Source: a virus
Lineage: Duplodnaviria; Heunggongvirae; Uroviricota; Caudoviricetes
Reading direction: 5' to 3' (one strand)
Virus record (IMG/VR): IMGVR_UViG_2548876869_000004
Location: 1-13,987 of that record
Length of the DNA stretch: 13,987 bases
Shown: piece by piece, positions 1 to 13,987 of the stretch
Numbering within the stretch: position 1 is the stretch's first letter
How the letters are laid out: the number at the start of each line of letters is the position of its first letter
Program-made: the position numbers and the translations under genes
Notes under the pieces: generated by a model
The model's database searches: none
What the model was told of the DNA's origin: nothing
What the model saw: the letters and a program-made list of their open reading frames with translations, nothing else

Positions 1-45
1 TAACACGAAATCCTGCGAACTGGCAAAATGTAAGTGAATAAAAGT

Positions 46-85
46 AAAAACCCCGTTTGTTGGCAGCAAGCGGGGTTTTGTTTTT
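46..85 (+). terminator. Rho-independent terminator-like hairpin
   Basis: Arms aaaaccccg (47-55) and cggggtttt (71-79) are complementary around a 15-nt loop, followed by T-tract ttttgttttt (76-85). It sits just after an in-frame TAA at 1-3. The A-tract/T-tract symmetry could allow bidirectional function. Confidence 0.4.
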
Positions 86-150
86 ATGGCAGTAAGCTAT
101 GGGAGGCTGCCTTGATTGATTTTAGCAAACTGATTAGGGAGTTGCGACTC

Positions 151-246
151 ATGATTAGTCAATTACCAAACTGGAAATTTTTGCTGGTCTGGAGCATCCC
201 TTTTTTATGGGTAGTATCCCAGTTAATTGTGGCAATTAAGGGGTAG
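151..246 (+). CDS. Very short hydrophobic ORF (31 aa), putative single-TM peptide
   Basis: ATG at 151 preceded by aggga; product MISQLPNWKFLLVWSIPFLWVVSQLIVAIKG has one hydrophobic stretch with a C-terminal lysine. First of four tightly packed mini-ORFs. No recognisable homology. Confidence 0.2.
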   Translation: MISQLPNWKFLLVWSIPFLWVVSQLIVAIKG

Positions 247-248
247 CT

Positions 249-380
249 ATGTCAGACAAACTCATAACGCCGGCAAAGGTCCTGTGTGTGATTGTCGGTA
301 TTTCATTTTCACTAATGCTGGTTGCTCTTTTTCTGTCCCTCGCCTGGGTGATGTTGTCTTCGTCGGGGCTGCTGGGGTGA
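249..380 (+). CDS. Very short hydrophobic ORF (43 aa), putative membrane peptide
   Basis: ATG at 249 with aagggg 6 nt upstream; product MSDKLITPAKVLCVIVGISFSLMLVALFLSLAWVMLSSSGLLG. Its stop overlaps the next ORF's GTG as GTGA (377-380). Confidence 0.25.
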   Translation: MSDKLITPAKVLCVIVGISFSLMLVALFLSLAWVMLSSSGLLG

Positions 381-499
381 CAGTGACTGATGACATCAGC
401 AGAGCGCTGGCTTTTGCTATTAAGTGGGTGGCTGTTGGTATTGCTGTGTCTCCGATGCTGTATGGGCTGGCAAAACTGGTCATTGCGCTGAAATCGTGA
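377..499 (+). CDS. Very short hydrophobic ORF (about 40 aa), paralogue of the 511-597 ORF
   Basis: GTG at 377 (alternative GTG at 383); product ...TDDISRALAFAIKWVAVGIAVSPMLYGLAKLVIALKS. Both peptide and DNA resemble the next mini-ORF (RALAFAIKWVAVGIAV versus [16 protein letters not shown]). Confidence 0.25.
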   Translation: MTVTDDISRALAFAIKWVAVGIAVSPMLYGLAKLVIALKS

Positions 500-510
500 A
501 CTTTAAAAAG

Positions 511-597
511 ATGAGTGCTGAACTTATTCGGGCAATGGCATTTGCCATTCGTATTGTGGCCATTGCTGTTCTGGTCTGGACAATCCGTTGGTGGTGA
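511..597 (+). CDS. Very short hydrophobic ORF (28 aa), paralogue of the 377-499 ORF
   Basis: ATG at 511; product [28 protein letters not shown]. Stop TGA 595-597 lies 1 nt before the Rz ATG at 599. Confidence 0.2.
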
Positions 598-598
598 T

Positions 599-1066
599 AT
601 GAACCGTGTTCTGTGTGTGGTGATTATTGTCCTGCTGGTAGCCTGTGGTGTGCTTAGTCTGGGGCTGAATCATTACCGTGATAACGCCATTACCTACAAA
701 GCCCAGCGCGACAAAAATGTCAGAGAACTGAAGCTGGCGAACGCGGCAATTACTGACATGCAGATGCGTCAGCGTGATGTTGCTGCGCTCGATGCAAAAT
801 ACACGAAGGAGTTAGCTGATGCGAAAGCTGAAAATGATGCTCTTCGTCGCAAGCTTGATAATGGTGGCAGGGTGCTCGTCAAAGGAAAATGCCCTGTGCC
901 ATCCTCAGCCGAAACCTCCAGCGCCTCCGGCATGGGCAATGATGCCACCGTCGAACTCTCTCCAGTTGCTGGACGAAACGTTCTCGGTATCCGGGACGGA
1001 ATTATCCGCGACCAAACAGCACTGAGAACGCTTCAGGAATACATCAGGACGCAATGCCTTCGATGA
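599..1066 (+). CDS. Rz: Rz i-spanin (inner-membrane spanin subunit)
   Basis: From ATG 599: [83 protein letters not shown]... Long stretches match lambda Rz as I recall it ([58 protein letters not shown]). N-terminal TM helix plus coiled-coil periplasmic domain. The ORF-track start at 515 is an upstream in-frame extension. Confidence 0.9.
819..1025 (+). CDS. Rz1: Rz1 o-spanin (outer-membrane lipoprotein), embedded in Rz in the +1 frame
   Basis: [44 protein letters not shown]... has a lipobox (MVAG|C) and a proline-rich stretch, like lambda Rz1 (MLKLKMML...VVGC...PPPPPAW). It lies wholly inside Rz in another frame, the classic embedded spanin arrangement. Confidence 0.85.
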
Positions 1067-1239
1067 TAGCGATAATTTTACTCATCATCCTTCACATCTG
1101 GCTCTGTAGACAGGGTGGTGATCACTTCTGGAGTGAATCCAGATTTAACATCTCATTGCTGATGCTTGATATTGAGCATCTTGCGCGCGGTAAGGGGCTG
1201 CGTTGAGATAAGAGCCAGTCATCACAAACACCAGGATTT

Positions 1240-1266
1240 AGCCTCGCATTCGCGGGGCTTTTTATT
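1240..1266 (+). terminator. Rho-independent terminator-like hairpin downstream of Rz
   Basis: Stem agcctcgc (1240-1247) pairs with gcggggct (1252-1259), with one G-U wobble, around loop attc; followed by ctttttatt T-tract (to 1266). Confidence 0.45.
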
Positions 1267-1284
1267 GCAACAAAGGTAAAGACG

Positions 1285-1572
1285 ATGGATGAAGAATATC
1301 GTAAAGACCTGCAATTGTGGTTTGGCCTGACGCATGCGTCGTTCTGCGTGATGCCGAGAGTATTCATGGAGGCTATGCCGCAAGAATGGCAAGAGAAGAT
1401 GGCGCAGTTGCTTTTTGAGTATGGCGACACGATCAAAACGGATGTCTGCGGAGTTCACTGCTGTTTCGTTACTGCCAAAGACGGCAACAACCGCTTTATG
1501 AGGATGCCAGAAGATATTCTGAACTATCGTCATCCCCGGCGTGAGTTCATCGAATCATTTCTGAAGAAGTAG
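1285..1572 (+). CDS. Hypothetical small cysteine-containing protein (95 aa)
   Basis: ATG 1285; product MDEEYRKDLQLWFGLTHASFCVMPRVFMEAMPQEWQEKMAQLLFEYGDTIKTDVCGVHCCFVTAKDGNNRFMRMPEDILNYRHPRREFIESFLKK has a natural mixed-charge composition and a C-x2-H-C-C cluster. It occupies the lambda bor position but is not Bor-like and is on the opposite strand to lambda bor. I cannot assign a family from memory. Confidence 0.6.
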   Translation: MDEEYRKDLQLWFGLTHASFCVMPRVFMEAMPQEWQEKMAQLLFEYGDTIKTDVCGVHCCFVTAKDGNNRFMRMPEDILNYRHPRREFIESFLKK

Positions 1573-1629
1573 CCATTACAAAGTCTATCTGCGGGGGGCT
1601 TGATAAAGGTGCTTTCACCTCGCTTAGCA

Positions 1630-1638
1630 TGGTATGTT
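1630..1638 (+). promoter_or_regulatory. Possible extended -10 promoter element (TGgTATGTT)
   Basis: tggtatgtt at 1630-1638 resembles an extended -10 (TGnTATAAT) about 28 nt upstream of the ATG at 1666. No convincing -35. Weak, sequence-only call. Confidence 0.2.
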
Positions 1639-1665
1639 CTGACTACCAACTTTTTGGGAGGACAC

Positions 1666-1890
1666 ATGGAACTGATAAATGGACGGCCAGGCAGAGATTT
1701 TATAGTGGGAACATATACCTACTCAGAAATTAAAGATCTTAACTTCATGGCTAAGGAAGAGAAAAGAGCTCGTGAAGAGCTAAAGCATCGGGGTTACGAA
1801 TTGGCGTATATCAAGGCGGACTCTGAATGTAACGGGATGTTTGTCAGGGCGTACCGGGTCTATACTGACAAAGCGCCATCTAATGTCTAA
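1666..1890 (+). CDS. Hypothetical small protein (74 aa), AT-rich cargo gene
   Basis: ATG 1666 with GGAGG at 1657-1661; product MELINGRPGRDFIVGTYTYSEIKDLNFMAKEEKRAREELKHRGYELAYIKADSECNGMFVRAYRVYTDKAPSNV. Visibly lower GC than the structural genes. The TTG-initiated extension from 1600 in the ORF track is unlikely. Confidence 0.55.
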   Translation: MELINGRPGRDFIVGTYTYSEIKDLNFMAKEEKRAREELKHRGYELAYIKADSECNGMFVRAYRVYTDKAPSNV

Positions 1891-1933
1891 ATATACCTCG
1901 GGCGGTTTTTTACGTTCATTACCGTACGCAATT

Positions 1934-1996
1934 ACAGCAGGCATTCATTGAGTGCCTGTGATAATGATTTATCAACGTGCTTGCAAACGGTATTCT
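1934..1996 (+). promoter_or_regulatory. Putative promoter/operator region upstream of the 134-aa gene
   Basis: Inverted repeat cagcaggca (1934-1942) / tgcctgtg (1951-1958) with one bulge, then ttatca (1969-1974), a 16-nt spacer and tattct (1991-1996) as sigma70-like -35/-10, about 30 nt upstream of the GTG at 2026. Confidence 0.25.
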
Positions 1997-2025
1997 AGAC
2001 CTCCAATTATCCTAAGGAGGTTTTT

Positions 2026-2430
2026 GTGGTTAAAAATTTAGAATACATGAAGGGGATGCTTGAGGTATTTTTGAAAGCGAAAACTCCCTTTATATCTACA
2101 AAAGACTTAGCTAATGCGGGGTACGATATCTGCTCGAATGAAGGGATGTTTCATTATCTACTTCTTATTGAGCAAGGTTATATCAGTAATAAAGATCTAA
2201 TAACGGATGACATAACTAAACTGGGCTACATGCGCCATTGTGGCCATATGCTAGATATGGGTACCGACGTGCGACTATCTGCGCAGGGACAAGAATTCGC
2301 CCAGGCATTAAATGAACCTACGGTTTTTGAGAAATTAAAGTCAATGAGCGATGCCCCTTTGAGTACAATCAAAGATGTTGGGCTGGAGTTAACGAAGGCC
2401 TATTTAAAGAAGAAATTTGGCCTCGAGTAA
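2026..2430 (+). CDS. Hypothetical protein (134 aa), AT-rich cargo gene immediately upstream of cos
   Basis: GTG start 2026 with strong SD AAGGAGG (2014-2020); product MVKNLEYMKGMLEVFLKAKTPFISTKDLANAGYDICSNEGMFHYLLLIEQGYISNKD...KKKFGLE. Clearly AT-rich relative to flanking phage genes. Family unassigned; a small helical or winged-helix-type fold is speculation only. Confidence 0.65.
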   Translation: MVKNLEYMKGMLEVFLKAKTPFISTKDLANAGYDICSNEGMFHYLLLIEQGYISNKDLITDDITKLGYMRHCGHMLDMGTDVRLSAQGQEFAQALNEPTVFEKLKSMSDAPLSTIKDVGLELTKAYLKKKFGLE

Positions 2431-2612
2431 AATTTCTACCCTCACGAGTTAAGTTGTTTTGTGATGGTTATTCGCAATGAATATCTTTAGCCACTGGCAT
2501 TTGCTGGTGGTTTTTTTATGCGCATCCCTCGCGCACCACAAAGGGAGTCTTTCAGTAGTGATTCTGAATATCAGTGTGATAAACGTATTTGACAATCATT
2601 ATCATTTTTGGT

Positions 2613-2683
2613 GGGTCCTTTCCGGCGATCCGACAGGTTACGGGGCGGCGACCTCGCGGTTTTTCACTATTTATGAAAATTTT
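2613..2683 (+). other. cos: cos site: cosQ-proximal region, cosN (12-nt cohesive end GGGCGGCGACCT at 2643-2654) and start of cosB
   Basis: gggtcctttccggcgatccgacaggttacg|gggcggcgacct|cgcggtttttcactatttatgaaaatttt is near-identical to the phage lambda right-end/left-end junction as I recall it (...GGGTCCTTTCCGGTGATCCGACAGGTTACG + GGGCGGCGACCTCGCGGGTTTTCGCTATTTATGAAAATTTT). It sits about 180 bp upstream of Nu1, as in lambda. Confidence 0.85.
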
Positions 2684-2750
2684 TCAGGGAAAATCGTGTC
2701 GGTACTTCTCGAATATAACTTTTTGTTTTTTTTAATATTGCATCCGTAAA

Positions 2751-2805
2751 GGTCCGACATGAAAGTGTCCGAAAATGCCTTTTTCTGGCGTTTTCATGTC
2801 GGGCC
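2751..2805. promoter_or_regulatory. Inverted repeat within cosB, candidate terminase small-subunit binding sites
   Basis: Arm ggtccgacatgaaa (2751-2764) and arm tttcatgtcgggcc (2792-2805) are reverse complements at 13 of 14 positions, separated by 27 bp, just upstream of the Nu1 start at 2831. Lambda R2/R1 are similarly inverted. Confidence 0.4.
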
Positions 2806-2830
2806 TTGTATTTGATAATGGGTTGTTTTC

Positions 2831-3379
2831 ATGAAGGTTAATAAAAAGAGGCTTGCCGAAATTTTCAACGTGGACCCGCGGACGATTGAACGCTGGCAGT
2901 CTCAGGGACTCCCTTGCGCCTCCAAAGGTAGTAAGGGCATTGAATCTGTATTTGATACTGCCATGGTAATTCAGTGGTATGCGCAGAGGGAAACTGATAT
3001 CGAAAACGAAAAGCTCCGCAAAGAACTGGACGATTTGCGTGCGGCAGCGGAGTCAGATTTACAACCCGGCACCATTGACTATGAACGCTACCGGCTCACA
3101 AAAGCGCAGGCAGATGCGCAGGAACTGAAAAATGCCCGTGAAGACGGAGTAGTGCTGGAAACTGAACTGTTTACCTTCATTCTGCAACGTGTGGCACAGG
3201 AGATTTCGGGGATACTTGTGCGTGTGCCGTTGACATTACAGCGTAAATATCCGGACATTTCACCATCACACCTTGATGTGGTGAAAACTGAAATCGCGAA
3301 AGCCTCCAATGTTTCAGCTAAGGCCGGTGAAAACGTGGGCGGGTGGATCGATGATTTCAGACGCGCAGAAGGCAGCTAA
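2831..3379 (+). CDS. nu1: Terminase small subunit (gpNu1)
   Basis: [28 protein letters not shown]...[60 protein letters not shown] closely parallels lambda Nu1 (MEVNKKQLADIF...[48 protein letters not shown]). N-terminal winged HTH. Directly downstream of cos. Confidence 0.95.
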
Positions 3380-5279
3380 TGCAGCCGGTGCGATAGCAAC
3401 AGGGCTTTTATCTCTCATTATTCCTGTTCCACTGACGACAGTTCAGTGGGCCAATAAACATTATTACCTTCCTAAAGAGTCGTCTTATACCCCGGGGCGG
3501 TGGGAAACACTGCCGTTTCAGGTTGGCATCATGAACTGTATGGGCAACGATTTGATTCGCACGGTTAACCTGATTAAATCTGCCCGTGTTGGTTATACAA
3601 AGATGTTGCTGGGAGTGGAGGCTTATTTTATTGAGCATAAATCACGCAACAGCCTTCTTTTTCAGCCCACGGACTCAGCTGCTGAAGATTTTATGAAATC
3701 TCATGTTGAGCCAACGATAAGGGAGGTTCCTGCGTTGCTGGAGCTGGCTCCATGGTTCGGAAGAAAACACCGCGATAATACGCTCACCCTGAAGCGTTTT
3801 TCCTCCGGTGTGGGTTTCTGGTGTCTGGGGGGAGCGGCAGCAAAAAACTACCGTGAAAAATCCGTGGATGTGGTCTGTTATGACGAGCTTTCCTCGTTCG
3901 AACCGGATGTTGAAAAAGAGGGTTCGCCAACCCTGCTGGGGGATAAACGTATTGAGGGCTCTGTATGGCCCAAATCCATTCGCGGCTCGACGCCTAAAAT
4001 CAAAGGCTCCTGCCAGATCGAAAAAGCCGCTAACGAGTCGGCACACTTCATGCGTTTTTATGTGCCCTGTCCGCACTGTGGGGAGGAGCAGTATCTGAAA
4101 TTTGGCGATGAGTCCACGCCTTTTGGGCTTAAATGGGAGAAGGACAGCCCCGAAAGCGTTTTCTACCTCTGTGAGCATCATGGCTGCGTGATCCATCAGT
4201 CTGAACTGGACCAGAGTAACGGGCGGTGGATCTGTGAAAACACGGGCATGTGGACCCGTGACGGTCTGACGTTTTTCAGCGCTGCGGGTAATGAAATTCC
4301 GCCGCCGCGCTCCATCACTTTCCATATCTGGACGGCGTACAGTCCGTTCACCACCTGGGTACAGATTGTCTATGACTGGCTGGATGCACTGAAAGATCCC
4401 AACGGCCTGAAAACCTTTGTGAACACCACGCTGGGCGAGACCTGGGAAGAGGCTGTGGGCGAAAAACTCGATCACCAGATACTGATGGATAAGGTTGTGC
4501 GTTACACGGCGGCGGTGCCTGCCCGGGTGGTTTATCTGACGGCGGGCATTGACTCGCAGCGAAACCGTTTTGAGATGTATGTCTGGGGATGGGCTCCGGG
4601 AGAGGAAGCCTTTCTGGTGGATAAAATCATCATTATGGGGCGTCCCGATGAGGAAGAGACGCTGTTACGTGTGGATGCGGCGATCAACAAAAAATACCGC
4701 CATGCAGACGGAACCGAAATGACTATTTCCCGTGTCTGCTGGGACATCGGGGGGATCGATGGCGAAATCGTTTATCAGAGGTCAAAAAAACACGGTGTTT
4801 TCCGGGTGCTGCCGGTAAAAGGCGCATCTGTCTATGGCAAGCCGGTGATCACCATGCCAAAAACCCGCAATCAGCGGGGCGTGTATCTGTGTGAAGTGGG
4901 GACGGACACCGCAAAAGAAATTCTCTATGCCCGTATGAAAGCCGATCCCACGCCTGCGGATGAAGCCACGTCGTATGCCATCCGTTTTCCTGATGATCCG
5001 GAGATTTTTTCGCAGACAGAGGCGCAGCAACTGGTCGCGGAAGAGCTTGTGGAGAAGTGGGAAAAAGGAAAGATGCGTCTGCTGTGGGATAACAAAAAGC
5101 GGCGTAACGAAGCGCTGGACTGCCTGGTGTATGCCTACGCGGCATTACGTGTGTCCGTGCAACGCTGGCAGCTTGATCTGGCTGTACTGGCAAAATCCCG
5201 GGAAGAAGAGACGACCCGGCCAACCCTTAAAGAACTGGCAGCGAAGCTGTCCGGAGGAGTGAATGGTTACAGTCGCTGA
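3351..5279 (+). CDS. A: Terminase large subunit (gpA)
   Basis: From ATG 3351 (overlapping the Nu1 3' end as in lambda): MISDAQK...[25 protein letters not shown]...[22 protein letters not shown]...[14 protein letters not shown]...KRRNEALDC. Recognisable lambda gpA motifs throughout. The ORF-track start at 3309 is an upstream extension. Confidence 0.95.
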
Positions 5280-5469
5280 ACTGCAGGCGCTGCGTCAGGC
5301 GCGCCTTGATTTATTAACCGGTAAACGGGTGGTGTCTGTCCAGAAAGATGGTCGCAGAATTGAATATACGGCGGCTTCTCTGGATGAGCTTAACCGGGCG
5401 ATCAATGATGCGGAGTCGGTACTGGGGACAACCCGGCGTCGCCGTCGTCCGCTGGGAGTGAGGTTATGA
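5263..5469 (+). CDS. W: Head-tail joining / head completion protein gpW
   Basis: 68 aa; LLTGKRVVSVQKDGRRIEYTAASLDEL resembles lambda gpW ([27 protein letters not shown]). Start overlaps the A stop; stop overlaps the B start (ATGA). Confidence 0.9.
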   Translation: MVTVAELQALRQARLDLLTGKRVVSVQKDGRRIEYTAASLDELNRAINDAESVLGTTRRRRRPLGVRL

Positions 5470-7058
5470 AACGAACGCCTGTCCTGATTGATGTGAACGG
5501 CGTTCCGCTTCGTGAGAGTCTCAGCTACAACGGGGGCGGTGCAGGATTTGGCGGGCAAATGGCTGAGTGGTTGCCACCGGCGCAGAGTGCCGATGCGGCC
5601 CTGCTGCCCGCGTTGCGTCTGGGGAATGCCCGGGCAGATGATCTGGTGCGCAATAACGGAATAGCGGCTAATGCGGTGGCTCTGCATAAGGATCACATTG
5701 TCGGGCATATGTTTCTGATCAGCTACCGTCCGAACTGGCGCTGGCTGGGGATGCGGGAGACCGCAGCAAAAAGCTTTGTCGATGAGGTGGAGGCGGCCTG
5801 GTCGGAATACGCCGAAGGGATGTTTGGCGAGATCGACGTGGAAGGAAAACGCACGTTCACGGAATTTATCCGTGAAGGTGTGGGCGTTCATGCGTTTAAC
5901 GGCGAAATCTTTGTGCAGCCGGTCTGGGATACGGAAACCACGCAGTTATTCCGTACGCGTTTTAAAGCCGTGAGTCCGAAACGGGTGGACACGCCTGGAC
6001 ACGGTATGGGGAACCGTTTTCTGCGGGCCGGTGTGGAGGTCGATCGATATGGCCGTGCCGTCGCGTACCATATTTGTGAGGATGATTTTCCGTTCTCTGG
6101 TAGTGGACGATGGGAACGGATCCCGCGTGAACTTCCCACCGGGCGTCCGGCTATGCTGCATATTTTCGAGCCGGTGGAGGACGGGCAGACCCGTGGGGCT
6201 AATCAGTTTTACAGCGTCATGGAACGGCTGAAGATGCTCGATTCCCTGCAGGCAACACAGCTTCAGTCGGCCATAGTGAAGGCGATGTATGCAGCGACGA
6301 TTGAAAGTGAACTTGATACCGAAAAGGCCTTTGAATATATCGCCGGCGCGCCACAGGAGCAGAAGGATAATCCGCTTATTAATATTCTGGAGAAGTTCTC
6401 CAGCTGGTATGACACGAATCACGTGACGCTGGGCGGTGTCAAAATTCCGCACCTTTTCCCTGGTGATGATCTGAAACTGCAGACAGCGCAGGATTCAGAC
6501 AATGGATTTTCGGCGCTTGAACAGGCGCTGCTGCGGTATATCGCCGCCGGTCTTGGCGTTTCCTACGAACAGTTGTCCCGTGATTACTCGAAGGTCAGTT
6601 ACTCAAGTGCCCGCGCCTCCGCCAATGAGTCGTGGCGCTATTTTATGGGGCGGCGAAAATTTATTGCGGCCCGACTGGCCACGCAGATGTTTTCCTGCTG
6701 GCTGGAAGAGGCACTTCTTCGGGGGATTATTCGTCCGCCACGGGCACGTTTTGATTTTTATCAGGCGCGATCAGCCTGGTCACGGGCAGAGTGGATTGGT
6801 GCCGGAAGAATGGCCATTGACGGGCTCAAGGAAGTCCAGGAATCAGTGATGCGCATTGAGGCCGGACTGAGCACGTATGAGAAAGAGCTGGCGCTGATGG
6901 GCGAGGATTATCAGGACATTTTCCGCCAGCAGGTCAGGGAATCTGCAGAGCGGGAAAAAGCCGGACTCTCACGCCCGGTGTGGATAGCGCAGGCGTATCA
7001 GCAGCAGATAGCGGAGAGTCGCAGGCCGGAAGAGGAGACAACACCACGTGAGACGTAA
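5466..7058 (+). CDS. B: Portal protein (gpB)
   Basis: 530 aa with extended lambda gpB-like blocks: GNARADDLVRNNG, FEPVEDGQTRGANQFYSVMERLKMLDSLQATQLQSAIVKAMYAATIESELDT, LLRYIAAGLGVSYEQLSRDYS, WIGAGRMAIDGLKEVQESVMRIEAGLSTYEKE. Confidence 0.95.
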   Translation: MKRTPVLIDVNGVPLRESLSYNGGGAGFGGQMAEWLPPAQSADAALLPALRLGNARADDLVRNNGIAANAVALHKDHIVGHMFLISYRPNWRWLGMRETAAKSFVDEVEAAWSEYAEGMFGEIDVEGKRTFTEFIREGVGVHAFNGEIFVQPVWDTETTQLFRTRFKAVSPKRVDTPGHGMGNRFLRAGVEVDRYGRAVAYHICEDDFPFSGSGRWERIPRELPTGRPAMLHIFEPVEDGQTRGANQFYSVMERLKMLDSLQATQLQSAIVKAMYAATIESELDTEKAFEYIAGAPQEQKDNPLINILEKFSSWYDTNHVTLGGVKIPHLFPGDDLKLQTAQDSDNGFSALEQALLRYIAAGLGVSYEQLSRDYSKVSYSSARASANESWRYFMGRRKFIAARLATQMFSCWLEEALLRGIIRPPRARFDFYQARSAWSRAEWIGAGRMAIDGLKEVQESVMRIEAGLSTYEKELALMGEDYQDIFRQQVRESAEREKAGLSRPVWIAQAYQQQIAESRRPEEETTPRET

Positions 7059-8553
7059 TCTTTCACACATTATTGCCGCAGCATTCAATGAACCGCTGCT
7101 TCTGGAGCCCGCCTATGCGCGGGTTTTCTTTTGCGCGCTCGGGCGCGAGATGGGGGCAGCAAGTCTTTCGGTACCACAACAACAGGTACAGCTTGATGCT
7201 CCCGGAATGCTGGCTGAAACGGACGAGTACATGGCCGGAGGTAAACGACCGGCCCGTGTTTACCGGGTGGTGAACGGTATTGCGGTACTGCCGGTGACCG
7301 GCACGCTGGTGCACCGGCTGGGCGGTATGCGGCCATTTTCCGGAATGACAGGCTATGACGGCATTGTCGCCTGTCTTCAGCAGGCAATGGCAGATAGCCA
7401 GGTGCGGGGCGTACTGCTGGACATTGACAGTCCGGGCGGGCAGGCCGCCGGCGCGTTTGACTGCGCTGACATGATTTACCGCCTCCGTCAGCAGAAGCCG
7501 GTCTGGGCACTGTGCAATGACACGGCCTGTTCTGCAGCCATGCTGCTGGCGTCGGCCTGCTCCCGACGGCTGGTTACTCAGACATCCCGTATCGGCTCCA
7601 TTGGCGTGATGATGAGCCATGTCAGCTATGCCGGTCATCTGGCGCAGGCCGGGGTGGATATCACGCTGATTTATGCCGGGGCGCACAAGGTGGATGGCAA
7701 TCAGTTTGAAGCCTTACCGGCAGAGGTGCGTCAGGACATGCAGCAGCGGGTTGATGCGGCGCACCGGATGTTTGCCGAAAAAGTGGCGATGTATACGGGG
7801 CTGTCTGTGGAAGCTGTCACGGGGACAGAGGCTGCCGTTTTTGAAGGTCAGTCCGCTATTAAGGCCGGACTGGCGGATGAATTAATCAATGCGTCGGATG
7901 CCATCAGCGTGATGGCTGCGGCGCTGAACACTCATGATACAGGAGGCACTATGCCGCAATTAACTGCAACGGAAGCTGCCGCGCAGGAGAACCAGCGAGT
8001 GATGGGGATCCTGACGTGTCAGGAAGCGAAAGGACGTGAACAGCTTGCCACGATGCTGGCAGGACAACAGGGCATGAGCATTGAACAGGCCCGGGCGATT
8101 CTGGCCGCGGCGGCACCACAGCAGCCGGTGGCATCCGCGCAGAGTGAAGCCGATCGCATTATGGCGTGTGAAGAAGCGAAAGGTCGTGAACAACTGGCGG
8201 CAACGCTGGCGGCGATGCCGGAGATGACGGTGGAAAAAGCCCGCCCGATCTTGGCTGCCTCACCGCAGGCGAATGCCGGGCCCTCACTTCGTGATCAGAT
8301 CATGGCCCTGGATGAGGCAAAAGGGGCAGAAGCGCAGGCTGAAAAACTGGCGGCCTGCCCGGGAATGACCGTGGAGAACGCCCGGGCTGTGCTGGCTGCG
8401 GGATCAGGTAAGGCCGAACCGGTCTCTGCATCCACAACCGCCCTGTTTGAACATTTCATGGCGAATCATTCACCGGCAGCGGTGCGGGGTGGCGTGTCAC
8501 AGACGTCAGCAGACGGTGATGCGGACGTGAAAATGCTCATGGCCATGCCATGA
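7048..8553 (+). CDS. C: Head maturation protease / scaffold fusion (gpC-like, S49/ClpP-type) with Nu3-like C-terminal region
   Basis: GTG start 7048 overlapping the B stop; AAFNEPLLLEPAYARVFFCAL, VNGIAVLPVTG, MTGYDGIV, DSPGG.AAGAFDCADMI, KPVWAL, SRRLVTQTSRIGSIGVMMSH, ITLIYAGAHKVDGN, YTGLSV, GLADEL all parallel lambda gpC. The C-terminal part holds three tandem copies of a Nu3-like motif. Confidence 0.9.
   Translation: MRRNLSHIIAAAFNEPLLLEPAYARVFFCALGREMGAASLSVPQQQVQLDAPGMLAETDEYMAGGKRPARVYRVVNGIAVLPVTGTLVHRLGGMRPFSGMTGYDGIVACLQQAMADSQVRGVLLDIDSPGGQAAGAFDCADMIYRLRQQKPVWALCNDTACSAAMLLASACSRRLVTQTSRIGSIGVMMSHVSYAGHLAQAGVDITLIYAGAHKVDGNQFEALPAEVRQDMQQRVDAAHRMFAEKVAMYTGLSVEAVTGTEAAVFEGQSAIKAGLADELINASDAISVMAAALNTHDTGGTMPQLTATEAAAQENQRVMGILTCQEAKGREQLATMLAGQQGMSIEQARAILAAAAPQQPVASAQSEADRIMACEEAKGREQLAATLAAMPEMTVEKARPILAASPQANAGPSLRDQIMALDEAKGAEAQAEKLAACPGMTVENARAVLAAGSGKAEPVSASTTALFEHFMANHSPAAVRGGVSQTSADGDADVKMLMAMP
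7951..8553 (+). CDS. nu3: Putative Nu3-like scaffolding protein from an internal in-frame start within C
   Basis: In-frame ATG at 7951 preceded by AGGAGG (7941-7946); downstream ENQRVMGILTCQEAKGREQ matches the lambda Nu3 N-terminal region (AENSRIMGILNCEEAHGREEQ). A nested scaffold gene is established for lambda C/Nu3; here it is inferred from the RBS plus homology. Confidence 0.5.
   Translation: MPQLTATEAAAQENQRVMGILTCQEAKGREQLATMLAGQQGMSIEQARAILAAAAPQQPVASAQSEADRIMACEEAKGREQLAATLAAMPEMTVEKARPILAASPQANAGPSLRDQIMALDEAKGAEAQAEKLAACPGMTVENARAVLAAGSGKAEPVSASTTALFEHFMANHSPAAVRGGVSQTSADGDADVKMLMAMP
7996..8420 (+). repeat. Intragenic tandem triplication (about 141-159 nt units) encoding three Nu3-like scaffold repeats
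   Basis: Three successive units: RVMGILTCQEAKGREQLATMLAGQQGMSIEQARAILAAAAPQQ / RIMACEEAKGREQLAATLAAMPEMTVEKARPILAASPQAN / QIMALDEAKGAEAQAEKLAACPGMTVENARAVLAAGSGKA, starting at about 7996, 8155 and 8296. The DNA is diverged but clearly related (for example gaagcgaaagg(a/t)cgtgaaca). Confidence 0.6.
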
Positions 8554-8589
8554 AGTCAGTGCTGACCATCAATATGAGGTTTTAACAAA

Positions 8590-8937
8590 ATGGTGACGAA
8601 AACCATCACTGAACAGCGTGCGGAAGTACGTATTTTTGCTGGTAATGATCCGGCTCATACCGCCACAGGCAGCAGCGGGATTTCTTCTGCAACACCGGCT
8701 CTGACGCCCCTGATGCTGGATGAAGCCACCGGGAAACTGGTGGTCTGGGATGGACAGAAAGCCGGTAGTGCGGTTGGCATACTGGTACTGCCGCTTGAAG
8801 GCACAGAGACGGTGCTGACCTATTACAAGTCGGGGACCTTTGCGACGGAGGCAATCCGCTGGCCTGACAGTGTGGATGAACACAAAAAGGCAAATGCCTT
8901 TGCCGGCACAGCCCTGAGTCACGCGGCTCTGCCGTAA
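8590..8937 (+). CDS. D: Head decoration protein (gpD)
   Basis: 115 aa; NDPAHTAT, TPLMLD, KLVVWDG, AVGILV, YYKSGTF, KKANAFAGTA mirror lambda gpD (SDPAHTATA, MTPLMLD, KLVAWDG, AVGILA, FYKSGTF, KKRTAFAGTA). Confidence 0.9.
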   Translation: MVTKTITEQRAEVRIFAGNDPAHTATGSSGISSATPALTPLMLDEATGKLVVWDGQKAGSAVGILVLPLEGTETVLTYYKSGTFATEAIRWPDSVDEHKKANAFAGTALSHAALP

Positions 8938-8945
8938 CACGTTAT

Positions 8946-8965
8946 CAGGCCACCATGGTGGCCTG
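8946..8965. repeat. Perfect 20-bp palindrome (caggccacca|tggtggcctg) in the D-E intergenic region
   Basis: The sequence at 8946-8965 is its own reverse complement. It lies between the D stop (8937) and the E start (8995). Confidence 0.6.
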
Positions 8966-8994
8966 ACTGATTTCTGAATGAAAGGAACTGATTT

Positions 8995-10023
8995 ATGGGA
9001 TTGTTTACGACCCGCCAGTTACTCGGTTATACCGAACAAAAAGTTAAATTCCGTGCGCTGTTTCTGGAGCTGTTTTTCCGCCGTACGGTGAATTTCCACA
9101 CCGAAGAGGTGATGCTGGACAAAATTACCGGAAAAACGCCGGTGGCGGCCTATGTCTCCCCGATCGTTGAAGGAAAAGTGCTGCGCCATCGTGGTGGTGA
9201 AACCCGCGTGTTGCGTCCGGGCTACGTCAAGCCGAAACACGAATTTAATTACCAGCAGGCGGTTGAGCGCCTTCCTGGTGAAGATCCGGCTCAGCTGAAC
9301 GACCCGGCCTACCGTCGTCTGCGTATCATTACCGATAACCTCAAACAGGAAGAGCACGCCATTGTCCAGGTGGAAGAAATGCAGGCGGTGAATGCCGTGC
9401 TGTATGGCAAATACACCATGGAAGGGGATCAGTTTGATACTGTCGAGGTGGATTTCGGGCGCTCTGAAGGAAATAACATTGAGCAGGCTGACGGTAAAAA
9501 ATGGTCTGAGCAGGACCGTGATACGTTTGATCCGACGCATGATATTGACCTCTACTGCGATCAGGCCAGCGGCCTTGTGAATATCGCCATTATGGACGGT
9601 ACGGTCTGGCGTCTGCTGAATGGCTTTAAGCTGTTCCGCGAAAAACTGGATACCCGTCGCGGCTCAAATTCACAACTCGAAACGGCAGTGAAAGATCTGG
9701 GCGCAGTGGTGTCCTTCAAGGGGTATTACGGCGATCTGGCCATTGTGGTGGCGAAAACGTCTTATGTGGCAGAGGACGGTACCGAAAAACGTTATCTGCC
9801 GGAGGGCATGCTGGTGCTGGGGAATACGGCGGCAGAGGGGATTCGTTGCTATGGTGCCATTAAGGATGCACAGGCGTTGTCTGAAGGAGTGGTGGCTTCT
9901 TCCCGTTACCCGAAACACTGGCTGACCGTGGGCGATCCGTCCTGTGAATTCACCATGACGCAGTCCGCTCCGCTGATGGTGCTGCCGGATCCGGATGAGT
10001 TTGTGGTGGTACAGGTGAAATAA
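8995..10023 (+). CDS. E: Major capsid protein (gpE)
   Basis: 342 aa; YVSPIV.G.V.R.RGG, PGYVKPKHE, RRLP.EDP, DPAYRR.RII, VEEMQAV.AVL.GKYTM.G, KLDTRRGSNS.LETAVKDLG, YPK.W.T.GDP..EFTM.QSAPLM all match lambda gpE. Confidence 0.95.
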   Translation: MGLFTTRQLLGYTEQKVKFRALFLELFFRRTVNFHTEEVMLDKITGKTPVAAYVSPIVEGKVLRHRGGETRVLRPGYVKPKHEFNYQQAVERLPGEDPAQLNDPAYRRLRIITDNLKQEEHAIVQVEEMQAVNAVLYGKYTMEGDQFDTVEVDFGRSEGNNIEQADGKKWSEQDRDTFDPTHDIDLYCDQASGLVNIAIMDGTVWRLLNGFKLFREKLDTRRGSNSQLETAVKDLGAVVSFKGYYGDLAIVVAKTSYVAEDGTEKRYLPEGMLVLGNTAAEGIRCYGAIKDAQALSEGVVASSRYPKHWLTVGDPSCEFTMTQSAPLMVLPDPDEFVVVQVK

Positions 10024-10030
10024 TCCGTGA

Positions 10031-10060
10031 GCGGGGGCGAAATGCCCCCGTGTCTTTTTT
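10031..10060 (+). terminator. GC-rich hairpin plus T-tract immediately after the major capsid gene
   Basis: cgggggc (10032-10038) pairs with gcccccg (10044-10050) around loop gaaat, followed by tgtctttttt (10051-10060). Lies between the E stop and the FI RBS. Confidence 0.4.
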
Positions 10061-10074
10061 CACAGGAGGCTGAG

Positions 10075-10458
10075 ATGGCAACAAAAGAAGAAAATCTGAA
10101 TCGTCTTCGTCAACTGGCTGGCCTGCTGGGGCGCGAGGCGGATATGTCGGGGAGTGCTGCGGATATTGCTCAACGTGTGTCTGAGTGGGAAGAGGAGCTT
10201 GCTGTTTCCCCGGAGGGCATTATGCACTCTGATGAGAGCGGGGCTGATCAAAATCACACAGACGATGGTGAGCAGTTGAACAACACGGATGCTCCGGATG
10301 ATGTTAAAGCCGTCCGGGTACGGAAGTGCCTGCAAGTAATGGGGTATTGCCCGGAGACAGGTCGTCCCGTTGAGCTGGCGTTACGGGGTATGCGTGTTCT
10401 GGTGCCATCATCACTGGCAACGGCCATGATACAGCACGGAACGGCTGAATATGCGTGA
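10075..10458 (+). CDS. FI: DNA-packaging accessory protein gpFI-like
   Basis: ATG 10075 preceded by AGGAGG; MATKEENLNRLRQLAGLLGREADMSGSAADIAQRVSEWEEEL... has a highly acidic linker region and sits in the lambda FI position between E and FII. Similarity to lambda FI is modest. The ORF-track start at 10027 lies inside the upstream hairpin. Confidence 0.8.
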   Translation: MATKEENLNRLRQLAGLLGREADMSGSAADIAQRVSEWEEELAVSPEGIMHSDESGADQNHTDDGEQLNNTDAPDDVKAVRVRKCLQVMGYCPETGRPVELALRGMRVLVPSSLATAMIQHGTAEYA

Positions 10459-10804
10459 TTTTCAGAATGCCTTTGATGCTGCCCTCGCCGGGGTAGACAG
10501 TACGATCGTTGAAGTGATGGGGCTCTGTGCGCAGTTCACCTCGGGGGCACAGTGTGGCAGCGAAGTTCAGGGGGTTTTTGACGATCCGGAGTCGCTGGGG
10601 TTTGCCGGTGGCGGGGTCCGTATTGAAGGAAGCAGCCCGTCATTATTTGTGCGGACGGATACGGTTCGTGCCGTGCGGCGTGGTGACACGCTGACCATTA
10701 ATGGTGAGATATTCTGGGTGGATCGTGTTTCTCCGGATGACGGGGGCAGCTGTTATCTCTGGCTCAACCGTGGTCAACCACCCGCAGTTAACCGGCGACG
10801 ATAA
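10451..10804 (+). CDS. FII: Head-tail connector protein gpFII
   Basis: 117 aa; GVFDDPE, GGGVRIEGSSPSLFVRTD.VR..RRGDTLTI, FWVDRVSPDDGGSCYLWL.RG.PPAVNRRR is near-identical to the lambda gpFII C-terminal half. Confidence 0.9.
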   Translation: MRDFQNAFDAALAGVDSTIVEVMGLCAQFTSGAQCGSEVQGVFDDPESLGFAGGGVRIEGSSPSLFVRTDTVRAVRRGDTLTINGEIFWVDRVSPDDGGSCYLWLNRGQPPAVNRRR

Positions 10805-10819
10805 ACGCAGGGTGAAATT

Positions 10820-11353
10820 ATGGCGATAAAAGGGCTTGATCAGGCGATTGACAATCTGAGCCGGGTTCGTAAAAACGCCATTCCGGCGGCTTCAGCAATG
10901 GCCATTAACCGCGTGGCCACAACGGCGATTAATCAGTCTTCATCACAGGTTGCCCGGGAGACAAAGGTTCGCCGGAAACTGGTTAAGGAACGGTCCAGAC
11001 TGAAACGGGCGACGGTCAGAAATCCGAATGCCAGAATTATCGTTAACCGCGGTGATCTCCCTGTGATTAAGCTGGGGATCAGGATGCTGGGGCGTCGCCC
11101 GAACAGCATACTTAAAGCCGGTCAGCATCGGTATCAGCGGGCATTTATTCAGCGATTAAAAAATGGTCGCTGGCATGTCATGCAGCGTGTGGCCGGGAAA
11201 AACCGTTACCCCATTGATGTGGTGAAAATCCCGATGGCGGCCCCACTGAAACAGGCATTTGATGAGAATGTTGACCGTATCCGGCGTGAACGCCTGCCTA
11301 AAGAACTGGCATACGCGCTGAAACAACAACTGAGGATTGCAATAAAACGATGA
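10820..11353 (+). CDS. Z: Tail completion protein gpZ
   Basis: 177 aa; MAIKGLDQAIDNLSR, AMAINRVA, SQVARETKVRRKLVKER.RLKRATV.NP.ARI.VNRGDLPVIKLG, QRLKNGRWHVMQRVAGKNRYPIDVVKIPMA, RIRRERLPKEL match lambda gpZ. Confidence 0.9.
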   Translation: MAIKGLDQAIDNLSRVRKNAIPAASAMAINRVATTAINQSSSQVARETKVRRKLVKERSRLKRATVRNPNARIIVNRGDLPVIKLGIRMLGRRPNSILKAGQHRYQRAFIQRLKNGRWHVMQRVAGKNRYPIDVVKIPMAAPLKQAFDENVDRIRRERLPKELAYALKQQLRIAIKR

Positions 11354-11745
11354 AACACACTGACATTCGTGCCGCAGTGCTGGATGCACTCGAGCAGCAT
11401 GAACACGGGGCGACGCTGTTTGATGGTCGCCCCGTTGTTTTTGACGAAGAGGATTTTCCTGCGATCGCGGTTTATCTGACGGATGCAGAGTATACCGGTG
11501 AAGAGCTGGATGCAGATACCTGGCGGGCCACGCTGCATATTGAGGTGTTTTTACCGGCACAGGTACCGGATTCAGAGCTTGAACAGTGGATGGAAAGCCG
11601 GATTTACCCGGCGATGACCGCGATCCCGGCACTGGCAGGACTGATTACCACGATGGTTACGCAGGGCTATGAGTATCGTCGTGATGACGATATGGCGTTA
11701 TGGAGTTCTGCAGATCTGACTTATTCCATTACATACGAGATGTGA
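11350..11745 (+). CDS. U: Tail terminator protein gpU
   Basis: 131 aa; [90 protein letters not shown] match lambda gpU. Start overlaps the Z stop (ATGA). Confidence 0.9.
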
Positions 11746-11752
11746 GGACGAT

Positions 11753-12505
11753 ATGGCAACACCAAATCCCCTTGAGCCGGTAAAAGGTGCCGGTACCACT
11801 CTGTGGGTTTACAACGGCAAGGGTGATGCTTATGCAAACCCGTTGTCAGACGATGACTGGCAGCGACTGGCTAAGGTGAAGGATCTGACGCCGGGCGAGA
11901 TGACGGCAGAATCCTACGATGATAACTACCTGGATGATGAAGACGCGGACTGGACCGCGACCGGGCAGGGGCAGAAATCTGCAGGTGATACCAGTTTTAC
12001 GCTGGCCTGGAAACCGGGAGAGGAAGGCCAGAAAGGGCTTATAGGCTGGTTTGAAAGCGGCGATGTCCGGGCCTATAAAATCCGTTTTCCGAATGGCACG
12101 GTGGATGTGTTTCGTGGCTGGGTCAGCAGTATCGGTAAGGCCGTGACGGCGAAAGAAGTGATCACCCGCACGGTGAAAGTCACTAACGTGGGTAAACCTT
12201 CTGTAGCGGAAGAACGCAGCAAAATTACGCCGGTCAGTGCGATTAAGGTGACGCCGACATCCGGTACGGTGGCAAAAGGGAAAACAACCACCCTGACGGT
12301 TTCTTTTGAGCCGGAAAGTGCAACCGACAAGACGTTCAGAGCGGTTTCCGCCGATCCGTCGAAAGCCACCATTAGTGTGAAAGATATGACAATTACGGTA
12401 AACGGCGTGGCGACAGGTAAGGTGCAGATCCCTGTGGTGAGCGGAAATGGTCAGTTCGCCGCAGTGGCTGAAGTCACCGTTACTGAAGCGGGCGCTGCAG
12501 GGTAA
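11753..12505 (+). CDS. V: Major tail tube protein (gpV) with C-terminal Ig-like domain
   Basis: 250 aa; [113 protein letters not shown] match lambda gpV. Confidence 0.95.
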
Positions 12506-12518
12506 ACGGAGGTAATAC

Positions 12519-12821
12519 ATGTTTCTGAAAACAGAACAATTTGAATATAACGGTGTGTCTGTCACGCTTTCCGAATTGTCTGCGCTGCAGCGTATCGAGC
12601 ATCTTGCCCTCCTGAAACGGCGTGCAGAACAGGCAGAATCCTGCGGCAACCTGCTCACCACCTGGCCTGCCGATGCCATTGCCCGGGCGGAAGACGTGGT
12701 GTTGTGCCTGTCCGGGATGATCGAAGCTGTTCGTCCGGATACTGATATTACTGAAGTGGCGAAAAATAACACGCTGACTGATGATGATTTTTCTGCGGGA
12801 AAGTCTTCGACGGCGAGCTGA
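12519..12821 (+). CDS. G: Tail assembly chaperone gpG (zero-frame product)
   Basis: 100 aa; MFLKTEQFEYNGVSVTLSELSALQRIEHLALLKRRAEQAES matches the lambda gpG N-terminus (MFLKTESFEHNGVTVTLSELSALQRIEHLALMKRQAEQAES). It is shorter than lambda G as I recall it (about 140 aa). Confidence 0.85.
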   Translation: MFLKTEQFEYNGVSVTLSELSALQRIEHLALLKRRAEQAESCGNLLTTWPADAIARAEDVVLCLSGMIEAVRPDTDITEVAKNNTLTDDDFSAGKSSTAS

Positions 12822-13261
12822 ACTTTGCCCTCAGACTGGCGCGTGAGATGGGGAGACCCGACTGGCGCGCCATGCTTGCCGGGATGACATCCACCGAATA
12901 TGCCGACTGGCACCGTTTTTACCGCACGCATTATTTTCAGGATACCCAGCTGGATATGCATTTTTCCGGGCTGACGTACGCTGTACTCAGCCTGTTTTTT
13001 TGCGATCCGGATATGCATCCCTCTGATTTCAGTCTGCTTGTCCCCCGGCATGAGGAAGAGCAGGTGGAGAGGCCGGATGAGGACAAAATGCTGATGCAGA
13101 AAGCGGCAGGACTTGCCGGAGGCGTCCGGTTCGGTGGGGACGGAGGGCGCGATATTTTATCGTCTGCGGATGTGGCGGATGTCATGGTGGATGATGCCGC
13201 ATTAATGATGGCTTCAGCGGGGATTCCGGGAGGTGCGAGATATGTCCCAGCCGGTTGGTGA
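12519..13261 (+). CDS. G-T: gpG-T tail assembly chaperone fusion produced by a programmed -1 ribosomal frameshift
   Basis: Slippery heptamer G GGA AAG at 12797-12803 is in the correct zero-frame register. After the -1 slip the reading continues ...ELNFALRLAREMGRPDWRAMLAGMTSTEYADWHRFYRTHYFQD..., closely matching lambda gpT (MGRPDWRAMLAGMSSTEYADWHRFY.THYF), ending at TGA 13259-13261. Confidence 0.8.
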
Positions 13262-13987
13262 TCTTGTTATTGACCTGAGTCTGGATGCTGTCCGTTTCGA
13301 TGAGCAGATGAGCCGGGTAAGGCGTCATTTTTCAGGCCTGGATACCGACGCCAGAAAAACCGCCAGTGCTGTTGAACAGGGCCTGAGCCGCCAGGCGCTG
13401 GCTGCACAAAAAGCCGGGATTTCCGTCGGGCAGTATAAAGCGGCCATGCGAACCCTGCCCGCACAGTTTACGGATATCGCCACGCAGCTTGCAGGTGGTC
13501 AGAATCCCTGGCTGATCCTGCTGCAACAGGGCGGTCAGGTGAAGGACTCCTTCGGCGGGATGATCCCCATGTTCAGGGGGCTCGCCGGTGCGATCACCCT
13601 GCCGATGGTCGGGGTCACCTCGCTGGCGGTGGCGACAGGTGCGCTGGTGTACGCCTGGTACCAGGGAGATTCCACGCTTTCAGCGTTTAATAAAACCCTG
13701 GTTCTTTCCGGTAATCAGTCCGGACTGACTGCCGATCGTATGCTGACTCTCTCAAGAGCCGGGCAGGCAGCAGGGCTGACGTTTAACCAGGCGAGAGAGT
13801 CACTGGCAGCCCTGGTGAATGCCGGTGTGCGTGGTGGTGAACAGTTTGATGCCATCAACCAGAGTGTCGCGCGTTTTGCGTCTGCATCCGGTGTGGAGGT
13901 GGATAAAGTCGCTGAAGCCTTCGGGAAGCTGACCACTGACCCGACATCGGGACTGATGGCGATGGCGCGCCAGTTCCGTAACGTGAC
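13242..13987 (+). CDS. H: Tail tape measure protein gpH (N-terminal part; runs off the 3' end of the window)
   Basis: ATG 13242 with GGGAGG upstream; MSQPVGDLVIDLSLDAVRFDEQMSRVRRHFSG...QALAAQKAGISVGQYKAAMR.LPAQFTD.ATQLAGGQ.PWLILLQQGGQVKDSFGGMIPMFRGLAGAITLPMVG is near-identical to the lambda gpH N-terminus. No stop before the window end. Confidence 0.9.
   Translation, partial: MSQPVGDLVIDLSLDAVRFDEQMSRVRRHFSGLDTDARKTASAVEQGLSRQALAAQKAGISVGQYKAAMRTLPAQFTDIATQLAGGQNPWLILLQQGGQVKDSFGGMIPMFRGLAGAITLPMVGVTSLAVATGALVYAWYQGDSTLSAFNKTLVLSGNQSGLTADRMLTLSRAGQAAGLTFNQARESLAALVNAGVRGGEQFDAINQSVARFASASGVEVDKVAEAFGKLTTDPTSGLMAMARQFRNV

Follow-up and report, generated by a model that had tools for sequence, protein, structure and literature searches.

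In lysis cassettes of the lambda/DLP12 type, the endolysin gene R abuts the spanin gene Rz, with neither a hairpin nor a small open reading frame (ORF) between them. In the classical Stx phages (the Stx1-converting AP005153/NC_004913, Stx2 phage 86, the PA-series, and YYZ-2008), the order is R - hairpin - ant - small ORF - Rz, where ant encodes an Ant/KilAC antirepressor, and the late operon is expressed in a Q-dependent manner; the R - ant - small ORF - Rz arrangement is found in 252 phage records. The Q-modified polymerase of lambda is resistant to terminators, and co-directional terminators are a normal feature of Q-antiterminated late operons. Optional genes of lambdoid phages are described by the moron concept of Juhala and Hendrix, with lambda bor, lom, and HK97 gp15 as examples; classical morons are expressed from the prophage, each with a promoter of its own and a terminator downstream.

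The window analyzed here, a stretch of 13,987 nt whose positions are used throughout, matches, at 100% identity, a lambdoid prophage located at ompW in genomes of E. coli O104:H4. The sequence upstream of it was read in NC_018658.1, in which the locus coordinate (L004) equals the window position + 6000. The early side of the prophage encodes int, xis, repressors, and an antitermination protein. The lysis region has the gene order S21-like pinholin, DUF1327 insert, R21-like SAR endolysin, hairpin, four small ORFs (A, B, C, and D), and Rz/Rz1, and its features are as follows.

L004 4354-4569: holin S, 71 aa; PF04971 (class II holin, P21 holin S family), E=9e-33, match 1-63/64
L004 5954-5956: stop codon TAA of endolysin R (lysozyme); PF00959, E=3.4e-24
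1..46, + strand: 3' untranslated tail of R, containing the conserved block GGATAACACGAAATCCTGCGAACTGGC, inside which the TAA at 1-3 lies
47..85, + strand: intrinsic-terminator-like hairpin and T tract; 16-nt arms, 1-3 nt loop
112..246, + strand: ORF A, 44 aa from TTG112 with Shine-Dalgarno GGGAGG at 101-106, or 31 aa from ATG151
249..380, + strand: ORF B, 43 aa; phrog_4906 family
383..499, + strand: ORF C, 38 aa, GTG start; phrog_1115/3246/4493 family
511..597, + strand: ORF D, 28 aa; allelic partner of C
599..1066, + strand: Rz, inner-membrane spanin subunit, 155 aa, intact, with an N-terminal transmembrane helix
819..1025, + strand: Rz1, outer-membrane lipoprotein spanin subunit, 68 aa, intact, in the +1 frame inside Rz
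1240..1265, + strand: second terminator-like hairpin and T tract; -15.2 kcal/mol, z = -3.4

We conclude, with a probability of about 0.8, that this locus is the normal right half of a phage-21/Stx-phage-type lysis cassette, probably expressed by Q-antiterminated read-through in an apparently complete prophage. Behind this conclusion stand intact genes, a conserved layout, coding selection that acts on C and less strongly on B, and ribosome footprints published for a homolog of B. None of the four lysis genes (S, R, Rz, and Rz1) is truncated relative to its family models. The holin is 100% identical to those of phiSTEC1589-Stx1c and vB_EcoS-783R2. The endolysin has a Gly/Ala-rich, weakly hydrophobic N-terminus (YGLSAAVLALIAAGAPAP) that is predicted to form a SAR segment, and the catalytic triad E35/D44/T50 (Glu-8aa-Asp-5aa-Thr), as in R21, can be read from its translation. 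Rz matches Pfam PF03245 (Phage_lysis; E=1e-31, 1-125/126) and phrog_13 (1-154/154), while Rz1 matches PF06085 (E=3.8e-21) and, over its full length, phrog_3198; the Rz1 sequence reads as having the lipobox VAGC and a proline-rich mature part, and AAGGAG lies 7 nt upstream of the gene.

An earlier reading of the window, made from the sequence only, had placed the starts of Rz and Rz1 at 599 and 819, where both genes are indeed intact, but described the spanins as separated from any endolysin or holin and took the TAA at 1-3 for the stop codon of an upstream gene. The endolysin in fact stops 44 nt 5' of window position 1, in a different frame, and 90 nt 5' of the hairpin; the endolysin itself is preceded, at a distance of 0.85 kb, by the holin. 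The search for S- and R-like genes further upstream, which that reading had itself proposed, recovers an intact S21-type holin and R21-type SAR endolysin, and its suggestion of a noncanonical cassette interrupted by other genes is right in essence, in that small genes occupy the R-Rz gap. It had also held that an intact holin-endolysin pair ending at 1-3, in an arrangement conserved among functional phages, would speak against its doubts; the pair is intact and the layout is conserved in such phages, although the pair ends 44 nt upstream rather than at 1-3. The lysis genes, with S and R 0.85 kb apart and R and Rz 0.64 kb apart, are not contiguous as they are in lambda, which is the rule among the relatives of this locus and not the exception. 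The DUF1327 gene between S and R, a pseudogene according to PGAP, is not a known lysis gene.

The terminator-like hairpin that the sequence-only reading placed at 46-85 is confirmed: the stem (47-79, 15 pairs) is followed by GTTTTT and has a folding energy of -24.2 kcal/mol (z = -4.87), and none of 200 shuffled sequences folds equally well. It is preceded by an A tract and could therefore act bidirectionally. Upstream of it, the block GGATAACACGAAATCCTGCGAACTGGC is kept across 41 distinct sequences, and the hairpin with its T tract (47-85) forms the left border of a variable R-Rz interval, in which class-specific divergence starts right after the T tract. Across 20 distinct versions the stem is almost invariant, the differences being mostly in the loop and otherwise single wobble changes or occasional mismatches; consequently there is no covariation signal, and we argue for function from this conservation and from the fact that the classes carrying Ant have, at this same site, a hairpin of unrelated sequence (-18.8 kcal/mol, z = -5.5). 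The hairpin at 1240-1265 closes the unit of small ORFs and Rz/Rz1, and no terminator was found between the small-ORF array and Rz.

The gene for the antitermination protein is on the same strand, 4.2 kb upstream of S. Terminator-like hairpins follow closely behind it and occur at four more module borders; the late region (8.2 kb) contains 16 terminator-like sites, one of them directly upstream of S, compared with 7.5 +/- 2.6 in shuffled sequences. A strict sigma-70 consensus scan of the 1.8 kb downstream of Q gave no promoter match, and neither the late promoter nor its Q-binding (qut) site was located. After induction, Q-modified RNA polymerase would transcribe the whole late region and ignore the hairpin at 47-79, much as, on the way from Q to the terminase genes, it would have to pass four or more further hairpins of the same strand. 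Ribosomes would translate A, B, C, D, and Rz serially, with stop/start junctions that overlap or are 1-2 nt apart probably coupling the translation of Rz to that of the preceding small ORF, and the small peptides would enter the inner membrane. In the lysogen, the hairpins would halt the unmodified polymerase.

The distance from hairpin to Rz (~510 nt) agrees with the gap of about 500 bp given by the sequence-only reading, but the gap is not a spacer: four same-strand ORFs cover 471 of the 513 nt (92%) between the T tract and Rz. The gaps A-B, B-C, C-D, and D-Rz measure 2, 2, 11, and 1 nt, respectively. The encoded peptides (28-44 aa) are predicted to be single-pass membrane proteins. ORF A belongs to phrog_6632, which we refer to as the A/E family, as a 45-aa version, E, takes the ORF A slot as the only ORF in the 304-nt interval class. 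The C of this window is truncated N-terminally, the full form of its family being 48-60 aa, and a C/D hybrid protein (P0117) exists. A gap of 1 nt separates the stop codon of D (TGA, 595-597) from the ATG of Rz, and the last codons of D constitute the Rz Shine-Dalgarno sequence (GGTGGTGA); the same coincidence with the RWW-stop end is seen for E. The Shine-Dalgarno sequence of D itself is weak. The GC content of the array is 0.459 (0.385 for A), a modest difference from R (0.549) and Rz (0.519).

Scans of A-D, the longer C, and E against Pfam, NCBIfam, PHROGs, and PADLOC gave matches only to PHROG families without assigned function, with no hit to PADLOC defence models at E<=0.1 and no similarity to known antiholins or releasins in the family scans. 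Positions 1-1400 had no Rfam match at E<=1, and a search of 1-1300 for duplication scars gave only two-copy matches of 12-19 nt, which chance may explain. The + strand from 80 to 600 yielded no sigma-70-like promoter; a single antisense promoter-like site (255-226) is within chance (3 found, 2.0 expected). We considered and rejected a type I toxin-antitoxin system (of the Hok, Ldr, Ibs, or TisB kind), as the ORFs are packed one after another within an operon, Rfam gave no hit, and no convincing antisense promoter was seen. An origin of B from a duplicated Rz N-terminus was likewise rejected, since a comparison with the N-termini of all Rz alleles gave nothing convincing beyond a 12-nt match. 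A literature search by protein accession, PHROG identifier, peptide string, and wording for the R/Rz interval returned no match.

The hairpin follows R in all but one of 84 related loci, and the interval of hairpin plus small ORFs is found in 80 of them; in three further loci the hairpin is present and the sequence is not readable through to Rz. The 80 intervals fall into discrete lengths (304, 342, 444, 493, 610, 648, 984/999, and 1419/1432 nt), with the hairpin ~90 nt past the R stop in every one of the 80. When relatives such as L077 are counted in, the number of small ORFs separating R from Rz of these families varies from zero to four; most relatives have the hairpin and one to four of them. 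Across versions the ORF orders include A-B-C-D, C-B, and C-D, and in all intervals but one (L082, 1432 nt) a small ORF ends at the start of Rz. The four-ORF array is present in 589 of 5,426 complete E. coli genomes (>=99% identity). A close variant is carried by phiSTEC1589-Stx1c, a phage that has been induced and plaque-purified and that lysogenises MG1655; it is viable with C frameshifted and D absent, and in every other combination the small ORFs are intact. PhiR5_1, a complete genome, is a further phage with this layout. In a few relatives R abuts Rz; in one of these (L077), with the same R family, stop and start codons overlap (GTGA), and there is neither hairpin nor small ORF. C also precedes Rz behind a different pair of lysis genes, a lambda-S-type holin and a GH19 endolysin (L086), and members of the C/D and A/E families are encoded in tail-fibre/baseplate regions far from lysis genes, sometimes as tandem pairs.

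These features relate the locus to each of the known systems in a different way. The cassette of phage 21, likened here by families and residues, shares the match to the P21 holin S family, the R21-type N-terminus with E35/D44/T50, and embedded Rz/Rz1; unlike it, the present locus has DUF1327 between S and R and the hairpin and four small ORFs between R and Rz, and its holin begins with MYQM, lacking a basic residue between the two Met codons. The classical Stx phages have R and Rz of the same families, a hairpin that follows R by ~90 nt, a B-family ORF of 43-49 aa abutting Rz, and, as far as can be judged for this locus, Q-dependent expression of the late operon, but they differ in the sequence of the hairpin and in having ant where the window has A, C, and D. 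Gene order and embedded spanins are as in the lambda/DLP12-type cassette, and L077 has exactly that layout. Like morons, the array consists of optional small membrane-protein genes between conserved late genes, with a GC content below that of its flanks; in contrast to the classical examples, the terminator lies upstream and no promoter was found. Since plaque formation requires neither C nor D, we treat the array as moron-like accessory cargo, and for A and B we infer an accessory role.

The C family evolves under purifying selection: when E. coli and Salmonella copies are compared, the C core has a pN/pS of ~0.2 at a near-saturated pS of 0.6-0.8, compared with at least 0.7 in the other two frames. 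B is under coding selection in most pairs, more weakly than C, with a pN/pS of 0.22-0.6 in most pairs and ~1 or higher in 2 of 15; the third frame of B exceeds 1, and the second overlaps the range of B itself. The length of 43 aa is kept in most full-length variants of B (62-98% identity, all from E. coli). The array hardly varies within the 648-nt class, and selection on A and D in their exact form is therefore poorly resolved. Translation of a B homolog has been published: XECs191 is a novel, RIBOseq-supported small gene of E. coli O157:H7 Sakai (Hucker et al. 2017, PMC5597208), reported as a translated ORF only, without a function or a link to the lysis cassette, and predicted to encode an inner-membrane protein with one helix; in uninduced cultures it is sparsely covered by ribosomes (translatome RPKM 12.6). 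We find XECs191 (MMGWLMISDKLITLVKSLCVLVGISFLVMLVAIFFSTAWRVLTLSGLVG) to be ~65% identical to the B of this window and identical to the B-type ORF abutting Rz in the ant-carrying loci that were compared.

The sequence-only reading had raised the concern that the cassette is rearranged or decaying, with a terminator and 500 bp uncoupling Rz/Rz1 from S and R and lysis competence lost. The strong hairpin between R and Rz, the inserts in both the S-R and the R-Rz gap, and a DUF1327 gene flagged as a pseudogene are what one would cite in its favor, but all four lysis genes are full length, the layout recurs in most related loci and hundreds of genomes, it is present in induced, plaque-forming phages, and the classical Stx phages carry an even larger insert; moreover, as the lambda Rz phenotype illustrates, spanin defects are compatible with lysis under standard laboratory conditions. 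We therefore regard decay as very improbable. We find no evidence of it: judged by its sequence, the O104:H4 prophage appears to have a complete, ordinary, and common lysis cassette of the conserved Stx-phage type, and a hairpin and gap between R and Rz should not count as a sign of decay in future scans. Another reading, in which the small ORFs are nonfunctional scars of illegitimate recombination at a mosaic joint, or at most leader ORFs that couple Rz, would account for the truncated, GTG-started C, the C/D hybrids and reshuffled orders, the dispensability of C and D, and the RWW-stop of D and E that doubles as the Rz Shine-Dalgarno site. It is unlikely given the purifying selection on the C core across Escherichia and Salmonella, the similar but weaker selection on B in most pairs, and the conserved lengths of ORFs that are intact everywhere except in phiSTEC1589.

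If the mini-genes of the Stx-phage-type cassette are functional, their products could be accessory lysis factors that tune pinholin triggering, SAR-endolysin release, or spanin activity, with B acting together with Rz. We consider this possible but not probable. In its favor, the ORFs are part of the lysis cassette, run along the late strand with presumably coupled junctions, and have no promoter of their own that we could find, B is directly upstream of Rz in every context sampled, C precedes Rz even with the different holin/endolysin pair of L086, and the Ala/Gly-rich helices of C and D recall, on direct reading, SAR domains. However, the occurrence of the C/D and A/E families among tail genes, the viability of phiSTEC1589-Stx1c, relatives such as L077 that have no small ORF at all, and the lack of similarity to known antiholins or releasins all speak against it, and the linkage to Rz may be mere mosaic inheritance. 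It is rather doubtful that the peptides are instead moron-type cargo acting on the host membrane to the benefit of the lysogen or infected cell, perhaps in superinfection exclusion in the manner of HK97 gp15, T4 Imm, or Cor-type proteins. Their presence or absence between otherwise conserved neighbors, a GC content (0.46) below that of the flanks (0.52-0.55), and the recurrence of the same families, sometimes in tandem, in tail-gene slots typical of morons are consistent with such cargo, as are the low but detectable transcripts and footprints of XECs191 in uninduced Sakai (PMC5597208), although that signal could stem from spontaneous induction; no promoter is predicted from the hairpin to A, no terminator separates the array from Rz, and there are no PADLOC hits.

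The only part of the locus that is even mildly interesting is that a well-studied cassette carries conserved, selected, probably translated mini-genes that are uncharacterized. A more far-reaching interpretation, which we consider speculative and rather unlikely, is that the R-Rz slot is a recombining array of three families of single-pass inner-membrane peptides of 28-60 aa (A/E, B, and C/D), genuine late proteins that act in the last minutes of infection, with B as a dedicated partner of Rz; possible roles would be the tuning of pinholin triggering, of SAR-endolysin release, or of spanin assembly, or the blocking of phage-DNA re-entry. If true, it would add an unrecognized accessory layer, present in about one third of E. 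coli genomes, to a lysis system held to be fully enumerated; parts of the array are found in 1,749 of the 5,426 complete E. coli genomes.

Nucleotides 1-1300 of the window recur end to end, at 100% identity, in 27 complete E. coli genomes, the majority of them of the O104:H4 outbreak lineage. We took NC_018658.1 (strain 2011C-3493) as reference and read its locus, L004, in the orientation of the window (L004 coordinate = window coordinate + 6000). The prophage adjoins ompW, and its early side carries an integrase, excisionase, exonuclease, dicB, two HTH regulators, replication genes, hokD, RusA, and an antitermination (Q-type) protein. On the same strand after Q come a DNA methyltransferase, three tRNA genes, DUF3927, and a SASA-family esterase (NanS-p type), then a class II holin (S), a DUF1327/YdfR-family gene, and a lysozyme (R), which leads into the window; iraM lies on the opposite strand among the genes between Q and the window. 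Within the window follow Rz, several unknown ORFs, and then lambda-type Nu1/A terminase, portal, and head genes. The genes for tRNA-Ile, tRNA-Arg, and tRNA-Arg, with iraM (L004 593-842, 1754-2089, upstream of the window), occupy the toxin-gene position of Stx phages, and the late region has the Stx-phage layout without stx.

The sequence-only reading had found the spanin genes cut off from any holin or endolysin by a terminator and about 500 bp, and had considered a non-canonical or decaying cassette. Rz (599-1066, 155 aa) and Rz1 (819-1025, 68 aa, +1 frame, within Rz) are where it placed them; both match Pfam and PHROG families end to end, and Rz1 has AAGGAG 7 nt upstream, a VAGC lipobox, and a proline-rich mature part. 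The TAA at 1-3 does not end a gene, since the endolysin ORF (L004 5423-5956) stops 44 nt before the window in another frame. The holin, upstream of the window, is intact (71 aa; phage-21 holin family PF04971, 9e-33) and identical to that of induced, propagated phages. The endolysin is likewise intact (177 aa; PF00959, 3.4e-24), with a Gly/Ala-rich, weakly hydrophobic N-terminal segment; in its translation E35, D44, and T50 have the same spacing as the residues reportedly catalytic in the SAR endolysin R21. The S21 dual-start motif is MKSM; the holin here begins MYQM (L004 4354-4365), with both Met codons and without a basic residue between them, so its antiholin form may behave differently. 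Nearly all of 279 surveyed Stx phages have a predicted pinholin, an R21-like SAR endolysin, and Rz/Rz1 (PMC8136144), and the lysis cassette here is of this common type.

Between holin and endolysin lies an ORF of 268 aa (L004 4574-5380) with an N-terminal DUF1327 (YdfR family) domain, called a pseudogene by PGAP; in related phages this slot holds a DUF1327 gene together with a DUF1823 gene, the latter on the opposite strand. There is also a mosaic joint within Rz/Rz1 (window 600-1265): window 1-850 matches vB_EcoS-569R3-type phages (~96% identity), and 662-1265 matches PhiR70_1 and the P22-like phage HK620 (95-98%).

The terminator-like hairpin after R is borne out. Its arms (47-62 and 64-79) are 88% complementary and are followed by GTTTTT; its RNA has a folding energy of -24.2 kcal/mol where shuffles average -11.5 +/- 2.6 (z = -4.9; 0/200 shuffles as good). 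Among relatives the stem is near-invariant, with changes concentrated in the loop, and the sequences split by class right after the T tract, which makes the hairpin the left edge of a variable slot. Between R stop and hairpin, the block GGATAACACGAAATCCTGCGAACTGGC (window 1-30; L004 5995-6030) is conserved above the preceding 20 nt across 41 sequence versions. The 8.2-kb late region has an excess of same-strand terminator-like hairpins, sited at borders between modules, 16 versus 7.5 +/- 2.6 in shuffles, among them the following.

Terminator-like hairpins on the strand of the late genes
L004 1698-1719, module border
L004 4286-4314, directly upstream of the holin gene
Window 47-79 (L004 6047-6079), after R
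Window 1240-1259 (L004 7240-7259), after Rz
Window 2489-2512 (L004 8489-8512), before Nu1

The 500 bp, for their part, are not an empty gap: four same-strand ORFs, A-D, cover 471 of the 513 nt that separate Rz (599) from the T tract (85).

Small ORFs between R and Rz
A, 112-246, + strand, 44 aa from TTG with GGGAGG 5 nt upstream, or 31 aa from ATG151; phrog_6632
B, 249-380, + strand, 43 aa; phrog_4906
C, 383-499, + strand, 38 aa, GTG start; phrog_1115/3246/4493
D, 511-597, + strand, 28 aa, TGA stop 1 nt from the Rz ATG; phrog_1115/3246/4493

Each contains a single strongly hydrophobic segment (19-residue Kyte-Doolittle mean peaking at 1.9-2.9). Their PHROG families are all without assigned function, and searches of Pfam, NCBIfam, and PADLOC gave no match; in RefSeq, B, D, and a longer ORF sharing C's stop are hypothetical proteins, and A is not annotated. 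GC content is lower in the array (0.46) than in its neighbours (0.52-0.55).

To place this arrangement, we compared 80 viral contigs with an endolysin at least 95% identical, plus four annotated loci; the interval from R stop to Rz start could be measured in 80 loci.

R-Rz intervals in relatives
303-304 nt, 22 loci: hairpin, then one 45-aa ORF (E), N-terminus related to A, end IRWW like D
341-342 nt, 3 loci: hairpin, then one D-type ORF of 37-50 aa
444 nt, 1 locus: hairpin, then C-D
492-495 nt, 20 loci: hairpin, then full-length C, then B
610 nt, 1 locus (phiSTEC1589-Stx1c): hairpin, then A, B, frameshifted C; D absent
648 nt, 26 loci: hairpin, then A-B-C-D as in the window
984/999 nt, 5 loci: different hairpin, Ant-type antirepressor gene, B-type ORF
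1419/1432 nt, 2 loci: further ORFs after hairpin

In all interval classes the Rz start either is overlapped by a small ORF or follows one at a distance of 1-2 nt, the junction reading ...TGGTGGTGA-N-ATG, or GGGGTGAAC with a GTG start; the exception is L082 (1432 nt), which keeps the junction motif without a small ORF abutting Rz. One relative, L077, differs in having neither hairpin nor small ORF; as in lambda or DLP12, the start of its Rz (GTG) overlaps the R stop. In the Ant classes an unrelated hairpin with a T tract takes the place of the usual one (-18.8 kcal/mol, z = -5.5), which argues that a terminator-like element is wanted there.

The array is frequent and, at least in variant form, occurs in working phages. 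At 80% coverage or more, A-B-C-D is present in 589 of 5,426 complete E. coli genomes (579 records at 99% identity or more), and parts of it in 1,749. It is found in vB_EcoS-783R2 and relatives and, after an extra 696-bp ORF, in PhiR5_1 (complete genome, listed host E. coli C). A variant is carried by phiSTEC1589-Stx1c, a phage that was obtained by mitomycin C induction, went through three rounds of plaque purification, and lysogenises MG1655 and MC1061 (PMC12029490). The order R-ant-small ORF-Rz recurs across 252 phage records; Stx2 phage 86 and the Stx1-converting phage of O157:H7 are among them. In this phage group, then, R and Rz normally stand apart by a hairpin and 0.3-1.4 kb, and such a layout is compatible with lysis. 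Of the original observation the hairpin and the spanin positions stand, the terminal TAA and the empty gap do not, and its interpretation as decay is not supported; the layout is ordinary, very common, and already present in annotated functional phages.

Q-modified polymerase resists terminators, as established in lambda, and this prophage has a Q-type gene. Were the hairpin after R to uncouple Rz, the one before S would equally uncouple the holin. Most likely, the hairpins of the lysogen would stop unmodified polymerase; once Q is made they would be ignored, and A, B, C, D, and Rz would be translated serially, coupled through the 1-2-nt junctions. The stretch from hairpin to Rz has no predicted sigma-70-like promoter, and past the array no terminator-like site comes before that at 1240-1259.

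Among the ORFs for the small membrane peptides, B and C are very probably real genes; for A and D the odds are somewhat better than even. Over a 39-codon core, C-family members from Salmonella diverge from those of E. coli at 60-80% of synonymous and 10-15% of non-synonymous sites (pN/pS 0.17-0.24; 0.7-7 in the other two frames), and in database relatives AFAIKWVAVGIAVSPxLYGLAKLIIALKS is almost constant and the N-terminus variable. In the B family pN/pS is 0.22-0.6 in most pairs and ~1 or higher in 2/15; its third frame exceeds 1 and its second gives 0.3-2.6, so that frames separate less cleanly than for C. The 43-aa length is kept in most full-length variants, down to 62% identity. D gives 0.4-0.5, and A and E are too divergent for an informative ratio. 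A B-family ORF of O157:H7 Sakai is listed as the novel gene XECs191 in a transcriptome and ribosome profiling study (PMC5597208, S2 Table and other supplements). Its values in LB are RPKM 30.0 for the transcriptome and 12.6 for the translatome, a ribosome coverage value of 0.43, and a coverage of 0.55; the authors' classifier called it 'real', and it is a predicted inner-membrane protein with one helix. As the signal is low and cultures were uninduced, it may reflect a spontaneously induced fraction.

We regard three readings of the peptides as about equally likely: an accessory role in lysis or with the spanins, membrane cargo (e.g., superinfection exclusion), and little or no function as proteins apart from coupling translation. 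B immediately precedes Rz in each of the 34 distinct B-containing intervals, and does so in seven further contigs (L095-L101). In every context sampled, the stop of this family (window 249-380; 43 aa), found only in E. coli, either overlaps the Rz start or lies 1-2 nt away from it. Members of the A/E and C/D families, unlike B, are found in tail and baseplate regions as well. C-family ORFs are more mobile than B: in L086 one precedes Rz behind a lambda-S-type holin and GH19 endolysin, in L085 one follows Ant, in L087 one follows a lysozyme that has no Rz with it, and in L088-L091 they lie outside lysis cassettes, downstream of tail-fibre genes.

Relatives of the small ORFs in tail and baseplate regions
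L088 3001-3201, C-family small membrane ORF, downstream of tail-fibre gene, Salmonella prophage
L090 2856-3168, C-family tandem pair (two family members), same setting, Salmonella prophage
L091 165-528, C-family tandem pair (two family members), same setting, Salmonella prophage
L094 1995-2132, A/E-family relative, 50-60% identity, among baseplate genes, Salmonella phage SEN34
L093 2498-2644, A/E-family relative, 50-60% identity, among tail genes, Pseudomonas phage YMC11/02/R656

The last two sit beside other unannotated mini-ORFs, in unrelated phages. A C/D hybrid protein (P0117) indicates that C and D recombine with each other, and because phiSTEC1589-Stx1c lacks both intact C and D, these at least are dispensable. 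The array looks like optional, moron-like cargo on the late transcript rather than a core lysis component.

Past the array, a 50-aa hydrophobic ORF (window 1054-1206; full-length match to phrog_11822, annotated in RefSeq) begins within the 3' end of Rz and runs to just short of the 1240 hairpin. Between Rz and terminase (window 1285-2746) are four ORFs of functionally unassigned families (phrog_3527, 6100, 585, 11159), with no match in Pfam or PADLOC; the GC content of this region, 0.43 versus 0.55 in the head genes, suggests more moron-like cargo.

Follow-up and report, generated by a model that had tools for sequence, protein, structure and literature searches.

Predicted single-helix microproteins of two families encoded between the endolysin and spanin genes of a lambdoid lysis cassette

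Introduction

The lambdoid lysis cassette is among the best-studied gene sets in virology, and it contains conserved genes that lack annotation or are entered as 'hypothetical'. The locus studied here raises the question of what is encoded by four very short, closely packed reading frames (mini-ORFs) directly before the spanin gene Rz, and whether their products take part in lysis. They lie near the start of the window, by which we mean the whole 13,987-nt stretch of caudoviral DNA analysed (IMG/VR record IMGVR_UViG_2548876869_000004, positions 1 to 13,987). Published Stx phage cassettes are described as a predicted SAR endolysin, a pinholin and Rz/Rz1, with these ORFs unmentioned (PMC8136144).

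Four short reading frames in a complete lysis cassette

On the plus strand, o1 (151-246, 31 aa), o2 (249-380, 43 aa), o3 (377-499, 40 aa, GTG start) and o4 (511-597, 28 aa) are present exactly where the initial annotation had placed them, with 31, 43, 40 and 28 codons. The close spacing that it described was likewise borne out: o1 and o2 are separated by 2 nt, o2 and o3 share a GTGA stop/start overlap, o4 follows o3 after 11 nt, and Rz (ATG at 599) follows o4 after 1 nt, an arrangement compatible with translational coupling. Strong hydrophobicity was found in all four peptides (best 19-residue Kyte-Doolittle windows of 1.9-2.9), and AlphaFold2 predicted a single long helix for o2 and, for a full-length relative of o3, a long helix together with a low-confidence N-terminal helix, in agreement with the proposal that each peptide amounts to roughly one hydrophobic helix. 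The chains end 0-3 residues past that helix (..IKG, ..GLLG, ..LKS and ..RWW). The features of the region are as follows.

47..85, plus strand: strong intrinsic terminator with a 15-bp stem and T run, separating the endolysin gene from the mini-ORFs
101..106, plus strand: Shine-Dalgarno sequence GGGAGG, 5 nt 5' of TTG 112
112..246, plus strand: o1, family A-like, PHROG 6632; 44-aa form from TTG 112, 31-aa core from ATG 151
249..380, plus strand: o2, family B, PHROG 4906, 43 aa, one TM helix, G17xxxS21 motif; Shine-Dalgarno AAGGGG at 238-243
377..499, plus strand: o3, family A core without a leader (..ISRALAFAIKWVAVGIAVSPMLYGLAKLVIALKS); start at GTG 377 (GTGA with the o2 stop) or GTG 383
511..597, plus strand: o4, short family A member, 28 aa, without a clear Shine-Dalgarno sequence, beginning 11 nt past the o3 stop
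599..1066, plus strand: Rz i-spanin, PF03245 (E 1e-31), starting 1 nt past the o4 stop
819..1025, plus strand: Rz1 o-spanin embedded in Rz, PF06085 (E 4e-21), lipobox LIMVAGC
1240..1267, plus strand: intrinsic terminator closing the mini-ORF/Rz/Rz1 block

The initial annotation had also remarked that no endolysin gene precedes Rz, which is correct inside the window but not in the genome, where the window edge cuts the lysozyme gene off. The sequence NZ_CP023061, 100% identical over window positions 100-610, carries a class II holin, a YdfR pseudogene, a lysozyme and the mini-ORFs in that order, with the lysozyme stop about 45 nt 5' of window position 1. The holin S belongs to PF04971 (P21-type pinholin) and the endolysin R to PF00959 (SAR lysozyme, with a weakly hydrophobic N-terminus), both upstream of the window. 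The cassette thus reads pinholin S, SAR lysozyme R, terminator, o1, o2, o3, o4, Rz/Rz1, terminator. With R and the pinholin directly upstream, the idea that the mini-ORFs stand in place of an endolysin is ruled out. Neither are they spanins of the i-, o- or u-type, given that both a lipobox and a soluble domain are lacking. A non-canonical spanin acting with the small lipoprotein of phiP27-type cassettes is implausible on size, and phiP27 has the lipoprotein but neither family A nor family B.

Two predicted microprotein families

By sequence, the peptides are assigned to two microprotein families, A (o1, o3 and o4; PHROGs 6632, 1115 and 4493) and B (o2; PHROG 4906). Profile matches reached E values of 4.5e-21 for o2, 6.4e-25 for o3, 5.8e-6 for o4 and 6e-5 for o1 (1.3e-12 for its long form), and relatives of 60 and 50 aa matched at 2e-41 and 1e-24; the assignments (4906 for o2, 1115/4493 for o3 and o4, 6632 for o1) hold over the conserved core. 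These four PHROGs and PHROG 3246 are unnamed clusters without a function, of which the mini-ORFs are sequence members; PHROG 3246, a 90-aa profile, appears to encode a mis-called ORF, 227-499, overlapping o2. Searches of the peptides against Pfam and NCBIfam at E up to 1, and against PADLOC, returned no match.

Family A has 11 invariant residues, among them K36, W37, P46, Y49, G50 and K59, and small-xxx-small helix-packing motifs are conserved in both families (A39xxxA43/G41xxxS45 in family A, G17xxxS21 in o2). The 43-aa length of o2 is retained down to about 62-65% identity. Family A genes have two starts in the same frame, one that includes a basic leader and one that omits it, and some Salmonella members carry an acidic leader. 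A dual-start topology switch operated by the basic leader is not general, since some members have an acidic leader or none. In the 60-aa form of family A, a GGGAG Shine-Dalgarno sequence and an ATG are conserved 5' of the gene. The GGGAGG at 101-106 is the positional homologue of that Shine-Dalgarno sequence, and TTG 112, which corresponds in position to the start of the 60-aa relatives, may be an alternative o1 start upstream of ATG 151, itself preceded by AGGGAG (136-141, 9-nt spacer); the product has one TM helix and ends in ...IVAIKG. DNA homology between the o1 and o3 leaders was not significant; they have in common only the stretch up to the Shine-Dalgarno sequence. A full-length, 50-aa relative of o4 with a leader is present in phage GER2, and the N-terminus of o4 itself matches a 38-aa class, MNAELLRAAAFAIKW..

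The initial annotation had further called o3 and o4 paralogues at both peptide and DNA level, derived from a tandem duplication of about 127 bp. The peptides are indeed related (similarity z of 5.5; 0 of 500 shuffles as good), but the DNA is not similar above chance, the best local alignment being 12/14 nt and scoring 18 where shuffles averaged 15 (sd 2.6). A recent tandem duplication is thereby ruled out at the DNA level, and the two genes appear instead to be diverged alleles brought side by side.

Intact versions of each mini-ORF turned up at many further loci, which is beyond chance. In the interval from endolysin to spanin gene, the units are found as distinct ORFs, each having its own start, in varying order and copy number: o3-o2-Rz, o1-o2-Rz, o3-o4-Rz, o3-o2-o3-o4-Rz and a single hybrid ORF ahead of Rz. 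The earlier suggestion of a family of small membrane peptides in the lysis cassette is supported. These arrangements also bear on a second suggestion, that the block is the frameshifted remains of a larger membrane-protein gene, and on the related reading that the ORFs arose by chance, possibly with the antisense ORF 262-483 as the real gene. Two longer ORFs (227-499, 90 aa; 424-597, 57 aa) do overlap the block in other frames and are mirrored by automated annotations and PHROG 3246, and an antisense frame is open across o2 and o3. However, no single gene across the interval emerged from several hundred related loci inspected, the units are independent and have their own Shine-Dalgarno sequences and starts, the extensions that make up the longer ORFs are out-of-frame readings of a neighbouring mini-ORF, the limits of the antisense ORF shift with the arrangement, and the sense frame of o3 shows the lowest pN/pS (below). 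We therefore regard remains or chance as very improbable. As real genes, the overlapping ORFs 227-499, 424-597 and 34-246 were rejected as out-of-frame or unconserved extensions.

Distribution and gene context

About one third of complete E. coli genomes match part of the block or more, and o2 occurs in 276 phage records, chiefly of Stx phages. In E. coli, 3,262 places were found. Clustering at 90% identity gave 103 clusters for o2 and 232 for family A, and the names listed were all hypothetical or uncharacterised. A literature search found no paper, experiment or ribosome-profiling record for these ORFs, nor were the peptide sequences found in EHEC and Salmonella ribosome-profiling supplements. 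The ORFs are missing from prophages DLP12 and Qin of E. coli K-12, and K-12 small-protein studies are therefore uninformative here.

Among the 80 IMG/VR loci found to carry o3, 79 had an endolysin gene at most 3 kb upstream of it, encoding an R-type lysozyme in 74, a GH108 enzyme in four and an M15 peptidase in one. The same families follow a GH108 endolysin accompanied by holin_8 and holin_3_7, an M15 peptidase, and a SAR lysozyme from Salmonella whose holin is of the holin_2_3 type, and in these three kinds of cassette they always lie 5' of Rz or of a small lipoprotein gene. Conversely, genes of the mini-ORF type are absent in 57 of 68 species-level relatives of R. In most relatives R abuts or overlaps Rz. 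The endolysin-spanin junction also takes an antirepressor gene, to which an O157-type homologue of o1, MKMIKTDWKFLLVWLIPFLWVVARLITAIKG, shows apparent stop/start coupling; in the related phage PhiR5_1 the annotated CDSs of the o1 homologue and the antirepressor overlap by 4 nt. In other genera the junction holds an unrelated family of 33-38 aa ORFs ('GWGWF'). At Salmonella locus L172, family A genes lie at a decayed prophage end without lysis genes.

Selection on the coding frames

The o3 frame is under clear purifying selection, with a pN/pS of 0.16, the lowest of the six frames (the other five ranged from 0.37 to above 15). Among 91 IMG/VR copies of leaderless o3 with this junction, we counted four distinct synonymous changes, one of them in the stop codon (TGA to TAA), and one non-synonymous change. 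Constraint on o1, o2 and o4 is weaker, at 0.53 for o1 (four sequences only), 0.49 for o2 and 0.38 for o4 (five sequences). For o2 the wobble-sharing antisense frame gave 0.50, so that its coding strand rests on start, stop, Shine-Dalgarno sequence and operon orientation. An antisense gene at 262-483 is accordingly rejected for o3 (0.37 vs 0.16), while for o2 this measure does not separate the strands. Approximately 16 of 92 copies of o2 are frameshifted.

These values also bear on a reading in which translation matters rather than the peptide: after foreign DNA and a terminator entered the R/Rz gap, the ORFs would serve mainly to bring ribosomes to the Rz start and so maintain the coupling of spanin translation. 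Such a relay would fit the abutting or overlapping R and Rz of most relatives, the position of the last ORF, which always stops 1-11 nt 5' of the Rz ATG and whose 3' end (in o4, GGTGGTGA) forms the Shine-Dalgarno sequence of Rz, and the absence of a Shine-Dalgarno sequence of o4's own. It leaves unexplained the amino-acid conservation, strongest in o3 with its low pN/pS and the 11 invariant residues, the hydrophobic helix retained in every member, the presence of up to four ORFs where one would suffice, and the occurrence of the same families 5' of a lipoprotein gene other than Rz. We consider a mainly relay function improbable.

Transcription signals

The hairpin at 47-85 would halt transcription lacking Q antitermination. 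It is kept in phage GER2 and in a weakened version in locus L061, and Salmonella locus L168 has a hairpin at a similar place with a different stem sequence. A sigma-70 consensus scan, which weak promoters could escape, found no promoter-like site at 80-250 or before the ORFs, and the count of such sites was not above shuffle expectation; the corresponding intervals of L061 and L174 likewise contained none. Because no sigma-70-like promoter follows the upstream terminator, we infer that the Q-antiterminated late transcript, which also carries S, R and Rz/Rz1, is the sole source of mini-ORF expression. No Rfam family or antisense RNA was matched at E up to 1.

This layout is informative about the possibility that the ORFs are moron-type cargo unrelated to lysis, encoding membrane proteins that aid the lysogen, block superinfection or modulate a host membrane protein, with the R/Rz junction as a permissive hot spot. 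A moron would bring its own promoter 5' and its own terminator 3', and neither was found for the mini-ORFs of the window, of L061 or of L174; the terminator stands 5' of the mini-ORFs and none lies between them and Rz, the reverse of the promoter-gene-terminator order. The ORFs are moreover stop/start-coupled into Rz, they accompany lysis cassettes of at least three enzyme types, each time on the spanin side, and they have no PADLOC match. Cargo would nevertheless account well for the reshuffling modules and varying copy number, the lack of mini-ORFs in most R relatives, the use of the same junction by the antirepressor gene and by the unrelated family in other genera, the family A genes of L172, and a block GC content of 0.46, somewhat lower than the window average of 0.53. 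On balance we think cargo rather unlikely, though with a chance that deserves serious weight. Should the ORFs turn out to be cargo, it is still documented that microprotein genes are gained, shuffled and lost at this hot spot.

Proposed role in lysis

Our preferred reading, which we put forward tentatively and at somewhat less than an even chance, is that the block consists of four genuine microprotein genes of two families, forming a shuffling accessory module of the lambdoid late operon whose helices tune lysis. Functionally, the peptides most likely serve the late lysis operon as accessories in the inner membrane. Initiation would be driven by Shine-Dalgarno sequences or coupled from stop to start, running on into Rz, and the peptides would insert into the inner membrane at lysis. 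There, the small-xxx-small motifs may bind the TM segment of another lysis protein, candidates being the holin/pinholin, the SAR anchor of R and the Rz anchor. Such binding could tune when lysis occurs or how sharp it is, in the manner of antiholins that have a gene of their own at this position, such as P2 LysA. In the present block, o3, having lost its leader, and/or o4, lacking a clear Shine-Dalgarno sequence, could be inactive leftovers of recombination.

The mini-ORFs would be dispensable accessories and not core lysis genes: any role must be dispensable, because 57 of the 68 R relatives have no such ORF and about 16 of 92 o2 copies are frameshifted. Co-occurrence with several holin and endolysin types disfavours a specific holin or endolysin partner, and a partner specific to SAR endolysins (a releasin or retention factor) is weakened, since members are found after GH108 and M15 endolysins too.

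The peptides might instead depolarise or permeabilise the membrane themselves, as type I toxin-like peptides or mini-holins. In size and single hydrophobic helix they are comparable to the Hok, TisB and Ibs toxins and to very small holins, and an insulating upstream terminator would suit a toxic product. The initial annotation had listed a type I toxin-like identity among its options, and this loses ground here, as the antisense RNA or own promoter that define such systems, or an Rfam family, were not found and the ORFs form an operon array in place of a solitary toxin locus. For a mini-holin, the charged C-terminal tail typical of holins is missing, no Pfam holin was matched, and a pinholin already lies upstream. 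A toxin or mini-holin therefore has, in our estimate, a small chance of being correct.

If the peptides do tune lysis, as we prefer, they would add an extra layer to the holin/endolysin/spanin scheme and, since stx is part of the same late transcript, would also bear on when Stx is released. A broader and doubtful proposal is that families A and B and the independent 'GWGWF' family represent an unrecognised class of lysis-cassette microproteins, single helices exchanged at the endolysin/spanin junction that set timing through TM binding to holins, SAR endolysins or spanins and that, in Stx phages, would then affect the time and amount of Shiga toxin release.

Comparison with known systems

Searches linked the mini-ORFs by sequence to no family of holins, antiholins or releasins. 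In gene position, the mini-ORFs match separately encoded antiholins of the P2 LysA, T4 RI and P1 LydB type, and their late co-expression is suggested by promoter absence and the upstream terminator. The P2 lysis genes are ordered Y, K, lysA (antiholin), lysB, lysC (PMC3091744). LysA resembles the mini-ORFs in being a membrane protein that is not essential and whose gene lies between K (endolysin) and lysB/lysC (the counterparts of Rz/Rz1), with late co-expression presumed; unlike them it has four transmembrane domains (PMC3091744), and the mini-ORFs have neither sequence similarity to it nor a Pfam match.

In phage Mu, the releasin gp25 (DUF2730) is a membrane-anchored accessory, encoded a few genes 3' of a SAR endolysin whose release it controls, and has a TMD at its N-terminus plus an acidic domain of about 70 aa in the cytoplasm (PMC9239132). 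The window's cassette likewise has a SAR-type endolysin, and the mini-ORFs lie within five genes 3' of it. Unlike gp25, the peptides (28-60 aa) have almost nothing outside the membrane and no DUF2730 or other Pfam match, and they also accompany the non-SAR GH108 and M15 endolysins.

Pinholin S21 (a dual-start antiholin/holin) and lambda S107/S105 belong to this cassette as well; they are small membrane proteins that function through packing of TM helices, and family A also has two in-frame starts. S21 packs via a glycine zipper. As small TM proteins in a lysis cassette the mini-ORF products resemble holins, but they share no homology with these proteins and lack the highly charged, hydrophilic C-terminal domain that holins carry; they matched no holin family in Pfam/NCBIfam at E up to 1, whereas the control, S, matched PF04971.

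Hok, TisB, Ibs, AcrZ and MgrB share with the mini-ORF products a size of 20-60 aa and one hydrophobic helix. Those peptides come from stand-alone genes under antisense RNAs or regulation of their own, whereas the mini-ORFs form an array in a phage late transcript.

Cassette layout and upstream genes

The far end of a lambdoid lysis cassette occupies window positions 1-1270, where four mini-ORFs (o1 to o4) precede the i-spanin gene Rz and its embedded o-spanin gene Rz1.

Features at the cassette end
47-79, strong intrinsic terminator
151-246, + strand, o1, 31 aa
249-380, + strand, o2, 43 aa
377-499, + strand, o3, 40 aa, GTG start
511-597, + strand, o4, 28 aa
599-1066, + strand, Rz, Pfam PF03245
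819-1025, + strand, Rz1, embedded in Rz, Pfam PF06085
1240-1259, strong intrinsic terminator

The spacing described in the initial annotation was confirmed (2-nt gap, GTGA stop/start overlap, 11-nt gap, 1 nt to the Rz ATG), as was the hydrophobicity of the peptides, each with one dominant stretch (best 19-residue Kyte-Doolittle means 1.9-2.9). AlphaFold2 predicted a single long helix for o2 and, for a 60-aa relative of o3, a long confident helix (residues 22-59) and an N-terminal helix of low confidence.

By contrast, the apparent lack of an endolysin where one was expected proved to be an artefact of the window edge, since holin and lysozyme genes lie upstream in E. coli FORC_069, which is 100% identical to window 100-610, and in its relatives. 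In FORC_069 the genes run from a 216-nt class II holin through a YdfR pseudogene and a 534-nt lysozyme, whose stop lies ~45 nt before window position 1, to the mini-ORFs (three annotated, all 'hypothetical') and Rz, annotated 'lysis protein'; this order recurs in related phages and prophages. The holin (S) matches PF04971 (phage 21 S, pinholin). The lysozyme (R) matches PF00959, and its N-terminus is weakly hydrophobic and rich in Gly and Ala, as is typical of SAR endolysins. Exactly this kind of cassette was described in a survey of Stx phages, which left the small ORFs unmentioned (PMC8136144). A YdfR/DUF1327 gene, intact or as a pseudogene, often lies between the pinholin and SAR lysozyme genes (related loci L003, L004, L006, L179), making the S/R junction a variable slot too; some loci have a small opposite-strand ORF there.

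At least a partial match to window 100-610 was found in 1,749 of 5,426 complete E. coli genomes, with at least 80% of it matched in 587. The o2 gene is encoded, usually unannotated, in 276 phage records, mostly Stx1- or Stx2-converting phages. In the DLP12 and Qin prophages of E. coli K-12, R overlaps Rz and the mini-ORFs are absent, which is why small-protein work in K-12 did not come across them.

Two microprotein families

The peptides had zero matches in Pfam, NCBIfam and PADLOC, and Rfam gave no family across the region. They fall into unnamed PHROG clusters of unknown function (o1, phrog_6632; o2, phrog_4906; o3 and o4, phrog_1115/4493/3246), so that their sequences are already deposited, and we found no name, function or literature for them in databases or published work.

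For family B (o2) the search found 103 clusters with source names all E. coli; nearly all full-length members have 43 aa, down to ~62-65% identity, with K4, F20, S21, M23-V25, W33 and L36 invariant. For family A (o3 and o4, with o1 more distant) it found 232 clusters, named almost only for Escherichia or Salmonella; this family shares the core A-x-AFAIKW-VAVGIAVSP-x-LYG-LAKLIIALKS with 11 invariant residues. Its usual full-length form has 60 aa, a leader M-x-KYKRILLRLT and an ATG after a conserved GGGAG Shine-Dalgarno; some variants have an acidic leader and others none. The o3 copy in the window lacks a leader and is fused straight onto the o2 stop. o4, an allele with a short helix, has a leader-bearing 50-aa relative in phage GER2, the sole ORF between R and Rz there; the N-terminus of o4, MSAELIRA, matches a recurring 38-aa class (MNAELLRAAAFAIKW...). 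The relation of o1 to o3 is marginal (z about 3.3), and o1 is clearly related to a hybrid ORF of Escherichia sp. L087 whose end, ...IRWW, resembles o4.

The window, related locus L061 and GER2 share DNA from the R flank via the terminator to GGGAG(G), beyond which the alleles diverge; TTG 112 thus marks the position of the usual family A start. Just upstream of the terminator, GGATAACAC(G/A)AAATCC (window 1-46; Salmonella locus L168, 3330-3400) is kept across E. coli, GER2 and Salmonella modules despite different flanking genes.

The initial annotation took o3 and o4 for paralogues at both levels. The protein similarity held (z 5.5; 17.7 between the 60-aa and GER2 forms), but DNA similarity was at chance level, which rules out a fresh 127-bp tandem duplication and indicates diverged alleles that were juxtaposed. 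Among the loci fetched for comparison, the window's order S-R-o1-o2-o3-o4-Rz stood beside S-R-o3(60 aa)-o2-Rz (commonest in the IMG/VR sample), S-R-Ant-o1-o2-Rz (O157:H7), S-R-Ant-o2-Rz (BP-4795), S-R-o3-o4-Rz, S-R-o3-o2-o3-o4-Rz and S-R-(o1/o4 hybrid)-Rz. None had a single long gene spanning the interval, and the longer ORFs sometimes called by annotation pipelines (227-499, 424-597) have N-terminal parts that read a neighbouring mini-ORF out of frame; the suggested degraded membrane-protein gene is therefore refuted on the criterion that the initial annotation itself set.

Selection on the mini-ORFs

Pairwise Nei-Gojobori pN/pS was estimated over unique intact copies. For o3 (17 sequences) the sense frame gave 0.16, with 7/2/16 variable sites by codon position and 0.37 to over 15 in the other five frames. 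Among 91 IMG/VR copies with the window's o2/o3 junction, leaderless o3 was intact in 85 and showed four distinct synonymous changes (one in the stop codon, TGA to TAA) against one non-synonymous. Few sequences were available for o4 (five; 0.38) and o1 (four; 0.53). That the ORFs act as relays, their translation and not their product serving Rz expression, fits the tight spacing and is improbable beside the constraint on o3.

For o2 (22 sequences) the sense value of 0.49 was the best of three sense frames, and the wobble-sharing antisense frame gave 0.50, so its coding strand rests on other evidence: conserved ATG, Shine-Dalgarno and stop, hydrophobic character and operon orientation. An antisense gene or gene debris is highly improbable. 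Frameshifts in ~16 of 92 o2 copies mark o2 as dispensable.

The slot between endolysin and spanin

In a one-genome-per-species sample of 68 loci with the same endolysin family as R, R abuts the i-spanin gene in 57 and a gap occurs in 11, one holding an o1/o4 hybrid and ~8 a conserved hydrophobic ORF of 33-38 aa, unrelated to families A and B, that overlaps the R stop ahead of Rz. This ORF (for example MSPSSICFIVAGILTCLGMSGWGWFVFVGVILL, motif G-W-G-W-F) lies right after R in Enterobacter, Kluyvera, Citrobacter, Trabulsiella, Morganella and Salmonella (L133, L136, L152-L154, L156, L098 and L112, ~4010-4140 in locus coordinates; L168, 3222-3310); only the Morganella form matched a PHROG (14810, unknown function). 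Salmonella has it together with a 60-aa family A gene.

In other cassettes, families A and B come after a GH108 endolysin (with holin_8 and holin_3_7) or an M15 peptidase, preceding a small lipoprotein gene rather than Rz. Their common denominator is the slot between endolysin and outer-membrane step, independent of the enzyme. Cassettes of the phiP27 type (holin_8, holin_3_7, then a GH108 or M15 endolysin) have a conserved 51-62 aa lipoprotein at the spanin position (lipobox LLVGC, PHROG 7528; L174-L177, 3779/3806-3961; phiP27, 3025-3213; L007/L008/L025, ~3290-3520); in the inspected stretches an Rz-like i-spanin gene could not be recognised, and none is annotated in phiP27.

An antirepressor gene (Ant, ~190-232 aa) occupies the R/Rz interval in O157:H7 prophages, BP-4795 and PhiR5_1 (L001, L006, L166; between R and o1/o2), so that an antirepressor lies within the late lysis operon. 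The end of Ant overlaps or abuts the following mini-ORF (4 nt with o1 in PhiR5_1; 1 nt with the annotated o2 ORF in BP-4795).

Proposed role

We regard the position of the genes, the single-helix nature of the peptides, their conservation and their modularity as established, and the mini-ORFs probably encode real late-operon membrane microproteins. A scan for the sigma-70 consensus found no promoter-like site ahead of them in the window, nor in related loci L061 and L174. A terminator lies upstream of them in GER2, L174, Salmonella L168 and the window (weakened in L061), and none separates the mini-ORFs from Rz in the window. This arrangement suggests that they would be produced alongside the lysis proteins, solely from the Q-antiterminated late transcript. 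Their translation, initiated at Shine-Dalgarno sites or by stop/start coupling, would run on into Rz.

Small-xxx-small motifs, which usually mark the packing of transmembrane helices, are conserved in family A (A39xxxA43/G41xxxS45) and o2 (G17xxxS21). In what we infer to be the best-supported model, the peptides would bind another lysis protein at its membrane segment and so adjust lysis timing, functioning like separately encoded antiholins; that they occur with several types of holin and endolysin speaks against a partner specific to holins or to SAR endolysins. We rate the products as accessory membrane proteins of lysis cassettes, at best guess antiholin- or releasin-like, and their being lysis modulators is a tentative proposal. 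Cargo without a link to lysis, for instance for exclusion or host modulation, is rather unlikely.

By position, the nearest precedent is LysA of phage P2, whose gene lies between K and lysB/lysC (PMC3091744). The peptides are members of no described holin, antiholin, releasin (DUF2730; PMC9239132), spanin or type I toxin family, and the defining features that were looked for were absent. A self-acting toxin or mini-holin, compatible with a lone hydrophobic helix, is improbable.

Other features of the cassette end

Overlapping the Rz 3' end, a 50-aa ORF with a hydrophobic N-terminus (1054-1206, + strand; hypothetical in PGAP; full-length match to PHROG 11822, E 1e-37) is a possible fifth gene for a small membrane protein in the cassette. 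Rz itself is a mosaic: vB_EcoS-569R3-type phages match window 1-850 at 96%, and phages of the HK620, mEp460 and Ayreon type match 657/662-1268 at 92-98%, implying a recombination joint inside Rz/Rz1.

What the first reader, a model, noticed from the sequence alone, without database searches (positions are those of the whole stretch)
1285..1572. Cysteine-cluster 95-aa protein in the bor slot, transcribed downstream of a terminator
The gene immediately follows a terminator-like hairpin (1240-1266) and encodes a protein with a C-x2-H-C-C cluster (CGVHCC) plus a further Cys, which could bind a metal. It replaces lambda bor and is on the opposite strand to it. I do not recognise the family. Its GC content looks intermediate, so it may be an older resident than the downstream AT-rich pair.
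Basis: partly seen in the sequence, partly recalled or inferred. Interest (0 to 1): 0.45.

Follow-up and report, generated by a model that had tools for sequence, protein, structure and literature searches.

The report
Uncharacterised phage accessory protein, not metal-binding
The 95-residue gene is real and belongs to a very large phage protein family of unknown function and unmatched predicted fold, but the cysteine cluster that drew attention is a private quirk of this one allele, not a metal site.

Summary
ORF 1285-1572 (+) is a genuine gene, identical to RefSeq WP_000343118.1 in a lambdoid prophage of E. coli O104:H4. It sits in the lambda bor slot, 18 nt after a rho-independent-type hairpin (1240-1259, T tract to 1266).

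Across 318 aligned domain copies, position 59 is Gly or Ser and is Cys in only 3. Here Cys59 comes from a single AGC>TGC change at 1459. Positions 21, 55, 58 and 60 also vary freely.

What is conserved is L9, W12, F13, G14, L15, P24, R25, M28, M31, P32, W35, Q36, L42, L43, V62, P75 and N80-Y-R-H-P84.

The family is large: 1430 clusters at 50% identity. It matches phrog_3527, 33008 and 10794 but no Pfam, NCBIfam or PADLOC model. A confident AlphaFold model (pLDDT 87) has no PDB fold match. The domain occurs alone or at the C-terminus of variable proteins, some with zinc ribbons and rarely a Lar domain.

The hairpin is an invariant mosaic joint, and the cargo after it differs between phages. I infer expression by Q-antiterminated late read-through. 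The protein most likely acts in lytic growth as a binding module, but its function remains unknown. Interest is modest.

The parts
1240..1266 (+). Rho-independent-terminator-like hairpin (GCCTCGC-ATTC-GCGGGGC plus T tract). It also serves as the invariant mosaic joint between the lysis module and a variable cargo slot.
   Evidence: The consensus scan and fold are. The hairpin is annotated as a terminator in epsilon34. It is invariant in six contexts whose left or right flanks differ. Similarity of 46 phage records to the window ends at 1263-1268. The GN04979 prophage shares only 1241-1609 with the window.
1273..1276 (+). Shine-Dalgarno-like AAGG, 8 nt upstream of the ATG. Only 18 nt separate the T tract from the start codon, which leaves no room for a promoter.
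   Evidence: Read directly from the sequence. The promoter scan finds no site between 1173 and 1285.
1285..1572 (+). CDS of 95 aa. It is a stand-alone copy of a widespread uncharacterised phage domain (phrog_3527/33008/10794) and is identical to WP_000343118.1.
   Evidence: Purifying selection in this frame is shown. The AlphaFold model has pLDDT 87.1.
1459..1461 (+). Codon 59, TGC (Cys). It is AGC (Ser) in HF4s, ST131 and GN04979 copies. This private substitution creates the 'CC' doublet.
   Evidence: Cys occurs at this column in 3 of 318 domain copies.
1241..1609 (+). Extent of the mobile single-gene module (hairpin, RBS, ORF95 and 37 nt of 3' flank). It is shared with otherwise different prophages.
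   Evidence: Local blastn: HF4s and the ST131 prophage match 1031-1606, and GN04979 matches 1241-1609. None of them carries the window's downstream ORFs.

Best explanation
ORF 1285-1572 is a genuine protein-coding accessory gene of a lambdoid prophage. It encodes a stand-alone copy of an approximately 85-residue, phage-borne domain that has been catalogued (phrog_3527, 33008, 10794) but never characterised.

Shown:
- The family is very large and is found in phages and prophages of enterobacteria, Vibrio, Pseudomonas, Stenotrophomonas, Acinetobacter and Caulobacter.
- Its conserved core is aromatic/hydrophobic plus R25, Q36 and the N80-Y-R-H-P84 motif.
- The Cys/His cluster is incidental.
- The predicted fold is compact, mostly helical, and has no match among solved structures.
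- The gene is a self-contained mosaic module with no conserved partner gene.
- In enterobacterial temperate phages it sits right after the spanin genes and before the terminase genes.

Inferred:
- The gene has an RBS but no promoter of its own and starts 18 nt after a terminator. It is therefore transcribed only when Q-modified RNA polymerase from the late promoter reads through that terminator, that is, during lytic growth and not in the lysogen.
- The protein most likely works without catalysis, as a binding module for a host or nucleic-acid target, serving host take-over, counter-defence or DNA-metabolism support.
- The reasons are its small size, the conserved residues that look like a fold core plus one polar patch, its recurrence as the C-terminal module behind swappable N-terminal parts (zinc ribbons, twice a Lar restriction-alleviation domain), and its placement elsewhere among early replication and recombination genes.
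For: Coding:
- 41 close homologues, 1430 clusters at 50% identity and 1715 clusters at 90% identity.
- Third-position-biased substitutions, 8/4/20 by codon position, with 16 synonymous against 9 non-synonymous codons.
- PGAP calls the same CDS.

Family:
- phrog_3527 at E = 2.5e-56.
- No match in Pfam, NCBIfam or PADLOC.

Conservation.

Fold:
- pLDDT 87.1 and pTM 0.70.
- Foldseek against the PDB gives best E = 2.3 and TM <= 0.19.
- BFVD matches are family members only, with TM 0.79 to Dolphis gp64.

Architectures:
- About half of the top 150 representatives are 140 aa or longer, with the domain at the C-terminus.
- A Lar domain (PF14354) scores above Pfam's cut-off in P0091 and P0097.
- Zinc-ribbon-like N-termini occur in P0051, P0065, P0068, P0103 and P0174.
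- P0047 is a tandem duplication.

Context:
- An Rz homologue lies upstream in 35 of 55 IMG/VR loci, with a large terminase downstream in 19.
- The same slot is used in the ST131, GN04979 and 2017C-4173W12 prophages.
- Early or replication contexts occur elsewhere.
- There is no recurrent partner gene.

Terminator and absence of a promoter.

Q-dependent read-through of terminators by the lambda late transcript is established lambda biology (my own knowledge, not tested here).
Against: - There is no experimental or homology-based functional anchor. Every named relative is 'hypothetical protein', and literature searches on accessions and PHROG ids found nothing.
- The Lar fusion is rare: 2 clusters, and a search seeded with one of them found no further full-length fusions. 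It is only a hint.
- The conserved N-Y-R-H motif plus R25 could equally be a catalytic or phosphate-binding site, so 'non-enzymatic' is a guess.
- Promoter absence rests on a sigma-70 consensus scan only.
- The AlphaFold-database fold library was unavailable.
Confidence: 0.5

Rival explanations
1. Metal-binding (zinc-ribbon-like) protein that uses the C55-x2-H58-C59-C60 cluster plus C21.
For: The residues are present in this allele.
Against: None of the five positions is conserved. Cys frequencies are 57, 43, 5, 3 and 69 of 318 at positions 21, 55, 58, 59 and 60, and His at position 58 occurs in 59 of 318. The nearest relatives have Ser59. Residues 52-60 form the most variable loop of the alignment. 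The model has no zinc-knuckle hairpins and no fold match to zinc ribbons.
Confidence: 0.03
2. A bor-like 'moron': a gene expressed from the repressed prophage that gives the lysogen a fitness or virulence trait.
For: It occupies the same hypervariable slot as lambda bor. It is present or absent among close relatives: PhiR12_2_star has no cargo there, and only 72 of 5426 E. coli genomes carry it. Its GC content is slightly lower than that of its flanks.
Against: No promoter-like site lies between the terminator and the ATG, an 18-nt gap. It has the same orientation as the late operon, and no terminator follows it directly. It has no signal peptide or lipobox and no Bor Pfam match. Homologues occur in early or replication gene clusters of phages such as Sasha, Dolphis and Psp6. 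By my own knowledge, the Sasha/9NA-like phages are virulent, which would require a lytic-cycle role.
Confidence: 0.1
3. A DNA-metabolism helper (replication, recombination or packaging accessory) that binds DNA or a DNA enzyme, rather than a counter-defence factor.
For: The gene overlaps or abuts a helicase (L017) and DNA polymerase I (QDWS359). It lies near a primase (Psp6 and Dolphis), a DnaQ-like exonuclease and replication genes (L092-L095) and YqaJ. It sits directly upstream of the small terminase in Vibrio phages. N-terminal zinc ribbons occur in several fusions.
Against: The neighbours differ from phage to phage and none recurs. The protein is near neutral, with 15 acidic and 13 basic residues counted from the sequence. 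It has no recognisable DNA-binding fold. Its position in enteric phages, after the lysis genes, is not a replication context.
Confidence: 0.25
4. The ORF is spurious, or the real gene is one of the overlapping minus-strand ORFs (1122-1436, 1222-1533).
For: Both minus-strand ORFs are open in the window and largely open in the 95% identical HF4s.
Against: In divergent homologues the plus frame has only its terminal stop, whereas every minus frame has 1-8 stops. More than 1400 protein clusters conserve the plus-frame product. The codon-position bias fits the plus frame.
Confidence: 0.01

Closest known systems
PHROG families phrog_3527, phrog_33008 and phrog_10794 (all 'unknown function')
   Same: There are significant full-domain HMM matches (E = 2.5e-56, 1.6e-15 and 5e-07). 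All 79 long relatives tested hit the same three families.
   Different: The window protein covers only the C-terminal approximately 90 positions of profiles that are 178-233 positions long. It is therefore the bare domain without the variable N-terminal part. The families carry no functional annotation, so membership explains nothing mechanistically.
Lambda bor and other cargo of the Rz-to-cos slot of lambdoid phages (e.g. epsilon34 gp68 GIY-YIG nuclease)
   Same: It occupies the same hypervariable position, directly after the spanin genes and the conserved terminator hairpin.
   Different: There is no sequence or fold relation. bor is on the opposite strand and encodes a lipoprotein expressed in the lysogen. 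ORF95 is co-directional with the late operon, has no promoter of its own and has no signal sequence.
Lar (Rac prophage restriction-alleviation protein; Pfam PF14354) fusion proteins
   Same: Two family members (P0091, P0097) carry a Lar domain N-terminal to this domain, scoring above Pfam's cut-off.
   Different: The window protein has no Lar domain. The fusion is rare. Nothing shows that the C-terminal domain itself acts on restriction systems.
Zinc-ribbon / Cys-His metal-binding small phage proteins
   Same: Small size and, in this allele only, four Cys and one His.
   Different: The ligand set is not conserved and the predicted fold is not a zinc ribbon.

Membership tests
phrog_3527 superfamily (uncharacterised phage domain) | Significant profile match over the conserved domain | tested here: met
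   E = 2.5e-56, residues 1-95 against profile positions 139-230 of 233. The reciprocal profile search finds 1430 clusters.
phrog_3527 superfamily (uncharacterised phage domain) | Family signature residues (W12-F13-G-L15, P24-R25, M31-P32, W35-Q36, N80-Y-R-H-P84) | tested here: met
   All are present in the window protein and occur in more than 85% of the 318 aligned copies, except H83 at 78%.
Zinc-ribbon / Cys-His metal-binding protein | A conserved set of three or four Cys/His ligands | tested here: not met
   Cys at positions 21, 55, 59 and 60 occurs in 57, 43, 3 and 69 of 318 copies. His58 occurs in 59 of 318.
Zinc-ribbon / Cys-His metal-binding protein | Zinc-knuckle beta-hairpin fold | tested here: not met
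   The AlphaFold model (pLDDT 87) has six short helices and one two-residue hairpin. No PDB fold match was found.
Zinc-ribbon / Cys-His metal-binding protein | Bound metal in the purified protein | not testable with these tools
   This needs ICP-MS or a PAR assay.
Moron (independently transcribed prophage cargo gene) | Own promoter upstream of the gene | tested here: not met
   Only 18 nt separate the terminator T tract from the ATG, and no sigma-70-like site lies there. This is a consensus scan only, so non-canonical promoters are not excluded.
Moron (independently transcribed prophage cargo gene) | Own terminator directly downstream | tested here: not met
   The next plus-strand terminator-like site is at 2489-2512, after two more ORFs.
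Moron (independently transcribed prophage cargo gene) | Present or absent between otherwise related phages, with deviating base composition | tested here: met
   It is absent from PhiR12_2_star, mEp460 and epsilon34 at the same joint. GC is 0.479 against 0.52 in the flanks.
Moron (independently transcribed prophage cargo gene) | Expression in the repressed lysogen | not testable with these tools
   This needs a transcriptome or Ribo-seq of the lysogen.
Bor-like outer-membrane lipoprotein | Bor family profile match, signal peptide and lipobox | tested here: not met
   No Pfam hit at E <= 1. The N-terminus MDEEYRKDL is acidic and has no lipobox.
Lar restriction-alleviation protein (PF14354) | Lar zinc-ribbon domain | tested here: not met
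   No Pfam hit in the window protein. The domain is present only in the relatives P0091 and P0097.
cos-proximal HNH endonuclease | HNH motif or profile match | tested here: not met
   No Pfam, NCBIfam or PHROG match to HNH families.

The most novel reading that the evidence does not exclude
The conserved domain (W-F-G-L ... P-R ... M-P-x-x-W-Q ... N-Y-R-H-P) is a new protein fold. Phages of many Proteobacteria would deploy it, alone or attached to interchangeable zinc-ribbon or Lar-type heads, to neutralise a host factor such as a restriction or other defence component. That would make it an unrecognised, very widespread anti-defence or host-take-over module.
Probability: 0.2. Interest if true: 0.6.

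Novelty: new member of a known kind. Interest (0 to 1): 0.25.

Why it matters
As a single gene it is ordinary: one more hypothetical protein in a well-known variable slot of lambdoid phages, and the feature that made it look special is an allele-specific accident.

The by-product is more useful. About 1400 sequence clusters share an approximately 85-residue domain. That domain has a confident predicted structure, no Pfam model and no solved structural relative. It is a clean candidate for a new domain definition and for a functional screen.

The invariant terminator hairpin, with different sequence on either side in different phages, also shows concretely how cargo is swapped at this position.

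Tried and rejected
- Pfam, NCBIfam and PADLOC scans of the protein gave nothing.
- Profile searches of PDB sequences with two alignments gave only chance hits at E >= 0.12.
- The first AlphaFold run, with a shallow 25-sequence alignment, gave pLDDT 49.7 and was discarded. A 67-sequence alignment fixed this.
- N-terminal fusion partners were scanned in Pfam and PHROGs. Most are unknown. Only Lar (2 proteins), NlpC/P60 (1 protein), weak zinc ribbons and an HExxH motif in P0082 and P0146 appeared. A PDB sequence search with P0146 was uninformative.
- A search seeded with a Lar fusion found no further full-length fusions.
- Neighbourhood clustering over 15 loci, and then 55 loci, found no recurrent partner apart from the lysis and terminase genes of the enteric subgroup.
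- An Rfam scan of 900-2900 found nothing credible.
- Literature searches on accessions, locus tags and the PHROG id returned zero papers.
- I first wondered whether the 95-aa ORF was a truncated remnant of a ~230-aa protein, because it matches only the C-terminal part of the PHROG profiles. I rejected this: stand-alone 91-120-aa forms are the commonest in the family and start at the same position.

Full report
**Where the window comes from**

Window 1060-2830 is 100% identical to a lambdoid prophage of E. coli O104:H4 (for example 2011C-3493, NC_018658.1) and about 25 other complete genomes. The layout is as follows.
- Small membrane-like ORFs at the left end.
- Rz at 599-1066 (Pfam Phage_lysis E = 1e-31; phrog_13) and Rz1 at 819-1025.
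- A 50-aa ORF at 1054-1206.
- The hairpin, then ORF95 at 1285-1572.
- Two further ORFs, at 1666-1890 and 2026-2430.
- The lambda-type cos sequence GGGCGGCGACCT at about 2643-2654.
- Nu1 at 2831-3379, and terminase A from 3309.

In lambda itself, the gene directly after Rz/Rz1 is bor, on the minus strand. 'The bor slot, opposite strand' is therefore correct.

**Checking the observation**

- The ORF, its 95-aa product, the CGVHCC string (residues 55-60) and Cys21 are all as described.
- The hairpin is an 8-pair stem (6 G-C) at 1240-1259 with a 4-nt loop and a TTTTATT tail ending at 1266. It folds at -15.8 kcal/mol, z = -2.05 against shuffles.
- The identical hairpin is annotated as a rho-independent terminator in phage epsilon34.
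- GC is 0.479 for ORF95, 0.436 and 0.400 for the two downstream ORFs, and 0.52 for Rz and the terminase genes.
- RefSeq/PGAP annotates exactly this CDS as hypothetical protein WP_000343118.1.

**Is it a gene, and on which strand?**

Yes, on the plus strand.
- The protein has 41 close database relatives.
- A profile of the family finds 1430 clusters (50% identity level) at E <= 0.001 and 423 at E <= 1e-10 among 1.84 billion representatives. It finds 1715 clusters at the 90% level.
- Against an 88.9% identical E. coli copy, the 32 substitutions fall 8/4/20 on codon positions 1/2/3, with 16 synonymous and 9 non-synonymous codons.
- In seven divergent homologous loci the plus frame has only its terminal stop, whereas each minus frame has 1-8 stops.
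- One E. coli copy (2017C-4173W12) is frameshifted.

**The cysteine cluster**

- In the 28-sequence alignment the consensus is VCGVHSC.
- The 97% identical cluster representative reads CEVHSF. The 94% identical HF4s protein reads CGVHSC.
- Cys59 of the window is a single AGC>TGC change at 1459.
- Over 318 domain copies aligned to a family HMM, the counts are:
  - position 59: G 111, S 95, T 26, with Cys in only 3. Two of those three are the window protein itself and its exact database copy.
  - position 21: L 208, C 57.
  - position 55: D 91, C 43.
  - position 58: I 63, H 59.
  - position 60: T 119, C 69.
- Residues 52-60 form the most variable stretch of the alignment.
- The conserved residues are L9, W12, F13, G14, L15, P24, R25, M28, M31, P32, W35, Q36, M39, L42, L43, V62, P75 and N80-Y81-R82-H83-P84.
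- There is no conserved ligand set for a metal.

**What the family is**

- There is no Pfam, NCBIfam or PADLOC match.
- The protein matches three PHROG families of unknown function: phrog_3527 (E = 2.5e-56), phrog_33008 and phrog_10794. In each case it matches only the C-terminal approximately 90 positions of a 178-233-position profile.
- That raised the possibility of a truncated remnant. However, stand-alone proteins of 91-120 aa starting at the same position are the commonest form. Examples are Salmonella phage Sasha gp32, Klebsiella phage Carvaje, Vibrio phage Seahorse and most of the top 120 hits.
- About half of the 150 best representatives are 140 aa or longer, up to 487 aa, with the domain at the C-terminus behind variable N-terminal regions.
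- Those N-terminal regions are mostly unrecognisable. Exceptions are:
  - a Lar restriction-alleviation zinc ribbon, above Pfam's cut-off, in P0091 and P0097;
  - weaker zinc-ribbon signals or CxxC pairs in about nine others;
  - an HExxH motif in P0082 and P0146;
  - an NlpC/P60 fragment in P0082;
  - a tandem duplication of the domain in P0047.
- A search seeded with a Lar fusion found no further full-length fusions, so that link is rare.
- All source names are 'hypothetical protein'.

**Structure**

- With 25 sequences AlphaFold gave a poor model (pLDDT 49.7).
- With 67 diverse sequences it gave a confident one: pLDDT 87.1, pTM 0.70, and five concordant models.
- The secondary structure is helices at 9-13, 25-30, 33-49, 52-55, 76-79 and 86-92, plus a short hairpin around 63-71.
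- Foldseek against the PDB gave nothing better than E = 2.3 and TM 0.19.
- In BFVD the only significant matches are other family members. They are the 243- and 344-residue entries that I take, from their lengths, to be Dolphis gp64 and Psp6 gp31, plus Caulobacter phages CcrPW and CcrSwift. TM reaches 0.79.
- The AlphaFold-database library was not available.
- The model is not a zinc ribbon, and as far as could be tested it has no solved structural relative.

**Genomic context and the hairpin**

- Only 72 of 5426 complete E. coli genomes carry the gene.
- In three independent E. coli prophages it lies between the lysis genes and the terminase genes, co-directional with them. The three are P22-like in ST131, a different lysis cassette in GN04979, and a third type in 2017C-4173W12.
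- Among 55 IMG/VR loci an Rz homologue lies about 220 nt upstream in 35, and a large terminase downstream in 19.
- More distant members (54-57% identity) sit in the early region, next to repressor, replication and exonuclease genes.
- In other phages the gene abuts a helicase, DNA polymerase I, a primase or the small terminase.
- No partner gene recurs.
- The hairpin GCCTCGC-ATTN-GCGGGGC-TTTTT is invariant in six contexts. The sequence to its left differs in GN04979. The sequence to its right differs in epsilon34 (a GIY-YIG nuclease follows) and in mEp460.
- Forty-six phage records share window 1100 to about 1268 and then diverge.
- GN04979 shares only 1241-1609. HF4s and the ST131 prophage share 1031-1606.
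- The closest sequenced phage, PhiR12_2_star, has no cargo there.
- The hairpin is thus both a terminator-like element and the recombination joint of a hypervariable cargo slot. ORF95 is a single-gene module that moves independently of the two AT-richer genes downstream.

**How it most likely works**

- Shown: the gene has an RBS (AAGG, 8 nt upstream), only 18 nt between the T tract and the ATG, and no promoter-like site there.
- Inferred from established lambda biology: transcription must come through the hairpin. Only Q-modified polymerase from the late promoter does that efficiently, so the protein would be made late in lytic growth and not in the lysogen.
- Several relatives lie in early or replication gene clusters. 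By my own knowledge, the Sasha/9NA-like phages are virulent. Both points argue for a lytic-cycle role and against a bor-like lysogen trait.
- The molecular activity is unknown. I favour a non-catalytic binding module aimed at a host factor or at nucleic acid, serving counter-defence, host take-over or DNA-metabolism support. The reasons are:
  - the small size;
  - conservation dominated by core aromatics with one polar patch (R25, Q36, N80-Y-R-H);
  - use as the constant C-terminal module behind swappable heads that include zinc ribbons and Lar;
  - free-standing mobility without a partner gene.
- This last step is a weakly supported inference. A small enzyme or a phosphate- or nucleotide-binding site cannot be excluded.

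**Comparison with known things, and verdict**

- It is a member of the uncharacterised phrog_3527 group (membership tested and met).
- It is not a zinc-ribbon or metal-cluster protein, not Bor-like, not Lar and not an HNH endonuclease (each tested and not met).
- It meets only the presence/absence criterion of a classical moron, lacking its own promoter and its own terminator.
- The finding as written, a putative metal-binding protein, is not supported.
- The gene itself is an ordinary, already annotated hypothetical protein.
- The residual interest is that its family is very large, has no domain model and has a confidently predicted fold with no solved relative.

Noticed in passing
window 1666-1890 (+): A 74-aa ORF matches phrog_6100 over its full length (E = 1.1e-55, profile positions 1-74 of 74). 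It is not annotated in the RefSeq record of O104:H4 2011C-3493, where only 1285-1572 and 2026-2430 are called in this stretch. It is probably a missed gene.
   Followed up: partly
window 2026-2430 (+): A 134-aa ORF with a GTG start and GC 0.40 matches phrog_585 (unknown function, E = 3e-31). It has no Pfam, NCBIfam or PADLOC hit. A terminator-like hairpin at 2489-2512 follows it. It co-occurs with ORF95 only in the 99-100% identical loci.
   Followed up: partly
window 1054-1206 (+): A 50-aa ORF overlaps the Rz stop codon and has a hydrophobic N-terminus ([18 protein letters not shown]). Its DNA is at least 95% conserved in 46 phage records, both lambda-like and P22-like, where it is annotated as Sf6 gene 65 / epsilon34 gp67, 'hypothetical'.
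   Followed up: partly
window 249-597 (+): Three tiny, strongly hydrophobic ORFs lie between the endolysin and Rz. RefSeq annotates them as 43-, 51- and 28-aa hypothetical proteins. This is an unusual filling of a lambdoid lysis cassette.
   Followed up: no
window 2643-2654: A lambda-type cohesive-end sequence, GGGCGGCGACCT, lies about 180 nt upstream of Nu1. ORF95 therefore lies about 1.07 kb from the right end of the packaged chromosome (lambda similarity at 2575-2642).
   Followed up: no
P0047 (198 aa), P0082 and P0146, P0091 and P0097: Unusual architectures occur in the family. P0047 has two tandem copies of the domain. P0082 and P0146 have an N-terminal region with an HEFGH (HExxH) metalloprotease-like motif, and P0082 also has an NlpC/P60 fragment. 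P0091 and P0097 have N-terminal Lar (PF14354) domains.
   Followed up: partly
L015 2890-5291: In one metagenomic prophage the family member lies just downstream of a diversity-generating-retroelement-like pair (bAvd plus a reverse transcriptase) and near YqaJ and an integrase.
   Followed up: no
L012 2501-2787 (E. coli 2017C-4173W12): This 82% identical copy of the gene is frameshifted after residue 46 and is annotated as a pseudogene. It is the only disrupted copy seen among the 72 E. coli genomes.
   Followed up: yes
P0183, P0155, P0141, P0174 (Pseudomonas aeruginosa prophage proteins): These long relatives are built of modules joined by repeated 'AALAQPSP'-type linkers. Individual N-terminal modules recur separately in many Pseudomonas phages, including JBD24, D3 orf44, TC7 and MPK9. 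This is an intragenic mosaic.
   Followed up: partly

What the first reader, a model, noticed from the sequence alone, without database searches (positions are those of the whole stretch)
1600..2450. AT-rich two-gene insertion just upstream of cos: candidate undescribed accessory or defence module
Two small genes (1666-1890, 74 aa; 2026-2430, 134 aa) are clearly more AT-rich than the flanking Rz and Nu1-H genes, which suggests horizontal acquisition. Each has its own strong Shine-Dalgarno (GGAGG; AAGGAGG with GTG start), and the second follows an inverted repeat and a sigma70-like element, so it may be expressed from the prophage independently of late transcription. The Rz-to-cos interval is the lambda bor position, a known moron slot for lysogenic-conversion genes. 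I cannot place either protein in a family from memory; a toxin/immunity, exclusion or anti-defence pair is speculation.
Basis: partly seen in the sequence, partly recalled or inferred. Interest (0 to 1): 0.7.

Follow-up and report, generated by a model that had tools for sequence, protein, structure and literature searches.

The report
Two independent prophage accessory-gene cassettes
The AT-rich stretch just before the DNA-packaging site of this E. coli prophage holds two real but unrelated accessory genes of unknown role (a near-orphan 74-aa protein and a winged-helix DNA-binding-type protein); they are not a functional pair, and each follows a copy of a conserved, apparently undescribed RNA hairpin.

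Summary
ORF74 (1666-1890) and ORF134 (2026-2430) are genuine genes under purifying selection, have strong ribosome-binding sites, and are markedly AT-rich (43.6% and 40.0% GC against 53% for the window). They lie in the Rz-to-cos accessory slot of a lambdoid prophage with phage-21-type packaging, 100% identical over window 1000-2900 to E. coli O104:H4. The block 1573-2612 moves as a unit at 99% identity or more in 36 of 5426 complete E. coli genomes. More distant homologues of each gene always occur without the other, next to different neighbours, so a toxin/immunity or defence pair is unlikely. No anti-phage defence model matches. ORF134 folds with high confidence as a winged helix plus three C-terminal helices and is a sub-threshold relative of Pfam DUF2513. 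Its family recurs just after the lysis genes in many temperate phages. ORF74 is a near-orphan: 5 hits among 1.84 billion representative proteins and no fold match. This hairpin shows strong covariation, is absent from Rfam, and is present in phi80 and at least 120 viral contigs. Function remains untested, and overall this is ordinary moron biology.

The parts
1570..1612 (+). Hairpin element, copy 1 (CCATTACAAAGTCTATCTGCGGGGGGCTTGATAAAGG). It starts 1 nt after the TAG stop of the upstream ORF (1285-1572), ends about 56 nt before the ORF74 ATG, and marks the left mosaic boundary of the cassette.
   Evidence: Covariance-model hit of 46.6 bits, E 2.8e-8. The boundary of 99%-identical DNA shared with four other prophages lies at 1573. 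The same motif stands upstream of ORF74 homologues and of ORF134 homologues in other loci.
1630..1638 (+). Extended -10-like motif TGgTATGTT upstream of ORF74. It is a weak candidate promoter with no good -35.
   Evidence: Read from the sequence. The position is conserved as TGGTATGGT in L015 and TGGTAATGT in L011. The promoter scan did not call it.
1666..1890 (+). ORF74: a 74-aa, near-neutral (pI 7.8), soluble small protein predicted as beta-beta-alpha-beta-beta; phrog_6100. It is a near-orphan and is not annotated by PGAP in any RefSeq genome carrying it.
   Evidence: - phrog_6100 matches at E 1e-55 over the full length.
- dN/dS is 0.04-0.19 and third-position changes dominate.
- Only 5 hits among 1.84e9 representative proteins.
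- AlphaFold2 pLDDT is 78.
- The feature column reads 'none' in 36 genomes.
- The protein is deposited as hypothetical AFS57516.1 / A0A2H3LZG5.
1926..1970 (+). Hairpin element, copy 2 (AATTACAGCAGGCATTCATTGAGTGCCTGTGATAATG). It ends 59 nt before the ORF134 GTG.
   Evidence: Covariance-model hit of 51 bits, E 2.3e-9. Minimum free energy is -17.2 kcal/mol. It aligns with the element upstream of ORF134 homologues in Klebsiella, Citrobacter and Pectobacterium loci.
1968..1996 (+). Weak promoter-like pair TTTATC (1968-1973) - 17 nt - TATTCT (1991-1996), positionally equivalent to good sigma70 promoters upstream of ORF134 homologues.
   Evidence: Alignment A6. L030 has TTAGCA-17-TATAAT with TGn, L007 has TTAGCA-17-TACAAT, and L028 keeps TTTATC/TATTCT. 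The window version matches only 7 of 12 positions and is not called by the scan.
1997..2023 (+). SD-sequestering hairpin: AGACCTCC (1997-2004) pairs with GGAGGTTT (2016-2023), occluding the AAGGAGG ribosome-binding site of ORF134.
   Evidence: Seen in the RNA fold of 1885-2030 and in a local fold of -10.3 kcal/mol. It is kept through G-U pairs in the 82%-identical Klebsiella locus (read). It is not conserved in distant homologues.
2026..2430 (+). ORF134 (WP_000240372.1): a 134-aa winged-helix protein with three C-terminal helices; DUF2513-like; phrog_585.
   Evidence: - phrog_585 matches at E 3e-31.
- A profile search found 74 homologue clusters, several named DUF2513.
- 28 of 53 members hit PF10711 at E below 0.01, but all fall below the 29.6-bit cut-off.
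- AlphaFold2 pLDDT is 95.2.
- dN/dS is 0.14 against the Klebsiella homologue.
- Invariant residues are H43, G67, R83, L84, G88, F91 and P111.
2489..2519 (+). Intrinsic-terminator-like hairpin plus T-run downstream of ORF134.
   Evidence: AGCCACTGGCATTTGCTGGTGGTT followed by TTTTTTT; 10 pairs.
2613..2654 (+). cosQ-cosN of the phage-21 type. The cohesive-end sequence GGGCGGCGACCT is at 2643-2654. This is the right boundary of the accessory block.
   Evidence: Identity to phage 21 records (99-100%) begins at window 2613. Phage 21 cosQ is annotated 23-29 nt before the genome end. The sequence was read.
1285..1572 (+). Upstream neighbour ORF95 (WP_000343118.1). It matches the C-terminal half of phrog_3527, is not AT-rich (GC3 0.60), and is not part of the mobile block.
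   Evidence: The shared cassette begins just after its stop codon.

Best explanation
Window 1573-2612 is a mosaic accessory ('moron'-type) segment in the lysis-to-cos slot of a lambdoid prophage. It holds two independent single-gene cassettes, not one two-gene system.

Each cassette has the same layout: a conserved + strand RNA hairpin (CAUUACAr - variable GC-rich stem - yGAUAAUG), a short leader with a strong SD that is partly occluded by an anti-SD hairpin, and then the gene.

ORF134 is a DUF2513-like winged-helix protein. I infer that it binds nucleic acid, probably as a dimer through its C-terminal helices, using the recognition helix (residues 38-49, invariant His43) and the wing (invariant Arg83), and that it acts as a small regulator.

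ORF74 is a lineage-restricted small alpha/beta protein. It most likely acts by binding another protein.

Both genes point the same way as the late operon. They should therefore be transcribed mainly by Q-antiterminated late transcription during lytic growth. ORF134 also has a weak promoter-like site and its own terminator, which would allow low expression from the prophage.

Shown: gene reality, composition, fold class, family spread, independence of the two genes, and the existence and covariation of the hairpin. Inferred: DNA binding, timing of expression, and any biological role.
For: - Real genes: dN/dS of 0.04-0.19 for ORF74 and 0.14 for ORF134; PHROG families match both.
- Mobile block: 1573-2683 is 99.2-99.8% identical in prophages that have different left flanks and lambda-type Nu1. 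Phage 21 identity starts at 2613. Both genes occur in the same 36 of 5426 complete E. coli genomes.
- Independence, ORF74 side: homologues at 59-83% identity are followed by unrelated genes.
- Independence, ORF134 side: homologues at 29-82% identity are preceded by unrelated genes in Pectobacterium, Klebsiella, Citrobacter, Pantoea, Aeromonas and E. coli.
- Independence, cross-check: tblastn finds no locus with both genes outside the identical cassette.
- DUF2513 link for ORF134.
- ORF134 homologues are always co-oriented with, and just downstream of, the lysis genes. In Aeromonas one lies between TerS and TerL.
- Terminator after ORF134.
- Hairpin.
Against: - There are no expression data and no binding or phenotype data.
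- ORF134 is mildly acidic (pI 5.9), and its recognition helix is rather hydrophobic, so nucleic-acid binding is not certain.
- All family members score below the Pfam DUF2513 cut-off, and DUF2513 itself has no known function.
- The ORF74 model is only moderately confident (pLDDT 78, from 5 sequences).
- In E. coli the two genes are always found together (36 of 36 genomes). A recently evolved functional link within this one cassette therefore cannot be excluded.
Confidence: 0.55

Rival explanations
1. The two genes form a functional pair (toxin/antitoxin, defence plus self-immunity, or exclusion pair).
For: They are adjacent, co-oriented, and always together in the 36 E. coli genomes that carry them. 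The same slot in phi80 holds a defence/counter-defence pair, taiEcA/atiEcA.
Against: - Every homologue below about 99% identity occurs without the partner.
- A 135-nt spacer with its own hairpin element, leader and SD separates the genes, so they are not translationally coupled.
- There are no PADLOC hits and no homology to phi80 genes; tblastn finds nothing in 50,697 phage records for ORF74 and only 2 records for ORF134.
- In CT282 an IS100 sits at about window 2025-2030 (the junction inferred from the blastn coordinates). It separates ORF134 from its leader while ORF74 stays intact, without evident loss of the prophage.
Confidence: 0.07
2. One or both genes are single-gene, prophage-expressed anti-phage or lysogenic-conversion functions (true morons like HK97 gp15, lambda bor or phi80 Tai), expressed from their own promoters in the lysogen.
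For: - The location is an established moron and defence slot.
- The genes are AT-rich and horizontally mobile.
- ORF134 has a downstream intrinsic terminator.
- Promoter-like hexamers are positionally conserved upstream of ORF134 and are strong in the Citrobacter and Pectobacterium homologues.
- An extended -10-like motif lies upstream of ORF74.
Against: - Known lysogen-expressed genes of this slot (bor, taiEcA) are transcribed against the late operon. Both ORFs here run with it.
- The window's promoter-like sites are weak and are not called by the scan.
- Both SDs are partly sequestered.
- There is no signal peptide or membrane segment to suggest surface exclusion; the proteins are hydrophilic (GRAVY -0.73 and -0.17).
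- PADLOC finds nothing.
Confidence: 0.18
3. They are late-expressed counter-defence or self-immunity genes (Ati-like or anti-defence) that help the induced phage escape host or co-resident prophage immunity.
For: - They are co-oriented with the Q-dependent late operon, like atiEcA in phi80.
- They are small, fast-evolving in distribution, AT-rich, and found in a hypervariable slot.
- Small orphan proteins such as ORF74 are typical of anti-defence proteins (general knowledge, not tested here).
Against: There is no homology or fold similarity to any characterised inhibitor. A winged-helix fold is not typical of known anti-defence proteins. No partner defence gene is visible in the window.
Confidence: 0.15
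4. ORF134 is a packaging-associated DNA-binding accessory factor (a helper for cos/pac recognition, or a TerS-like decoy).
For: - The family is consistently placed just upstream of packaging genes, and between TerS and TerL in Aeromonas prophages.
- A winged helix followed by helices resembles the general layout of small terminase subunits. This is a resemblance from memory, not a test.
- In the window the gene lies about 180 nt from cosQ.
Against: - It occurs with at least five unrelated terminase and portal types: Nu1/GpA, DUF1441/GpA, Terminase_2, Terminase_4/TerL and P22-type portal. Co-adaptation with any one packaging machine is therefore unlikely.
- Most lambdoid phages lack it, including lambda and phage 21.
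Confidence: 0.05

Closest known systems
Pfam DUF2513 (PF10711), an uncharacterised winged-helix family of phages and prophages
   Same: Sub-threshold matches cover the whole 100-position profile in 28 of 53 family members. NCBI names several 45-59%-identical homologues 'DUF2513 domain-containing protein'. The fold is winged helix.
   Different: The window protein itself gives no hit, even at E below 1. The best member scores 26.7 bits against a cut-off of 29.6. It has an extra C-terminal three-helix extension. DUF2513 has no known function, so membership would not explain the role.
MarR/PadR/TubR-type winged-helix DNA-binding proteins
   Different: Sequence identity is 8-20%. The C-terminal helices are not matched. 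There is no ligand-binding or dimerisation architecture of the MarR type. DNA binding has not been tested.
phi80 taiEcA/atiEcA locus (He et al. 2024, PMC11364771): defence and counter-defence genes upstream of the packaging module
   Same: It occupies the same genomic slot in a lambdoid phage. A small late-operon-oriented gene (ati) lies next to accessory genes. phi80 carries one copy of the same hairpin element directly after rha, facing the minus-strand gene at 44365-44979, which I take to be tai.
   Different: There is no sequence similarity. Tai is about 26 kDa and is transcribed against the late operon. Here both genes run with the late operon, and they are not a conserved pair.
Classical morons (lambda bor; HK97/HK022 morons as defined by Juhala et al. 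2000, from my own knowledge)
   Same: It is an extra gene of deviant base composition between essential modules. ORF134 has a terminator downstream and a candidate promoter upstream.
   Different: The promoter evidence is weak. The cassettes are delimited by a conserved structured hairpin rather than by a simple promoter/terminator pair.
Intercistronic processing or stabilising hairpins (T7 RNase III sites, REP elements) and integron attC sites, as analogues for the hairpin element
   Same: The element has conserved outer arms with a variable, covarying inner stem. It sits between genes, often directly after a stop codon, and occurs at module junctions.
   Different: The helix is shorter (about 16 bp with a 2x2 internal loop) than typical RNase III substrates. 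It has no U-tract. It has no associated recombinase. It does not match any Rfam family. Function is untested.

Membership tests
Pfam DUF2513 (PF10711) | Score at or above the curated gathering threshold (29.6 bits) against the family HMM | tested here: not met
   The window protein gives no hit at E of 1 or below. Homologues score 16-26.7 bits, all below 29.6. 28 of 53 members match at E below 0.01 over profile positions 1-97. It is therefore a sister or outlier branch, not a curated member.
Pfam DUF2513 (PF10711) | Winged-helix fold of about 100 residues | tested here: met
Moron (Juhala et al. 2000 definition: extra gene with its own promoter and terminator between conserved genes) | Present in some relatives and absent from others, at a fixed position between conserved modules | tested here: met
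   The cassette is in 36 of 5426 E. coli genomes, between varying lysis-side flanks and cos. It is absent from lambda and phage 21.
Moron (Juhala et al. 2000 definition) | Factor-independent terminator downstream | tested here: met
   For ORF134: a hairpin at 2489-2512 plus 7 T. For ORF74: only the conserved hairpin without a U-tract (1926-1970).
Moron (Juhala et al. 2000 definition) | Own sigma70 promoter giving expression from the repressed prophage | tested here: inconclusive
   The scan calls no + strand site. Weak, positionally conserved hexamers lie at 1968-1996, and an extended -10-like motif lies at 1630-1638. Expression cannot be measured with these tools.
Known anti-phage defence systems (PADLOC-DB v2) | Match of any component to a defence-system HMM | tested here: not met
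   There are no hits for ORF74, ORF134 or ORF95 at E of 1 or below.
Toxin-antitoxin or defence-immunity gene pair | Conserved co-occurrence of the two genes across divergent homologues | tested here: not met
   No locus outside the 99%-or-more identical cassette carries both genes.
Toxin-antitoxin or defence-immunity gene pair | Toxicity of one gene neutralised by the other | not testable with these tools
   This needs cloning and expression.
Tai/Ati system of phi80 | Sequence homology to TaiEcA or AtiEcA | tested here: not met
   tblastn of ORF74 against 50,697 phage records (phi80 is in this collection) gives no match. ORF134 matches only a Yersinia phage and a Klebsiella phage.
Rfam RNA families (for the hairpin element) | Match to any curated covariance model | tested here: not met
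   Across window 1000-3000 only two chance-level hits appear, elsewhere in the region, at E 0.3.
Intrinsic (Rho-independent) terminator (for the hairpin element) | GC-rich hairpin followed directly by a U-tract | tested here: not met
   The inner stem is followed by UGAUAAUGG. The terminator scan does not call either copy.

The most novel reading that the evidence does not exclude
Two readings remain open.

First, the conserved hairpin (CAUUACAr-stem-yGAUAAUG) may be a dedicated punctuation signal for accessory-gene cassettes in the late operons of enterobacterial temperate phages. It could be an RNA processing or stabilising site, and it could also serve as the recombination junction through which single-gene cassettes such as ORF74 and ORF134 are shuffled between phages. 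That would resemble, in outcome, integron attC sites.

Second, ORF74 and/or the DUF2513-like ORF134 may turn out to be new late-expressed counter-defence or inter-phage competition factors.
Probability: 0.15. Interest if true: 0.65.

Novelty: new member of a known kind. Interest (0 to 1): 0.33.

Why it matters
As a candidate defence module, this finding loses most of its appeal. It is two unrelated hypothetical genes of the kind that fill the hypervariable lysis-to-packaging slot of lambdoid prophages. One belongs to the neighbourhood of an already catalogued domain of unknown function.

Three things are still useful:
- ORF74 is a genuine, selected gene that RefSeq/PGAP misses in all 36 complete genomes carrying it, including the O104:H4 outbreak strains.
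- The DUF2513-like family has a strikingly constant position after the spanin genes across phages with unrelated packaging machines. That makes it a tractable target for a function screen.
- The conserved hairpin that precedes each cassette is widespread, shows strong covariation, is strand-specific, and appears to be undescribed. If it controls processing or exchange of accessory genes, it would help explain how moron cassettes are organised and moved.

Tried and rejected
- **Family scans.** Pfam, NCBIfam and PADLOC scans of the three small proteins gave nothing significant.
- **Solved structures by sequence.** A profile search of the PDB gave nothing. The IcmE and GyrA hits are spurious.
- **A Citrobacter 74-aa gene upstream of an ORF134 homologue.** It looked like a conserved partner, but it is unrelated to ORF74.
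It matches 8 of 12 positions and would start transcription within the SD. Rejected.
- **The hairpin as a classical terminator.** Rejected because it has no U-tract.
- **The hairpin's GATAAT as a -10 box.** Rejected because no -35 lies at a workable spacing.
- **The hairpin as an operator for ORF134.** Rejected because it is common in loci that lack ORF134.
- **The SD-sequestering hairpin as a family-wide feature.** It is not conserved in distant homologues.
- **Literature searches.** Searches for DUF2513, PF10711, the PHROG ids, the protein accessions, the locus tags and the hairpin sequence found nothing relevant.
Full report
**Where the window comes from**

Window 1000-2900 is 100% identical to a lambdoid prophage of E. 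coli O104:H4 and relatives. In NC_018658 the neighbourhood reads, in order:
- holin, lysozyme, Rz;
- three hypothetical proteins;
- terminase small subunit, terminase large subunit, portal, S49 protease, decoration protein.

From window 2613 onward the sequence is 99-100% identical to phage 21 cos and gene 1. The cohesive-end sequence GGGCGGCGACCT lies at 2643-2654. Rz (Pfam Phage_lysis) and Nu1 (Pfam Phage_Nu1) are confirmed.

**Checking the observation**

- *ORFs.* Both ORFs are present at the stated coordinates.
- *GC content*:

| Region | GC |
|---|---|
| ORF74 | 43.6% |
| ORF134 | 40.0% |
| Block 1573-2612 | 41.2% |
| Rz | 51.4% |
| Nu1 | 49.5% |
| TerL | 52.6% |
| Window 5280 to the end | 56% |

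  No equally long window outside the region is as AT-rich as ORF134 or the block.
- *AT-richness as a family trait.* ORF134 homologues are 38-41% GC even in Aeromonas and Pantoea prophages of 50-54% GC. ORF74 homologues are 39-44% GC.
- *Coding status.* Both genes are under purifying selection: dN/dS is 0.04-0.19 for ORF74 and 0.14 for ORF134. This matters for ORF74, because PGAP annotates nothing there in any of the 36 RefSeq genomes. The original GenBank records and UniProt do list it as hypothetical.
- *Inverted repeat.* It is real.
- *Promoter.* The sigma70-like element is not supported at the scan threshold.
- *Terminator.* A good intrinsic terminator follows ORF134 at 2489-2512.
The second is not AT-rich.

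**A mobile block**

Megablast finds each half of the block in the same 36 of 5426 complete E. coli genomes, always at 99% identity or more. About ten of these are not O104:H4. Their left flanks differ (KilA-N plus an 89-aa gene, or Rz plus a 50-aa ORF), and their small terminase is lambda-type rather than 21-type.

The shared DNA runs exactly from window 1573 to 2683. That is from 1 nt after the stop codon of ORF95, through cosN, into cosB. Relative to phage 21, the unique part ends at cosQ (2612). In strain CT282 an IS100 has inserted at about 2025-2030, just before the ORF134 start codon.

**Not a pair**

The word-indexed search found few relatives: 12 clusters for ORF134 and 5 for ORF74. 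I looked at the genomic context of the divergent ones.

ORF74 homologues (59-83% identity):
- They lie just after the spanin genes and before the terminase.
- They are followed by a 65-aa gene and DUF6694, or by DUF6953/DUF2158 on the other strand, or by DUF2560.

ORF134 homologues (29-82% identity):
- They lie just after the lysis genes in Pectobacterium, Klebsiella, Citrobacter, Pantoea, E. coli and Aeromonas prophages.
- They are preceded by unrelated small genes or by none.

A tblastn of both proteins against all fetched loci found no locus with both genes, apart from the nearly identical cassette. A 74-aa gene upstream of the Citrobacter homologue is a coincidence of length and is unrelated. 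Conserved co-occurrence, the defining property of toxin-antitoxin or defence-immunity pairs, is therefore not met. PADLOC gives no hit.

**What ORF134 is**

A profile of the first hits retrieved 74 clusters. Several are named 'DUF2513 domain-containing protein', and three carry a precomputed PF10711 hit. Scanning 53 members individually, 28 hit PF10711 at E below 0.01 over nearly the whole profile. None reaches the 29.6-bit cut-off (best 26.7), and the window protein itself gives no hit. I therefore call it DUF2513-like, not a curated member.

The family sits next to at least five unrelated packaging systems. In Aeromonas it lies between a phrog_370 small terminase and the large terminase. This argues for a generic insertion hot spot rather than a packaging role.

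**What ORF74 is**

ORF74 matches phrog_6100 over its full length. Otherwise it is nearly an orphan. An exhaustive HMMER search of 1.84 billion representative proteins gave five hits, two of them fragments and one a repeat protein. The model (pLDDT 78) is a beta-beta-alpha-beta-beta domain. It has no convincing structural neighbour in the PDB or among viral models.

**The hairpin element**

A second copy lies at 1570-1612.

*Structure.*
- The consensus is CAUUACAr, a 9-10-bp GC-rich stem whose sequence varies, a 3-8-nt loop, then yGAUAAUG.
- The conserved ends form an outer stem across a 2x2 internal loop.

*Covariation.*
- On 16 hand-collected copies, RNAalifold predicts 16 pairs, 9 of them with compensatory changes. 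92% of cells are paired, against 33-47% when the partner columns are slid.
- On 49 distinct sequences from the viral-contig scan, 12 of 16 pairs show changes on both sides and 96% of cells are paired. No shuffle out of 500 reached any of the measures.
- Caveats on that last result: the alignment was fitted to the model, and the search pattern fixed the outer arms.

*Distribution.*
- In 239 kb of oriented loci, a covariance model finds strong copies only on the late-gene strand and only in the lysis-to-packaging region.
- phi80 has one copy, 3 nt after rha. Lambda and phage 21 have none.
About 70 of the 80 stretches fetched were confirmed at more than 37 bits.

*Strand.* U-G pairs are frequent; at one position they are the commonest pair, in 33 of 49 sequences. 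Reverse-strand scores drop from about 58 to 31 bits. Both facts point to an RNA, or top-strand, structure.

*Position.*
- In 127 distinct contexts, 54% of copies begin within 7 nt of the stop codon of an upstream same-strand ORF.
- The copies follow at least 18 unrelated ORF families and precede at least 38.
- The left boundary of the mobile block coincides with the first base of copy 1.

*What it is not.* It has no U-tract, so it is not a classical terminator. It matches nothing in Rfam. I found no mention of its sequence in the literature library.

*My leading reading (inference only).* It is an intercistronic processing or stabilising hairpin whose conserved arms also serve as recombination junctions between cassettes.

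**Expression**

Both genes run with the late operon. From established lambda biology, Q-modified RNA polymerase reads through terminators from pR' across cos, so both genes should be made late in lytic growth.

The phi80 study shows the contrast in this very slot. The defence gene taiEcA is transcribed against the late operon and is made in the lysogen. The counter-defence gene atiEcA lies in the Q-dependent operon. By that analogy ORF74 and ORF134 look more like late accessory genes than lysogen-expressed defences.

ORF134 nevertheless has a terminator and positionally conserved promoter-like hexamers. These are strong in the Citrobacter and Pectobacterium homologues and weak here. Both leaders can sequester their SD. 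The hairpin in front of ORF134 is kept through G-U pairs in the Klebsiella locus but not in distant homologues.

**Verdict**

- The moron-slot and horizontal-acquisition parts of the interpretation are supported.
- The idea of a functional pair or defence module is not supported.
- The best-supported description is two independent accessory cassettes: a near-orphan small protein and a DUF2513-like winged-helix protein. Each is delimited by a conserved, apparently undescribed hairpin.
- Function is untested. I put 0.55 on the stated explanation, with lysogen-expressed single-gene defence (0.18) and late counter-defence (0.15) as the main rivals.
- Novelty: a new member of a known kind. Interest is modest at 0.33, most of it owed to the hairpin element.

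Noticed in passing
window 1570-1612 and 1926-1970; also L003 2561-2604, 2756-2800, 2981-3023, 3337-3381; phi80 (L036) 4297-4341; at least 120 IMG/VR stretches (L039-L118): A conserved, strand-specific hairpin (CAUUACAr - covarying GC-rich stem - yGAUAAUG) punctuates the accessory genes between the lysis and packaging modules of enterobacterial temperate phages. It often starts 1-2 nt after a stop codon and coincides with mosaic junctions. It is not in Rfam, has no U-tract, and its function is unknown.
   Followed up: yes
window 1666-1890: ORF74 is a genuine, selected gene (dN/dS 0.04-0.19; phrog_6100). It is left unannotated by PGAP in all 36 complete RefSeq E. coli genomes that carry it, including the O104:H4 outbreak strains.
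   Followed up: yes
window 1997-2023 (ORF134 leader); window 1640-1661 and L011 about 5975-5995 (ORF74 leaders): Anti-SD/SD hairpins (ACCTCC...GGAGG) can occlude the strong ribosome-binding sites of both genes. The one before ORF134 is kept through G-U pairs in the 82%-identical Klebsiella locus but not in distant homologues. It could be translational control or a thermosensor.
   Followed up: partly
L006 (E. coli CT282) 5007-6808, equivalent to window about 2025-2030: An IS100 (istA/istB) is inserted immediately upstream of the ORF134 start codon. This separates the gene from its SD and leader and acts as a natural knock-down of ORF134 in an otherwise intact late region. The insertion point is inferred from blastn coordinates.
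   Followed up: partly
window 1285-1572 and 1054-1206: Two further small ORFs lie between Rz and the AT-rich block. ORF95 matches only the C-terminal half of phrog_3527 (233 aa); in related prophages a KilA-N gene plus an 89-aa gene occupy this place. ORF50 is phrog_11822. A terminator-like hairpin lies at 1240-1259 between them.
   Followed up: partly
L019-L021 (Aeromonas prophages) 4098-7165: An ORF134 homologue (50% identity) is inserted between the small terminase (phrog_370) and the large terminase genes, an unusual place for an accessory gene.
   Followed up: partly
window 1-4000 versus L001 (O104:H4 2011C-3493): Window 1-4000 is only 98.65% identical to the O104:H4 prophage, although 1000-2900 is 100% identical. 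The window therefore probably comes from a related but different prophage or strain, with its differences outside the accessory block.
   Followed up: no
window 2749-2807: A 27-nt imperfect inverted repeat (81% complementary) lies between cosN and the Nu1-like gene, within the phage-21-type cosB region. It presumably belongs to the known terminase/IHF binding architecture.
   Followed up: no
L025-L027 4088-5441 (metagenomic, non-prophage context): The most distant ORF134 relative (29% identity) sits next to a DUF2971 gene, near an integrase fragment and an HsdR-N gene. This is a chromosomal island rather than a phage late region.
   Followed up: no

What the first reader, a model, noticed from the sequence alone, without database searches (positions are those of the whole stretch)
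2613..2830. Lambda-identical cosN with a divergent cosB carrying an inverted repeat
The cosN 12-mer and its immediate flanks are almost base-for-base lambda, which places the virion chromosome ends at 2642/2643. The Nu1-proximal cosB region differs from lambda and contains a 14-bp inverted repeat (2751-2764 / 2792-2805, 13 of 14 matching) with a partial third copy in the spacer (gtccgaaaatg at about 2767-2777). Nu1 also diverges from lambda in its C-terminal half. Together this suggests an altered packaging specificity paired with a conserved nicking site.
Basis: partly seen in the sequence, partly recalled or inferred. Interest (0 to 1): 0.4.

Follow-up and report, generated by a model that had tools for sequence, protein, structure and literature searches.

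The report
Phage 21-type cos packaging site

Summary
[quoted passage not shown] GGGTCCT (2613-2619) is cosQ. The 13/14 inverted repeat is the annotated pair of small-terminase boxes R2 (2749-2764, inverted) and R1 (2792-2808) of cosB-21. The true third box is R3 (2692-2707), with the IHF site I1 (2716-2728) between R3 and R2. It is the 5' extension (TTTTCnG) that all three R units share. The adjacent gene 1 protein is 180/182 identical to phage 21 TerS and 53% identical to lambda Nu1.

"Same nicking site, different packaging specificity" is the published lambda/21 result: identical cosQ and cosN, but more than 1000-fold preference for own DNA. [quoted passage not shown] The divergent C-terminus matches the equally divergent N-terminus of the large subunit. 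Natural chimeric TerS proteins found next to 21-type R boxes support this.

This is already known and of low interest. The same cos, at 99% identity or more, is in 475 E. coli genome records.

The parts
2613..2619 (+). cosQ (GGGTCCT), the packaging-termination subsite, 30 to 24 nt left of the top-strand nick
   Evidence: The sequence is and is identical in lambda and phage 21. The phage 21 record annotates cosQ at 42902-42908 of 42931, the same offset from the right end.
2612..2623 (+). R4, a putative R-like box left of cosN that overlaps cosQ
   Evidence: Transferred from the M81255 annotation at 136-147 (offset +2476), where it is marked 'putative'. Not tested here.
2641..2656 (.). cosN. The 12-base cohesive-end sequence GGGCGGCGACCT is 2643-2654, with 2 symmetric bp on each side. 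Inferred nicks are at 2642/2643 on the top strand and 2654/2655 on the bottom strand.
   Evidence: 12/12 identical to lambda and phage 21 and the only copy in the window. The linear phage 21 records X02501, M23775 and OL657228 begin at the base equal to window 2643.
2672..2686 (+). I2, a putative IHF site between cosN and R3
   Evidence: Transferred from the M81255 annotation at 196-210. The sequence is identical to phage 21. Not tested here.
2692..2707 (+). cosB R3, the critical small-terminase (TerS) box, at bp 50-65 from the left end. It carries the 21-type discriminating bases G at bp 56 (2698) and G at bp 59 (2701).
   Evidence: Annotated as cosB R3 in OL657228 and M81255. It matches the R consensus TCRTGTCGGNMCTT with no mismatch at 2694-2707. 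The role of bp 56 and 59 is from PMC4669245.
2716..2728 (-). cosB I1, the IHF bending site between R3 and R2
   Evidence: Annotated I1 at 74-86 in OL657228. AAACAAAAAGTTA matches WATCAANNNNTTR with 1 mismatch on the minus strand.
2749..2764 (-). cosB R2, a TerS box inverted relative to R3 and R1.
   Evidence: Annotated R2 at 107-122, 'in opposite orientation to R3 and R1'. Consensus match with no mismatch at 2749-2762 on the minus strand. The core is invariant in the three diverged 21-type cos sites placed in the alignment and is also present in the printed sequences of the two others.
2792..2808 (+). cosB R1, a TerS box.
   Evidence: Annotated R1 at 150-166. Consensus match with no mismatch at 2794-2807 on the plus strand.
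2767..2776 (-). 5' extension of the R2 unit (ATTTTCGGAC on the minus strand). The equivalent extensions are at 2680-2689 for R3 and 2780-2789 for R1.
   Evidence: The three 30-nt units, aligned in register, share TTTTCnG 14 nt 5' of the core. Six of 14 upstream columns are invariant, which 0.08% of random triples from 2560-2830 reach.
2814..2828 (-). I0, a putative IHF site overlapping the gene 1 ribosome-binding site (RBS 2820-2823)
   Evidence: Transferred from M81255 at 338-352. AAACAACCCATTA at 2816-2828 on the minus strand has 1 mismatch to the IHF consensus. The RBS is annotated at 178-181.
2831..3379 (+). Gene 1, the small terminase subunit TerS (gp1, 182 aa). [quoted passage not shown]
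   Evidence: Pfam Phage_Nu1, E = 2.4e-81. It is 180/182 identical to phage 21 gp1, differing at A46V and A162S, and 53% identical to lambda Nu1. Residues 1-67 align to the solved lambda TerS DNA-binding domain 1J9I.
3351..5279 (+). Gene 2, the large terminase subunit TerL (642 aa), which nicks cosN and drives translocation
   Evidence: Pfam GpA_ATPase and GpA_nuclease. It is 98% identical to phage 21 gp2 and 65% to lambda gpA, but only 44% to lambda over residues 1-50. The start is taken from the phage 21 annotation at 709-2637.

Best explanation
The region is the cohesive-end site (cos) of a lambda-like prophage with phage 21 packaging specificity.

[quoted passage not shown] The boxes are R3 (2692-2707), R2 (2749-2764, inverted) and R1 (2792-2808). 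Host IHF bends the DNA at I1 (2716-2728), so that R3 and R2 face each other. This anchors the large subunit (gene 2, 3351-5279) on cosN, a fixed distance from R3. The large subunit makes two nicks 12 bp apart, at 2642/2643 and 2654/2655, which creates the 5'-GGGCGGCGACCT cohesive ends. Packaging proceeds rightward and ends at the next cos, which needs cosQ (2613-2619) and cosN.

cosQ and cosN are shared with lambda. The R boxes read TCrTGTCGG here and CGTTTCC in lambda. The TerS recognition helix carries Glu20 and Ser24 here, against Gln20 and Glu24 in lambda. These differences make the site 21-specific rather than lambda-specific.

What is shown here: sequence identity to phage 21, the anatomy of the site, and the families of the two proteins. 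What is inferred by homology from experiments on lambda and 21: binding, bending, nick positions and specificity.
For: - Window 2643-2835 is 100% identical to bp 1-193 of three phage 21 records. The 30 nt left of the nick are 28/30 identical to phage 21 and 29/30 to lambda.
- GenBank annotation of phage 21 places cosN, R3, I1, R2 (opposite orientation), R1, the RBS, gene 1 and gene 2 at positions that map onto the window with a constant offset of 2642.
- Exactly three zero-mismatch R-consensus sites exist in 13,987 bases, in the order plus, minus, plus.
- An IHF-consensus match lies at the annotated I1.
- The inverted repeat is unlikely by chance: 5 of 1000 shuffles reach it.
- TerS is 180/182 identical to phage 21 gp1, and neither substitution is in the recognition helix (17-24) or the wing (31-39) (domain limits from PMC9026076).
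- TerL is 98% identical to phage 21 gp2.
- Published genetics: lambda and 21 share cosQ and cosN but discriminate more than 1000-fold, through R3 bp 56 and 59 and TerS residues 20 and 24 (PMC4669245). The window has G at both bp 56 and bp 59, and Glu20 and Ser24.
- In the three diverged 21-type cos sites that were placed in the alignment, the R-box cores stay conserved while the spacers vary. The two others (L008, L011) were only printed as raw sequence, and their R-box cores are also recognisable there.
Against: No result here contradicts this reading. Three limits apply.

- Nothing was measured on this particular prophage, and whether it is inducible is unknown.
- The two bases that differ from phage 21 between cosQ and cosN (2625 and 2632) and the two TerS substitutions (A46V, A162S) are untested, although they lie outside the known determinants.
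- The sequence left of cosQ is unrelated to phage 21.
Confidence: 0.95

Rival explanations
1. The site is a relic. The prophage is cryptic, so the cos is intact in sequence but no longer used for packaging.
For: The window is 99.9% identical over 1.5 kb to chromosomal prophages of E. coli O104:H4 and relatives. Many enteric prophages are defective. One diverged relative, ETEC4070 (L011), has a truncated TerS pseudogene next to 21-type R boxes.
Against: TerS, TerL and the whole head and tail gene row from 2831 to beyond 13,000 are open reading frames of the expected lengths. The first 7.5 kb right of cos is 96.6% identical to viable phage 21. Every cos subsite is intact. Isolated, plaque-forming phages carry the same cos, for example 4A7, 1W, 3W and ev017.
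Confidence: 0.1
2. The inverted repeat 2749-2807 acts mainly as an RNA hairpin in the late transcript, as a terminator or a translational regulator ahead of gene 1, and not as protein-binding DNA.
For: The arms can pair over 27 nt. The pattern scan lists a terminator-like stem at 2784-2803. The late transcript must read through cos to reach gene 1.
Against: That stem has only 3 G-C pairs. It is followed by CCTTGTATTT, which meets the scan's rule of 5 T in 8 bases but contains no uninterrupted run of T. No Rfam family matches. The same boxes recur a third time, non-palindromically, at R3, which an RNA hairpin does not explain. Published genetics assign the R boxes to TerS binding.
Confidence: 0.03
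3. Despite the divergent cosB, packaging specificity is unchanged, so lambda terminase would use this cos normally.
For: cosQ and cosN and their spacing to R3 are as in lambda. The overall R3-I1-R2-R1 layout is the same.
Against: The site is identical to cosB-21, which lambda terminase discriminates against more than 1000-fold. Lambda TerS Glu24 clashes with the G-C pair at R3 bp 56 (PMC4669245), and the window has G at that position, 2698.
Confidence: 0.02

Closest known systems
cos of Escherichia phage 21 (GenBank X02501, M23775, M81255, OL657228), 21-specific cosB with genes 1 and 2
   Same: All 193 bp from the left cohesive end to the first codons of gene 1 are identical. cosQ is identical. 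The order and orientation of R3, I1, R2 and R1 are the same. TerS is 180/182 identical and TerL 98% identical.
   Different: Two substitutions lie between cosQ and cosN (2625 G for T, 2632 G for A), both matching lambda. There are two conservative TerS substitutions (A46V, A162S). DNA left of cosQ is unrelated to phage 21. The tail-gene part of the window is only 77-82% identical to phage 21.
cos of phage lambda (cosQ-cosN-cosB with R3-I1-R2-R1, Nu1 and A)
   Same: cosQ and the 12-base cohesive end are identical. Sixty-seven of the first 70 nt from cosQ match. R3 is at bp 50-65 with no indel relative to lambda. The architecture is the same, including an inverted R2/R1 pair. The protein families are the same, Phage_Nu1 and GpA.
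   Different: The R-box sequence is TCrTGTCGG here and CGTTTCC in lambda, differing at the specificity positions bp 56 and 59. The TerS recognition helix has E20/S24 here and Q20/E24 in lambda. TerS is 53% identical and TerL 65% identical. The TerS C-terminus (36%) and the TerL N-terminus (44%) have diverged together.
Simple cosB of phage N15 and the PICI cos sites (a single R3-like box)
   Same: A lambda-like cosQ and cosN, followed by a binding box at the R3 position (PMC4669245 and PMC9026076).
   Different: Those sites lack I1, R2 and R1. The window has the full tripartite cosB.

Membership tests
Lambda-like cos site (cosQ-cosN-cosB) | A 12-bp cohesive-end sequence within a partly symmetric cosN | tested here: met
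   GGGCGGCGACCT at 2643-2654 with flanking CG on each side. It is 12/12 identical to lambda and phage 21 and is the only copy in the window.
Lambda-like cos site (cosQ-cosN-cosB) | The 7-bp cosQ about 30 bp upstream of the nick | tested here: met
   GGGTCCT at 2613-2619, at the same offset as the cosQ annotated in phage 21.
Lambda-like cos site (cosQ-cosN-cosB) | A complex cosB: three related R boxes in the order R3-I1-R2-R1, with R2 inverted | tested here: met
   Three zero-mismatch consensus sites at 2694-2707 (+), 2749-2762 (-) and 2794-2807 (+), and none elsewhere below 3 mismatches. This matches the annotation and the published layout.
Lambda-like cos site (cosQ-cosN-cosB) | A fixed cosN-to-R3 distance (R3 at bp 50-65) | tested here: met
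   The alignment to lambda from cosQ through R3 is gapless, and R3 maps to bp 50-65. The sensitivity to spacing is from PMC9026076.
Lambda-like cos site (cosQ-cosN-cosB) | An IHF site between R3 and R2 | tested here: met
   AAACAAAAAGTTA at 2716-2728 (-) has one mismatch to WATCAANNNNTTR and coincides with the annotated I1. Only the sequence match was tested. IHF binding itself cannot be tested here.
Lambda-like cos site (cosQ-cosN-cosB) | Nu1-family TerS and gpA-family TerL genes immediately downstream | tested here: met
   Phage_Nu1 at E = 2.4e-81, and GpA_ATPase plus GpA_nuclease.
Phage 21 packaging-specificity class | 21-type R-box bases at the discriminating positions (R3 bp 56 and 59) | tested here: met
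   G at 2698 and G at 2701, where lambda has T and C. The role of these positions is from PMC4669245.
Phage 21 packaging-specificity class | 21-type TerS recognition helix (residues 17-24, especially 20 and 24) | tested here: met
   RTIERWQS is identical to phage 21 gp1, with E20 and S24. Lambda has RTIQNWQE. The roles of residues 20 and 24 are from PMC4669245.
Phage 21 packaging-specificity class | TerS C-terminus matched to a 21-type TerL N-terminus | tested here: met
   TerS residues 111-182 are identical to phage 21 except A162S. TerL residues 1-100 are 100% identical to phage 21 gp2.
Phage 21 packaging-specificity class | Preferential packaging by 21 terminase over lambda terminase, with virion ends at cosN | not testable with these tools
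   Published for the identical phage 21 sequence (PMC4669245). Not measured for this prophage.

The most novel reading that the evidence does not exclude
The three R boxes may be only the 3' half of a repeat unit of about 28 nt. Each unit also has a conserved 5' module, TTTTCnG, 14 nt upstream of the core. The units are 2680-2709, 2776-2747 (minus strand) and 2780-2809. The module is also recognisable in diverged 21-type sites and, more loosely, in lambda. If it is a functional second contact, the accepted 16-bp definition of the R site would be too short. Candidates for the contact are the second DNA-binding domain of a TerS dimer, a wing or minor-groove contact, or an intrinsic bend. The alternative is that the module is only a trace of the duplication that created the three boxes.
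Probability: 0.12. Interest if true: 0.3.

Novelty: already known. Interest (0 to 1): 0.08.

Why it matters
The finding adds little new biology. The lambda/21 cos pair is the textbook case of how a conserved nicking site is combined with exchangeable recognition modules (cosB and the TerS N-terminus) to give different packaging specificities.

Its practical value is in annotation.
- It fixes the virion ends, the orientation and the terminase specificity class of a prophage family found in many E. coli genomes, including O104:H4-type strains.
- That is useful for predicting which helper phages and phage-inducible islands can exchange packaging machinery.

The natural chimeric TerS proteins seen in relatives illustrate in the wild the modularity that was first shown with laboratory lambda-21 hybrids.

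Tried and rejected
- **The 'partial third copy' (2767-2777) as a fourth R box: rejected.** It does not match the R consensus at up to 3 mismatches. Its sequence is not conserved in diverged 21-type sites, where GTCCGA becomes GCCTGA or GCCTAA. It is better explained as the 5' extension of the R2 unit.
- **The inverted repeat as a transcription terminator or structured RNA: rejected.** The terminator-like match is weak and is not followed by an uninterrupted run of T. There is no Rfam match in the whole window.
- **ORF 2477-2749 (90 aa) across cos as a real gene: rejected.** It has no Pfam hit and RefSeq does not annotate it in O104:H4. Its PHROG hit covers only 28 residues over the conserved cos DNA.
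- **C-terminal TerS divergence as the cause of altered cosB recognition: rejected.** Natural TerS proteins with a lambda-type C-terminus still sit next to 21-type R boxes.
- **Primary papers not available.** I tried to read Sippy et al. 2015 (PMC5006951) and Feiss et al. 2010 (PMC2815929). Neither is held, so their content is cited only through PMC4669245.

Full report
**What is in the sequence**

The stretch 2613-2830 is non-coding. It lies between a 134-aa ORF of unknown function (2026-2430) and a 182-aa ORF that starts at 2831.

- GGGCGGCGACCT is at 2643-2654 and is the only such site in the window, even allowing two mismatches.
- The arms 2751-2764 and 2792-2805 are complementary at 13 of 14 positions.
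- The repeat finder extends them to 27-nt arms, 2749-2775 and 2781-2807, 81% complementary, with 5 nt between them.
- In 1000 dinucleotide-preserving shuffles of 2655-2830, only 5 gave a 13/14 inverted repeat within 60 nt.

**Identity of the region**

A blastn search of the phage collection shows that window 2643-2835 is 100% identical to bp 1-193 of three independent phage 21 records: X02501, M23775 and the complete genome OL657228. All three begin at the base equal to window 2643.

A three-way alignment gives these figures.

| Segment (window) | Identity to lambda | Identity to phage 21 |
|---|---|---|
| 30 nt left of the nick (2613-2642) | 29/30 | 28/30 |
| 12-mer (2643-2654) | 12/12 | 12/12 |
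| 2655-2690 | 29/36 | 36/36 |
| 2691-2830 | 80/143 | 140/140 |

Left of 2612 the window is unrelated to both phages.

The phage 21 records carry curated annotation. With a constant offset of 2642 it places the features as follows.

| Feature | Window coordinates |
|---|---|
| cosQ | 2613-2619 |
| cosN cohesive end | 2643-2654 |
| R3 | 2692-2707 |
| IHF site I1 | 2716-2728 |
| R2 ("in opposite orientation to R3 and R1") | 2749-2764 |
| R1 | 2792-2808 |
| Ribosome-binding site | 2820-2823 |
| Gene 1 | 2831-3379 |
| Gene 2 | 3351-5279 |

**Independent checks of the anatomy**

- A consensus built from the three boxes (TCRTGTCGGNMCTT) finds exactly three zero-mismatch sites in the 13,987 bases, in the order plus, minus, plus. 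The few other hits have three mismatches and lie in coding DNA.
- The IHF consensus WATCAANNNNTTR matches with one mismatch at 2716-2728, which is I1, and at 2816-2828, which is the putative I0 of M81255.
- The alignment to lambda is gapless from cosQ through R3. R3 therefore keeps the bp 50-65 position that the literature describes as critical for spacing (PMC9026076).

**The proteins**

- The ORF at 2831-3379 is a Phage_Nu1 family protein, E = 2.4e-81. It is 180/182 identical to phage 21 gp1, differing at A46V and A162S, and 53% identical to lambda Nu1.
- Its first 67 residues align to the solved lambda TerS DNA-binding domain 1J9I.
- Identity to lambda by segment is 54% for residues 1-68, 74% for 69-110 and 36% for 111-182.
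- The next gene has the GpA ATPase and nuclease domains. It is 98% identical to phage 21 gp2 and 65% identical to lambda gpA. The lowest identity to lambda is at its N-terminus, 44% over residues 1-50.

**How it works (by homology with experiments on lambda and 21)**

PMC9026076 summarises the mechanism.

- IHF bends the DNA at I1, so that a TerS dimer can dock on R3 and R2 across the bend.
- TerS anchors TerL, which nicks cosN at two positions 12 bp apart.
- Termination at the next cos needs cosQ and cosN.
- The C-terminal part of TerS binds TerL.

PMC4669245 adds the specificity result.

- R3 bp 56 and 59 and TerS residues 20 and 24 are key determinants.
- Lambda Glu24 clashes with the G-C pair at bp 56 of R3-21.

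The window has G at bp 56 (2698) and G at bp 59 (2701), where lambda has T and C. Its TerS has Glu20 and Ser24, where lambda has Gln20 and Glu24. Neither of the two substitutions relative to phage 21 gp1 falls in the helix or the wing. I therefore expect 21 specificity, with virion ends at 2642/2643 on the top strand and 2654/2655 on the bottom strand.

1. The third repeat is R3, on the cosN side of I1. It is not the spacer element 'gtccgaaaatg'. That element fails the R consensus and is not conserved in diverged 21-type sites.
   - When the three units are aligned in register over 30 nt (R3 2680-2709, R2 2776-2747 on the minus strand, R1 2780-2809), all share TTTTCnG 14 nt 5' of the core.
   - Six of 14 upstream columns are invariant, which only 0.08% of random triples from the same region reach.
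The same dyad extension is seen in the other 21-type sites.
2. The C-terminal divergence of gp1 is not the cause of altered cosB recognition.
   - In three relatives (a prophage of O157:H7 FRIK804, a prophage of strain DEF10, and phage IdasGreatGrand), TerS has a 21-type N-terminus ([10 protein letters not shown]) fused to a lambda-type C-terminus.
   - All three sit next to 21-type R boxes.
   - The cosB type therefore follows the N-terminal domain. The C-terminus follows the large subunit. This is the same conclusion drawn from laboratory lambda-21 hybrids (PMC9026076).

**Context and distribution**

- Window 1900-3400 is 99.9% identical to chromosomal prophages of E. coli O104:H4 outbreak-lineage strains and relatives.
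- The cos segment itself is at least 99% identical in 475 E. coli complete-genome records, including the type strain ATCC 11775 at 100%. In all, 1183 of 5426 genomes hold a match covering at least 80% of it.
- To the right of cos the window is 96.6% identical to phage 21 for 7.5 kb, then drops to 77-82% in the tail genes.
- To the left, the lysis region resembles other lambdoid and P22-like phages.
- The element is thus a typical mosaic lambdoid prophage with a phage 21 packaging module.

**Rivals**

- An RNA-hairpin or terminator reading of the palindrome is weak. The stem has few G-C pairs and is not followed by an uninterrupted run of T, there is no Rfam family match, and it does not explain R3.
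- A relic cos in a dead prophage cannot be excluded from sequence alone. However, every subsite and every head gene is intact, and free-living phages carry the same cos.
- Unchanged lambda specificity is contradicted by the published discrimination against this exact sequence.

**Verdict**

The main interpretation is supported, with the two corrections above. The feature is already known, and interest is low. The only mildly new point is the extended R unit, and I could not establish whether it is functional or a trace of duplication.

Noticed in passing
window 2680-2709 (+), 2747-2776 (-), 2780-2809 (+): The three R boxes are the 3' part of a longer repeat unit of about 28-30 nt. All three share TTTTCnG 14 nt upstream of the TCrTGTCGG core. 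Six of 14 upstream columns are invariant, which 0.08% of random triples reach. R3 and R1 are exactly 100 nt apart. The extension is also visible in diverged 21-type sites and loosely in lambda.
   Followed up: partly
L009:888-1433, L010:889-1434, L013:919-1464: These are natural chimeric small terminase subunits. They have a phage 21-type N-terminal DNA-binding domain ([10 protein letters not shown]) joined to a lambda-type C-terminal half (…FPELENRHVDFLKRDIIKAMNKAAALDELIPGLLSEYIEQS). Each sits next to 21-type R boxes. They are wild counterparts of the laboratory lambda-21 hybrid terminases.
   Followed up: partly
L008:660-900 and L011:640-880: 21-type R3, R2 and R1 boxes also occur downstream of different cohesive-end sequences. 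In strain OkiPb01716 the cohesive end is GGGCGGCAGCGG instead of GGGCGGCGACCT. In ETEC4070 the cosN position is quite different, and the TerS gene there is a truncated pseudogene.
   Followed up: no
L012:701-940 (phage PhiR5_1): This cosB has R boxes intermediate between lambda and 21 (ATCATGTCAGTTCTT; TCTGATGTCGTTTC on the minus strand; TTCATGTCGTAACC). Its TerS recognition helix is RTIDRWQT (Asp20, Thr24). This may be a third specificity class. Phages of this group (PhiR12_x, PhiR5_1) are otherwise the best overall matches to the window.
   Followed up: no
window 2477-2749 (+): A 90-aa ORF runs straight across cosQ, cosN and R3 and would be cut in virion DNA. It hits phrog_11159 over only 28 residues, and several phage records call a 'hypothetical protein' here. 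It is probably a family of spurious gene calls on conserved cos DNA. RefSeq does not annotate it in O104:H4.
   Followed up: partly
window 2489-2520 (+): A strong terminator-like hairpin (10-pair stem, AGCCACTGGC…GCTGGTGGTT, followed by TTTTTTT) lies downstream of the unknown-function ORF 2026-2430 (phrog_585) and about 100 nt upstream of cosQ. It sits inside what should be the Q-antiterminated late transcript.
   Followed up: no
window 1-2612 versus 2613-13987: There are sharp mosaic boundaries. Identity to phage 21 starts abruptly at cosQ, is 96.6% for 7.5 kb, and then falls to 77-82% in the tail genes from about 10,400 onward. The DNA left of cosQ (Rz/Rz1 region and small ORFs) matches other phages such as HK620, mEp460 and PhiR70_1 instead.
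   Followed up: partly
window 2625, 2626, 2632: Between cosQ and cosN the window is a patchwork. It agrees with lambda against phage 21 at 2625 (G) and 2632 (G), and with phage 21 against lambda at 2626 (C). This suggests recombination or drift inside the 23-bp cosQ-cosN spacer, where the putative R4 box lies.
   Followed up: no

Follow-up and report, generated by a model that had tools for sequence, protein, structure and literature searches.

A virus-derived stretch of 13,987 nt (Caudoviricetes; positions 1 to 13,987 of IMG/VR record IMGVR_UViG_2548876869_000004), hereafter referred to as the window, carries a lambda-type head gene in which the initial annotation had noticed three tandem copies of a Nu3-like scaffold motif, between positions 7996 and 8420, where lambda C/Nu3 was said to have a single copy. 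The locus therefore raises the questions of whether the three copies are genuine, whether they are already on record in related phages, how old and how stable they are, and what such a unit may contribute to a scaffolding protein.

The gene 5 homologue and its three units

The window contains a late operon of the lambda type, with genes for Rz, a Nu1-type small terminase (2831–3379), a gpA-type large terminase, a W homologue, a portal protein (5466–7058), and, next in order, a homologue of phage 21 gene 5; on the 3' side of the latter follow a D-type decoration gene (8590–8937), an E-type major capsid gene (8995–10023), an FI homologue, and tail genes. The order terminase, W, portal, C/Nu3, D, and E is thus present, as judged from the order of the open reading frames (ORFs) from Pfam assignments to Nu1, gpA, and HDPD, and from the identity of the portal and capsid proteins to lambda B and E (61% each). 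The gene 5 homologue (7048–8553, plus strand) is of the lambda C type; it starts with GTG, encodes 501 aa, combines an S49 prohead protease with a C-terminal scaffold region, and belongs to PHROG 53, "head maturation protease" (E = 7e-228). Its Peptidase_S49 catalytic domain (Pfam PF01343, E = 4.4e-36) occupies aa 146–293 (7483–7926, plus strand). When the ORF was searched against the sequences of the PDB, aa 77–289 matched SppA structures (3rst and 4kwb, E about 1e-17); these matches concern the protease domain only, and none was found for the repeats, nor is there a curated family in Pfam or NCBIfam over the repeat region.

Nested within this ORF, in the same frame and on the same strand, is gene 6 (7951–8553), a Nu3 analogue that, following the annotation of phage 21, encodes a putative scaffolding protein of 200 aa. 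The initial annotation had pointed to the ATG at 7951 as a possible internal start. This assignment is favored by an AGGAGG ribosome-binding site (RBS; 7941–7946, plus strand), read from the sequence 4 nt upstream of the ATG, and by the two phage 21 records, which place the start of gene 6 at the same codon and annotate the equivalent RBS. The gene 6 product (gp6) matches PHROG 8399, "head scaffolding protein", in three stretches.

Translation of the ORF at 7048–8553 revealed three tandem, diverged units of about 40 aa, R1 (ENQRVMGILTCQEAKGREQLATMLAGQQGMSIEQARAILAAAAPQ), R2 (EADRIMACEEAKGREQLAATLAAMPEMTVEKARPILAASPQ), and R3 (LRDQIMALDEAKGAEAQAEKLAACPGMTVENARAVLAAGSGK), with short Pro/Ser/Gln-rich linkers between them. 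The units were compared with each other by local alignment (BLOSUM62), and the scores were set against those of 2000 composition-preserving shuffles. The R1/R2 score was 105 against a null of 25.8 ± 5.0 (z = 16), the R1/R3 score was 85 (z = 12.4), and the R2/R3 score was 102 (z = 14.5); the nulls were 25–26 ± 5 for all pairs, and not one of the 2000 shuffles matched the observed values. Sixteen columns are invariant across R1, R2, and R3, and the unit consensus reads I/V-M-x-x-x-E-A-K-G-R-E-x-L-A-x-x-L-A-x-x-P-G-M-T/S-V-E-x-A-R/K-x-I-L-A-A-x-P-Q/K. The envelopes of a unit HMM define Unit 1 (aa 316–358; 7993–8121), Unit 2 (aa 369–407; 8152–8268), and Unit 3 (aa 416–455; 8293–8412), all on the plus strand. 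On the same strand, Units 1 and 2 are joined by linker 1 (QPVASAQSEA, 8122–8151), which is Pro/Ser/Gln-rich, and Units 2 and 3 by linker 2 (ANAGPSLR, 8269–8292), both read from the translation. Unit 3 is followed by an unrepeated C-terminal tail of 46 aa (AEPVSASTTALFEHFMANHSPAAVRGG...MLMAMP; 8413–8550, plus strand), which is homologous to the tail after the single unit of lambda. Self-alignment and HMM envelopes alike bear out the three tandem diverged copies in the gpC gene, and the interval first given for them agrees with that of the HMM units (7993–8412) to three bases at the 5' end.

At the DNA level, TRF reported no tandem repeat in this region, and a direct-repeat search recovered just 15–19 nt seeds at a spacing of about 140–160 nt, the nucleotide identity between units being 53–67%. 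The repeats are therefore visible as protein and not as DNA.

Counterparts in phage 21 and lambda

By megablast against phage records, the gene 5 ORF is, from end to end, about 96% identical in nucleotides to its counterparts in phage 21 (4572–6077 of M81255) and in 21-like phages. M81255 is a GenBank entry of the 1990s entitled "Bacteriophage 21 head gene operon", and its source is said to be a paper by Smith and Feiss that appeared in Gene in 1993. The genome announcement of phage 21 describes it as an earlier fragment of that phage (PMC9119081). In this entry, gene 6 is a nested CDS (5475–6077) with its own RBS, and it carries three repeat_region features, the "Tri1 box" (5542–5645), the "Tri box" (5682–5792), and the "Tri3 box" (5823–5936), which are noted as "function unknown; putative". 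With the coordinate offset of +2476 from M81255 to the window, the Tri1 box comes to lie in Unit 1 (8018–8121; 101 of 104 nt identical), the Tri box in Unit 2 (8158–8268; 107 of 111 nt), and the Tri3 box in Unit 3 (8299–8412; 106 of 114 nt). In the record of the complete phage 21 genome (OL657228), the gene pair is annotated as "capsid protease/scaffolding protein" and "scaffolding protein". The phage 21 pair shares with the window the gene itself, the nested start, three units at equivalent coordinates, and the order of the flanking head genes; it departs from the window by point differences only, such as K versus N in unit 2 and I versus V in unit 1. The triplication of the phage 21 type is already known, since the same segments are the Tri boxes of M81255; having stood for decades in the entry on the phage 21 head operon, it carries little weight as a discovery.

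The gene 6 segment is 100% identical in E. coli strain B19374, and the window copy apparently resides in an E. coli chromosome. Counting matches that cover at least 80% of the 603-nt query, we found this segment in 1865 of 5426 complete E. coli genomes, about one third, and 29 of 30 sampled matches were ungapped, full-length, and three-unit. In the megablast search with the gene 5 ORF, 19 records of isolated phages reached at least 80% coverage, and the 18 among them that span the entire query are all of the three-unit length.

Lambda gpC (taken from J02459) contains exactly one unit, at aa 359–400, and a second one was not found in it even at a very lax threshold; the single copy given for lambda C/Nu3 is therefore correct, and its motif matches. 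Aligned with lambda gpC over 412 positions, the gene 5 product shows 53% identity (E = 5e-141). Both loci have an S49 protease domain, an in-frame scaffold with a putative internal start, and a unit followed by a tail, and both place the gene between the portal and the decoration/capsid genes; lambda gpC differs in having one unit, against three in the window, and a 34-aa Ser/Thr/Ala-rich linker that is missing from the window protein. Both R1 and R3 with its tail can be aligned with the lambda unit, the latter pair (R3 plus tail versus lambda unit plus tail) being 49% identical over 49 aa. In the comparison with the lambda unit, Unit 1 has the lowest pS (0.51), shares a 3-aa "MGI" insertion, and lies between homologous flanks, and for these reasons Unit 1 is the orthologue of the single lambda unit. 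Taken together, we consider it very probable that the locus is the gene 5–gene 6 pair of a prophage resembling phage 21, that it corresponds to lambda C/Nu3, and that the repeats are the paralogous units Tri1, Tri2, and Tri3.

The initial annotation had further held that the additional copies lengthen the scaffold region. Whether the window scaffold counts as lengthened depends on which lambda Nu3 start is chosen. The gene 5 product (gp5) exceeds lambda gpC by 62 aa (501 versus 439 aa), whereas the annotated scaffolds are nearly equal in length (200 aa for gp6 and 201 aa for lambda Nu3), because the annotated lambda Nu3 start (5132) falls inside the protease domain, 70 codons upstream of the homologous start. 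The gp6 start aligns with lambda Met309, and AGGAGG precedes both of them; the annotated lambda Nu3 start has only GGAG, 16 nt upstream. When homologous starts are used, the scaffold is 131 aa in lambda versus 200 aa in the window. The PHROG profile "head scaffolding protein" has 131 positions, which correspond to the stretch from Met309 to the end of lambda gpC, and a phage 434 record bears a note beginning "real Nu3 start ...". Lengthening thus holds for gp5 and for scaffolds counted from the homologous start, and it disappears when the annotated products are compared.

Age, ancestry, and copy number

A codon-aligned Nei-Gojobori count gave inter-unit pS values of 0.66–0.70 (saturated), pN values of 0.22–0.41, and dN/dS ratios of 0.15–0.37. 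With synonymous sites saturated and dN/dS in this range, the units are old, each of them maintained as protein and not as a DNA signal. A profile built from the three units was run against 1.84 billion representative proteins and gave 437 matches at E ≤ 1e-3. The best 150 of these 437 matches include 57 proteins of 350 aa or more, 55 of which contain a single unit; in those 55 relatives the distance from the unit to the C-terminus is 39–182 aa (median 52). Given that these diverse relatives are so predominantly single-unit, the ancestral and usual state is a single unit with a tail of about 40–80 aa behind it. The core is strikingly conserved in relatives and reads E-A-K-G-R-E...L-A...P-G-M-T/S...A-K/R-x-x-L-A-A-x-P-K/Q; in S49 protease-scaffold proteins of the lambda type, no other element of the scaffold portion is as well conserved as this unit.

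Three units are also seen in a handful of diverged lineages (P0121, P0123, and P0124), and independent recent duplications were found in P0129, P0133, and P0171. Across the three-unit lineages, the first units are 65–79% identical and mutually orthologous, and the second unit of P0121 shares 70% identity with R2; from both observations, the triplication is older than the split from at least the P0121 lineage.

Allele classes were assigned to the 120 closest protein clusters with the unit HMM and by inspection. Proteins of 451/452 aa, an O157:H7 protein among them, have two units, an R1/R2 hybrid and R3. In the 472-aa class, R1 is fused to the second half of R2 and followed by R3, and in the 482-aa class (~2.5 units), R2 lacks 19 aa internally. 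The 501-aa class, to which phage 21 and the window belong, has three units, the 551-aa class has four, one of them an R3/R2 hybrid, and a single protein of 657 aa carries a 156-aa duplication. The allele junctions are all in register, as would be expected from unequal recombination between units. The commonest class is that of 482 aa (66 of the 120 closest clusters), one sequence of which is indexed in 3592 blocks of the collection, and this allele is found in complete-looking head-tail operons, adjoining a 342-aa capsid protein. As unit 2 is broken in the commonest allele, three intact units are not required. These data bear in two ways on the proposal that the duplication is old and has been kept: the substitution counts agree with it, whereas the natural alleles of two, about 2.5, and four units qualify the word "kept".

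The major capsid protein has 342 aa in the window versus 341 aa in lambda E (61% identity). This equality in capsid length, together with the natural existence of one- to four-unit alleles, speaks against unit number as a determinant of capsid geometry.

Proposed role of the unit

In a single-sequence AF2 model of gp6, computed with no alignment (mean pLDDT 63, pTM 0.30), each unit is predicted to form a long helix, a P-G-M-T loop, and a short helix, with non-helical linkers, the helices around linker 1 spanning residues 44–54 and 66–87; pLDDT falls below 50 at residues 104–109 (linker 2) and in the last 23 residues. A Foldseek search with this weak model returned no match in the PDB at E ≤ 0.001. 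Lambda gpNu3 is reportedly called intrinsically disordered in the title of a paper, and the unit helices may thus need a binding partner in order to form.

Most economically, the unit would be the module that attaches the protease and the scaffold to the interior of the shell as it grows, or to one another, because it is common to both proteins and no other element of the scaffold part is strongly conserved. The two further units of the 21 lineage very probably arose by an old in-frame tandem duplication. Gene 6 would be translated in frame from its internal start, so that the gp5 protease and the gp6 scaffold would end in the same three units and tail. Each unit may be a helix-loop-helix that folds conditionally and makes a weak, transient contact inside the shell during assembly; the major capsid protein is the likeliest partner, and other scaffold molecules may be contacted as well. 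Such contacts would bring about co-assembly and take the protease along into the procapsid, in which the scaffold would subsequently be degraded. Three units would provide more valency and reach while leaving the function unchanged, which would explain why alleles of 2, 2.5, 3, and 4 units occur in natural prophages.

Several other explanations were weighed against this one. It is possible, with a smaller share of our confidence, that the units are modules for self-association of the scaffold and not capsid contacts, the three of them strengthening a scaffold-scaffold lattice. Lambda Nu3, which offers a precedent for the contacts proposed above, is listed as interacting with E (by yeast two-hybrid), with itself, with C, and with B (PMC3224144); by analogy, the Nu3-Nu3 interaction and the dimerisation reported there would favor self-association, as would the predicted amphipathic helical hairpins, which are typical of oligomerisation elements, but the same source reports the Nu3-E interaction too, and the self-association and capsid roles are compatible. 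Binding of the units to the portal protein gp4, a homologue of lambda B (61% identical), which would recruit portal and protease to an initiator complex, strikes us as unlikely: it would be in keeping, by analogy, with the entry of lambda B into procapsids only with Nu3 and with the listed C-B and Nu3-B interactions (PMC3224144), yet a many-copy scaffold is unlikely to spend its sole conserved element on a single dodecamer. Far less probable still is that the repeats are functionless spacers or a chance, low-complexity similarity, as might be supposed from a region rich in Ala, Glu, and Gln and from the shortened unit 2 of the commonest allele; the 16 invariant columns and the strong conservation in diverse homologues speak against both, and Ala-rich chance similarity is ruled out by the shuffles (0 of 2000; z = 12–16). 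We give almost no credence to the Tri boxes acting as DNA or RNA, for example as protein-binding or translational signals to which the protein similarity is secondary, since their listing in GenBank as DNA "repeat_region" features and the pattern-matched CII-site annotations within the gene in OL657228 are outweighed by the low inter-unit nucleotide identity, the saturated synonymous sites, the null TRF result, and the retention of the unit as protein across 437 clusters, and a DNA-level function is excluded by the dN/dS pattern.

Scaffolding proteins of the P22 gp8 type have a C-terminal helix-turn-helix domain that binds coat protein. The predicted architecture of gp6 resembles them in placing a small helix-loop-helix in an elongated and otherwise flexible scaffold that is gone from the shell once assembly is complete; searches of the PDB by sequence and by fold gave no match. 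The gp6 units are internal and repeated, with the 46-aa tail separating Unit 3 from the extreme C-terminus, whereas the P22 gp8 element is terminal and single; moreover, scaffolds of the gp6 type are removed by proteolysis, whereas P22 gp8 is recycled, and coat binding by the gp6 units is putative. The tail after Unit 3 could itself be the actual capsid-binding element, which weighs against the role proposed for the units. In herpesviruses, UL26 and UL26.5 are translated in nested, in-frame fashion and yield a protease and a scaffold with a common C-terminal capsid-targeting region. This layout is like that of genes 5 and 6, but the protease fold and the sequence are unrelated, and no repeated unit is known there.

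Of modest interest is the natural variation in the number of this strongly conserved unit. Alleles of 1, 2, about 2.5, 3, and 4 units exist, and capsid length is the same in lambda, in the window, and at the locus of the 482-aa allele. We put forward, as a speculative and on balance doubtful proposal, that unit number is a naturally tunable parameter of lambda-type scaffolds, altered by in-register recombination that gives alleles of one to four units in E. coli prophage populations. Should this be true, the alleles could differ measurably in the rate or fidelity of procapsid assembly or in the amount of packaged protease, and they would offer a set of existing alleles with which to test how shell assembly is controlled by the valency of the scaffold. 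The natural series of units is in any case a convenient means of finding out what the binding partner of the unit is and whether valency has a bearing on assembly.

Copy-number alleles and apparent fusions of the scaffold region

The window's gp5 (7048–8553, 501 aa), a homologue of lambda gpC, carries three repeats of about 40 aa in its scaffold region, referred to here as units. Among in-register recombinant alleles of this protein (clusters P0016, P0086, P0090, P0116, P0002, and P0001; equivalent to window 7993–8412), unit counts of 2, about 2.5, 3, 4, and about 5.3 were found. The commonest cluster among the gp5 homologues is a 482-aa allele in which unit 2 is truncated, and the head-tail operons around this allele look complete. 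Two clusters, P0085 (577 aa) and P0088 (721 aa), have a gp5 sequence that breaks off directly past unit 3 ('...AAGSG') and then runs on into unrelated sequence, either Gly/His-rich or tail-fibre-like; both resemble products of a prophage deletion in which protease-scaffold and distal genes became fused.

Prophage distribution and genes outside the scaffold

Of 5426 complete E. coli genomes, 1865 contain the segment covering gene 6, the nested in-frame scaffold gene (window 7951–8553), and a single genome can have as many as five copies. Strain B19374 (NZ_CP142915) matches this segment at 100% identity, so the window is probably a chromosomal prophage of E. coli. Between the Rz lysis gene (window 515–1066) and the Nu1 small terminase gene (window 2831–3379) lie three ORFs of 96, 134, and 90 aa (window 1600–2749), none of which was matched in a Pfam search; at the corresponding place, the comparison locus L004 has other genes, one encoding a TonB_C-domain protein. 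The lambda-G-type tail assembly chaperone (window 12519–12821, 100 aa) matches Pfam Phage_TAC_2 in two separate pieces. Compared to lambda G (140 aa), it lacks 43 aa internally and in-frame, and the same internal deletion is seen relative to the near-identical L004 chaperone (143 aa). The window's prophage may have a tail assembly defect.

The Nu3 start in lambda

The start of phage 21 gene 6 (window 7951) aligns with Met309 of lambda (position 5342), and AGGAGG lies directly 5' of both. Upstream of the annotated lambda Nu3 start (5132) there is only GGAG, which is weak and distant. In the phage 434 record, the note for the Nu3 CDS opens with 'real Nu3 start ...'. The protein actually made from lambda Nu3 may differ from the 201-aa form given in the legacy annotation.
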